Assembly: GCF_006345805.1 (NCBI RefSeq)
Contig: NC_042998.1
Location: 137,144,001 to 137,208,000, forward strand
Length of the DNA stretch: 64,000 nt
Reading direction: 5' to 3'
From: Octopus sinensis
Lineage: Eukaryota
Made by a program: the position numbers and the translations under genes
The notes under the pieces: generated by a model
Databases searched by the model: none
Seen by the model: only the letters and a program-made list of their open reading frames with translations
Told to the model about the DNA's origin: nothing
Shown here: piece by piece, positions 1 through 64,000 of the stretch
Numbering within the stretch: position 1 is the stretch's first letter
Layout of the letters: each line of letters opens with the position of its first letter

Positions 1-8
1 AAATTTGT

Positions 9-627
9 TTGTTCAGATCAAAAAGGCTATTAAACATAGTTAAAAACACCGAACATGAAATGATTTCTTGTTGTTGTTTTTTTTTTCTTTTTTCAGATGA
101 GAAAAACTCTGACCAGGACCAGAAGATTAACAGAAAATTTGACAAATGGTTATGTTCAGGCCCTTCTGAAGTTCCAACAATCATGCACACAAAATTTGGC
201 TTTAGGAGTTGTCTCTAATGAAGGACAATGTGATGCCTCCTCACTTCTTTCCAGAAGGCCTTAGAGTTAACTCTGCTGGTTACGTGGAGGTCCTGGAAAC
301 AGAGTATGCAATGGAAAGTCGTACGTGCTTCAGTAGGACTCTGCGCCGTCACATAAGGCTCAAGTAACCCAAGAACGGATGGGTGACAATTTTCCTTACC
401 ACATTTGGCTTCCAAACTCACCAGATTTCAATCCATTGGACTACTATGTGTGGAGCGTTGTTGAGAGAGAGATCAACCAACATCCCCATGACGCCAAGGA
501 TTCCTTGAAAGCCGCTATAATAAGAGTAATGTCCAATATGATCTAGGAGCATTTGACTCGAGTGTGTAGACGATTCAGATCTCGCATAGAAGCAGTTATT
601 GATGCTGAAGGTGGCAACATTGAATAA
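9..627 (+). pseudogene. IS630-Tc1-mariner transposase relic, probably maT (DD37D) family
   Basis: Manual translation across frameshifts gives FSDEKN..Q..N..D.WL, GVVSNEG.VMPPHFF.EGLRVNS..YVEVLE, Q*DSAPSHKA, W.PNSPDFNPLDYYVWS and RIEAVIDAEGGNIE*. In-frame stops and a short deletion lie between the second and third catalytic Asp. Confidence 0.85.
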
Positions 628-886
628 GATTACAGAGAAGATAATCTAGCTTATATGTACAAAAGTTTTCATTAATAAAGTTATTTTTCTGTTATTATAT
701 GTATGCTTTTCTAAAAAGAGCAAGTATATCTAATTCTTTTTAGGAGTAGTGGATCTCGAAGCAAACATAAATCTTTGAATAAACACCATGTAAATATTGT
801 ACTGAAAAAACTTTTCGGACAGAAAATGTCGTAGGACAAGAAACCACACATCCTGTAGACATAACAGACATTCTATCTTTGAACGC

Positions 887-927
<41 letters not shown>

Positions 928-1173
928 GTGTAACATCGTCCGTTTTTCCGTCCTTGTTTCGTATACATTCGAAGCTTTTTTCCAAGGAATCTAATGCTCT
1001 TAGCTTGGTTTTTTCCTTGGGGCTGGCCAGATTGGAGCAATCTCAAAATAAATGAACCGAAATTGCGAGGATGATCCGGTTCGTGACTGAAGATTAAAGG
1101 CTTCGAATGACCCGTCCGTGTTTTTTGTATCGTCTATCTGGATGTTTTGCGTTCTTGCCCCATTTTGTATTTA

Positions 1174-1222
<49 letters not shown>

Positions 1223-1654
1223 GCAAACACAAACACACACACAAACAGAGATACATACATATATTATCCAGTATATGAAGCTGATACACACAACACACAC
1301 ACGCACATACATAAATATATGTAGAAGAATGAAACAGAAGTAGCAGATAGAAAAAGGTGTGGGCGATACACACAGATAGAACAAAATTTTTAAGATATCC
1401 CACAAAAACAAAATGCATCTTTTCAAAAACCCGAACAGAAAGCACATATGTTTAACAAGAGGTTATTGTAAATTGTGTGAATTACATAATAGTTTTAAAT
1501 GGAGCCGGTTAAATGTCGAAAGAAGAGGTGGGAGAAAAGGATAAAGTCTCGTCGTATTTAGCCTGCTGTGGTGGTATTTGTGACAACACAAACCGACTTC
1601 TGTTCACAGTTTTCTCAACTGGAACGGGGAAAAACTGTGTTAGTCGCACTAGGT

Positions 1655-1920
1655 AATAACCTACTACTACTACTATTACCGCTGCTGTCGCTGCTACTAT
1701 TACTTCAACTAGTACGGCTACTACAACCACTACTGCTGTTGCTGTTATTACTACTACTAATGTTACTACTACTACTACTACGACGACGACGACGACGACG
1801 ATGACTACGACTATTACATATAATGCTGCTGCTACAACTACTGCCACTTACTACTAATACTACTTGTACAATTAATGCTGCTATAAATACCGATGATGAT
1901 GATGATGATGATGATAACAA
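1655..1920. repeat. Compound trinucleotide microsatellite (CTA/CTG/GAC/GAT)
   Basis: Direct reading; explains the poly-V/L/S ORFs. Confidence 0.9.
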
Positions 1921-4900
1921 CGTCGACGAAACTTTGATGAAGATGTAATGATCATTTCTACTATAGGCACAAAGTCTGAAATTTGAGGAAAGGGGCTATT
2001 CGATTACACGATTCTCAGTGCTCAACTGATAACTCATTTTATCGAACCCGAAAGGATGAAAGGCAAGGTTGACCTCGACGTAATTTGAACTCAGAATGTA
2101 ACATCGAGCGATCCGGTGCAGTAACGATTCTGCCAACTCTTCGCCTGAAAAGAAGACAGTAATACTAAAATAATAATTTCTGGTAGAAACACAGACTAAT
2201 CTTCCCCTGTTTTCAACTAACAACGTTTGAAAACTGATGTGGAATTCGATGTGATTTGAACTCAGAATGCAGGTTTATTTTTGTTTAATGTACTTATTAT
2301 AAACTGTTGATTAAACAGAATATCGGTACTTGACTGGAGCTCATTTCTCCAATCTAGGAAGGGCGAAGGTCAAAGGTGATCTCGGTTTCTCTGGACACAC
2401 TTTCATACACTGGAAAGCCTACGATTCACACACACATACACACACGCACGCACGCACAGAAGATACTGTGTGGTTTAGTTATTACATGGTTACCAGGTTT
2501 CCAGCACAGCTCACTCGAAATCTCTCCATATAAACTGAACAAATTGTTTTATGTACCTCCACCAGACCTTTTAAGCAACATCACCATTCTGCACTATATC
2601 CGGTGGTTGGAATCGAACCGTGCGTCTTCTAACTACATAAGTTGTGTATGCTGGTGGCCGAAATATGCCAAGAGTGGTCACTGTATTGACAGTGAACGAA
2701 CTCACTTCCCGTTGCTTCCAAATTTATTCACTTAATTTTAATCAACATTTGGCGGTTGTCTTTCCTGGCTCTTTTTACTGAATAAGTCATTTAGACGATT
2801 GTTCTCATCACTCAGTGTAAATTTAATTAGTCTGAATTTTTTTGTTTACTACATCAAGTATACTAGCGGGCATTTCCAATCATATAATTATATATATTGT
2901 ACATTTGTAAACAGTCGCTAGTGTTGATGACTGTTAGCCTAATCACAGAATCATCATCATCATCATCATCATCATCAAGCACTGAACATTACTGTTTTGT
3001 GTCCTAAGACTCATAGGAGAGGTTACTCAGTTTCCATGATAAACAAATGACCGAGATCACAACATCTCCCCTGAACAGGACATCAGTCCTTCTTAGAGTT
3101 ACTCATTTACAGTTGAGTGTACTGCGGCAACGTGAAATGAAATGCTTAGCTCATTTCCGGTCCGGGAATCGAAACTACAATCTTTCAATTGTGAGTGCAA
3201 CATCCTGACCACTAGGCCACACGCTGTCACAAATCACAGAATGGTACTAACGAAATGAAAAATGTGATAAAATAACCCCCAGAAACCCCAAAATAATTTC
3301 GAAAAGAAGAAATTAAATGCTAAACTCTCTCACAATCCCATTTAACATACCACTTTGAGCAAACATCTTTTGATCAGCGATTAGATCGAAGAGCCGTGAG
3401 GTAGTCTTAAATTAGTGGTATTTGATACTCCAAAACAAAACCATGGCTTGCTTCATAAACACAGACACGACTGACTGAATGAAAGTGATTGCCGATGGTG
3501 AATTGACAAAGCTAAAGAATTACAAATCCATACAGACCGGAATCAATCAATAGAGTTCTTTGAATTTCTTTGAAATATCTTTGAGTTACAAACAGGATGG
3601 AAATGATACCAATTTAAATCTGCAGATGGAGATCTGCCTCTAATCGAAGTGTTATACAAGACAGATGGCACGAACATTTGAAAAAAAAAACTTACTTCAA
3701 CTCTCATCCTTCTATGACCGAAAAAATATTACCAGACATGTAATAGGGTCGATTCCATCAAGGATATCCTTACTCTACAAATGTGTGTCTTTGTGTCAAT
3801 GTGAGAAGAAATTTGCACCTTTGAGTTGCTGTTGTGGCTCTTGCTATGACTTGTTGTGACTCTCCTTATCCTTATTGATGTTGTGGCTTTTATCGCTTTT
3901 CCTCTTGTATAATGGTCATCTGAGATATTGCTTACATTAAGGACGGATATGGTTCGATGTAATTCTGTCTTAACATCACAGAAGTATCAAACTGCCCTTT
4001 GCATTTAATGCTGTACTACAACCCCTCTCTAATCTGCTCTTCCCCAAATTATCAAATGCATAAAAAAGATTGCAATACTTTTTCTAAAGTAGAACACAAA
4101 GCACAAAATATGAAGGTAGGAATATCCTTCTATGAGACTCAATATCATTCTAAATGAATTAGAACGTTTCGATAGTTGGTTTAGTAGGGAAGACACGGGA
4201 GAAAAGATGTTACAACCAAGAATGACACTATAAACCGTAAATTAAAAACAGTAGAGACTGTGGTAACTAGTTGCGCCGAATTTGTAATAGCCAACAATAT
4301 TTTAATAAAATCAAGAAAAAGAATTCAAATGCGGAGTTCTAACAAAACTTTTTATCTCTTCTCCTAGCAACAAACTAAATTATTTAGTTTTGTATAAATT
4401 TTATGGCAAACGATACTGTTAGACCTTATTTTAATCAAAAGAATTATGCAGTTAATGTGCATGTAATGGGTTCTTTGCTGTAATGAAAATCTGGCATAAG
4501 TTTTACTTTGTAGAAATGCCATATTGATTTTCAATGTAGACTGCCAAATATATTCCTGCTTAATACATGTAAAGAAGATGGTGAGCTGGCAGAATCATTA
4601 ATGTATTGGACAAAAATGTTTAGCAGCATTTCTTCCGGTCCTTTACGTTCTGAGTTCAAATTTCGCCGAGCTCGGCCTTCGATTAGACCCTCTCCTCAAA
4701 ATGTTGACCTTCTACCAAGAATAGAAAGAAATATTTGTAAACAAGGAAATCGCAGTCGATTCATCTACAGTAGGATTTTTAATTATGTTCGAATTACCAA
4801 TCGCCACAGGGAAAGGAATTAATAGCCAGAATAAATTCTCCCATGACATTTAAATGAATATAACCATACTAAAACATACCAAAGAATTATGACTAATTCT

Positions 4901-5750
4901 GACAAATAGAAACAATGAAGCGAACAAAATATGAAATCACAAGTCACCTTAAAAGCATTATTTATTAAAACTAAATGTCAACAAACTCTAAAATAAGTTT
5001 AAGAAAGTGAAATATAAATAAAGAAAATATTCTAAGAGGTAGAAGGAAAAGCAGTTACAAAATAGTTACAAAACCATTTTTTGACTGCATATGCGTGTGT
5101 ATGCATATATAAATATATTTATATATTCTTTTATTCTTTTATTTGTTTCAGTCATTTGACTGCGGCCATGCTGAGCACCACCTTTAGTCTAACAAATCCA
5201 TCCCAGAACTTATTCTTTGTAACCCTAGTAGAGACTTTTGCAATTCGTTCAAAATTCATATTTATTATAAAATAAAACTCGTAAACCCGAGGTCTCGTAA
5301 AGTGTGTCCCCGTAAAGTGAGGTATGTATGTGTATGTATGTATGTATACATATATATGTGTGTATATATTACTTCTAACCTTATAGTAGTTAGGAACAGC
5401 CATATCTTGGTCAGTCAGTGGAAGGACTTCACTACCTCATATGTTCTTAAAATTTAAATCTACATATTTGTCAGTATATCTACCTTCTCTATAATGTTGC
5501 CACTTGATTTGAAAACTTTTGTATTAATGGAAAACCTCTATAATTGGCTGATGAGTACTCAGCATCTTAAATCTTACAACATTTAATAAAATGATGTAGT
5601 ACGAAACGATTGTACCAAATTACCGGAGTCATTCTTGTTGCTTATTTTGATTATAATCACCCCACAAATTTTTATGGATAACACCATACAAAATTCTGGT
5701 GCATCTAAATTAAGTACCATATTCATTCGAATCTAAATTTTTGCTGAACT

Positions 5751-5781
<31 letters not shown>

Positions 5782-6768
5782 ATATATATATAATGGTAAT
5801 AGTAATATATGTGTAAAATGGTTGAATTAGATTAGTCCTTTAATTTGGAGGTTTCCAAAAACAGATTTCTAATATAGATTCTTCATATTTTCTGGTAGCT
5901 TACTGGCGTAAGATTGCGAATATGAAAATAATACTTGTATATGGTGTATTGCAAATTTACGGGGAAAATTCCCATAAAACTCAACAATTTTGATAAAAAT
6001 AGAGAAGAGAAGGTGTTAGAATATATAAAAGAAGTTTAGATCTTCTGGTTCGACCTCGCTGAGCGTCTCCTCGGTTGAAGTTATTCCACAGTTGGACCGA
6101 TGAATTTCACTAGAACACGAACTCTCATTTATAGGAATCAACAAATAATGTTTCTATTCATTGTTAATATGTTCTGGAAGATTCGAACGTAAAGGCGTTA
6201 TCGCTGTTATTTCTCGCCACCACAGACCACCTTGATGTATGTTCATAGTAGACGTGATGCCTGAGCGATCAAATATTCCCGTCCAAACTTACCAGAACGT
6301 ATTAAGATTGAATAGATATATCATATACTAATTTTCACTTCTTTATTTCATACCTTTGAAAAAACGCAATAGTATTGACATTTGTACAACTACCAGTTAT
6401 TTCATTTATATAAATTTTATTCACTCTGCTCTTTCTGAAATTAAGTCCATTTTTCTTTTTTTCAGTCTTTGTACAGAGGATGGAATCCTCTTCAAGAATA
6501 ATTTCTTATAAATGTACTTTTCTACAAATGCTTCAACATTTTGCTGTGCCGAGTACAAAGTCAGAAATCTCACACGTGAATCATTAGACAAATGGTCAAT
6601 CCATTAAGATCTAAGACATTAGAACATTGATGCGTGTAGATCAAAATTCAACACAACTACCAAGAAATACCTGTCATTGAAATTCTCTCTGAAATGATTC
6701 GACCTCTTAAAAATTAAAGCACGCTATAAAAATAAAAATAAAACTACTGAATAATAATAATAATAATA

Positions 6769-6834
<66 letters not shown>

Positions 6835-6837
<3 letters not shown>

Positions 6838-9800
6838 TAGTTTTATTTTTATAGCGTGCTTTCACTTCACTACCGAGCGCAGCTCTGTGTGCCTTGGGTA
6901 TGTGCTGTGATTTGTTGTGATGCTCTGATGGTTATTGTATGGAAAGTGTTCTGCGTAGGATGTGTGCAGTGCCTAGTAGTGCAATTTTCTGTATGTTATA
7001 TGTGTTTGTAAGTCCTGGTGTTTTTGTTATGTATTTGTCTGAATATTTTTTTATCATGCCTAATGCACCTACTATGATAGGAATTGTTTCTGTTTTCAGG
7101 TTCCACATTCTAGTTACCTCTATTTCCAGGTCTTTGTATTTTGAGAGTTTCTCCATTTCTTTTAGAGACACATTGTCATCTGCCGGTATTGATACATCAA
7201 TTAGAAAGCATTTTTTTTCTTCATGATCTCTGACAACTATATCTGGTCTGTTGGCCTTAATTTCTCTATCTGTGTGTATCGGCATATCCTAGAGTATGGT
7301 TGCTTTCTCGTTTTCTGTGACCTTTTCTGGTGTGTGCCTATACCATCTTTTTTCTGTTGTTATTCCATAATGTTGGCATAGCTTCCAGTGTATGTAGGTT
7401 CCAACTCTGTCATGTCTGTGAATATATTCCTTCTTAGCCAGGACTGGGCAGCTAGAGATAATATGATTTATTGTTTCTTGTCCATCTCCACATATTCTGC
7501 AGTTACTTGTAATATTTCTTTTCATTACATGTTTTTGGTAATTTCTGGTGGGGGAGGCTTTGGTCTTGTGCTGCAATTAAAAATCCCTCTGTTTCTGCTT
7601 TGAGTCCTCAGCTTCTCAACCATTGCTGGGATTTTTCTTTGTCTATTTCTTTTGCGTTTAGTTTAGTGCAGTATTTACCATGAAGGGGTTTTTCTTGCCA
7701 TCGTTTTATCATGGCTCGTTGCTGTTCCATTTTTAGTTTGGATTTCATTTGTTTTATAGCTTTTGTTTTTAAATTCATCATCTTCTTCTTCTTCTTTGTG
7801 TTTATTAGGTGGTATGATTTCTTGTTTGTATTTGTCAGCTTCCTTAAATACTGAGAACAGATTTTTGTTTTTCTCGTGTTTTGCTGCTATCTGGATCAGT
7901 TTTCCTTCCTTCTGAAGTAGGTATTTTTGCAGTCCTATGGTGGTTATTTTATAGTAGTTTTCCAGCTGTATAAGGTCTCTACCACCTTCTATACGTTGTA
8001 TATATAGTCTTTCTATGTCAGATTTTGGGTGATGCATCCTAGATCCTGTCAGTATTTTTCTTGTTTTCCTATCTATTTTGGACAGTTCATTTCGTGTCCA
8101 GTTAAGGATATTGTAGCTGTAACTTATAACTGGGACAGCTAAAGTGTTGATACCTATTATCTTGTTTTTAGCATTGAGCTCTGTTTTTAGTATTGATCTA
8201 ACTCGTCTATAATATTCTTTTTTTATTTTCTCTTTCATTTGTGTGTGTTGTGTCTTATCTAGTTCATGGATACCTAAGTATTTGTAAGTTTGGCTTTGGT
8301 CTAATTCTTTTATTTCATTGGTTTTATCTAGTGTGATGTTGTTACTCTTAACTAGTTTTCCTCTTTTCATGGTTACTTTGGCGCATTTTTCTAATCCAAA
8401 TTTCATATCTATTTCTTTGGTAAATCCATGAACTGTCTTTAATAGTGTTTCCAGCTGTTTGTCATTTGCAGCGTATAGTTTTAGGTCATCCATATATAAA
8501 AGGTGGCTGATCGTTTTGCCGTAACATTTATATCCGCATCCAGTTCTATTTAGCATATCAGATAGAGGTGACAGTGCCAAGCAGAAAAGGAGTGGAGAGA
8601 GCGTGTCTCCCTGGAATATTCCTCTTCTAATGGGGATGTCTTTGGTTTTCATGAGTCCCTCTTTTGTTTGGAGGTGTAGGACTGTTTGCCATTTATTCAT
8701 AGAGTGCTCTATAAATTTTATGATTGTTGGTGCTACTTTGTTAATGGCTAGTGTTTCGAGGATCCATGTGTGGGGGATGCTATCAAACGCCTTTTTGTAG
8801 TCAATCCAGGCCATACTGAGGCCTTTCTTCTTTCTGTGGCTGTCTTCAGTTACGGCTTTATTAATCATTAGTTGATCTTTACAGCCATATGAGCCCTTGC
8901 GGCATCCTTTCTGCTCTTCTGGGAACAGTTTGTTTTCGTCCAGGTGCTTGTTCAGCCTTTGCGATATCACTGCAGTAAATGCCTTGAACATAGTAGGGAG
9001 GCAGGTTATTGGTCTGTAGTTTTCTGGTTTTGTTGTTTCATTTGATTTGGGAATTAAGATGGTTTTCCCCTTCGTGAGCCATTCAGGCATTGTCTCTGGC
9101 TCTGCTAGTATGCTGTTAAAGTTTTCAGCCAGCTTTTTGTGCATTCCTGTTAGATATTTCAACCAGAAGTTGGAGATCTTGTCATGCCCAGGTGCCTTCC
9201 AGTTGCTTAGTTTTTGCAGTGCCTGGGTGACCTCTTCAGTTGTTATGGGGGTCCAAAGTTGTTCAGATGCCGAGTTTGTTATTTTGATACTCCTTTTTTT
9301 TGGCTGTTCGTTCGCCGACCATATTTCTTTCCAGAATTCTTCCAATACTTCTGCCGTTGGTGCTGCAGTGACTTCTATTTTATTTTTGCCCAGTTCTTGG
9401 TAGAACTTTTTGGGGTCGAAGTTGAACTTTTTGTTCTGTTCAAAGAAGCGTTGGCGTTTCTCGTACCGGCGGATCCTTTGAGCTTTGGCAAGGATATCTT
9501 GCTTCAGCTTTTCTTTTATCTCCGGCAAATCTTTTTCTGTGATGTTATATTTGCGGAGCATTTTTGGTCTCTTTTTGTTGCTCAGTAGCGTTGCTTGTTT
9601 GCTGATTTCATTAAGAATCGACAGGTCTTTTCTAATTTTTTTTATTTTGTTTTGGATGTTATTTATCCACAGGGTTTGTTTGGGTGGTGGTACTCCTGTT
9701 TGGGTGGGTTTGGGTGAGTATCCAGCTTCTTTTGTGGCTGCAGTGGCTGCTGCGTATATCAAGTCATTTAGTTCAGTGATATCACTTTTTTTTGTTTCAG

Positions 9801-10473
9801 TGGCTAGTTCAGTGACGGCTAGGTTTATGTTGTTTATAATTGGTGTTGTTATTGCGTTTATTTTTATTCTTGGGAGGTATGGTCGGTGGTCCATTTTGAG
9901 CTCTGTGGTTTTTAGTTCTTTGATTATTTTATTTTTTATTTTTTATATTATCATAATCATTAGGCTCCCCTTCGTTGTTTACATCGTGTTTGTTGGGAAT
10001 GTTGCGTTTGTCTTCGTGTTTTACAGTTTCAGTGTTTATATTGTTGTGTGGCTTCTATCTACATTTTCTTGGTGTATTTTTTCTTTTAAATGTTCTATTT
10101 CTATTTCTGATATTTTTTTGGCTTTGAGAATGTATCTTCGTACGTTAGCTAATTTATTAGGGTTCATTGCTGTATCCAAGTCTATATCTCTATTATTTTC
10201 CTTCCATATTTTATATGTATGTGTTGTTGTATTTTCATTTTGTGGGTAGAGCATTGCTGTGAAGTATGCGTGTAAGATAGAAATGTATTCCTCACGTGTC
10301 CATTTACGTCTTTTGGGTTTTAATTGCGGGACATGAGGTACAACGTCCGGCCCATTATTTTGACGGTCGTCATTTTCGTAGAGTACCGGTCCGTTTATTT
10401 CTGTTGTCACATTATTTCGCACGTGTAGTTTTTCGTACATTTTTTGTTGTAGGTTTAATGTACGTACCACTCG
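6835..10473 (-). mobile_element. R4/Dong-clade non-LTR retrotransposon (RT plus restriction-like endonuclease), near full length, inactivated
   Basis: Four collinear ORF pieces: 10470-10036 (N-terminal RRKWTREE), 9894-7675 (RT: NYRPITCL, DYKKAFDS, GIFQGDTLSP, LYMDDLKL), 7576-7289 (CRICG..ETINHI..C knuckle) and 7285-6932 (RPD..LIDV..EKLSKY RLE). R4-type LHG / WL..GLKAETEG..A.QDQ segment is present. Frameshifts near 10036, 9945 and 7760; nonsense codons near 7610 and 7287. Short 3' UTR; (TAA)n on both sides. Confidence 0.92.
7675..9894 (-). CDS. Reverse transcriptase portion of the R4/Dong ORF (739-aa open segment of a broken ORF)
   Basis: Non-LTR RT motifs KAPGHD, NYRPITCL, EQKGCR, DYKKAFDS, QGD.LSP, YMDD, YKYLG. 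Confidence 0.9.
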   Translation of the reverse strand: MDHRPYLPRIKINAITTPIINNINLAVTELATETKKSDITELNDLIYAAATAATKEAGYSPKPTQTGVPPPKQTLWINNIQNKIKKIRKDLSILNEISKQATLLSNKKRPKMLRKYNITEKDLPEIKEKLKQDILAKAQRIRRYEKRQRFFEQNKKFNFDPKKFYQELGKNKIEVTAAPTAEVLEEFWKEIWSANEQPKKRSIKITNSASEQLWTPITTEEVTQALQKLSNWKAPGHDKISNFWLKYLTGMHKKLAENFNSILAEPETMPEWLTKGKTILIPKSNETTKPENYRPITCLPTMFKAFTAVISQRLNKHLDENKLFPEEQKGCRKGSYGCKDQLMINKAVTEDSHRKKKGLSMAWIDYKKAFDSIPHTWILETLAINKVAPTIIKFIEHSMNKWQTVLHLQTKEGLMKTKDIPIRRGIFQGDTLSPLLFCLALSPLSDMLNRTGCGYKCYGKTISHLLYMDDLKLYAANDKQLETLLKTVHGFTKEIDMKFGLEKCAKVTMKRGKLVKSNNITLDKTNEIKELDQSQTYKYLGIHELDKTQHTQMKEKIKKEYYRRVRSILKTELNAKNKIIGINTLAVPVISYSYNILNWTRNELSKIDRKTRKILTGSRMHHPKSDIERLYIQRIEGGRDLIQLENYYKITTIGLQKYLLQKEGKLIQIAAKHEKNKNLFSVFKEADKYKQEIIPPNKHKEEEEDDEFKNKSYKTNEIQTKNGTATSHDKTMARKTPSW

Positions 10474-10482
10474 ATTATTATT

Positions 10483-10513
<31 letters not shown>

Positions 10514-10550
10514 TTATTATTATTGTTATTATTATTATTATTTAGTTAGT

Positions 10551-11962
10551 TAGTTAGTTAGTTAATTTGGCTCAAAAGCAAATAGCAAGGCCATGTAGGG
10601 GGACATGGAGTTAAGTACAGGGTGGTGTTCATGTAAAGAGTTCAGGCCACTTGAGGTCCAGGGAGGCTTTGAACAAAGCGGTCGTCGGCATCTTCACCAT
10701 CTCGTCTGGCAGCTTGTTCCACGGATCCGCAACCCGGACGGAGAAAGCTCCTCTCCTTCGATTGAGATGAAATCGTCGCAGGTAGAGCTTTCGGAATGAC
10801 CCCGCAGCCGACGCTCCGGAGCAGGAGTGAAGAACAGCTCTTTCGAGAGGTTACACTTCCCGCTTATGATGTTGTGGGCGAGAATGAGATCACCACGGCG
10901 GCGGCGTTTTTCAAGAGAATAAAGGTCGAGCGTCCTCAGCCTTTCTTCGTAGGACAAATTTTTGAGACCATGAACCATGCGGGTAGCCAGCCTCTGGACT
11001 CTTTCGAGATGCTGTATGTCTTTGAGGAGATAAGGAGAAGAGGCTTGAATCCCATACTCCAATATGGGTCTCACCAGCGTGACATAGAGTGGCAGGAATA
11101 TGGCTGCTGTGAGCATTCCGAATGACCGTCGAATCAAAAACAGAATTCCGCGCGCTTTGTTGGCAGCATGGACGCACTGGGCCGAAGGCGAAAAGGAGGA
11201 ATCCACCAAGATACCCAGGTCCTTTACCTGATCGGTCCTCTCCAGCAGCAGACGACCCGGCTCGAAATCAAGTTGAGTTGCAGGAGTAGAGCCGACAGGC
11301 AGATGACAGCACTTTGACACGTTCAGACACAGGTCCCAATCGTTAGACCACTTCCAAATTTGGTGGAGGCATCGACGAAGATCCTCTATACTACCGCGAG
11401 GAGCGACCAGTTTGATATCGTCGGCAAATAGAAGGGTGTGTTGCGTGAGGTCGTCGGGCAAGTCATTTATGAAGGCTAAGAACAACAAGGGCCCAAGCAC
11501 TGAACCTTGAGGCACGCCACTGCTCGCACTGGAGACGTCGGACCGCGAACCATTAACTTGAACTTGGAAGGAGCGATCTGAGAGGAAGGCACCAACCCAT
11601 CGTACAATATCCGGATGGAAACTATATGCTTGAAGCTTGACAAGTAGTAGGCGGTGGTTTACCGAGTCAAAAGCTTTGGCAAAGTCCAATAAAACGATGT
11701 CAACAGCATCACTATCATCGAGGATGCGCGTCACCAATTCTTCCATTACTAGTAAGTTGGTCAAGCATGATCTCTTCGGCACGAAGCCGTGTTGGGAATC
11801 AGTGATCGAGGCTGTGTTTAGGAGGTGGAGCATCATACTTTTCTTAAGGATGGTTTCGAACATCTTGCTGATTATTGATGTAAGGGAAACCGGTCGGTAG
11901 TTAAGCGGGTCTTCGCGGCTCCCTTTCTTGAAAATTGGGCAGATTATCGCTGTTCTCCAGTG
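10551..11962 (-). mobile_element. 5'-truncated CR1-clade LINE (RT and 3' end)
   Basis: NYRPVSLTS, QHGF, DFAKAFDSV, SGVPQGSVLGPLLF, FADD, LERVQR.ATR, LEKRR.RGDLI. A 1-nt deletion near 10790 shifts the C-terminus (true end WNKLP...ELFT* at 10629-10631). (TAAC)n tail at 10551-10565. Confidence 0.92.
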
Positions 11963-12530
11963 GCCGCGAGCTGGCAGAATCGTTAGCACGCCGGGCGAAA
12001 TGCTTAGCAGTATTTCGTCTGCCGCTACGTTCTGAGTTCAAAATAAGTACCAGATTAAATAAGTACCAGTTGCGCACTGGGGTCGATGCAATAGACTTCA
12101 TCCGTTTGTCTGTCCTTGTTTGTTCTCTCTGTGTTTAGCCTCATGTGGGTAGTAAAGAAATAGGTATTTCGCCCGTCGCTATGCTCTGAGTTCAAATTCC
12201 GCCAAAGTCGACTTTACCTTTCATCCTTTCAAGGTTGATAAAATAAGTATCAGTTGAACACTGGGATCGATATAATCGTCTCTTCCCCACCTCCACCAAG
12301 CTGCCCTTGTGGCAAAAATTTGAAATTGTAATTATTATTATTACTATTATTATTATTAAGGCAGCGAGCTTAGTGGTATTCCGCCCCTCGCTACGTTCTG
12401 AGTTCAAATTTCGCCGAGCTTGACTTGCCCTTTCATCTTTTCGGGGTCCATAAATTAAGTAACAGTTCAGTAATCGAATTAAGCCCTCCCCACAAATTTC
12501 AGGCCTTGTACCTATAGAAAAAAGAATCGT
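11963..12530 (+). mobile_element. tRNA-derived SINE family 1, tandem cluster
   Basis: Head GGCGAGCTGGCAGAATCG (A-box-like), GAGTTCAAATTCC (B-box-like), core GCCTTTCATCCTTTCGGGGTCGATAAA..AAGTACCAG. The same sequence recurs many times in the window. Confidence 0.85.
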
Positions 12531-13033
12531 TTTTTTTTTTTTTACAGAACTTGCTGTGTGTGTTTCTGCTACCATATGAGAGATATTGAATCAAATGCAT
12601 TCATGATCACGTTTTAATATGACTAGTTACCTCAAAGTCATAAAAACAAAAATAACGTGTTATTTTTATTTTTCACATAATACATAGCTGTGAAATTATT
12701 CTGGAAGAAAACGAAAAACCAGTTTGGTAACTATAAATAACTATAGTTACGAAAACTATTTTTGTTGTTCTTTTCGAGAAATAATTTACTATAAATGTTT
12801 TATATGCATATAAATATATATTTATAAAAGAATCCTAAAATAGTTTAGCATGAGAATCAACAGACATGAAACAGTTAAGAAGATAATATATTAGGTGTAA
12901 ATTCAAACCTTTCACTCAATATTTCCTACTCTGTTACGAATAGAAATTGGCTGTCTGGGAAAAAGCTAAGCAGAGCTGAACTCTTTCACCACCACTTTCT
13001 CTCACCTTTTGTTGTAACCGACGGAGTGCCACA

Positions 13034-13399
<366 letters not shown>

Positions 13400-13616
13400 T
13401 TGCGACATTTTCCACTGTTGATACTCCGAGAGTCACATGTGATAAACTAGATGCATAGATCAATGCATTGCAATTTTTTCTAGGTATCGCTTCATTTACT
13501 CTGTTCAGATCAGCCAGAAGCAAATTAATTCTGTTTCCTCAACACAACATTGCAAACTAACTTGCAAGTATAAATTATAGTGAATTGGAAGGTAAGATTC
13601 ACTAATCTATGGGTAA

Positions 13617-13980
13617 GCCCCCTTTGGTTTACTTTGCTTTTCAACCTTTCAGGAGTCGATAAAGTAATTACCAGTCAAGTACTGGGGTCGATGTAATCGA
13701 CTAACACCTCTCCTCAAAAACTACTGTCCCTGTCAAAATTTGAAACCATTATTTTAATGCAATATGGTGGCGAGCTGGCAGGATCACTAGCACGCCAGAC
13801 AAAATGTTTGTGGCATTTCTTCAGGCTTCACATTCTGGGTTTTAATTCCACCGAGATTGATTTTGCCTTTCATCCATTCGGGGTTGGTAAAATAAAGTAC
13901 CAGTTATGTACTGAGGTCGATATAATCGACCTGAGATTTTGGGCAAAATCTCAGTCATTGTACCTATAGTAGAAAGGGAT
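13617..13980 (+). mobile_element. SINE family 1, two tandem copies
   Basis: Same head, B-box-like motif and core as the 11963 copy. Other dispersed copies at about 1980-2146(-), 4581-4740(+), 35681-35885(+), 36340-36550(-) and 47470-47635(+). Confidence 0.8.
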
Positions 13981-14276
13981 ATTTTAATACGTCAAATTTA
14001 AGAAATCTCTATATCCCACGTTACGATTCGTGAAAATTCAACAGAAAACATTCTTTAAAACTTTAATATTCCATGTGATCAAAGCACCTATTGTAACGGG
14101 TTGTACCCAGGACCGGATTTAAACCAAGGAAGGCCTGGGGCATTTCAATTCGGTGGGCCCCTTATACACAAGAAATAAAATCTTAGAAAATTACCAAATT
14201 TAAATCTCAAAACTCATCTGTTTCAGGAAGTTGAATTTGATGAGTTAGCAGAGAAAGTGACTGAAAATTTCACTTT

Positions 14277-17200
14277 ATAGAGACCCGTGATGAGTGTGTA
14301 TGCTCCAACTATGTGATCTACTGATGACGAAAAAGTTTATTTCTATCATGCTTTGAAGGGCATTATAAGAAATATCCTTCGGGCAGACAAAGTCATCATA
14401 CTAGGTGACTTTAATGCTAGAGTGGGTAGGGATTTTAACACATGGACTGTAATTGGAAAGCATGGGGTGGGAAAGTGTAATAGTAATGTTATGCTTCTGC
14501 TGCAGATGTGCGAGGAGCTGCGTCTGTGTGTTACCAATACCATGTTTCAACAAAAGAATAAGTTTAAGACCACACGGATGCACCCTACATCTAAAGAATG
14601 GCATATTCTGGATTACATCCTTGTTAGGGTGCGTGACAGATGAGATGTGCAGTGTGTTCGTGTTCTTCGTAGGGCTGAGTGCTGGACTGACCACCGCCTA
14701 GTACGTACAACAGTGAAATTCGTCACAAAACGTAAAATCCGGGCTGCAAGTATTAAACTGCCTAAAAGACTGAATGTTGCTCATCTTAGGTGTAATAGTG
14801 TAAAGAGAACTTTACGAAAGGAAATGAATGTTGCAGATATTGGTGAGGATTGGCCGACCCTTAAAAAGTCAGTTTATGATATAGGCAAGAAAGTTCTGGG
14901 ATTGATACAAAGAAAGCATCAAGATTGGTTTAAAGAAAATGATAAACAAATAGATGATTCATTGGCTGATAAAAGACGTACTTTGTCACGCTCTTTGTCA
15001 GCAAAGCCACAAGAGAGAGATGTGCTGCATAGGGAATTCAAGGATGTGAAATCACGTGTGAGGCGGAGACTCTCTCAGATGAGGGATACGTGGTGGAGTA
15101 AGAAGGCTGATGAGATACAGGCGGCGTCGGATTCCAATAACACAAAGCTGTTATATGGTCTCTTGCGAGAAGTTTATGGACCGACATTTTCTCTGATGAC
15201 ACCACTTCGAAAAAGGGATGGTAAATAACTTCTTCGAGATTCACAAGGAATTCTGCGAAGGTGGCGAAAACACTTTGATGAACTTTTGAATCAGCAGTCT
15301 GTAGTTAGTGAGGATATTCTCAATCTCATCCCTGAGTTACCTGTGAAGGCGACTCTCGCGGAACCACCAATGTTGGAGGAAGTCGCGGTGGTTGTCTCAA
15401 GGATGAATAATGGGAGGTCTCCGGGTACGGATTGCATACATGCAGTTGTTACAGCAAGGCGGTGAGAAACTTCTGCAGCAACTTCACTCCTCGTTTGGCA
15501 GGATATCGGCTAGTGAATCTGTACCTAAGGACTGGAGAAATACAGTAATCGTGGTCTTATATAAGGGAATATCATTGCTTTCTGTCGTAGGCAAGGTTTT
15601 TATGCAGGGTACTTCTGGATCGTCTGCTGAAACACATTACAGATTGTGTTCTTCCAGACAGTCAATCTGGCTTTCGTGTGGGACGCGGCTCCGATGATGT
15701 GATCTTCTCAGCTAGACAGCTTCAGGATAAGCGTGTCGAACAGGGTCTAGATTTATATCAGATTTTTGTCGATCTGACAAAAGCCTTCGATACTGTTAAT
15801 GGAAATGCACTGTGGAAAGTCCTCCAAAAACTTGGTTGTCCTAAAAAGTTCCTTGCTTTGGTTAGGTCTTTTCATGAAGACATGAAGGGTAGGGTTAATG
15901 TTAGAGGTAAAATGTCGGAGCCCATCTCAATAAAAAAAATGTAGTGAAACAGGGGGATATTTTGGCACCGACCCTATTTGCCATATATTTTGCGATGGTT
16001 TTCTGTATTGCGTTCAAAAATTGCAGATATGGTGTTTACAGCCATTATCGAATCTCTGGCAGCATATTTAATATCAAGCGCTTTGCTGCAAAAACAAAGA
16101 GACCTTTTGTATGAAGATGATTGTGATCTAGTAGCACACACAGAGGAGACTGATATTCAACACATTTTGAATGCATTCTCCGATGCTTGTACTGCCTTAG
16201 GATTGACGGTCAGTCTCAAGAAAACTGTTGTCATGTACCAATCTGCCCCTGGTAAGCAGTATAGTGAACCAAATATCTATGTGTATGGTAAACGATTTGG
16301 TGTAGTTGATCAGTTTGTCTACCTGGGAAGCACTGTTCATAGATATAGCAATTTGAATAGTGAAATTCCATACACAATTAGGAAAGCAAGTGATGCTTTC
16401 GGAAGGCTAGAAAGGCACCTCTGGAGTCGGCGAGACATATGCAGGAAGACGAAGCTAAAGGTATACGAGGCGTGTGTGCTCTCTTCTTTATGCCTGCGAC
16501 AGCTGGGTCACATATCGATCCACCTTTAACAGCTGGAACGTTTCCATCAGATGTGTCTCATACGGATCTATGGCATTAATTGGGAGGACCGCATCAGTGA
16601 TCTTGAGATATTGGAAGGCTCTCGGTGTGAAAGTATAGAAGCTCTTGTGTTGAAGCAAAGGCTCGGATGGAGTGGTCATCTGGTCAGAATGAAAGATTCA
16701 AGGATGCCAAAAGAACTCTTTTATGGAGAGTTAGTTTAAGTAGAACGACCTCCCCATAAACCAAAAATAGACTAGCTGAAGGCTTCCTTGAAATATGCTA
16801 GCATCTCTCCTGACACATGGGAGGGCATAGCTATTGACCGTAACAGGTGGAGAAGGGTTGTGCATGAGGGGACAGCTACTTTTGAGAAATCTCGAGTTGC
16901 GCATAAGAAAGTAAGGAGGGATGTCAGGAAGGGCATTGCTGTTGCACTTCCAGACGGTAAGCTGGGCTCATGAGTCATCTTCGTAGTCATAAAGCTAGAC
17001 CGATGATTGACTACCAGGCCGCTGGTGATGGTGCTACACACCATACTAATCATGTCTGTCGGGCATGTGGAAGGGTGTGGGATTCAGTGGGAGGACTTAA
17101 ACGTCATGCAAAGGTACATAAAGCCCAATTACAATTACAGCCGGCTATTGCTAGTAAAGATTTTAGCTGCCAATTCTGTCCAAGACATTGTAGACCTTTA

Positions 17201-17330
17201 GCTGGGCTAAGAAGTCACATTCGATCACAGCACCGTTAACAGTTAAGCTTCGTGCAATGGCCATACTCGATAACGAGGGGGCAGCCATCATGTAAGTATG
17301 TATGTACGTATGTATGTATGTATGTATGTT
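14277..17330 (+). mobile_element. Decayed RTE-clade LINE (APE, RT, C-terminal C2H2 fingers)
   Basis: SVYAPT, ILGDFNARVG, HP.SKEWHILDYILVR, TDHRLV, FVDLTKAFDTV, LLYEDDC, FVYLGS, RLGWSGHLVRM..RMPK..FYGEL. Multiple stops and frameshifts; (GTAT)n tail after about 17292. Confidence 0.9.
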
Positions 17331-18847
17331 CATTTGTTTCCCTTGAAAAAATGTCTCTCAACGGATCGTTACCAAGTTTAATAGTGAGCGGCGCTCAATA
17401 TTAACAGTATAATTCATAATATAGTTGTGTAAATGACATATATCTCATTCAAGCGAATCAGATAGGAATTAAGTAAATGTGGAAACAGTTTTATTTCACT
17501 TGAGACTATTTTTTAACGTAATGTATCATCTTTATTCTATAAATTAATTTCTTATTATAATAATTTGTGGTAAGAGTTGAAACCGGATTGTCAAGAGGTA
17601 AACCAGCCTTGGAAATAAAATCATTCTTATATCATATGAAAACGAGATAATTATGAGGAAACTCACATATGCAAATATTGAATTTGCAAAAGAAGTAATA
17701 GTAGTAGAGAAATGAGATTTAATATTGCAATGAACCCCAGCTTATGTGCTGTTTAGATATGTACCCAGCTCAGTAGTGACTTCAGAAATCTGTTGAATTT
17801 CTGGACATCGTTAACTTTCAACTCAGCTTCGACCTGTTTGGCAGGATTCGCAGGTAATATCAAATATTATTTCTCAGGGATTGCGACATAAATACTTCTG
17901 CCTTGATCCACTTGTGAATGTGGAGAGGCAGACCATATTATGGAAAACTCCCTCGTCTACTCTCTATTACTCAATCCAAGTAGCTCAACAGACCTTGCAG
18001 AGTTCAATAAAAATGCAAAGAACTGCGTAATGAAATGGGAAATTGTCATATAATCATTACGCGTCGAAGAATCGAAAGAAGAAAAGACCATGTCAATATT
18101 GAATACAGTTATGTCAGTACCTCAGGATAATCAATGTTTACGGCTTTATCAGAAGAAACATAAATGAAAAAGATTATGGTAGCTTGCAATACTTGAACAT
18201 CCCACGTAAAATTGTCTATTAGCAAGACACTATTCTCCATGATGCAATCCAGCAATTGTCAAAGCTTGCTCTATGGATTCATTGATTGACTTAATAAAAA
18301 TTAGACGAGTTGAATATCGGAGGATTCTGAGTAGAAAGAAAACATCTGCAAATGAGTTGAATTCTGGGTATACTTGTATCCTCTCCTGTGGTGAAACCAG
18401 TGAAAATAGAAATGTCGATGGATTTTTTTCATAAACTAGGAGATGGCTATTGACACTAAGCTTAAGGATTATATAATGTGCATGTATAAAGAAGGAATTA
18501 AAGAAAAAGGGATAATATCGAGTGGTAATAGGGGGCGCTGCAGTTCTGCGGTACCTATAGACGAGCTGCCACTGCACAAGCACATAAATATATAGGAATA
18601 CATAGTTAAACCTTTCCACACGGGCAAAATCGCACGCAGATGCCCACAATCCTACACATATACAGTCATACACACAAACACACACACACAATACGCACGC
18701 ACATATAACACATACACACTCACACACACACACATAAACACACACACAAGAAACTCAAAACGAAGACACACACCCATAAACACACGCACACAAGTACAAA
18801 TTCACTGACATTGACACACACAAACAGAAACACAAACAGAAATACAC

Positions 18848-18895
<48 letters not shown>

Positions 18896-19978
18896 GCACA
18901 CACAAACACGCGCACGCACACACTCGCACACACGCACATAGGAGACATTTCCCCCAGACTCATGCTGAGATTTATCAAATCACACGTCTCAACATGTGAC
19001 CTGGAACAAGCTCTGGAACAGCCCACACACTTTTCTCTGTCTGATTGAAAATCTATTTACAGGAAAACAACAATAACAGTAACTGGGCACAGCAGCAACG
19101 TGCACTAGAAATTAGTGAGAAAAATATACATGAAAGAGAAGGAATCGAGGGATATGATAGGTCAGCCAGGACCGAGAAACAGCTGTACTGATGTGTATTA
19201 TGTAAGTGTGTGTAACACAGAGAAAGAGAGGCGTAAAGGCGAAAAGTGGAATAGAGAGAAAAAAGGAGTCACAGAAATTGAGAGAGAGAGAACAAACAAG
19301 GTATTGGAGAGAATGAAGATAGACATTATGATGAATGAAAAAAATACAAAGTGGCGAACAGAGAGAGATTGAAAGAGACAGAATGTGGAGGGAGAGAAGG
19401 AGTGTAAGAGAGAGAGGGAGTGAGGGAGAGATGCAGAATGTAGGCGGTAAGAAAAAGAGTTCATGTATTTACAATACAATAAAGACAGCGCCGCGTCAGC
19501 AGGCGACATTAGTAAAATCGTTAGCCTCTCTATCTCCTGCGACTGAGGCCAATTTAGTGTTCACAGGATTTCATTTTACACACACACACACACACACACA
19601 CAAGCACCCTCACACACGTATATGCATACCAACACATACATTCATACATACACATATATCTGTGCGTTTGTGTGCGTGCTTGCGTTTCTCTGTAAGCGTG
19701 TATGTATAGATTGTTTAATCGGCAGGGGTACGAAGTGACTCGAGGACCGAGAGTTTCGCGTATTGACACTTATCGAAGCCTGATAAGTGTGACGGAGCGA
19801 AACTCTCGGCCCTTGAGTCACATTGTAATATCTACCGATTAAATAAAATATATACCCATGTTTTGAGTTCTACCTTGTGCGTACACACACACACACAGAT
19901 TCAAAACTGGGCGGCCCTAGGCCATAGTAGATGACACGCAGTGGGAATGAACCTGGAATTGTGTGGTTGGGAAATAAT

Positions 19979-20044
<66 letters not shown>

Positions 20045-20559
20045 ATGGATGGATGGATGGATGGACGGTTGGATAGTTTTCGTTGAGACCTATTAAATTT
20101 CTCCATAAAATTCAAATCCAACCACTAACAATGTTACAGGATATTTTTGCTTGAGGCAAGAGACTTCAAGGGACTTAACCACCAATGATGTTTATCATCT
20201 ATATAATCGTTAACAAACAGCATAAATGTAATAACTCATCAACTGACAACTTGTCAGCTAATTCATGAGGTTTGTTAAGAAGAACTGAAGAAAGGTTTGA
20301 GAATAATGATGTAAAGGCCAAATGTATTGGACTTAAAGATTATTAAGAACTATTCGAGCAGTATTAAATGTATAAATTAATAAAAATAATTTAAATGATA
20401 CTGGTCAATCCGCTTTGTGCCTTTTTGGAGGAAGCCTCAGCGTTTCCAAGTATTGTACAAAATTTTGGAGACATAACCCAATTGCAATAATTGCAGCTTA
20501 TAGTCTCTCGTTCAAACTTGTATAGGTCAAAAGAAAGAGAGAGAGATGGACGGACAGAC

Positions 20560-21200
<641 letters not shown>

Positions 21201-22225
21201 TGAGATATATACCTCTTCACCGTTGTAGGTCATGTTGAACAGAAGTGATCGATAAGATAAATGTTCAGTGTGAATATCATCTATAAGTTGATGTTTTCAT
21301 ACACACCTGCGCGCACGCACACACCCATATATATATGTGTTTGCATACGTTCGTACATACATATGTACATGAATAAATATACGCACGTATGTGTGTATGT
21401 GAATGGCTATGTATGAATTTGTATATACACACCTTAGCTTAGTGCGTGTTATTGAAACAGAAGACGAGATTCAGGTTTGTTTCTACTAGTTATCACTAAC
21501 ATAATTAACTTTTATAAATATCGTTTTCGGATTGACTTCAGACCTTCACAAAAACTCTGGAGTTTATCTTTGATTATCACAACAAAAAATAAGCTTTAAA
21601 AGTTCATTGTAACAGATTTTCTAAAGCATTTTAACCCATTTTATAGTTTGAGGTAACAGAATTAAACATAGCTTACACAAGTCATTTTCTAGTTTCCAGT
21701 TAACTTACATGTTATATAAGGGAATTTTGAGGGTGGGGAATGGCGTGTATAACAGCTTGTTGGTATTGCTATTGGTCAGGTTGGTAACAGGGTTTCTTCA
21801 CTAGCGTAGCTTGTGAGGAGAGAGTGATCTATCCCGTGCGTCGCTTTTATGGGGCTGTATGTATGTTGGCGCCTGCTACATATTAAGTCTGTACAGGCAT
21901 GAGGTAGAGGCCCAGGGGGGTGCAAACTCAAGAGATACCCCAGGCGGCACATGCTCTAGCAACGACACTGAGTTAGTTTATTCGAAATCTCCTTGTATGT
22001 ATATGCAAGGTGATTACATCTGCGTAGATTGTAAGGAATTGAATCTGCGACTCTGCTTCTGTTGTTCACTTACTTTGCTAATGCTTTTCATATCAGGATA
22101 AATACCAAAACGTCTATTTCCACATACCCTGAAAGCGTATGTCTTCAGTTCACTGAAGTATACTATATATCTCTGATCAGGAAAAGTGAAATAATTGATT
22201 CTATCTAGCACGCAAGTATATTGGG

Positions 22226-22648
22226 GGATCTTTTCGGTTTGAACGGCAGTTTTTCTAGCGGTGTCATATGAAGTTGTCACCCATAATTATGACCCTAGTA
22301 TCGATCTATTGCATTTCAAGCTGTTTTAGGGTTAGGATTACTAAGGGTTAGGGTTAGGGTTAGGGGTGGGGGAAGGGTATCTTTTTTTCTTCACAAATGT
22401 AAATAAACCATATCTGTTTCTTAAACGAGGGACATATTCATACGGCACAGAATGTTTTTTATCTCAATAGACGTCATTGATTGGTTGAAATTGCAGAAAT
22501 TGAAGAAAAAGAAAACAACAAATATCTTACAAACCATAGAAATAAAGCCAAGAGAAAAAGATGTTTTATAAACACATTCTACGAAGTTTAAAATTTTTTA
22601 GTTACCTAGAAATTATGTTAAAAACAGCCGTTCAAACCGAAAAGATCC
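22226..22648. mobile_element. MITE with ~27-bp TIRs (GGATCTTTTCGGTTTGAACGGCAGTTT) and internal TTAGGG repeats, copy 1
   Basis: TIRs at both ends; 8-bp TSD ATATTGGG on both flanks. Confidence 0.9.
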
Positions 22649-22679
22649 ATATTGGGTAAATTAAAATTTATCATTTGAC

Positions 22680-22890
22680 TTGTATGTATATGTATGCATG
22701 CATGTATGTATGTATGTATGTATGTATGTATGTATGTATGTATGTATGTATGTATGTATGCATGTATGTGTGTGTCTGTATGTATGTATGTGTGTTTATG
22801 TATGTATGCATGCATGTATGTATATATGTATGTATGTATGTATGTATGCATGAATGTATGCATGCATGCATGTATGTATGTGTGTATGTA
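22680..22890. repeat. (TATG)n microsatellite
   Basis: Direct reading; similar tracts at about 30733-30805 and 36125-36295. Confidence 0.9.
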
Positions 22891-23256
22891 TGTTCTCTTT
22901 CTCTTAGGGTAAATTTTGGCCAGCCACCTACTTGTAGCAAGATTGTGAAGGAAAGTATCTTGCTTTGCCCATCATCCTTTAAGTTTTAAGGAGGTCTTGC
23001 AGATTTTTATAGTGCCAGATATCGTGATCGTGTATAGTATATGAATTAAAGATTTACGTTCTCTCCCCAAGAACTCAAATTCATTCATACTTTGCTCCAG
23101 ACAAGTTGATATGTATCCTGTTGCTATTACACACACACTCCCTTTTTCCCCCTTTCGCTCCTTCACCGTTTTCTATCTGCCTCTCTCTATATCTCCCTTT
23201 CTCTTTTTCATTCTCTCTCGCTCCCCTTTCTCTTTTTCTTTCTCTCTCTCTCTTTA

Positions 23257-23290
<34 letters not shown>

Positions 23291-23999
23291 GTTGTCCACA
23301 CGTGACGATCGTTCATCTTTCTTTCCTCACGTGACCAACTTTCTTTTCCTTCATGGACGTTCAAAAGAACGGACGTGTTTTTTCTCTTTGTCTTCTATCT
23401 TTTCTTTTTTCAAAACAAATTTTCTCTCAGTGTTCTCTATTTTCCTCCCGTTTTGGTCTAACGCACCGCCATGTTTGTTTTCGTTCAGTTTCCTTGTATG
23501 TCTCCACTGTCTTTTTTTGATCCCAACTTTGACCCTCCATAAATCCTAAATTTTATTTTAGAATTTATGGGAACAAGTGTCTTTGAAGACTCATATTATG
23601 CTCAAAATGAAGAGTAGATAGACCGCCGACAACTGATGAAGGGTCCTTTCTTTGTGTTTACTTGTCCTGTTTTCCATTTTTCTCTCGTTGCTTACGCATT
23701 TCAAGTTATTTGCACCGTTGGTGATGTCCTGTACCCATATATGCATGTATATATATATACATACATAGAAGCAGAAGGACCCGGTTTCATTAAGGTTATA
23801 AACTCATAGCCTTAATACAGTACTCTTTGTTTGTAGTGTAAGATTAGTGTATTTCTCATAAAGTAATACTTACTTTTAACACTCAATGCTTTTACACTTT
23901 TGTACATTACATGCATATATTATTCATGTAAATATTTTCTGTCTTACCATATTTATCACTGAGAATGTAGAGATTCTTTGCATCTCCAGCTCTGGAATA

Positions 24000-25470
24000 T
24001 CCAACATATAGCTAACCATGTGAGAAGCATGGTTGAAGGAGGTTAAGTCCCACCACCTTTAGAGATTGATCTTGTACTTTGTTGGTAGACATTGCAAAGC
24101 TCAGTTTGACAGAAAACTGCTGACTCTTGAACTAAAAGAGAAGATCATTTGTGATGAGAGGGATCCTTGGAATGAAGACATTCTCACCCATCAGGTTACC
24201 TGTAATTATTGTTGCTTCCAACACATGGGACATGGCTGTTTTAACAACCAACCTTGTTCCATTGCATAGTCCGAGTGCATCAAGGTTTCTTAACAGCATT
24301 ATGGGAGCACCTGTTTTCATGATATGCGGCGGAAATCCTGGTGTTTGAAGTGAATTGAGAAACTCCAAAGGGTAATGCGTTGCCTGTTCTTGATCAGGGA
24401 CAGAGTCAATTAATCTGTATGTACGTTCTTGGAAGCTGAGACAACAAATTTAGATTTAGCTTGTCCACAGCATCATTCTTTGGTGCCAGAATTGTTCTTT
24501 CACATAGCCACTTGTGACTTTTTTAGTTTGTGGTAATGTTTGGAAAGACCTTGCTCTTTATTTCTTCAAGTAAGGCAGTCATATTGCCAAATGGGAGGTG
24601 GTGCCGACTATCTTCTGGAACCTGTGGAAGTTTTCCATTTCCAATGTCAAGCAACTATTTGGAGAACTCTGCAGCTAGTGGGTCACCATAAATATGAACC
24701 ATCATGCTAGTTATTAGAGTAAGCTGCTTGACATGTTGCCAGATATATGAGGGCTTGCTGCAAGCTCTCAGTTCATCTGCTGTTGTTCCTCTGGGAATGA
24801 CAGGCAGAGTTTGCCTAAAGTTACCAGCCATGAGGAGGGTGACACCACTCATGATCTTATTGTTTCTGAAGTCTTGTAGTGTTCTATCAAGAGCTTCAAA
24901 GGCTGCCTTATTGGACATTGTTGCTTCATCCCACACAAAGAGTTTGGCATCTGTAAGGAACTTTGCCAACGCAATATTCTTCAATATGTTGCATAATGGA
25001 GATTCATTTTGGATCAGATTCAGAGGCAGCTTGAATGTTAAATTGGCTGTTCTTCTACTTGTCAGTAGTGTGGCTGCAATTCCAGAGGATGCAATAGCCA
25101 GAGTAATTTTCCTCTATCTCACCTTGGCAAGGAGTAGGTTGATAGGAGCATCTAAGAAGAAGACTCCATCAGTGTTATTGCAGTGGAGATCCTATTCTTT
25201 GTCAGGTGTGCATACCTTTGTCCAGCACTTTGGGATCCTCGAGCAGCACCAGTAAGCAACTGCTTTTTTATGTACAACTCTTATATCATCATTCTCAGAT
25301 GCTCTGGGTGCTGTAGTGTACAGTCTGTTCTTTTCTTGACATGCTTCCCTTTCTTCAGATGTCTCTTTTACCCTCGACAGAAACAATCCTTTGGCTGACC
25401 TTGACACTGGAGACAAATTTGAAACTTTCTTTCAAAGCATGGTTATTTATGGATACAGAAATACACCGGT
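24000..25470 (-). pseudogene. Helitron RepHel relic (PIF1-type helicase)
   Basis: [64 protein letters not shown]; many stops and frameshifts. Confidence 0.88.
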
Positions 25471-25539
25471 ACAGAAGATTGAAAACAATGAAAGTACCAT
25501 TTGGTACCAAAAATCGTTATGTTTCTATGAGGAACGGGA

Positions 25540-25685
25540 AGAGTAATATTTTTAAGCTTAAAATATATAGGAAGCTGCGACGTTCATGTATTTCCCCCAG
25601 GAACCCAAAAAACAATGCGACTGAAATGAAATAGAAGTGGTTGAAATGTAAATATTCATCAACGACGTATAGTATACATGGTAGG

Positions 25686-25756
<71 letters not shown>

Positions 25757-26010
25757 TGACAGAAATCATTAGAAGAAAGACAACAGAAATCTTTAGAAGA
25801 GTATTTTCTATGAGGAACGTGAATAGTGAAAATATATAGGAAGCTGTGACGGGACCGGAACCACAAAACAATGTGACTGAAATGAAACAGAAACGGTTAA
25901 AATGTACATATTCATCAGCGCTGTATTGTATACATACATGTGTGTGAGGAACCCGAAAACAATGCGACTGAAATGAAATGGAAGCGGTTAGAATATAAAC
26001 ATTCATCAAC
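25540..26010. repeat. Three imperfect direct repeats (GGAACC..AAAACAATG.GACTGAAATGAAA...ATTCATCA) upstream of the Helitron relic
   Basis: Units near 25600, 25858 and 25948, interrupted by a (GATA)n tract. Confidence 0.7.
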
Positions 26011-26196
26011 GGCGTTATACAAAGATGTGTGTGTGTGTGTAGCTAGCCACAATTTCTACGTCAGACATACACGTGTGTATCTAGCTAGCTGCAGTTGCTA
26101 CGTCAGTACCAGAAGTTGACATTGAAAAGCCTTTTTAAAAAAATGAATCATATATAAAGCAATATTATTTATTTTTAATGAAAAAATAAAATGAAG

Positions 26197-26611
26197 GGAT
26201 TTTTTCGGTTTGACCGGCAGTTTTTAAAATAATTTCCACGTAACTAAACACTTTTAAACTTCGTATACTGGTAGAATGTGTTTATAAAACATCTTTTTCT
26301 CTTGGCTTTATTGAGAAAATTCTATAGTTTGTAAGATATTTGTAGTTCCTTTTCTTCAATTTCTGCAATTTCAACCAATCAATGACGTCTGTTAAGGGGA
26401 AAACATTCTGTCCCGTATGAATATGTCCCTCGTTTAAGAAACAGATATGGTTTATTTACATTTCTGAAGAAAAAAAGATACCCTTCCCCAAACCCTAACC
26501 CTAACCCTAAAACAGCTTGAAATGCAATAGATCGATACTAGGGTCATAATTATGGGTGACAATTTCATATGACACCGCTAGAAAAAACTGCCGGTCAAAC
26601 CGAAAAGATCC
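26197..26611. mobile_element. TTAGGG-containing MITE, copy 2 (opposite orientation to copy 1)
   Basis: Same TIRs; perfect 8-bp TSD AAATGAAG. Confidence 0.9.
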
Positions 26612-26867
26612 AAATGAAGACCTTATTTATCCGAGATCAAATTATTCATGCATCTCAAGTATGGAACCAAATCGCGCAACCGTTTCCGCGTGAAACGCGA
26701 ATATACACATACGCGCATAGGTCTATTATAACATATATTATGTGTTTTTAATAATATTTATCTCTCACTAGCTGGAGTAGTTTTCATGTTGATCTCACCA
26801 TCAGGGAACAGTACACTATATATGTATATATATACATATATATAACAAAGTGGAACACACACACACA

Positions 26868-27222
26868 TGCGTTAGGACAGGGGACTCGCGGTCGTAATAT
26901 CGCGGTTTTGATTCCCAGATCAGGCGTTGCGAGTATTTATTGAGCGAAAACACCTAAAGCTCCACGAGGCTCTGGCAGGGGGTAATGGCGAACCCTCCTG
27001 TACTCTTTCACCACACCTTTCTCTCACTATTTCTTGCTTGTACCTGTATTTCAAAGGGCCCGCCTTGTCACACTCTGTGTGACGCTGTATTTCCCCGAGA
27101 ACTACGTTAAGAGTACACGTGTCTGTGGAGTGCTCAGCTACTTGCACATTAATTTCACGAGTAGGCTGTTCCGTTGATCGGATCAACTGGAACCTTCGTC
27201 GATGTAACCGACGAAGTGTGAT
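26868..27222 (+). mobile_element. tRNA-derived SINE family 3
   Basis: Head with GGTTTTGATTCCCAG, then TTTATTGAGCGAAAACACCT..AGCTCCACGAGGCTC. Homologous pieces at 63820-64000(-), 3055-3228(-, head) and 12960-13035 (3' end GTAACCGACGGAGTG). Confidence 0.7.
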
Positions 27223-27849
27223 CACACACACACACACACACACACATACACACACACATACACACATACAAGTAAGAACACAGATGGGGTTTAGGTTCAC
27301 TACAGCTGTTTCAGACTCGTTTTTTTTTTGGTGAACAAATGAATTAAATCATGAAACAACACGTATTCTTTCATGATATAATTGATTTCTTCATTAATAA
27401 AAAAAAACACGTCTGAAACAGCTGTAATGAACCTCAACCAATTTGTTTTCTTACTCATTTTCCACCTTACCCTGAACCTTCCCCTACCTTGGATCTAAAC
27501 CGTGAAACTGCATACTGGAGTATGTCTGTATGTGGTTTTACATATACATATGTAGCTATATCAAAGCGTATACTGATCCGTTCATGTGCATGTGTATGTA
27601 AGTGGTAAAACAAGTCCATATATAACATTAATATATGCGTGAGCGTCCATTTATACTGCTGATGCACGGATATGCTGTTCTCGACCCGAACTTGGTGTCC
27701 TAATTACTAAAATATCTCGATTCAATCGGATGTTGTAATACAGCTTTAAATTGCGATTGCGGTACATGGTACATTTTAAACATTTTACACACAAAAGTTC
27801 ATTAAAATCCTAAAACTTCACGCCGTTCATCATCTTCAGCACTGAATAA

Positions 27850-29075
27850 AGCTTAATAATCATCAGGATGAATGATATTATCGCAAGATTCTCTTCATCT
27901 TCATCTTCGCTGTCCATATTTAGAGGTAGCACATCATCCATGTCATTCCATAGACCATTGTCTTGTACATCATCCAATGCGTTTGAAATTCCACATGTCT
28001 TGAATGATCTGATAATAGTTTCAACTTCTATTTCCTTCCATGAATCAACGATCTATTCACAGATCAGAAGTAGTGATGGAGCCCGCATACTACCTCCTTT
28101 CGTGTAAGTTTTTTCTCCATCGCTCATCTAGTTATTCCACTAGATTCCCATCATGTTCTTAAATGGCTCATTGATAATAACGTCTAATGGTTGCAAAACA
28201 CTTGTAAGTCCGTCGAGAATTACAACTATATCAGTATTTTGTGACTGGAGACTATCAACAATATTCTTCACTCGATGTTCCCTAAACTGATCCCACGCGA
28301 GCAAACTCTTTTCCTTTCGTGGTTCACCAGGTCGTAAATTCCAAACTTTCTTTATTCCTTTTCTACATCTACCTTCATCCATCAATCCATCCTTGAGGAT
28401 GCACATGGATGACAATTCCTTTTGGAAATTTCTCCTTCGGCACAGTTTTTCTCTTAAAAACAACCATCGGTTTTAATTTGGTACCAGCAGCCATACATGA
28501 AAGAACTACAGTAACCTCACTTTGTTCGTGGCCAGTGATTCTCATGAATACCGTTTTTCTCCTTTTTGATTCACAATTCGATTCTCTGGCATGTCAAGAG
28601 TAACAGGCGTTTCGTTAATGTTCCCAATACATGATAATGCATATCCCTCTTTCTGCTGATATCTTATTATAAACCAATGAAACTCTATTATCTTATCATA
28701 TAGATCATCAGGCAGCTTATGTGCGATCTTAGTTCTCTGCCAAAGTACTAAGTCATAACGTCTCATGAACCTAGTGTACCACCCAGCACTTGATTTAAAA
28801 TCTGAAATTCCATCCTTCTTTGATTCCATTGGTGCATGAATTCGGATGGCTTCACGAGTAACACACTTTCCATTTGGCGATTTTCAAATACCCACTCTGC
28901 AACTTTTTTCTCCAATTGTGGCCACTTGCTAGGTTTTCCTCTGTTAGCACATTTTCTTTTTGGCATTGTCTGAAGTTTGCTAGATATCTTTCTCCAGTCT
29001 CTCACAAATTTCTCTGTAACACAAAATTCTCTTGTTACATATTTATCTTCTCAGCGACTTCAATAACATTTAGTT
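27850..29075 (-). pseudogene. pogo/Tigger-like transposase relic (CENP-B HTH plus DDE_1)
   Basis: KWPQLEKKVAEWV, FKSSAGW..RFMRRY.L, IGN.NETPV..DMP, LLAWDQFREH, G.TS.LQPLDV.IN.PFK. Confidence 0.88.
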
Positions 29076-29747
29076 TAAATGCTAATGTATATTTGTTTTT
29101 CTTTTTCTGGGAAGGGGGCATTTTTTACGTAAAATGACGGAGAATTTTAAACCCTCAACAATACGACTATATTCCACGGGTGCTATACGGAAACTGAAAT
29201 CAGCTGAACTGCAAAGAGACATTATGACCCAACTCTGACCTGATTTTTTTAAATCCCGACTCTGGCCTGATATTTTAAAATTTTCATGCCAAATTCCTTC
29301 ATTGCTCTCTGTTTTCTCGCCTACCTTTTTAATGTTTAAATTGCCATAGCATTTTAACCTATTTTTCTCTGATAAAAGTTATCGATTTAACTCCCATACA
29401 ATTCCATAGATGGGAGGAATCGTCAAAAGCTGCACATGAAATCGATTCCTACATTAAAGCAAGGAGTACCGGTAAAAATTATGTTATGCCATGAAACAAG
29501 AGTTGTATTTAAAAATAGATCAGTATGAAACTTACAACAATAATATAATGTTAATGCATTTCCACGCTCACGATCAGTTGCCATTTCGTAGTATGCGATC
29601 GCCACACGATTATTATAAAATAAACAGTGTGTCGTGTTCTGTGTGTATATTGTTTCGCACAGAAATGAAAAATAAAATTTGCAGGATGTCATGTGCAGTT
29701 CCCAGTAAATGTCTCAGTAAATATGGTGTAGAGTTGTTAATCTGGAG

Positions 29748-29866
29748 CAGGGATTCCCAAAGTGTATTCTGCAAAACCCCATGGTTCCCTGAAAGTTATC
29801 AGGAGTTCCACGTTTTTAAATATAATATCAAATGATTCCGCAGTAAAAAAAAGTTTGGGAACCATA
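29748..29866. mobile_element. Short hAT/Charlie-like MITE
   Basis: Ends CAGGGATTCCCAAA ... TTTGGGAACCA form imperfect TIRs of hAT type. No clear TSD identified. Confidence 0.5.
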
Positions 29867-30492
29867 ACGATTAACTATGCTGTTCGCCGATAGTGTTGTC
29901 TGTGAAACACGTTTCTCGCCATATACGCTGACGAGCGTGTGACGCATGTGTTTATTTTATTTGGAAATATGAATAATATAAAGCTCGCATGGGAATCACT
30001 GATCTAGCGATTAATTGAATGCTTTTAGGCTTACCAAAGCCATGACTTTGTACGAATTCAGACAGTGGCGTTTGCCAGTGTTCGCCTGTAATGGTGTCTG
30101 TGAAACACGTTTCTCACCATGTAAAAAACGAGTGTATGTCACATGTGTTTATAGTGCTTGAAGATGTATGCAGGCTTGCAGCATTTCCTGTGCATACATT
30201 TTAGTAATGGTGATGTAGCACCCATCAACAGATGTGTAGTGTTCGCTATTAAATGGTGTTTTACTATAAGCACCAAGCATTCCACCTATAGAGCAGGCTA
30301 CAGTAAGGTAACTTCACTATTTTGTAACGCTGTTATTTCTACGTACAGAATAATATGGTACCTTGACCCACAAATGTTGTGCTGTTGTTCGTGACTTTCA
30401 CACGAGATCGACTATTACTCGAGTATATACGGTATATATGTATATGTATATGTATATGTATATATATATGTATATATATGTATATATATATA

Positions 30493-30554
<62 letters not shown>

Positions 30555-30644
30555 ATCCAAACAAGAAAGCACAAAAAAACGCAACAACGCGAGGACGTGG
30601 AACAAATATAGTATTATTGGACGCTCAGGAAAGAAGGAAAAAAG

Positions 30645-30728
<84 letters not shown>

Positions 30729-31561
30729 GGTTGTATGTATGTATGTATGTATGTATGTATGTATGTATGTATGTATGTATGTATGTGTGTATGTATGTAT
30801 GTATATGTCTAGTAAATGTAAGGATAAGCAACTTATGAGAAAGATTAATAGGGGAGTGGTATTTATTGAGGTAGTAGGTTGCTAGGCTGACCTTGTTTTA
30901 GTTAAATTTGGTAAATTTGGTAAATTTGAGTATCGATAGTTGTAATTATAGGACAACATAGATTTAATAAAATGCACGAATGATAAGCGGTACTTGTTTA
31001 CAAGACCACCCTGAGAATCTGTTAAGTAATGAGGGGTTGTAAAGGTGAAGAATAGTTAATGATTCTCTTAAACATTAATTTACACATACCGATGTTTGCA
31101 TTGTATGGTGGAGCTTCACTTACTTTGGAACAAGATGGCTATGTAGAATATTTTGTGATTTAAGGTATATATAAGTTACTAAGGAGTCTTTTAACACCTC
31201 AAATGTACGATCTCTTCCCTCAAGGCAGTAGCTCGTCTCATTTTACGATAAAATCAATCTACGAACATTATTTTGGACCACCGAGACCCCAGAAACAGCT
31301 GTTGAATTTGTAATACTTTTCTTCAATCCCTTTGGTTCTTTATATCATTTATATTCTGTGTAAGTCTAACCTTTTTGAATGTAAACATATATACACTTTT
31401 TATATTTCATGTATTTAATATACTTTACATATTGATCTCACTTTGCTTATCCCTACATTTACTTCTATACCGCTCAAGTTTAAATCTCTTGAGCACTACT
31501 AAGTGTATTGTGTACGGAGAATTTCTAATTCTCATCTATGAACAACATATCTATATATCTA

Positions 31562-31646
<85 letters not shown>

Positions 31647-31911
31647 ACAAATATTCTATAATTATAAATATTGCTTCACCACGTGCCGAATTTAGAAATA
31701 GGAGTTAAAATTCCTTTTCTACTACCATAAAGATCTCCCAGATAGTAACACATTTTTTTTTTACGTAGGCAACGTAAAAAAAGTGTCACTATCTGGGAGA
31801 TCTTTATGGTAGTAGAAAAGGAATTTAAACTCCTATTTCTAAATTCGGCACGTGGTGAAGCAATTAGCTGACCCCTAATTATAATTATGTTTATAATTAT
31901 AGAATATTTGT
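31647..31911. repeat. Long near-perfect palindrome (about 95-bp inner arms plus 22-bp outer arms)
   Basis: 31670-31765 is the reverse complement of 31770-31864 with few mismatches; ACAAATATTCTATAATTATAAA is mirrored at 31890-31911. Confidence 0.9.
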
Positions 31912-32018
31912 ATAATTTTACCTAAAAAGGTTATTTTAACGTACCGATCTACTTGGTAAAATTATTAATTATTAATTAATTGATTAATAAAATGAATTCA
32001 TTTTACCCTTTTATTATT

Positions 32019-32108
<90 letters not shown>

Positions 32109-35100
32109 CATATATATATGTTTATTTATTTATTAGATGTTTCTTGCCGGCAAGTGATTTGATCTGAGACTGTGTATTGAAACGAGAACAATTACTGCGT
32201 GGAAGAAACATATTAGCCATTCAAAAACACATAAAGTGCGTCACCTTTACTTAAACATTCACTATTTACTGACAAAAGTTTTCTCGCACCAAATGCGACC
32301 TGGTCACTAACACGGTTCCATTGCATCCTATTGTAGGCGAGATTGTAGGTCGACACATATAGGTTTCAGGGTTATGAATTTAATTCTATCTATATAGGTC
32401 AGTTGTTCTGGATGGGTGTTCATAGTTAGTCACTCGGTATTTGGTTGTATGAGCATCAACTATGAACGACTGACCTATACAGATGAAAGAAAATTTATTC
32501 ATAAATCTGAAACCTGTATATGCAGACCAACGGCCTCGCCTCAAGCCAATTGCAATTGAACCACGTTAGTGACCAGATTGCTACCGGTGCGATGAAGATA
32601 TTGACATCAAATAATAAATGCCCGAGTGAAGTTAACAATCTTTGTGTTTTGGGGGTGGCTTTTTTTCTCCATCGAGGGTTTATATGCCCCAATATTAAGC
32701 TATTTTCTTTAGCCAATTTACGGTGATCGCTTATAAGCTTCAAGCTTATGATTATTATTTACAGGATTGTCACTCGTCACCTTTCTCTGTTTAATGCGCG
32801 CGCGTTTCGTGTATGTGTGTGTAATACTCCACTGTGTATTACATATATATGCATATATGTAATACTTTTAACTGCAGATCTTTGAGTTACATGTTTATTT
32901 TATACTTAGACAGCAATATCTCTTAGACTACGTTTATATGACATAAGATTGCGAGTTTCATGTCATTCTAAGGATATTAATAGCAAAAATGAAGTGAAGA
33001 AATTCTAGTTAGTAACTGAAAGCTGCTTGCAAATTCCGCTACTGAAAGCTTATATATTTGTCTTTAAAGTTGCTTGTTTGTCACCGTATTATATCGTATC
33101 TTTTGACTTAATTTATATCTCTTCTAACTTGAGAAGACCTTCAACAGCATATTGATATCGGCTTTACTTTTCTGGTATATACTTTTTATCGTATGTATTC
33201 GTGATATGAGGTTGGTCTGTTTCTGACAAGCTCTATGCATGGTTCTCACAGCCTGGATATTGTTGCAAGGTTCCCCGTTAGTAGGTGAGTGGTATAATTG
33301 ATCGCATCAATCTAGAACACGATTAGAGCTTACCTTAAGGACCATAGTGAAATGAAAGCAAAGAGGACTTCACAGGTTTCGGATTATATGTGTAACGGCT
33401 AATGTTATGCCTTGGGTTGGTATGTTGTAGCCGTCTACCAAATGTAGCATGTATACGTAACGCTTCAAGGTTCTCGCGTCGGAGTACCAGTAAACATCGA
33501 AGAATCAACACCAAGAAGGAAGAAATATTATTTACATATGTTTATTCGTTTGCCGATAGGTACTTAAAGAGACAATAACAATTCTAGTGATAGTGACAAA
33601 GTTGGCTTACTGGTTAGTAGTTGATAGTATAGAAAAGGTTGTATGTCAGTAGAGAGTGAAAGAGTAAGGAATGCACGGCCCTGACTAGAAAAGATAAAGG
33701 TGGCATCGCCTTTCTCGCGACCAAGGAAAATGCTACTCTTGTTCATAGCTTACGCAAAAGAGTGTGTTGCTCCTTGGTCTGACTGACGCAAAAGAGGAAG
33801 AGATCGGAAATTCTCTGTTATATAGACCATGGTCAGTAATGTAGGTCAAACCCTAAACAAAGGACTGACCTTTCCTTGACCAGCACAGGTCCTAAGGGGT
33901 CGAGCGTTTCCTCATCAATCATCTGGTGTGGAGAGGATTTCCCTTTCGTTTTGACAAGCAACAAGCGGGTACATTTGGTTTCAAATCTCAGGCAGGGTCA
34001 AGCTAGATCTCTACATATGTAATCAGTTTGAAGTTCTGCCATAACTGTCATTCCATCGTCTAATATGCATAATTTATAATATAAATTCCCAACATAAAAG
34101 TACAAAGCCTATCATTTTAGCTATGGGGAGAATTGATAAGATCCATCTGAATTTGGTATTTTATTTCATCTGCCCCAAAATGATACAATGCAGCGTTCAC
34201 CTCGGCAGGATCGTAAGAGGACGCAAGTTAATATCGTGAAGCATATTGTTCGATACATTACTGTTTCTGCCTTTATAATATTGATATGAACATTTGTGTT
34301 TTCGAGCTCAAATACTGCTGAAATTGACTTTGATTTCACCTTTCAGGGATTAAGGAAATACATACAAGGCAAGTACCAATCGACTCTAAATATCTGGCCT
34401 TGAACTCATGCGGGAAATCGATGCTTGTTTATATCATGCTAATGTGTGTTCAGATAAGAGAATTCGAACCAACGGAAGGATTCCAACATGTTCGCTCTAC
34501 CTGTTAGAAATAGCAATCAAATCAACTCCTGAACATACCCTGCTTTTATGAAATAATACAAATTAGACAACGTAGACTAATTGTACATTATTGCTGAAAA
34601 TAAAAACCTGGCTAGGCTTTCTTTTCAGCAATAACATTGCCATACAATTTGATTATTTAATATGAGTATTGTAATTTGTTTAATTTAAAGTGTATTGGAT
34701 TTGATTATCGGTTTACTCGACCAGAGCAGAATATTTCTGCTTTAAATAACAATATCAACAATACAAATATTTTAAAGGTTTTGAATATCCTTACTATTCC
34801 TTCAGATTCAATGACTCTACATATTTATATATCAATACTTTCACATTGTATTGCCAAACCCAAATATTTTCAGGTTATTGTGAAAACATCTTATAACGGA
34901 TATTAGTCACTGATGACTACAGGCATGAATGAAAAGTATATCCGGTGCACATACATACATACATACATACATACATACATACATACATACATACATTTGC
35001 TGCCACATATGCTAAATCATGCACATACGAATGTATGTATGAATTCACTTATACATGTGAAAAAGCAGTCATGTATGTGACTTACTGAAATATACATCCA

Positions 35101-36738
35101 CCATGCCTGTATGCAATTGTATTAAGCGTTTGTTTCCACATACATGTGTATATTCTTAGAGAACCGAAAGTAAGCTGAAGTGTGACGTTTGAGTGGTTTT
35201 AGTAATGTGTAATTCAGTGTGTAAGAGCTTTAGTGTCTATGTAGACCTGGTAGTACGGTGTGCAGCGACCGAGAAAGAGGTTATAACTAAAAGACTTAGT
35301 CAATACCGAGATACGTACACAACAAAGCGCGACTGACACTCTGAAATAATTTATTCAAGTCTGTGTCCTATTTCTCACGAAATAACAGATCTGGTTCTCT
35401 GGTGTGCAAACATATTTACAGCGCAACATTATGTAGGCAAATAGCAAACATTGTTTTCTTGATTACAACGTCGGTAGCCTATAAACTGTGGCCAACTGTG
35501 AACAATGTAAACTGAGCACAGTGGCTGCCTCCAGCAACAGTCCCGGATTAACCCAGTAGTAAAAGTAATATATACTAACTACATGACTCGCACTTTTAGC
35601 GGCTTCATGCTAAATACTTTATTACTATAGTAGTATATTTTCTTTGACTGTATGAACGACTGAGATTTGACAGAGTTTAACCGGCGAGCTGGCACAATTG
35701 TTAACACTCTGTGCAAAATGCTTAGCGGCATTTCGTCTGTCTTTACGTTCTGAGTATAAATTCTGCCAAAGTCGACTTTGCTTTTCATCCATCGATGAAA
35801 TAAGTACCATTTTAGACTTGAGGTCAATGTAATCCACATACGCCACTCACCCGAAATTGCTTACCTTGTGCCAAAATCTGAAATCAATATTAAATAGGCT
35901 GGCATTTGTTTTTGGTCCTGCGTGCTATAGGATTGTTAGATCATGGGTGACTGGGTCTAGCCGACTAGAACGACAACACTCAAAATGTTTGTGAGTTTAA
36001 TCTTTCATTAAAAACTTAGGGACATTAATAATTTATTCCCAACTGTGACTCACTCAACTTTACAGAAAATTGGCTAAACACTGTATTTAACGAAAGCGAA
36101 AAAATATCTAAATATGCTAATATACGTACATACATACATACATACATACATACATACATACATACATACATACATACATACATACATGCATGCATGCATG
36201 CATGCATAGATGCATACATACATACATACATACATACATACATACATACATACATACATACATACATACATACATACATACATACATACATACTTATATT
36301 TATATGCTTTATATATATAAACTTACCGTGAAATGGTCACGGTCAGCTTTGGCACAAGGCCACCAAGTTCAGGAGATGGGATAAATCGATCACATTGATC
36401 CTATTGCACAACTGGTACTTATTTTATTGACACCGAAAGTACAAAAAGCAAAGCCGACCTCGGCGGAATTTAAATTCAGAACGTAAAGACGGACGAAATG
36501 CTGCTAAGCGTTTCGCCCGGCATGCTAAAGATTCTGCTAGTTCGCCGCCAGTACAGACCGTAGTATCAACTAATAAATGAATGACAAAAGAACAAGTATT
36601 ACATAACCACGGAAGAACGGGAGTTGTTAATAATCTTCATTATTTTACATCTGCTTCTCTGGGCGCACGGTGCTTATTGTGGAAACGAGTGTATGATAAT
36701 GAAAGTGCCTATGTAGCTCTTGACTGTTTTTGTCATTC

Positions 36739-36781
<43 letters not shown>

Positions 36782-37352
36782 CACACACACACACATACAC
36801 ACACACACATACACACACACACACACATCCGCACACGCATGTATATCGCCAGGTGTGCTATTTCATGCCATTGATAGCATGTAACTCAGTACAAACTGTT
36901 GCATGGTTGGGTCGTCGGTGATTAAACTGGATGGTAAAAACCAGATGAGTGGGGCAAGTTTTCAACATCCTGCAGGATGACTAACAGCACCTGTCAAAAT
37001 CAGATGAACTCAGGAGAGACAGCGGCCATCAAGTTACGGGATGTGCGTGTGTGTGTGTAATGGTGCACTTCAGTCAGTGTTATTGACTGTGCTTTAGTTG
37101 AAGCTACGGCTTTAGGTAAGTTTGTCCAGAGTTGTTACTCTTAAGTGTTTCCCGCTGATTTTAGCTAGAGCTAGAAACGCGTCTGGGAATCTGGCAGGGA
37201 TCAGCACTGGACAGATATGGTGTTTTTACACCCTTTCACCACAAAAGAGAAATTTTTCTATACGGTAAATGCAGTAAACATGCCTTTAGAAGTTGAAATG
37301 TGTAACCTAAAGTTCTCTTCTGCCTAAGCATTGCTTGGCGCTGGTATTGCTG

Positions 37353-37576
<224 letters not shown>

Positions 37577-37620
37577 AAACAAGTAAAAAATAGAAAATGC
37601 TAAAATAATTTTATAGTGAA

Positions 37621-37668
37621 CATTTCAGTACCGGTTTCGGTCATTTTGAGACCTTTTCAACTGTAACG
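37621..37668 (-). ncRNA. Minimal type-I hammerhead ribozyme (U3-A8 core variant), sense to the Penelope ORF
   Basis: CGUUACAG | UUGAAAA | GGUC-ucaaaau-GACC | GAAA | CCGG U A | CUGAAAUG. Stem I has 7 of 8 pairs, stem II 4 bp, and stem III is the palindrome ACCGGU with a GUA cleavage triplet. Confidence 0.72.
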
Positions 37669-39170
37669 ATTAAATAATTAAATTTAGAAAAATTAGAAGA
37701 AAAGTTTTCTTAAAAGAATATTTCTATAGTAGTGTTCAGATTTAAGTGGCATTCTGCCTTTCTCTGACTCCCTTGTTTGCACTTGTGTGTTCGAGGTAGT
37801 TGTGAGTTCTTGGTAGGGTAGTAGAGGGAAGGCTGGTGAGGAAAGGGGGGTGGGAGAATCTGGGAGTGCCCTGATGGTCGTATTTTGAATGGTCAGTGGC
37901 GGCTGGCAGTCTCAGTTCAATTCAGGAGAATATTTATATTGACAGGCTTGTTTATAGAATTAGCGTAGTGACAAACTTAAGGGGTAGGGGGTGGAGAGAA
38001 GAAGAAGAAGAAGAAGAAGAAGAAGAAGAAGAAGAAGAAGGAGAAGGAGAAGGAGAAGATGATGGTGATGGTGGTGATGATTATGACGACGATGATGATG
38101 ATAACGATGATGATGAAGAAGAAGAAGGAGGAGAAGGAGAAGATGGTGGTGATGATGGTGGCGATGATGATGACGCCGATGATGATGATAACGATGATGA
38201 TGAAGAAGAAGAAGAAGAAAAAAACAGAGAAGGGAGAATATGAATGGGTGTAAATATAGCTATGAAGGGGCTGATTAGTAATGGATTCTATGGAGTGTAG
38301 TATTTGTGTGTGTATATATATTTTTTTCTTTTATTCTAAAGTTGAGGTATATTAATTGTTTGTCGTAGACCCGTTAAGAAGTGGCTTGTATTTTGTAATA
38401 AAGAGATTTTCTTTACTTATTCTTTGTCTCGAGGTTGTATCGTCCCTAAATTGGTAGAGGGGGAAAATTCTGAAGTTTGGTGTTTTTTGTTGGCGCAAGT
38501 ATCTATGTGTTGGCTAAAAGCTATTTTTCTGTTTTGGGGAATTTTTATCTGGGATCTGTGCAGGGCCATTCGTTTACGCAAACCATTTTTTGTTTGGCCT
38601 ATGTACTGCTCTTGACACCCGGAGCAGGTTAGTGAGTATATTAGGTTCTCCGAAGCACATGTGAAGTTGCTTTTCACTGTAAACCGTTGTCCCTGTTTGA
38701 AGGAGAACTCAGAACCCTCGATTAGATAGTCGCATATCCCGCAATTGGGTCTTCCACATTTTTTTACTGTCGGCTTCTGTGTTGAAGAGTGAATTCGGGC
38801 TTGTGTAAGGAGACTTTTCATGGATCTAGGCTGTCTTTTGCTTTTTATGATCGTGTGTGTTTGGAGGATTGTGTTCATTCTGTGGTCTTTTTTTAGGAGG
38901 GGTATGTTGTGGAGGATGGTGTCGAAGGCTTCGTTATTGAGAGGGTTGTGTGTGGAGATGTATGGTAAGGCTTTTGGTTGTAAGTTTTTCTTTGATTTGG
39001 GATGTCTCAGTTCCTTGATGTTAAGTTGAAGGGCACGTTGAATGCACTTGTCAATAAGTGAAGGTGGATAGTTCCTGGTGATTATGGTATCTTTTAGTTC
39101 TTGTAGCTACTATAGAAATATTCTTTTAAGAAAACTTTTCTTCTAATTTTTCTAAATTTAATTATTTAAT

Positions 39171-39218
39171 CGTTACAGTTGAAAAGGTCTCAAAATGACC
39201 GAAACCGGTACTGAAATG
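39171..39218 (+). ncRNA. Second identical hammerhead ribozyme in the inverted repeat
   Basis: Same sequence as 37621-37668 on the opposite strand; predicted cleavage after A39210. Confidence 0.72.
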
Positions 39219-39300
39219 TTCACTATAAAATTATTTTAGCATTTTCTATTTTTTACTTGTTTTTTCATATATATCAACTCGTGTGTTCCTTTTCACCCTT

Positions 39301-39353
<53 letters not shown>

Positions 39354-39555
39354 CATATTGTTATGTTTCGGGATGGTCATTTTTTTCTCTTTTTTTTGCC
39401 TAATAAACACACGCATTATATATTCGCCCTCCATTCGCTTATTACTGTTCTTATTTTATCTTATATCCATTGTCCGGAAATCTTTCGTCACACATCTATA
39501 ACCGCTTCAGCGACTCTTTCCATCCAAGTACGCTCGTCTGTGTGTATATGTATAA

Positions 39556-39590
<35 letters not shown>

Positions 39591-39970
39591 TATATATATA
39601 TTTGCCAACTAAGTGTGGCATCCTATACAGGACACAGCTACTGATGTTTAATAGCTCCAGGAAGACATCTCCTCCAGCTGGCTAACGCCATACATTCTGT
39701 GTCCGATTAGTATTTGCGAGGGGAGGTCATCGCTCCCATCTCTAGCCTTACGTGATACACACGGACTCGAGTTTCTGAATGGTTACCCGTCCTCCCCGTG
39801 TGTTAATCACCAGCTAGTGATGGAAACTCATTCCACTCGCTAATTACTATATATTTTTCTAGCGACTCACTGTCGCCGATCGCGTAGAAGAGAAAGAATG
39901 TTACATTAAATCTCTGGAAGAAATATAAACAGTAGCTGAACGGAACATATATTTGCCTAAGTGTGGTGTC

Positions 39971-40481
39971 GGATCTTTTCGGTTTGAACGGCAGTTTTTT
40001 CTAGCGGTGTCATATGAAATTATCACCCATAATTATGATCTTAGTATTGATCTATTGCATTTCAATCTGTTTTAGGGTTAGGGTTAGTTAGAGTTAGTTA
40101 GGATTAGGGTTAGGGGTGGGGAAGGGTATCTTTTTTTTCTTCACAAATGTAAATACACTCAATCTGTTTCTTAAACGAGGGACATATTCATATGGCACAG
40201 AATGTTTTTTACCTCAATGGATGTCATTGATTGGTTGAAATTGCAGAAATTGAAGAAAAAACAACAAATATCTTACACACTTTCAAAAGGCGGTGCTCCA
40301 GCATGGCCACAGTCAAATGACTGAAACAAGTAAAAGAGTAAAAGAGTATACTATAGAATTTTCTCAATAAAGCCAAGAGAAAAAGATGTTTTATAAACAC
40401 ATTCTACCAGTATACGAAGTTTAAAATTTTTTAGTTACCTAGAAATTATGTTAATAACTGCCGTTCAAACCGAAAAGATCC
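39971..40481. mobile_element. TTAGGG-containing MITE, copy 3, carrying a nested SINE-2 3' end (about 40278-40350)
   Basis: TIRs; TSD GTGGTGTC/GTAGTGTC; insert AAGGCGGTGCTCCAGCATGGCCACAGTCAAATGACTGAAACAAGTAAAAGAG is absent from the other copies. Confidence 0.88.
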
Positions 40482-41627
40482 GTAGTGTCTTATATAGGAC
40501 AGTGCTCCTGATGTTTATAGCCCCAAGAAGACATCTCCTCCAGCTGACTAACGACATACATTCTAAAATGTGACTCCTCGAGCCCAAAACATGACTCCTC
40601 CTCCTCCTCGCTGACGGCGCAAACGCATGTGAGCGGGTTTGTCATAAAACACCCATCCCTTAACCCAACGATCAGTTCCGTCTAGCGTGGTTCGGCACTT
40701 GTCAGTGAACAAAATATGCTTGACATCGGTCTTCATATACATTCTACCCTATTCTAGCCGAGCTTTTTTATGCTTGGGAGTCAACGGGCTTGCACGCAGG
40801 TTTCTTCTCTTTCGTAAGGCTACCAATTACTTTATTTCTGGTTGTTTTGGAGACATTTTCAATGCTAGCGTCTGCAAATAAAGCTTTACTAGTACATCCG
40901 AAATCTTTAAATAAGCATCGCTTGAGATGGGAAATGTCTCGCGCTGTGTTTCTGGAAATGCAGGCGAGTACGTCAGTCATAACTCTATGCGACATCCAGT
41001 CTATCAGAATGTATATGAAAAGAAAATTTGCACTAGTATTCTATTAATTTCAAAAACGTTACTTACGAACTATACATCTGAGGAAATGCACCGCTAAGGT
41101 TGGTGCATTCATTTTAAAGTATAATAATAAAGAAACGAAAGAATGAAGCCGAGGAATGAATGGAATTGTTATATCAGCATACTGGGTTGTATAAATATAA
41201 AAAATTATGTAACTCAATATATTATATACATACATGTACGCAGGCATGTGAGTACATAATATCATTTGATAAATGACAAGACAAAAGTAAAGAATATATA
41301 AAACGTTGTTTGAAGGACAGTCTATTTAGACAGGCACTCAAACGCATGCGCACGCAACCCACCCCCACATATTTATTTATATATATATATACATGTTTAT
41401 GTATAACAAAATAGGAAAATGAATTATTTTTTTTTTGCTATTATTCATTTTCTATTACACGTGTTTCATTTGCTAATAGGAATTAGAAAGATTTACATGT
41501 TATATGTACATGTAAGGATATTTCTATTAGAAATTTTTCAGACAGAATTTTTTTTGTTTGATACCTATATGGTATATATTTATATATGTATATCTGTTCA
41601 ATTATATTTATATATGTATATATATAC

Positions 41628-42088
<461 letters not shown>

Positions 42089-42753
42089 AATACTATGGGC
42101 CTATGAACTTAGGAAATAATCCCAAGTACTTATTGCTGGAAACCCTGTCGAAATATTTAACTTTTGACTTCCATCACATACGTTGCATACGATATACTAC
42201 TTTTTTTTCTGCATAGAAAAAAATTAATTTTTTTTTTCTGGAGGTCAATAGCTTCAATGATTTAAATGTTATGTAAACAAAATATCATGGGAAATGAAAA
42301 TACCCATGATCAGCTGATGTAAAATTTGTAGCTAATTTACAATGGTGGTTTTAAGTCTAAATTCGTCCCGAAATACATAAGCGCTCTTGCTCACAATTCG
42401 TGATGTTTGTGCAGTAACCTTGACGAAGAACAAAAATATCTGATCTAAATTCAGTTTATATACACTGTCTGTTGCTGCACAATAAAAAAAAATATGCAAT
42501 ACTTTCCAAAAGTTCAGCATTTGAGTGGATTCATTGTTGTCGAAATACCAGCGAAAGAGCATTGTCTCTTAGAGACCAGGATTGTCTTCCTAATGAATGA
42601 AAGCCAATTAAGTAAAGAAAAAAGAGAAAGCGATATATCGTAAACACATGACATCTGTGTGTGTGTGTGTGTGTGTGAGTAGGTAGATAGATAGATGCAC
42701 ACATACAAATACACACACAAATATATACATACGTCATACATTTATATGTATAA

Positions 42754-42824
<71 letters not shown>

Positions 42825-42849
42825 TATAATATATATGTATGTATGTATG

Positions 42850-42883
<34 letters not shown>

Positions 42884-43084
42884 TGTATACATGTATGTAT
42901 ACATGTGTGCAGATATGGGGCAGGTGTGGCTGTGTGGTAAGAAGCTAGATTCCCAACCTCATACTTCCAGGTGCAGTCCCACCACTGTGTAACACCTTGG
43001 GTAAGTGTCCTCTACTATAGCTCTCGGCCGACCAAAGACTTGTAAGTGGATTTGGAGGGCGAAAATTTGTGTTGACGTCTGGCC

Positions 43085-43690
43085 AGAAGGAACCCAGGGT
43101 AAACAGATGATGCTCTTGCTCTCGAAAAAGGGAGAACATCTTGAGCTTCCTGGTGATTTGCTTTACCTGACCTTCTTGGGTTTGGGAGAGTCAAGATGTT
43201 GCCATTGAGCATTCTGTTTCTTGGTTCTTGGATCATAATGGTAGATCCAGCATTCGATACAGGTCACCATAGACTCAAGTACACTTGGGATGAAGGTAAA
43301 GAGCTCAACCATCTCCCTACTGTCATTAACGCGTCTTTCCGTCTGTTCGTCACTGAGCACCCTGAGAATAAATTTTGCACAAATTCTGTACATGTTTACA
43401 TCTTCATGAATGATTCTGTGTACAGCTGCCATTTCGTCAACCAGCTTTGATGTTCTGACGTCCCTCTCTCTTCTACACTTCACGTCGGCTCTCATCTCCT
43501 TTCTGCCGTCCTTAAACATCTTGTGCCAGTGAAAACAGATGCTTGGCACATACAAGTTAATCCAAAAGCAGTATGGTATTTCGTAAGTTTCTGTAGAGCT
43601 TTTTTTCATCAGTTTAACACTGATCTTTATTGCATAGCGAGCTTCGAAATTGTCTTCACGTCCTGACCGCATTCTTCAAACTAATCAGCT
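43085..43690 (-). pseudogene. mariner-family transposase relic (N-terminal HTH to first catalytic region)
   Basis: RYAIK..VKL.K..TETYE, W.KMFKDGR, ICAKFI.RVL..EQ..RRV, W.YHYDP.TK.Q..QW..SPKPKK. Confidence 0.85.
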
Positions 43691-44599
43691 GCGACAAGTT
43701 ATAACTTCTTCTCCTAAAAAGAAAGTCTCAAACCTTCTGGAATGCACCTTGTAAGTTACCTCCAACTGAGAACTTACTTGACAGATAAAATAAGCACAGA
43801 AAAGATAATTAAGAGTAGCAGTTAACTCTTCTTGAGGTTGGATAAATATTTCATTTCAATCATAATGAAATTTTTCGCAGATGCACTTTATTTCATTCAT
43901 GCTGGTAGAAGTAGCCTGGATTAAATGTATGTGAAGGGGAAAAGTTTAGTTAGTGTCAGCTAAATATCCTTTCCTAATGTATATGCTAAACGTTATAATG
44001 TTACCGTTGGGCCCGACATAACCAGCTTATGGCTATAGCAGAAAACCTTACTGTGTATAAAAAGCAAGCACTACTGCTGAGCATGAAGCAAGAAGTAATG
44101 ACATTGAAAATATCATACATGATTACAGTAATATAACTTCACATATAGGACCCTGGATGGTTTTTTTTTTTAGATTTCTTTTGTGTGTGTGTGTGTGTGG
44201 AGTGCCTTATAGGCTATGAAATATGGTAGTATGGCACTACCACGTAGAAACTGCAGAATCGCAAAGAGAATTCGGAAGCGAGAGATGTGGCTAGCATAGG
44301 TCATCTTTCGTGGTTGTAGTAATGTTAAATTTGCAACCGTCTCTTTGTAAGACTATCCGGACAACATCTTCATACTGTACGTATTTATCTTGTCTGTGAT
44401 ATCATTGGTACGCCAATGATATGACATTGCATCAGTTTAATATACTTGCACGTGGTCAAGGCTATTTAAGTTGGCTACCAGTTCGATGTTATAAACAGTA
44501 ATGTAAGATGACGCTTGGATACTCAGTAATTACAGACGTCTGAAATTTTAACCAACTTAATAGTTGTTGAATTAGGTCATTATCGTAAGCATAACAATG

Positions 44600-44659
<60 letters not shown>

Positions 44660-44664
44660 TACTC

Positions 44665-44704
<40 letters not shown>

Positions 44705-45680
44705 ACATGTATGCACGTGTATATATACATACATATATATGTGAGTGTGTGTATGTATATGTATGTATATATGAAAGAAAGAAAGAAAAAAGAAAGAGTA
44801 GGGAGAGAGAGAGTGGAGATGGAGAGTTAAGGGATGCTTGTGAAAGTCGGAGCGAATCATGGATATCATAGTTTATCTGGCCGGAGGTAGGTTTCCAGTT
44901 TGACATACGCCAACTGAAGTCTTTCAAACAATCGATGGTCCGAGATTTAATTACCCTGTTGTATAATGGAAAAAAATGCCTACAATTTAGTCCGTCGAAT
45001 GAAGTATTTCACATCCATGCAGATATCATTATCCGGATTATGTGCCTGTCTATTCTTATGTAATGATGTGAAAGAAATTTGGCTGCTATTTCTAATAACT
45101 CAAATTATCGCATTGTGGATCTCTCGTTGGCTTGTGATAAAGAGATGTAGGGATGTGTGGTGGTAAAAAGCGGAGTAAAATAACGAGCAAATATCCTCCT
45201 AAGTTTATGATGTAAATGGGCGAGTGTAAAGTTTAGTACAAAAGCTTAAAGCTTAGACAGAAATCAGAAGGTGACTGCCTTTGTTGGTTATATAATCATT
45301 ACTTGACGAAATTAGTAAACAAGTGTTACAAGTAAGTGTTATGAACGACAAGTGCACACTGCTGGACCTTGACCATCTCGTTGTTGTTGCTGTTAGAGCG
45401 GTTGATTTTGTTGCCGTCACTCATCAGGACCTTTGAGCTACCTGAAGTCTGCATACATAGACTCATACACACACGCACGCACACACGCACGCACACACAC
45501 ACGCACGCACGCACACACACATACATTCACGCACATATTGTATTCATATACACACAGAAAACATACACACACACATATATATATAAACACATACATATTA
45601 TATACACATGTGTATGTATATATTATGTGTATATATATATATATATACACATGTACACACACATGTATACATTTATATGC

Positions 45681-45716
<36 letters not shown>

Positions 45717-45717
45717 T

Positions 45718-45761
<44 letters not shown>

Positions 45762-45792
45762 GTTTTCTCTTTGTGTTTTCATGTTTGGATTA

Positions 45793-45916
<124 letters not shown>

Positions 45917-45974
45917 CTTACATACATATATGTGTGTGTGTACATACATATGTGTATATACATATATGAATTAA

Positions 45975-45997
45975 AAATAAATAAATAAATGAATGAA

Positions 45998-46088
<91 letters not shown>
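45975..46088. repeat. (TAAA)n microsatellite
   Basis: Direct reading. Confidence 0.95.
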
Positions 46089-46748
46089 AGTAGTTTGTTG
46101 TTTATTACGAAAGGTTAGATTAAATGAAATAGTGCATACACGTTTTTGAAATGTACCGTGATCAGATAATTGCTATCTAATCACAGTCATGCGTAGAAAG
46201 GAAATTAAGTATTCGTAACCTGAATAGAAGCTTAGAGGCATTGATGGATTATAAAGCATACCAGCACACAGAGAGGGGGAGAGAGGGGTGAGAGGGGAGA
46301 GAGAGAGTGGGGGAGAGACGGTGGGAGAGAGAGTGAGAGAGAGTTTGTACGTGTGCGTGTGTGTGTGCACCCGTAATCATAGAAAGAATAGAAAGAAAGA
46401 GGTGGAAAGGTTGACATTTGGCTGTCTATTATGATTCGATAATGTTATATGTTACGTCAGATGATTACTGAGATCGAAATCGGCTACTTAGAATTATGTA
46501 ACTGTATTTCTTATTGAAATATAACCAAAAGAGAGAAAGGGAGAGAGAGTGACAGAGTTAGTGAGTGAGGGAAGGGGAAGCGGATGACAGAAAAGGTAAA
46601 ATATGGGATTGAGTATCTGATTATGAAATTCATAGAAAGGAACGTAAAGAAGTCACGTGATTGAACTTTTAACATAATGAATAGAAAGGCGAAGTACCTC
46701 CTCCTCCTCCTCACAAAGACTTCCTATTCCAACAGAAAATAGTAATAA

Positions 46749-49700
46749 CTAGCAGTAAAACCCGTCATTGATCGGGTAATTACTTTTACTGTTTATCGGG
46801 AGCCACATTGAAAGTATTATTATATGTATAACTAGCAGTATCGCCCGGCGTTGCTCGGGTTTGTAAGGGAAATAACTATATAAGCATTTTTAGAGAGTTA
46901 CTTCCCTTATAGATGCCAATTCGGGCTTTCTTAGCCATTTCTGTTTTGGTGTCTTCAAGCCATGAAGTCGTTGTTCTAAAAGAACGCTGGTCTCCTTGAC
47001 AACGCTTTACGACGTTGATTTCCTTACACTCCCTTCCCCACAGCTTCACGAGGGAGGGAAGAAGGGGGAGAAGCAAACAGGTACAGGTGTGACCATGGAC
47101 GCCAACTCCGCCGCCATCGACACACGAAAAATTATGCATTAAAATGGAATAAAAAATGATGTTAAATTATTTTTTAAATCGTAGACTCATCGTAGACGCG
47201 CGCTAATACTCAGACGGGCTCGATATGAATCACGACTATAAGATACCCGAATTTGGTTAAACTGCACCGCAAAATGTGGGAGTAGTTAGGAATCTAAATC
47301 GAAGGGGACAGACACTCACACAACTACAGTTTTATATATATAGATTTACTCCTGTATGTGTGTATTTTTAGAAGAGAAAACCGTATAATAATTGAAGTAG
47401 AAGAAAGATCAATATCATACATGAACTTGTGTTTGTTTATGATATGACAATAATAAGTTACTTGTAAGTCGGTGAGCTGGCAGAAACGTTAGCATATCGG
47501 GCGAAATTCCGCCGAGGTCGACTTTCATCCTTTCGGGGTCGATAAATTAAGTACCAGTTGCGCACTGAGATCGATCTCATTTACTGGCTCCCTCCTCCAA
47601 AATTTAGGGCCATGTGTCTAGAGTAGAAAAGAATAAGTTAGTTGTATGTGCTATTTTATTTATCTATACAGTAATAGCAATGATATAATATCTTTATAAG
47701 AGAAAAACATGTAATAATTGAAGTAAAAAAAAGATCATTTTTACACATGACCTTTTTTTTTTTTTACTACATGAAAATAGTTCAGCTGATTGATGTCTTG
47801 AAAGCCTCGATCTCATATTTGTTGAAAGTTGAAGTGTTTTCACATGATGCCATAATACAGAAGACTTTATTGAAGCATTGAACTCATCCACTTTTCTTCC
47901 TCTGGAAACAACTGGTAGTGTTTGTCGGAAGTCTCCTAACAATAATATTGTACATTTCCCATCATAGAATTGCAATTTCTAATGTCTCGTAATGTTCTGT
48001 CAAAAGCTTTCTTGTGGGCCATAGTACATTCGTCCCAGACAATTAAGTGACATCTTTGTATTAGTTCACCCATTGCAGAATGTTTAGATATATTACAAAC
48101 TGGATCTTGTTTGTTGTTAGATAAATCTAAAGGTAACTTGAGTGTTGAATAGGCAGTCCGACCTCCGGGTAGTAATGTTGCTGCAATCCCAGAAGAAGTA
48201 GTAACTAAAGCTATTTTATTTTCTTGACGAACTTTAGACAGGCGGAGTTTACAAATGTTTTCCAGTACCTTCTGGAACATCTAAGAAATAAAGTCCTCCT
48301 GTGTTATTGTTAATAATTTCTATGACAGTAGAATATGCACGACGTTGATCAGATAATTTGGGGAAATTATTATTTATGTACATGGTCAGCTCCTCCTTAT
48401 CATAGGAAATTTCTTGGATCTTTTCAATTCTGAAGCCAGGACCACAGATCTTTCTACTTAACTAAATATTCTGAAACTTCGTATGCTGATAGAGTCTAGC
48501 AAAACAAGACACAGGTTGGAACTAGTTTATTTGAGAAAAATCTATTTTATGACTTTAATCGTAGATTAAAACTGCGAATTTTAACCAATCAGATTGTTTG
48601 TTTTCATGTGTAAAACTTGACTGCATTCTATTAGTGTGACGTAGAAAGCGCTTTTGTGACGTACTAACGTTCGGAAAACTGTAAACAAACACAGAACGTA
48701 ACGGCAGACGAAATACGGCTACGCATTTCGCCCGGCGTGCTAACGTTTCTGCCAGCTCTTTGCTTTTTTAATATTAAATTTCTTGCCTTTTGCACAAATA
48801 AATACAATAAGTGAAATGAAACGCATTAGCTTAGAACGAAATCTTGTTAGAAGCCGCGTCACTGAGATGCCACTTCTTAATAGCAAACGAAAGCAAGTAC
48901 TAACAGAATGGAAACATTTTCAATTTAATACATGTGGCTTATTAACTAGTTTTAAATATTGTTATTAGAAGGTGGCTGACTATAGGATCCTGGAAACATG
49001 AGTACGTTAAATAATTAGAAGGAGATTTCACGGAGACATGCGGCTTGTTTACATTTAAGATGTTTAATACGTCACCAAATTGGTGGTCGAGACGGAGTAA
49101 ATAAAATAAAGCCGAATGACGGAATATCATTGGTTAAAATTCTAATTATTAAACAACGTTAAACTTAGAAGTTACAATTCCGTTTTCATTCTGGTTTACA
49201 ATTAAGTTTACTTTTGACACATTCTACCAGTATACGAAGTTTCAAATTGTTTGGTTCAGTAGGAAAAATTTGAAAAAACTGGCTTCAGAATTGAAAAGAT
49301 CCAATTTCTTACTATTTCAGTGGACAATGTTAAGATCCCCTCTATTAGTTAGTGAGAGAACTAAATTTTGTATAGATTCACCTCCCATGGAAATAATTTG
49401 ATCTCTTTCAATCAAAGCAGCATTGTATATAGCATCAGTAAAACCAACATCTTGCTCGGGATTATTGAACTGAAGTTGATGCTTGAAATCTTCAAAAAGA
49501 TCATTTCTGAACATATTCCACAGTTGAACAGAATTACTTCACAATTTTTGAGAATAATAGCAAAAATACATCATAAAGTCTTATGTGTTTTGATATTGAA
49601 GCTTCTTCTAATGTAGCTTCCCATTGCTGATCATTTGCAAGCAAACCTAACTTGAAACACGCTTCTCGATATGTTCTGCAAATCTTACCATCGACTTGTT

Positions 49701-50256
49701 TCGAACTTTCCTATGAAGTTGGTCCTCTTTTTATATGAAGAAGCATTCTGAGATGAAAGTATTCATTTTGATTAGGATGTACAGTATATAATCTACAAAT
49801 TGTTGTTCCAAACTTAATACCAGAATGACATTGAACCTTTGTGCCTATTTTGCGTCTGTTCCATTTATTATTTACTCCATGTGTAATAAGAAAGAGAGAA
49901 AGGGAAAAAGGAAGAGAGTGAGAAAGAAAGAGGAAGAAAGAGAAAGAAAGGGAGGGAAAATAGACAGATAGAGAAGACAGAAAATCATAGAGATGGTGTC
50001 TGGTTTTAGTTTCCCTTTGCGGGAAAAACAAAGAGGCAGAATGTCTTTGAAGTAGCATGGCAGAGTTTTAGTTTCAATTTGCGGGACAAACAAAGAGACA
50101 GAATCTCTTTGAAGTAGCATGGCAGAGAGACAGACAATTAGACAGACAGAGAATATAGAGGGTGAGACAGAATAGAAGAGATATAGAAAGAAAAGCATAG
50201 AGATGGTGTTTGGTTTTAGTTTCACTTTGTGGGACAAACAGACAGACAGAATCTCA

Positions 50257-50290
<34 letters not shown>
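46749..50290 (-). mobile_element. Internally deleted Helitron with RepHel remnants and nested insertions
   Basis: 3' end: hairpin ACCCGATCAATGACGGGT then CTAG|T at 46749. Helicase pieces at 47700-48280 (SGIAATLLPGGRTA.S.LKLP, IVWDECTM, LLGDFRQTLPV); RLYTVHP...LRMLL..RGPTS at 49711-49870. Probable 5' end TCTATATAT..AAAAGTGAGATTCTGTC at about 50290, with ~60-bp subterminal repeats. Confidence 0.72.
46832..47344 (-). mobile_element. Complete non-autonomous Helitron (513 bp)
   Basis: 5' TCTATATATATAAAA; 3' hairpin CCCGAGCAACGCCGGG then CTAG; inserted between A and T with no TSD. Confidence 0.82.
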
Positions 50291-50292
<2 letters not shown>

Positions 50293-50299
50293 GACAATA

Positions 50300-51390
50300 A
50301 TGGTTTCAAATTTTGGTACAATGTCAGCAATTTCGGGAGATGCAGTATGTCGATCATATCGACCTCAATGTTCAGCTGGTAATTATTTTATCGACCTCTA
50401 AGCGGATGAAAGACAAAGTCGACCTCGGCGGCACTCGAACTGAGAACGTAAAGGCGAACGACATACCTATTTCTTTACTACCCACAAGGGGCTAAACACA
50501 GAGCGGACAAACAAGGACAGACAAACGGATTAAGTCGATTATATCCACCCCAGTGCGTAACTGGTACTAAATTTATCGACCCCGAAAGGATGAAAGGTAA
50601 AGTTGACCTCGGCGGAACTTGATCTCAGAACGTAACCGCAGACGAAATACCGCTAAGCATTTTGTCCGTCGTCTTAACGATCCTACCTACTCGCCACCTT
50701 CGAAATGATAACATAATTATTATTATTATTTATAATTTAAGCACAAGACCAGCAATTTTGAAGGGAAAGCTTTAGTAGATCGATTATTTAATGATAGCAA
50801 GAGAATGAAAGGTAAAATTGACCTCGCCAGAATTTTAACTTACAACGTAAAAAAGCCACAACTAAACATTGCCAGCAAATTTTTCCGATGCTCTAACAAT
50901 ACTGCCAATTCACAACCCCCTGGTTTCTTATTTAAGCACTAGTCCAGCAATTTTGAGAGGCGGGTATTAATCGATACCACCGACCCCAGTACTTTATTGT
51001 ATTGATCCCAGAGGAATGAAAGGCAAAACTAACCTCAGTTAGATTTGAACTCGGAATGTAAAAAGCGGCAACTAAATTTTGCATCAGCAATAATGAACCA
51101 GCCTCTCAGTGGTGATAATATTTCTAAGTTTGGCCCAAGACCAACCAATTTCAATGAAAGTGGGTAAATCAAGAACACCGACTATTCTAAGAGAGAGAGT
51201 GTGTGTGGTAAGTTGATAACGTCGACCTTAGTGCTCAACTGATACTTGTTTCATCGACCGTGAAAAGATAAATGGCGAAGTCAATATCGGTGGAATTTGA
51301 ACTCAGAACGTAAAAATTGGGGGGGAAAAATATATGTATGACGTTACCTATTTTGTCCAAACTAGCTAACGAGTCTACAAGTTCGCTGCT
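50300..51390 (-). mobile_element. Cluster of SINE family 1 copies, including one tandem unit with the Tx1-like tail
   Basis: Repeated AAAGTCGACCTCGGCGGAA.TTGAACTCAGAACGTA; tail at about 50467-50530. Confidence 0.8.
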
Positions 51391-52067
51391 TTGTCATTAC
51401 TAATAATAATGTTTTCTTTATTTCTCAATACTGATAAAAACATAATTCGTTTAATATAGGTACAAAGCCACACATTTTTAGCATACGCGATTAGATCAAA
51501 TTAGTACTTAATTGGTAGTTATTTTATAACTATCCATATAAGGGTGAAAGATAACGTCAACACATTAGCTGAGACGATATATCTATTAGCTGAAGGGTCG
51601 AATGTTTTCGTACAGTCACCAGTCGTTTATGTCAAAATTTTAGCTCTCTTTCGTCCACCTAATTGCAGATTGATAGTCCCTGTTGTTGCTGTTTTAATGC
51701 CAGATTATATCTGATCGAAGAAACCAATGGTCAAAAGCGTTCTAGCATATGCCATCCTGTCCTTCTTTTCACATGGTGTCTTGGAACACAACTAGCGTAT
51801 TCTTCCTTTCTTTAAGACAGTAGAGTGGGAGATGAGGGAGGTCTAACGACCACATAGCAGAGCTTTCCTTGACTCCGATTGTAGATAAGTTGTTTTTGTT
51901 ATTGTTGAACTCTGGGTCATCCTGATCAAAGGTGTTCAACCCATGATAATCCTCTTTTTATATAACAGGAACTACATTACACATGTGATGTAAAGAATAT
52001 GTGCCTGCTATTTCAAGTAACTACGCAGAAATCTTATTGTCTAATAGAACAGAAAAGGATTTAGTTC

Positions 52068-53880
52068 TATTTCTTTATTACCCACAAAGGGGCCACGAAG
52101 ATGGGGACATTACAAGACGGGACATGGGGTACATAAAGTAAAAATAAAATATGAAGTAAAAGATGAATTATAAGTAATGAGATGGAACGGCTTACGAACC
52201 CCCAACTCGCAGTTCCGTTTAAAATACAAATGTACATTTCATATATTCCAATACAATTTTACAGTTACATATATTCCAGTTCAAAGTACAATAATTTTAC
52301 AATTTTACATGTTAACATTACATATATTCCTGTTCAAAATACAACTTTACATCATACAATTTTACAATTAACAATTCTAATTCTTTTACATTAGACGCTC
52401 GTCCGTCATATAATCCAATAGGTCCATTTGGTCTATTACATCTGGTAATTTATCATACCGTACATAATGCGTTATATGCATAGCATTAAATATCTTTTTT
52501 AATTTTGTGTATGTCTCTTTGTCTATAATGACGCCTTTTACATCGTCACCATACAGTTTTGGGTTCACCTTCACCCTGACCAACCCTTTCTTACCTACAA
52601 GTCTCTTTTCCACTTCTGTATTCTTGATATACATCACAACTGCCTTCAAGTTTTTTCCTGTAGGCCTTCTTCCATATTTACACGATTCCAATTGTTCGTT
52701 CACTCTTGTCTCCCATTCTTGTTCAAACTCTGTCCTTGGCCGCTCTCTCGCCTTCTCTTTTACTTCCTGTTCTTTGTATGTTCTCTCTTCTGCTATCTTG
52801 CTTTTGATTTTTTTCTTTTTTAGATCCTTCGGTGGTGATTCCACCCTTGATCTCTTCCTATCTTCTGTTTTTTCCTCTTCTGCACTTGCTCGTTCTTCCT
52901 CATTTAACTGCTCCTCCATTTGTGCTTCCTCCGCCTTCGCCTCCTCCACACACGCATCCTTACACTCCTCCATCACAACCTCTGGTGCTTTTGTTTTTTC
53001 CCGCGGGCACACATCCTTCATGTGGCCCCTCGATTTACAATTATAGCAGATAGGGGGTCTTCCCTCTACCACAACTCGGAGCCGTGTCTCGTCAGGGTAG
53101 ACCAACTCCTCCGGGATGTTGTACAGGTCTCGCACGGTTATGTGTGCTAGAACCTGCACCGTATATCCCCACCACTTCACCTCTGCTGACTTCTCCACCT
53201 TCAGTACCTCCACATCATCCTTGCAGTTAAACAGCACTGCTGCCAGCAACCTTTCCATATTAAATTCGGGTGAGATTCTATTGATTCTCATCCTCACTGC
53301 TCTCCTTCCGCAGTAACTTGGTAGCAAAGTCCACTTATCCGATTTCAAAATTCTTGTTGCATTCTTTTTTGCCTCATTTTCTGTTTCAAAATATACCACC
53401 ACCGTGGCATACTTCCTTCCTCTTTTGAAAAATGTGGGTTCACCCTCAATTTCCTTCAGACACCTTTCTACTTCTTCCATTTCCGCTACTTCAATTTTTT
53501 TCGACTCCACACACCACGTCCTGTACGTTATAGTACGCTTCTCTGCACTGCTTTCCTCCTCCTCGGACGGTGTGACTATCACGCAGTCACCCTCCCTCTT
53601 TAAACTGTCGAAATACTTTTGCAAAGTCTTCTGTTCGACCACCACCTCCTCCATCTCCAGCTCACCGGCAACCAGGCCTCTGCCTGCCGCTCGCGCGTAA
53701 GTCTGCTCTTGCATTTTCAAGAAAAAAAACTATTCCACGTCCTCCAACGAACTCGAACTCACAACCCCCTCACTCGAAATAAACACACCAGAATAACTCC
53801 AAATAACCTATTTGATTTGCTAATTTCCATTACAAATGAAAAAGAAAAAAAAGCAATATAATTTCTGAGAGTAAATGTAT
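52068..53880 (-). mobile_element. ORF1-only (HAL1-like) L1/Tx1-type retroelement A
   Basis: T-rich 5' UTR, single intact ORF, ~320-bp 3' UTR ending GCCCCTTTGTGGGTAATAAAGAAATA. No ORF2 sequence between the stop codon and the polyA signal. The 5' boundary is approximate. Confidence 0.7.
52386..53714 (-). CDS. L1/Tx1 ORF1p-like nucleic-acid-binding protein with CCHC zinc knuckle (442 aa from the ATG at 53714)
   Basis: Uninterrupted ORF. TYARAA N-terminal motif, RRM-like block, LRVVVEGRPPICYNCKSRGHMKDVCP (CX2CX4HX4C), charged coiled region. Confidence 0.8.
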   Translation of the reverse strand: MQEQTYARAAGRGLVAGELEMEEVVVEQKTLQKYFDSLKREGDCVIVTPSEEEESSAEKRTITYRTWCVESKKIEVAEMEEVERCLKEIEGEPTFFKRGRKYATVVVYFETENEAKKNATRILKSDKWTLLPSYCGRRAVRMRINRISPEFNMERLLAAVLFNCKDDVEVLKVEKSAEVKWWGYTVQVLAHITVRDLYNIPEELVYPDETRLRVVVEGRPPICYNCKSRGHMKDVCPREKTKAPEVVMEECKDACVEEAKAEEAQMEEQLNEEERASAEEEKTEDRKRSRVESPPKDLKKKKIKSKIAEERTYKEQEVKEKARERPRTEFEQEWETRVNEQLESCKYGRRPTGKNLKAVVMYIKNTEVEKRLVGKKGLVRVKVNPKLYGDDVKGVIIDKETYTKLKKIFNAMHITHYVRYDKLPDVIDQMDLLDYMTDERLM

Positions 53881-53889
53881 TTTAGATGT

Positions 53890-55600
53890 TTTAAGTCTAA
53901 GTTCAAATCCCACTGGAGTCGACTTTGTCTTTCTGCACTGATAATATAAGTACCAGTAAAGTAATCGGTTGATTAGATCGATAATCACCTTTTCCAATAT
54001 TCTTGACCTGGTATAAGGCGGCGACCTGACAAAATCTTTAGCATACCGGGGGCCAAAATGCTTAGCAGCTTTTCGTCTGTCTTTACGTTGTGAGTTCAAA
54101 TTCCGCCGAGGTCGACTTTGCCTTTCATCCTTTCGGGTTCGATAAATTAAGTACCAGTTGAATACTAGGGTTGATTTAATTGACTTATTCTCGCCCCCGA
54201 AATTGCTGACTTTAAACCAAAGTTTGAAACCAGTAGTTGTGGCTTTGTGCTAAAGTTAGAAATCTCACCGGGATCATCTTTACCTTTCATCTTTTCGAGG
54301 AGGATAAAATAAAGTTCTAGTCAAATTCAGGAGTTAATGGTGTCGGATGAACCACGTCCTCTCAAAATTTCTGGTCTTGTGCCTAAGTCAAAAACTATTA
54401 TAATTATTAATAGTTGGTACAAGAAGAGCAGCTGGCTGGTACAATCGTCAGTGAGTCAGGCTAAATGTATTGCGGTATTTTTTCTGGCTTTTTACATTTT
54501 AAGCTCAACTTTTGCCGAGGTTGACTTTGCCTTTTATCCTTTCGAAGTCGTTAAAACAAGTATCAGTTGAGTACTGGGGTTGATGTAACCAGCTTAGCAC
54601 ACACATACTCAAAATTGTACCGAGATCAGAAATCTTTATTATTAGCATAAAGAAGTTCAGAGCCGGATGAAATACCATTGTGGAATATAATTAATCACTT
54701 TTGACTATTTTGAATTCAAATCACGCCAAGTTTGACTCCGCCTTCATCTCACGGGGTTGTAAAAGTAAGTGCCAGCCAACTACAGGGATCGATATTTAGT
54801 CGAATATCCCACCTTGGTTAATAATTTGTAGATTCGTTTTTGTAATAGAAATCATTATTACATTGTATTTTTCCCTTGGGTAGCAACTGTTATTTCCTAT
54901 TTGCTTGCCCTCAGAAAGTGTGAAAAATGGCTAATATTTCCTTCAAACTTTGATTTTGTTACATTTATTCAAGCTCCAAAGAATTTCTTTCACATATAGC
55001 TATGGTTCTCTCCCACTACTCCTGCTCATGATCAGAGATGCACATATTGTCAGTCACTAAGGGACATGCTCAAATGGTTAAGATCAAGCAATTCACAAAC
55101 AAATCTATGGCATTGAGCAGAATATTTGCAATAACGATATTTCTGCTTCAGCAACTCAGTGCTGAATGTGTCTGAAATGTCCAGATCACAAAAGCAAAGT
55201 TTTAGAAAAACAGTAGTCATTTCCCTCGATTTCAAGTTAGAAGCTAAAAGGAAATAAAACTTATTGACCAAAAACAAAATAATAATAATTTTGTTACGCA
55301 TTGTTAACAATGCTATATGTAACTACATACTATTATACAAGTAATACTATATATTGCTATTAAAACAATATAGCTGTCTTAACCATATGGAAGAAAATTT
55401 CCGAAAATTTCCGAAACACAAAGGCCACAGGATGATAATAATTTTTAACGTGGGAACAAAAAAGAGAATAAAGGCAAAGTTGGCCTCGGTGAGATTTGAA
55501 TTCAGAAAGTAAAGAGCTAGAACAAATACTGCAAAATATTTTGACCGACGGTTTAACGATTCTGGCAATTTGCCGGTCTTTGAAGGCGGCGAGCAGGCAG
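53890..55600. mobile_element. SINE family 1 copies in mixed orientation between the two ORF1-only elements
   Basis: Cores at about 53890-53990, 54020-54240 and 54410-54600 (+), and 55470-55570 (-). Confidence 0.7.
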
Positions 55601-55614
55601 AAACGCCAGCACGC

Positions 55615-57241
55615 TTCCGGTGTTATTCAAGGTATACGTGAGTCATTTTTGACGGTATTTTCAGTAGTAACATCGTTTTGTTTTTGTATCAGTGTTTTAA
55701 ACATTTCGTTAATTATTTTTGTGTTGCTTTGCAGCAATTTGTCTGTGCTTTCTCTCCTCGTTTGAGGAAAGTTAGCTATGGATAGAAAGGACAATTTATC
55801 TTATTCAGACCTTAGTGGGTCTGAATTATCATCGTCTGAAGAGGAACTAGTACTATCAGTAAAAAAATGAATAGCCAATTAAAGAAGAAAAGTTTTGCGC
55901 AAGTGGCGGAATTTGCGAATAAGGAGTGGATCTGTCAATATTGAAAAGTTATAAGATGATACACAGAGAAGGGGGAGACGTAAAGTTATCGCCACCCCAT
56001 GAAGTAATAAAAAATATGCAGGAAAGGACTATTGTGTACAAAGTATATTCTGTAGAAGATAAGAGAATTGAAATTGTATCAGCGGAGAAAATTGAAAAAG
56101 CCTTGAAGTCAATATGGCAAGATATGTTATATCTTGCCAGAGGAAGTCGATATGGATCAGTGGAGGTTCACTTTAAAGAGGCAGCAAAGGTAAAGCAACA
56201 CTTGGCAACCCCGTTAAGGATGAAAAGTATGGTCTTCTTACCCACATACCTTGGAAGGAGAGCTTCCAGGATTAGGGTAGAGGGGATCCCACTCGAAATA
56301 GATGTGGCTTAGGTAGCGGCGGCTATACCTCTAAGCAGCGAAGGGGAAATAGCCGTTCTCCAAATCATGAAAACAGAAACAACCAATTGGAAAGGACAAA
56401 CGTTGGATATAATTATACAAAGTTCAACAGAAAACCTAGAAAAAGTGGTGGAAACAGTAACAGTTGGTGGAGGGCAGAATCCCTCGATGTTTCAAATGTG
56501 ACCAAAAGGGGCGCATTAGAGTGGACTACCCTTCACCGACTGAGAAAAATCAGGAAGAATTCAGGAAGGCACCAGAGAAGGTGGAGGAAATACAAATAAA
56601 CAACGACGAGCCGTAGAAAGTGGTAGAAAAGAAAAAACAGAGGAAGAGAAAGAAAGCAGGTCAGACTGAATGGGAATAGACACCGAGTCTACCCATTCCC
56701 CTCCGACACGAAAACAAAAAAAAAAGAAACATACACACAAGAAATCTCAAACTCCCTCCCTCCAGACAAAAAAGACATGTCCAGTAATCATGACTGACGA
56801 TTCAAACGAGGATCTGTGTAAAGAAATACTGAAGTGGGATGACTTTAAGGCGGTAGGAAGTGAAGGGTTTGATAATGTTAAGACGCTGCACCGTTGTGTG
56901 CTACCTACGGAGGAACAGTTGGAGAGAGTTCTGAAACATAAAAGTGGACACAGGTGGTGGGAGATAGAGATGGATAGGAAGGAGCTACCGAGATTTTCGG
57001 CGTACGAGGAGATGTTAGAACTATATGGGGTTGACATTCTAGAATGAACGGGGTACAAAAGATGATAAAGGGTAGAAATAGGGTAACCCAAAAGTGGGGC
57101 TGAGTGCACCATTCCATTTATTCATTTTCGTGTTACCATTCATCTTTGTCATACATTGTTTTTTGTTTTATCGTTCTGTGTCCCCACATGTGATGTGTTG
57201 TCCCCTCTATGTTGGCCCCGCTGATGGGCAATAAAGAGTCA
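55615..57241 (+). pseudogene. ORF1-only L1/Tx1-type retroelement B (disrupted ORF1, about 55778-57047) inserted in a SINE-1 head
   Basis: RTIVYKVYSVE..LPTYLGRRA.RIRVEGI aligns with element A (RTITYRTWCVE..LPSYCGRRAVRMRINRI). Decayed knuckle EGRIPRCFKCDQKGRIRVDYP; 3' end GGCCCCGCTGATGGGCAATAAAG. ~16-bp TSD AGAAACGCCAGCACGC (55599-55614) / AGAAACGTTAGCAGGC (57242-57257). Confidence 0.78.
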
Positions 57242-57790
57242 AGAAACGTTAGCAGGCCGAGCGAAATGCTTAGCGGTATTTCGTCCGCCATTACGTTCTG
57301 AGTTCAAATTCCGCCGAGGTCGACTTTCGGGGTCGATTAAATAAGAACCAGTTACACACTGAGGTCGATATAATCGACTTAATCCATGTTTCTGTCCTTG
57401 TTTGTCCCCTCTGTGTTTAGCCCCTTGTGGGTAGTAAAGAAATAGGTATTTCGTCTGCCGCTACGTTCTGAGTTCAAATTCCGCCGAGGTTGGCTTTGCC
57501 TTTCATCTTTTCGGGGTCGATTAAATAAGTACCAGTTACGAACTGGGGTCGATATAATCGACTTAATCCGTTTGTCTGTCCTTGCTTGTCCCCTCTCTGT
57601 TTAGCCCTTTGTGGGTAGTAAAGAATTAGGTATTTCATCTGTCTTTACGTTCTGAGTTCAAATTCCGCCGAGGTCGACTTTGCCTTTCCTTCTTTCGGGG
57701 TCGATAAATTAAGTACCAGTTGCGTACTGGGGTCGATCTAATCGACCAGCCCCCTTCCCAAAAATTTCGGGCCTTAAGCCTAGAGTAGAA
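57242..57790 (+). repeat. Tandem SINE-1 array (three bodies, about 180-bp period)
   Basis: Bodies restart at GGTATTTC at about 57275, 57445 and 57629, separated by a ~64-bp tail ending GTGGGTAGTAAAGAAATA. Confidence 0.88.
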
Positions 57791-57919
57791 AAGAATTTGC
57801 CGGCCTTTGAATTAACGAATAACAATTGTTTCAAATTTTGGCTCAAATCCATCAGAATTTGCCGGCCTTTGAATTAACGAATAACAATTGTTTCAAATTT
57901 TGGCTCAAATCCATCAGTT

Positions 57920-59340
57920 TTGAAGGCAGTGGGTTAGTCGATTACATTGGCACTTTATTTTGTCGACCTCAAAGGATGAGAAGCAAAGTTGACTTCGGCA
58001 ATAGTTGGTCTCAGAACGTAAATAGCTGGATCAAATGCCTCTAATTATTTTGTCTCTTAATGACCCTGCCAGCTTGTCACCTTACGGTTAAGGTAACAAT
58101 AAAGGCTTCAAATTTTAGTACTAGCTCAGCAATTTTAGGGTTACTCGATTACGCCGACCCCAGTGCTTAGCTGGTACTTCATTTTATCAACCTTCGAAAA
58201 GATGAAAGACAAATTGGGCTACGGCAGAATTTGAACTCAGATCGTAAAGAGCCAGAAGAAATTCCGCTAGGCATTTTCTGCGATGCGTTTATGACACTGC
58301 CAGCTCAACATCATATGGTTAAGGGATAATCCTTTAGACTATAGGCATAAGGCCAGGAATTTGTGGGGAGGGGCTTGTCGATTACAATGCTTAGCTGATA
58401 CTTATTTTACCGACCCCGAAAGGCATGAAAAGCAAAGTCGACCTCGGCGGAATTTGAATTCAGTACGCAAAGCATGAAGAAATGCCGCTAAGCATTATGC
58501 CCAGTACGCTAACGATTCTTATTTCTTTATCGCCCACAAGGGGCTAAACATAGAGAGGACAAACAAGGAAAGACAAAGGTATTAAGTTGATTATATCGAC
58601 CCCAGTGCGTAACTGGTACTTATTTAATCGACTCCGAAAGGATAAAAAGCAAAGTCGACCTTGGCGAAATTTGAACTCAGAACGTAAAGACAGACGAAAT
58701 ACCTATTTCTTTACTCCCCACAAGGGGCTAAACACAGAGAGGACAAACAAGGACAGACAAACGGATTAAGTCGATTATATCGACCCCAGTGCGTAACTGG
58801 TACTTATTTAATCGATCCCGAAAGGATGAAAGGCAAAGTCGACCTCGGCGGAATTTGAACTCAGAACGTAGTGGCAGACGAAATACTACTAAACATTTCG
58901 CCCGACGTGCTAACGTTTCTGCAGCTCGTCGCCCTATGGTTACTGGATAATATTAGTTTCAAATTTTGGCACAAAGCTAAAAATTTTGGAGAAAAGGCTA
59001 AGTCGATTATATCGATACCGGTGCTCAACTGATTCTTATCTTATCGACCTCCAAAGGATGAAAGGTAAAGTCAACTTCGGCGGAATTTGTACTCAAAACA
59101 TAAAGATAGCCGAAATACCTATTTCTTTACTACCCACATAGAGGACAAACAAGGACAGACAAACGGATTAAGTTGATTATATCGACCCCAGTGCGTAACT
59201 GATACTTATTTAATCGACTCCGATAGGATGAAAGGCAAAGTCGGCCTCGGCGGAATATGAACTCAGAACGTAGCAGCAGACGAAATACCGTAGAGCATTC
59301 TGTCCGGGATGCTAACGACTCTGCAAGTTCGCTGCCCAAT
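57920..59340 (-). repeat. Reverse-oriented SINE-1 copies and tandem arrays
   Basis: Tails at about 58519-58585, 58704-58768 and 59117-59170; heads at about 58920 and 59335. Confidence 0.85.
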
Positions 59341-59939
59341 AGTTAATGAATAATATTATTATTACTTTTGGTAAATTTCTCCCCTCCAGTCACCTGTGGA
59401 AGAATTTGAACTCAGTATTGCAATCTAATGAAACATCCATCTGTTGTATATTGTTTTTGCTGTTTCATTAAATGTAGTATACCTTGGAGTGGTGGATGAG
59501 GAGGAGAGTGATATTGGAACTGAAACCGAAGAAATTAAAACTGAATGTTAATTTTTATTAACTCTTATTCAAATGTCATTTTTTAAAAGAGAAAGCGTTT
59601 TAAATTTTCAATGTAATTTTTTTTTTTTCGATTTTCTTCTCGACCTACCAATCAAACTTTATTAATGTATCTCGGGTTTCATCGGTTTTAGAATAACAAA
59701 TTGGAAAATAGAAAAATCAATAAAGAAAATTTCCCTGGTGATGTAATATTATTGAAATGAATTCATTTACGAAGGAGAGAAGCACTATATTATTTAAAAT
59801 ACAGTTGTTAGATTGGTTTTCAATGAAGCATATGCAGCCATTAGCTGATACATTGTCACGTTCTTTATGTAATAGGAAAAAAAATTTTTTAACCACTAAA
59901 TTTATTTACTGAGCATCTAAACTTCATCTTTCATAGCAC

Positions 59940-60361
59940 GGATCTTTTCGGTTTGAACGGCAGTTTTCTTAAAATAATTTCCACGTAACTAAACACTTTT
60001 AAACTTCGTATACTGGTAGAATGTGTTTAGAAAACATATTTTTCTCTTGGCTTTATTGAGAAAATTCTATAGCTTGTAAGATATTTGTTGTTTTTTTTCT
60101 TTTCTTCAATTTCTGCAATTTCAACCAATCAATGACGTCTATTGAGGTGAAAACATTCTGTGCCGTATGAATATGTCCCTCGTTTAAGAAACAGATCGGG
60201 TTTATTTATATTTGTGAAGAAAAAAGATACCCTTCTCCCCACCCCTAACCCTAAGCCTAAAACAGATTGAAATGCAATAGATCGATACTAGGGTCATAAT
60301 TATGGGCGACAATTTCATATGACACCGCATGAAAAAACTGCCGTTCAAACCGAAAAGATCC
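59940..60361. mobile_element. TTAGGG-containing MITE, copy 4
   Basis: TIRs; TSD CATAGCAC/CGTAGCGC (two CpG-type transitions). Confidence 0.88.
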
Positions 60362-61207
60362 CGTAGCGCTAAATACTGTGTGTCTAAACTTCATGAACAA
60401 CTTCTGTAGCACTATTAAGCTGCATATCGTTATATATTAGTTGCATATTCTTTAATTTGGACTTCGAACCAAACAATGCTTTTCTCTAATAGGGAACTTA
60501 TCTCTCGCTGGCGAATAATCGTCACCATACATTTATAAATAATACTTTTCCAGGAAAGGTCATCTTTATGTCATCGCTGTTGCTTAGTCCCATAACAGAC
60601 CTGATGGTCAATCCATGATCATCCTGTCTTTATCTGAACAGTACATCTGCGACTATGTTATTCCCTTTTTAAGACAATTAAATATCGTATGAGTAGGATT
60701 TTAGGTGGTAGCGTAGAGGTCCCCTAGTTGGGTCTCTTTTATGTTAGATTTGTTACACTACTGACGAATAAGCCAATATAATACAGAAAATAATACAAAA
60801 CAGAATGATATGAATCCATAGAACTTCAACATTGCAATGTAAGTTAAAGAAGATATCGTTTCCAACCACATTTTTGCTCCCAGTGAAAGAAGCTCTCCAG
60901 ACCTGAGTGTTGTAATTCATACAAGCGTTACAGATATACAAGCACTACGGGTATACAAGCACGGCAAGTATATTTATAGTTCCTACAAATCCAGTTACAT
61001 AAGGCTAACTTGTGATTTATAATAACACCATTACTATATTTATAGTTCCTGCAAATCCAGTTACATAAGCAAAGCTACTCCACAACATTTGCATTTCGTT
61101 AATCATTCCCTGCCACAAACACACACTCACACACACATACATGCAAACATACATACATATGTGTGTATATGTATATAAATATATATATATATGTGTGTGT
61201 GTGTGTA

Positions 61208-61250
<43 letters not shown>

Positions 61251-61429
61251 ATACATATTTATATATATATATTCTTTTACTGTTTTGTTTCAGTCATTTA
61301 ACTGCAGCCATACTGGAGCACTGCCTTTACACACACATAAATATATATAAGATATATGTAAATAAGATATATATATATATGTGTGTGTGTATATATGTAT
61401 ATATATATATGTGTGTGTGTGCATATATG

Positions 61430-61535
<106 letters not shown>

Positions 61536-61677
61536 ACATGGGCAATTATTTCTTGACTTGGGATTCACGGTCAAATGGCTAGGTGGAATTGCGCGAAATA
61601 TTACACAGATGTGTAGAATGATTCGGTGGTGATGCTGGGCTTTGTATTTTTCATAGCTCGCATGGTTACCGAGATAA

Positions 61678-62149
61678 TCTACTATATTAATACTCTTGTG
61701 TTTATGAATGAGAAAGGAAGGGGTGATACATGAATAAGGAAGGAAGGTGGCATGTCATACATGGTAGTGGGATGTTGTTACACACACATATATTCAACTC
61801 TGTGTGAATATATGTGTGTATGTAAAAGGGGAGTGTGTGAATGTATGTGTGTGTGTGTTTATGTATGTATGTAAAAGGGGGTATGTGAATGTGTGTGCAA
61901 AGGAAGTGGGATGGTTCATCTTTGTTCGCTTAGTATTTGCGCTATTTTTGATTTAGTCGAATCTTGGTTGGGTTTTTGTTTTGTTTTATTTTGGGTGGTC
62001 AATTATTTTTAGCGTTTTGACAGAAAAAAAGCCATTCTAAAATTGTTTTTTTGGCGTAAACGTGCCCAAACAAGTCGAATGCTTACACAGAGCAGGCTTT
62101 ACAGCCACATCATCCAAACCAACCGGGTGAAACCGGGCTTGGCTGCTAG
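61678..62149 (+). mobile_element. Probable non-autonomous Helitron
   Basis: 3' CCGGGTGAAACCGG hairpin then CTAG|T at 62146-62150; candidate 5' A|TCTACTATATTAAT at 61678. Confidence 0.55.
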
Positions 62150-62239
62150 TATATATATATATATATATATGAAATATACATACATTTACATACATATATG
62201 AAATATATATTTATATAAAATATATATAATATATATGGA

Positions 62240-62279
<40 letters not shown>

Positions 62280-62391
62280 CATATATAAGATATATACATA
62301 TATAAGATTTATATATCTATGATATATATATATATATATATATATATGATATATGTATATATATATGAGACATATATATAGCATATATATT

Positions 62392-62422
<31 letters not shown>

Positions 62423-62507
62423 ATGTATAAAATATATATATGCATAAGATATATATATATAACATATATATATATGTATATATGTATAAGATATATATAT
62501 ATATATG

Positions 62508-62568
<61 letters not shown>

Positions 62569-63294
62569 TATTTATAAGATATATATGTGTGGTGGGGGGT
62601 GAAATATAAATATCTAAGATATATATATATATGTATGTAAAAAATCAATTTCTTGTTGGTACCTTATGCTCTACTTGGAGTTAAACGATTCAGAAGATAC
62701 GCCAGTGTTAGAAATCACTGTGAGATATATTCAGGAATATTTTTGAGTCAGAGGTTAGATATACCAATTTCAGTATGAAAATGGAGAATAATGTAGAGGA
62801 ATGGCAGTATGATACGAAGCTTACTTCCCAACCACAGGGCTCTGAGTTCAGTCCCACTGCATGGCTCCTTGAGCAAATGTCTTCACTATAGCCTCGGAGC
62901 GATGAAAGCATTTTTAATGGATATGGTAGACGGAAACTGAAAGAAGCTCGTAGTATATACCTGTGTTTATGTCTTTACGTTTGTGTTTGTCCCCTTCACT
63001 ACCGCTTGACAGAGAAGTTATAGGAGGAGTTACACAAACGAGAAATTTGTGTTATTTAATTTTAAAGTAATATATTTTTCTTTTCTTTTATATGTATACA
63101 TTACCTTAAAACATGTATACTTTAAGGTAATGTATACCTTAAAGTATACATGTCTTAAGGTAATGTATATTCTTCCATAATTTTATCTTAAAGTAATGTA
63201 TATTAGCATTTATTTTCTCATTTTGTATAACGACCAAGAAATTTTATAAAACTTAGATTATGATCATTATACATTTTCCATATTATTTCCTTAT

Positions 63295-63580
63295 TTTACT
63301 CATGATGGTAAAAACTATTCTGTACCAATGATTCTTCCCCGTAGAAATTACGAAGCAATCAGATACCATCGTCTGGTGTGAGGAAAAGAAAATAGCAAAT
63401 TTGGTCGACGGTTCCCCCATAAAAATAACGTGCACACCACTCGAACTCGAAAGAGTGACCGGCATGGATATCTCCTCGAAGAATGAAAAGACACTGACTG
63501 GAAAACTGAACATTATTCAATTGAAGTTGGATGTATAGGATTACTTGGAAGCAACATGAGGCTGTAGTAGTTGTCTTCTT
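63295..63580 (+). pseudogene. Degenerate restriction-like endonuclease fragment of an RLE non-LTR element (NeSL/Hero/R2 group)
   Basis: ...DTIVWCEEKK.. and, after a frameshift, DWKTEHYSIEVGCIG, resembling the PD..W...K and W....IEVGCRG motifs. Confidence 0.5.
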
Positions 63581-64000
63581 CTTCTTCCAGTCAGAATTCA
63601 CGCCTTTAGCCACAAAAAATAATCTCTAATTCGAGCCTACTCTAAGCTACTAAGAATGTGTGTGGCAACTTGAAGATCCACCCACAACACGCGATTGACT
63701 GGCGGTTGCACGGGCGCGAAAGCTACGTTGTATTCCTCATTCCGTAAACATTGGCTGAGCTGAACCAGTACAGAGGATTCGTAATCTAAACTAGGGTCTG
63801 AAAGTTTACCACACCAAAGTGGGTTACACCATGGTTTCTCTGCTTTGTGACAGAAGTAGGAAGAAAGAGTGAGAGAAAGTTGTGGGGAAAGAGTACAACG
63901 GGGTTCACCCACCTGCCCGCCGGAGCCTCGTGGAGCTGAGGTGTTTTTGCTCAATAAACACTCACAATGCCCGGTCTGGGAATTGAAACCGCGTTCTTAC

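What the first reader, a model, noticed from the sequence alone, without database searches (positions are those of the whole stretch)
55585..59340. Possible SINE-targeting Tx1/L1-type retrotransposition system: ORF1-only elements and SINE units share one 3' tail and join the same point in a SINE head
Seen: element B splits a SINE-1 head (GGCGGCGAGC.GGC|AGAAACG..AGC) with a ~16-bp duplication. Independently, at 58501-58540 (minus strand) a SINE-unit tail joins the same position (...AAAGAAATA|AGAATCGTTAGC). All other array tails join one second fixed site (|GGTATTTCG). The ~64-bp tail (TGTC.GTCCTTGTTTGTCCCC...GCCCCTTGTGGGTAGTAAAGAAATA) closely matches the 3' end of ORF1-only element A (TGTCCCGTCTTGTAATGTCCCC...GCCCCTTTGTGGGTAATAAAGAAATA). 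Where the array end is readable (57242-57790, and likely 11963-12330) the last unit has the ordinary SINE tail. Known: Tx1-clade LINEs are often target-specific (tRNA-related, snRNA or transposon targets), and SINEs borrow 3' tails from their partner LINE. Inference: an unseen autonomous Tx1 targets this tRNA-like head and mobilises both ORF1-only elements and a tail-swapped SINE that inserts into its own family, growing tandem arrays.
Basis: partly seen in the sequence, partly recalled or inferred. Interest (0 to 1): 0.8.

Follow-up and report, generated by a model that had tools for sequence, protein, structure and literature searches.

The report
Octopus SINE that inserts into SINEs
In this octopus sequence, a short mobile element carrying the 3' end of an L1/Tx1-like LINE family has inserted repeatedly at one exact base inside older copies of its own kind, building small tandem arrays; this is a new twist on a known type of target-choosing retrotransposon.

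Summary
The window is Octopus DNA, dense in one SINE family. Seven SINE units carry a 66-nt "L" tail, and every one is followed directly by another SINE: six at consensus position 48 (|GGTATTTCG) and one at position 15 (|AGAATCG). Degraded ORF1-only element B interrupts another SINE head at that same position 15.

The arrays are not copies of one ancestral chimera. Their last units belong to different ordinary subfamilies (two tail types). In two arrays an old-type head is joined to a young L-type body within about 10 nt of position 48. That pattern fits precise 184-bp insertions into resident SINEs.

The L tail shares a conserved module with ORF1-only elements A and B and with relatives in O. 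bimaculoides, O. sinensis and O. vulgaris. One O. bimaculoides copy also carries an APE endonuclease and a zf-RVT domain, and it sits in a head-to-tail array of such elements.

Best reading: an L1/Tx1-like LINE family mobilises ORF1-only elements and a tail-swapped SINE by target-primed reverse transcription into SINE heads. Tx1 clade membership is untested. Strict endonuclease specificity is doubtful, because three related copies lie at non-SINE sites. The nearest precedent is crocodilian SINEU with Tx1-Mar, so this is a new variant of a known kind.

The parts
55567..55584 (+). 5' copy of the 18-bp target-site duplication (AATTTGCCGGTCTTTGAA) of the resident SINE that hosts element B and array I
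   Evidence: The same 18-mer, 17 of 18 identical, lies at 57784-57801 directly after the ordinary tail.
55585..55614 (+). Head of the resident SINE, consensus positions 1-30. Its last 16 nt (55599-55614) are the upstream copy of the duplication flanking element B.
   Evidence: blastn to the SINE consensus; sequence.
55615..57241 (+). Element B: a degraded ORF1-only LINE derivative, inserted at position 14|15 of the SINE head. Its tail ends ...GGGCAATAAAGAGTCA.
   Evidence: tblastn to element A and octopus ORF1 relatives at 55890-56595, broken by stops and frameshifts; tail module aligned.
57242..57444 (+). Array I unit 1: SINE positions 15-231 with L tail. It has an internal 15-nt deletion.
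57445..57628 (+). Array I unit 2: a 184-bp L unit, positions 48-231.
57629..57783 (+). Array I last unit: position 48 to an ordinary O1 tail (..CCTAGAGTAGAAAAG). This is the 3' part of the resident SINE.
57784..57801 (+). 3' copy of the 18-bp target-site duplication of the resident SINE (AATTTGCCGGCCTTTGAA).
58704..58933 (-). Array II unit 1: full head (A19/G36 type), body and L tail.
58520..58703 (-). Array II unit 2: L unit, positions 48-231. Its tail is joined to position 15 of the next SINE.
58333..58519 (-). Array II last unit: an older SINE running from position 15 (AGAATCGTTAGC...) to an O1 tail. It is 78% identical to the L consensus.
59120..59336 (-). Array III unit 1: old-type head (T19, A34, A36) joined to an L-type body and L tail. 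The tail has a 14-nt deletion.
58956..59119 (-). Array III last unit: position 48 to an ordinary O2 tail (..CCAAAATTTGAAAC).
50468..50698 (-). Array IV unit 1: old-type head (77% identity to the L consensus) joined to an L-type body (92%) and L tail.
50302..50467 (-). Array IV last unit: position 48 to an O2 tail.
11962..12162 (+). Array V unit 1: head, body (with a roughly 30-nt deletion) and L tail.
12163..12325 (+). Array V last unit: position 48 to an O2 tail.
52068..53860 (-). Element A: an ORF1-only LINE derivative with an intact 442/444-aa ORF (52386-53714/53720). The protein has two RRM-like folds, a CCHC knuckle, a long helix and a C-terminal domain. The tail ends ...GGGTAATAAAGAAATA at 52068. 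The 5' boundary is approximate, and no target-site duplication was found.
20909..20985 (-). A 77-bp 5'-truncated copy of the same tail module (...GTGGCTAATAAAGAAACA), at a non-SINE site beside microsatellites.

Best explanation
An L1/Tx1-like, APE-type LINE family of Octopus mobilises two kinds of non-autonomous RNA through a shared, conserved 3' tail module. One kind is the roughly 1.7-1.9-kb ORF1-only element (A and B here). The other is SINE-L, a tail-swapped derivative of the local SINE.

SINE-L copies were inserted by target-primed reverse transcription into resident SINE copies at fixed nucleotides of the SINE head. The main site is 47|48. A rarer site is 14|15, which element B also used.

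Because the incoming cDNA is homologous to the target upstream of the nick, the 5' junction forms in register. Each event therefore adds exactly one 184-bp unit (positions 48-231) and regenerates the target. Repeated events grow head-to-tail arrays. In those arrays the head and the last unit, with its ordinary tail, are the two halves of the original resident SINE.

Shown: the junction positions, their independence, the chimeric structure of the arrays, the tail relationship, and the existence of an APE/zf-RVT LINE with this tail type.

Inferred: TPRT as the mechanism, homology-assisted 5' joining, and the source of specificity. That source could be endonuclease preference, or pairing of a read-through RNA 3' end (..AUAGGUAUUU) with the nicked SINE DNA.
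For: 1. All 7 L tails are followed by a SINE: 6 at position 48 and 1 at position 15. No ordinary tail is ever joined to position 48.
2. The last units carry two different ordinary tails: O1 in arrays I and II, O2 in arrays III, IV and V. They are about 79% identical to each other, against about 87-90% among L units.
3. In arrays III and IV the head (positions 1-47) is old-type. It has T19, A34 and A36 and is 75-77% identical to the L consensus. Positions 48-165 of the same unit are L-type at 92-93%. In array II the head from position 15 came in with the insert and is A19/G36.
4. Arrays I and III are each bounded by an outer target-site duplication of about 18-20 bp. That duplication pairs the head with the last unit's tail.
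5. Adjacent units are no more alike than units from different arrays: 0.91 against up to 0.94.
6. Element B and SINE-L unit II.2 use the same nucleotide, 14|15, in two different SINEs.
7. The tail module is conserved across SINE-L, A, B, the fragment at 20909, and elements in L002-L005. This includes ORF2-bearing copy c4.
8. Copy c4 has an ORF1 homologue, Exo_endo_phos and zf-RVT, and its best PDB match is the human L1 endonuclease.
9. The ORF1-only element in L005 has a clean target-site duplication of about 15 bp.
10. ORF1-only elements form head-to-tail arrays in L002 and L003.
11. Published precedent: SINEU and Tx1-Mar share a target, and tandem SINEU-3 copies sandwich a target-site duplication (PMC4494074).
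Against: - The sample is only 7 SINE-L junctions in one 64-kb window. No L tail occurs in about 100 kb from three other Octopus assemblies.
- No LINE with a near-identical tail was found. The one ORF2 copy is internally deleted, and its RT lies in an assembly gap.
- No duplication longer than the shared 9-mer GGTATTTCG flanks L units, whereas B and the L005 element show 15-16 bp.
- LINE-type copies A, the fragment at 20909 and the L005 element sit at non-SINE sites, so the endonuclease alone may not be site-specific.
- The nick contexts of the different targets share no clear motif.
- All four position-48 residents have T at position 50. That is a minority state among other ordinary copies (about 3 of 11-12). 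The cause could be target choice or copying from the RNA, and the data do not settle it.
Confidence: 0.6

Rival explanations
1. RNA-level chimeras formed by template switching. During one retrotransposition event, reverse transcriptase copying an ordinary SINE RNA reaches a fixed RNA 5' end or stop. Position 48 lies at the edge of the apical loop of a predicted 13-bp hairpin, and position 15 is the other stop. The enzyme then jumps to the 3' end of an L-tailed RNA. Arrays are therefore made in one step rather than by insertion into resident DNA.
For: - Position 48 lies at the 3' edge of the apical loop of a predicted hairpin spanning 31-60.
- End-to-end template jumping is established for R2 and L1 reverse transcriptases (my knowledge), and U6/L1 chimeras are cited in PMC4494074.
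- The outer target-site duplications around arrays I and III would be expected under this model too.
- ORF1-only elements also occur head-to-tail, with a 5'-truncated upstream copy in L002.
Against: - Arrays III and IV have old-type heads joined to L-type bodies exactly at position 47/48. Explaining that would need a second, internal jump back to the first RNA.
- Only L tails are ever joined to position 48. No ordinary tail is, although ordinary SINE RNAs should be far more abundant.
- Element B shows a 16-bp duplication of the SINE head, as expected for insertion into DNA.
Confidence: 0.13
2. One ancestral tail-to-position-48 chimera became a composite SINE with an internal 184-bp repeat. It was amplified as a block by the ordinary SINE's LINE partner. 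Unit number then changed by unequal crossing-over or slippage, as in a VNTR.
For: - Every array ends in an ordinary tail that could drive block retrotransposition.
- Both L units of array I share C, and both of array II share T, at one tail position.
- A Pol III transcript of an array has no T4 terminator before the ordinary tail (sequence).
Against: - Last units carry two unrelated ordinary tails and are more diverged from each other (0.79) than L units are (0.87-0.90).
- Heads differ in subfamily between arrays.
- There is no position-specific clustering of units: I.1-II.1 0.93, I.2-II.2 0.89, I.2-II.1 0.94.
- A second junction type, at position 15, exists.
Confidence: 0.07
3. The arrays arose by DNA-level rearrangement in a SINE-dense region, through non-allelic recombination, gene conversion or replication slippage between neighbouring SINEs. 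No retrotransposition step would be specific to SINE heads.
For: The window is a SINE nest. It holds about 33 copies in 64 kb, and five minus-strand SINEs lie head-to-tail between 55461 and 59336. Four of the five arrays lie within 9 kb of each other.
Against: - Homologous recombination cannot create the non-homologous junction between L tail and position 48.
- That junction recurs with residents of different subfamilies, at 11962-12325 as well as near 50-59 kb.
- The L tail is LINE-derived, and it ends at the same nucleotide as LINE-type copies do.
Confidence: 0.05

Closest known systems
SINEU families mobilised by target-preferring Tx1-Mar LINEs in crocodilians (Kojima 2015, PMC4494074)
   Same: A SINE and Tx1-type LINEs share an insertion target inside another repeat family. 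Tandem SINE copies arise by sequential insertion at the regenerated target. Some LINEs carry target- or small-RNA-derived sequence at their 5' ends.
   Different: Here the target is the head of the SINE's own superfamily, not a Mariner transposon. The 5' junction is in register, so perfect 184-bp tandem units result, with at most 9 bp of visible duplication. The SINE shares a tail module with the LINE family. Tx1 membership of the octopus LINE is untested.
Tx1L inserted in the Tx1D DNA transposon of Xenopus, and other Tx1-clade site-specific LINEs such as Keno, Mutsu, Dewa, Kibi and Koshi (as summarised in PMC4494074)
   Same: These are APE-type LINEs with target preference, often found in tandem. 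In O. bimaculoides locus L003, the array of related elements lies between 261-274-nt inverted repeats, as though inside a foldback or TIR element.
   Different: Endonuclease specificity is not shown here. Several related copies are at unrelated sites. The host of the L003 array was not identified as a transposon.
HAL1 (half-L1): ORF1-only non-autonomous L1 derivatives of mammals (my knowledge)
   Same: Elements A, B and the copies in L001-L005 keep an ORF1 (RRM plus CCHC), lack ORF2, and share the 3' end type of an ORF2-bearing relative. One has a 15-bp target-site duplication.
   Different: This is a different ORF1 type (two RRM-like folds plus a zinc knuckle) in a mollusc host. The elements are frequently head-to-tail, and many members have intact ORFs.
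R2/R1-type precise integration guided by co-transcribed target sequence (Eickbush 2000 and Fujimoto 2004, as cited in PMC4494074)
   Same: Homology between the template RNA or cDNA and the target flanks would explain both the seamless 5' junction and the exclusive SINE-head targeting of SINE-L.
   Different: Those elements use a restriction-like or a highly specific APE endonuclease and rDNA targets. RNA-guided targeting here is only an inference.

Membership tests
APE-type LINE of the L1/Tx1 group (autonomous partner) | N-terminal apurinic-like endonuclease in ORF2 | tested here: met
   L003 copy c4: Pfam Exo_endo_phos E=8.8e-9, above the cut-off. The only PDB matches are the human L1 endonuclease and ORF2p, E=1.4e-3. 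The domain is not present in the window itself.
APE-type LINE of the L1/Tx1 group (autonomous partner) | Reverse transcriptase domain, and its placement in the Tx1 clade rather than L1 by phylogeny | not testable with these tools
   The RT region of c4 lies in an assembly gap (L003 15549-16870). No other ORF2 of the family is in the data, and no reference LINE set was available.
APE-type LINE of the L1/Tx1 group (autonomous partner) | C-terminal CCHC zinc-binding domain after the RT | tested here: met
   Pfam zf-RVT E=4.8e-10, above the cut-off, in c4.
APE-type LINE of the L1/Tx1 group (autonomous partner) | ORF1 encoding an RNA-binding protein upstream of ORF2 in the same element | tested here: met
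   An ORF1 homologue lies at L003 14703-14996, directly upstream of the APE, although c4 is internally deleted. The element A protein has a CCHC knuckle and two RRM-like folds.
Target-specific LINE (Kojima's criterion: one sequence type in more than 20% of flanks) | Most copies flanked by the same target sequence | tested here: inconclusive
   SINE-L: 7 of 7 junctions are in SINE heads. LINE-type copies split. B is in a SINE head. The L002 and L003 copies abut the 5' end ACGTTGAGCAGCAG of another element. A, the fragment at 20909 and the L005 element are at unrelated sites. The sample is far too small.
tRNA-derived SINE | Head recognisably derived from a tRNA, with Pol III A and B boxes | tested here: inconclusive
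   ARAGORN finds no tRNA. Rfam gives no tRNA hit even at E<=10. A box-B-like GAGTTCAAATTCC is visible by eye only.
SINE with a LINE-derived 3' tail (SINE/LINE partnership) | The 3' end is shared with a LINE family | tested here: met
   Conserved module in the alignment. Smith-Waterman scores are 20-29 against a shuffle maximum of 14-18. Identity is only 58-64%, so the direct partner was not found.
ORF1-only non-autonomous LINE derivative (HAL1-like) | ORF1 retained, ORF2 absent, LINE 3' end and target-site duplication present | tested here: met
   A: a 444-aa ORF followed by a 320-nt 3' UTR and the tail. L005: about 1.75 kb with a 15-bp target-site duplication. L003 c1 and c2: 1.8-1.9 kb.
Satellite or VNTR grown by unequal crossing-over | Neighbouring units more alike than units of different arrays | tested here: not met
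   I.1-I.2 is 0.91 and II.1-II.2 is 0.91, against I.2-II.1 at 0.94 and I.1-II.1 at 0.93.

The most novel reading that the evidence does not exclude
Target choice is supplied by the template RNA, not by the endonuclease. SINE-L is transcribed from inside an array, so its RNA ends a few bases into the next unit (..AAAGAAAUA-GGUAUUU). That 3' extension pairs with nicked SINE-head DNA and sets reverse transcription to start exactly at 47|48. The homologous head of the cDNA then closes the 5' junction in register. On this reading, an APE-type LINE system has evolved an RNA-guided, self-targeting SINE that seeds satellite-like arrays. It would explain three things: why only SINE-L is confined to SINE heads, why all position-48 targets carry the minority base T50, and why no long target-site duplication is seen.
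Probability: 0.2. Interest if true: 0.8.

Novelty: new variant of a known kind. Interest (0 to 1): 0.55.

Why it matters
SINEs make up about 12% of the O. vulgaris genome, and L1-Tx1 LINEs are reported as recently active there (PMC13282606). How they choose targets in cephalopods has not been described in the literature I could search.

A SINE that inserts in register into its own family gives a simple, testable route from dispersed repeat to tandem array, that is, satellite birth by retrotransposition rather than by unequal exchange. It would also give a natural system for asking a further question: does precise integration by an APE-type LINE come from the endonuclease, or from RNA-DNA homology?

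In addition, the finding documents a widespread family of ORF1-only elements with intact RRM-CCHC proteins in Octopus. These proteins contaminate gene models.

Tried and rejected
- A word-indexed protein search with the full element A ORF found nothing. With the full-length alignment it returned one protein. Low-complexity E/K-rich words swamped the candidate list. A trimmed alignment gave 12 Octopus proteins.
- Exact-protein look-ups for the window's own ORFs failed: element A and the 739-aa RT ORF. The source contig and species could therefore not be identified or extended. P0154 was also not on record.
- The metagenome scan with the tail 18-mer gave 25 hits, all chance matches without SINE context.
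- No L tails, and almost no copies of this SINE, occur in the five fetched Octopus loci. Genome-wide junction statistics could not be obtained.
- No target-site duplication was found for element A.
- tRNA detection on the SINE head failed.
- I considered a 16-bp duplication (positions 48-63) flanking L units and rejected it. Positions 57-63 differ between the two copies in arrays II to V.
- I looked for a common nick-site motif across position 15, position 48 and the L003 and L005 targets. None was convincing.
- No second ORF2 of the family is present in any held sequence.

Full report
**What the window is.** The 64-kb window is rich in microsatellites and has no tRNA genes. It holds about 33 copies or units of one SINE family. 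The only close protein relatives of its element A ORF are uncharacterised CCHC proteins of Octopus bimaculoides, O. vulgaris and O. sinensis. The window is therefore octopod DNA. The exact species and contig could not be identified.

**The SINE.** From the copies in the window I took a consensus with three parts:
- Head, positions 1-47: GGCGGCGAGCTGGCAGAAACGTTAGCACGCCGGGCGAAATGCTTAGC.
- Body, positions 48-165: GGTATTTCG...GGGGTCGATATAATCGAC.
- One of three tails: O1 (..CCTATAGTAGAAAAGAAT), O2 (..CCAAAATTTGAAACCATTATT), or the 66-nt L tail (TTAATCCGTTTGTCTGTCCTTGTTTGTCCCCTCTGTGTTTAGCCCCTTGTGGGTAGTAAAGAAATA).

Position 1 is a real 5' end, because the sequence upstream of it differs between copies.

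**Checking the observation.**
- SINE positions 1-30 lie at 55585-55614. Element B follows and ends ..AATAAAGAGTCA at 57241. The SINE resumes at position 15 at 57242. The two 16-mers are 13 of 16 identical.
- Seven units carry the L tail. Six are followed by position 48 of another unit and one (58520, minus strand) by position 15.
- No ordinary tail is ever joined to position 48.
- There are five arrays, not three: I 57242-57783(+), II 58333-58933(-), III 58956-59336(-), IV 50302-50698(-) and V 11962-12325(+). Each has a complete head at its 5' end (in array I the head is split by element B) and an ordinary tail at its 3' end.
- The tail 18-mer occurs 9 times against 0.13 expected.
- The similarity of the L tail to element A is close only over the last 25 nt or so. 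Over 60 nt it is 58-64% to A, B and the other LINE-type tails, which is still well above shuffled controls.

**Are the arrays one amplified chimera?** No, on four counts.
- The last units end in O1 tails in arrays I and II, and in O2 tails in arrays III, IV and V.
- Over positions 48-165 the last units are about 0.79 identical to each other. The L units are 0.87 identical, or about 0.90 without the deleted unit V.1.
- Units do not cluster by position in the array, and neighbours are no more alike than units of different arrays.
- The arrays have different flanks.

**Are they insertions into resident SINEs?** Three lines of evidence say yes.
- Subfamily markers. The non-CpG markers T19 and A34, together with A36, define older ordinary copies. 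A19/G36 defines a young subfamily seen in the solitary O1-tailed copy at 47468 and in the head that came in with the insert in array II.
- Chimeric units. In arrays III and IV the head carries the old markers and is 75-77% identical to the L consensus. Positions 48-165 of the same unit are L-type at 92-93%. The switch lies within the shared 9-mer GGTATTTCG, and resident-type differences in the last unit begin again at position 57.
- Outer duplications. Arrays I and III are each bounded by an outer target-site duplication that pairs the head with the last unit's tail. For array I it is AATTTGCCGGYCTTTGAA at 55567-55584 and 57784-57801. For array III it is an AT-rich sequence of about 20 bp.

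Each array is therefore one old SINE into which 184-bp L units, and in array I also element B, were later placed at exact positions.

**The LINE family.**
- Element A (52068 to about 53860, minus strand) has an intact 444-aa ORF. The ORF has a CCHC knuckle. An AlphaFold model (mean pLDDT 72.5) shows two RRM-like folds, a long helix and a C-terminal domain. Its best structural matches are tandem-RRM proteins.
- The ORF has 373 relatives in the representative library. The long ones are chimeric gene models, not ORF1-ORF2 fusions.
- Element B is a degraded homologue.
- I fetched five Octopus loci that encode relatives. They hold ORF1-only elements of 1.7-1.9 kb with the same tail module. The one in L005 has a clean duplication of about 15 bp, TGCTGGGTTCGKCTA.
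- In L003 (O. bimaculoides) four elements lie head-to-tail, with the tail ..AAATAAAGAAA abutting the next 5' end ACGTTGAGCAGCAG. L002 has the same junction behind a 5'-truncated copy.
- The fourth L003 element carries an ORF1 fragment, an Exo_endo_phos endonuclease, a zf-RVT domain and a tail most like the first half of the SINE L tail. It is internally deleted, and its RT lies in an assembly gap.
- The L003 array lies between 261-274-nt inverted repeats.
- The 5' leader ACGTTGAGCAGCAG, together with the preceding tail end AGAAA, resembles SINE positions 15-27 (AGAAACGTTAGCA). This hints that these elements carry a relic of the position-15 target, but I could not test it.

**Mechanism.** The simplest account is target-primed reverse transcription by this LINE family, acting on RNAs that bear its tail.
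- For element B, which has no homology to the target, a 16-bp duplication results.
- For SINE-L, the cDNA is homologous to the target upstream of the nick. The second strand can therefore start in register. This leaves the resident head in place and adds exactly positions 48-231. The target is regenerated and can be hit again.
- This matches what Kojima described for SINEU and Tx1-Mar, including tandem copies made by sequential insertion (PMC4494074).
- The source of specificity is unresolved. Element B and a SINE-L unit share 14|15, which argues for a DNA-determined nick. Against that, A, the 77-bp fragment at 20909 and the L005 element lie at unrelated sites, and the targets share no clear motif.
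- All four position-48 residents have T50, a minority state among other ordinary copies. That would follow if a read-through RNA end (..AUAGGUAUUU) had to pair with the nicked DNA. This is speculation.

**Rivals.**
- One-step template switching at fixed RNA ends fits the position of site 48 at the edge of a predicted apical loop. It does not fit the chimeric heads or the exclusive use of L tails.
- Block amplification of one chimera and DNA-level rearrangement are both contradicted by the data described above.

**Limits.**
- All SINE-L evidence comes from seven junctions in one window.
- The five other Octopus loci (about 100 kb) have no L tails and almost none of this SINE. A metagenome scan gave only chance hits.
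- The Tx1 label is untested. The direct LINE partner, which would have a near-identical tail, was not found.

**Verdict.** The Tx1 assignment and a strictly site-specific endonuclease are not shown. This is a new variant of a known kind, of moderate interest.

Noticed in passing
window 6769-10542 (LINE body 6835-10473, minus strand): A LINE with an RVT_1 domain in a 739-aa ORF, followed by a CCHC motif and a PD..D..K-like motif. It is flanked on both sides by (ATT)n arrays of 22-23 repeats. It looks like a Dong/R4-type restriction-like-endonuclease LINE inserted in a (TAA)n microsatellite. Dong-R4 is reported as abundant in O. vulgaris (PMC13282606).
   Followed up: partly
window 10560-11989 (minus strand): A 5'-truncated LINE: a 431-aa ORF with RVT_1, ending in a (TAAC)n-type tail. 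Its truncated 5' end abuts the head of SINE array V at 11962.
   Followed up: partly
window 55461-59372 (minus strand): Five ordinary SINEs, with heads at 59336, 58933, 58312, 58081 and 55577, lie head-to-tail. Each is preceded by a related 18-20-bp spacer, ..ATTATYCNTTAACCATAN. This looks like a chain of insertions re-using the same regenerated target-site duplication just 5' of a SINE head. Ordinary SINEs here therefore also tend to insert in tandem.
   Followed up: partly
window 57792-57917: A perfect 62-bp x2 tandem duplication. It contains part of the 3' target-site duplication copy of array I's resident SINE and the O2 tail of the minus-strand SINE at 57890-58081.
   Followed up: no
L003 8427-9160 and 18158-18431: The head-to-tail array of four LINE-type elements in O. 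bimaculoides lies between inverted repeats of 261-274 nt at about 90% complementarity. It appears to sit inside a foldback or TIR element, reminiscent of Tx1L in Tx1D. The host element was not identified.
   Followed up: partly
window 47468-47634 and O1 tails generally: The O1 tail ends ..GTAGAAAAGAAT, which resembles the end of the L tail (..GTAGTAAAGAAATA). The solitary O1 copy at 47468 has a 12-13-bp target-site duplication (AAGTTASTTGTA) at an unrelated site. The same or a related LINE may also move O1-tailed SINEs, without site preference.
   Followed up: no
proteins P0029, P0039, P0134: Relatives of the ORF1 protein occur fused to WD40, RGS or astacin domains in predicted proteins. These are probably transposon ORFs merged into host gene models in cephalopod annotations.
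   Followed up: no
window 14346-17240 (plus strand): Another degraded LINE of a different family, with an endonuclease end, RT fragments in several frames and a cysteine/histidine-rich C-terminal ORF. A (ATGT)n run follows at 17290-17329.
   Followed up: no
window 48688-48764 (minus strand): A SINE head fragment covering positions 7 to about 72. It is 96% identical to the L-type consensus and stops abruptly in non-SINE sequence. This is a 3'-truncated copy, which is unusual for retrotransposition.
   Followed up: no
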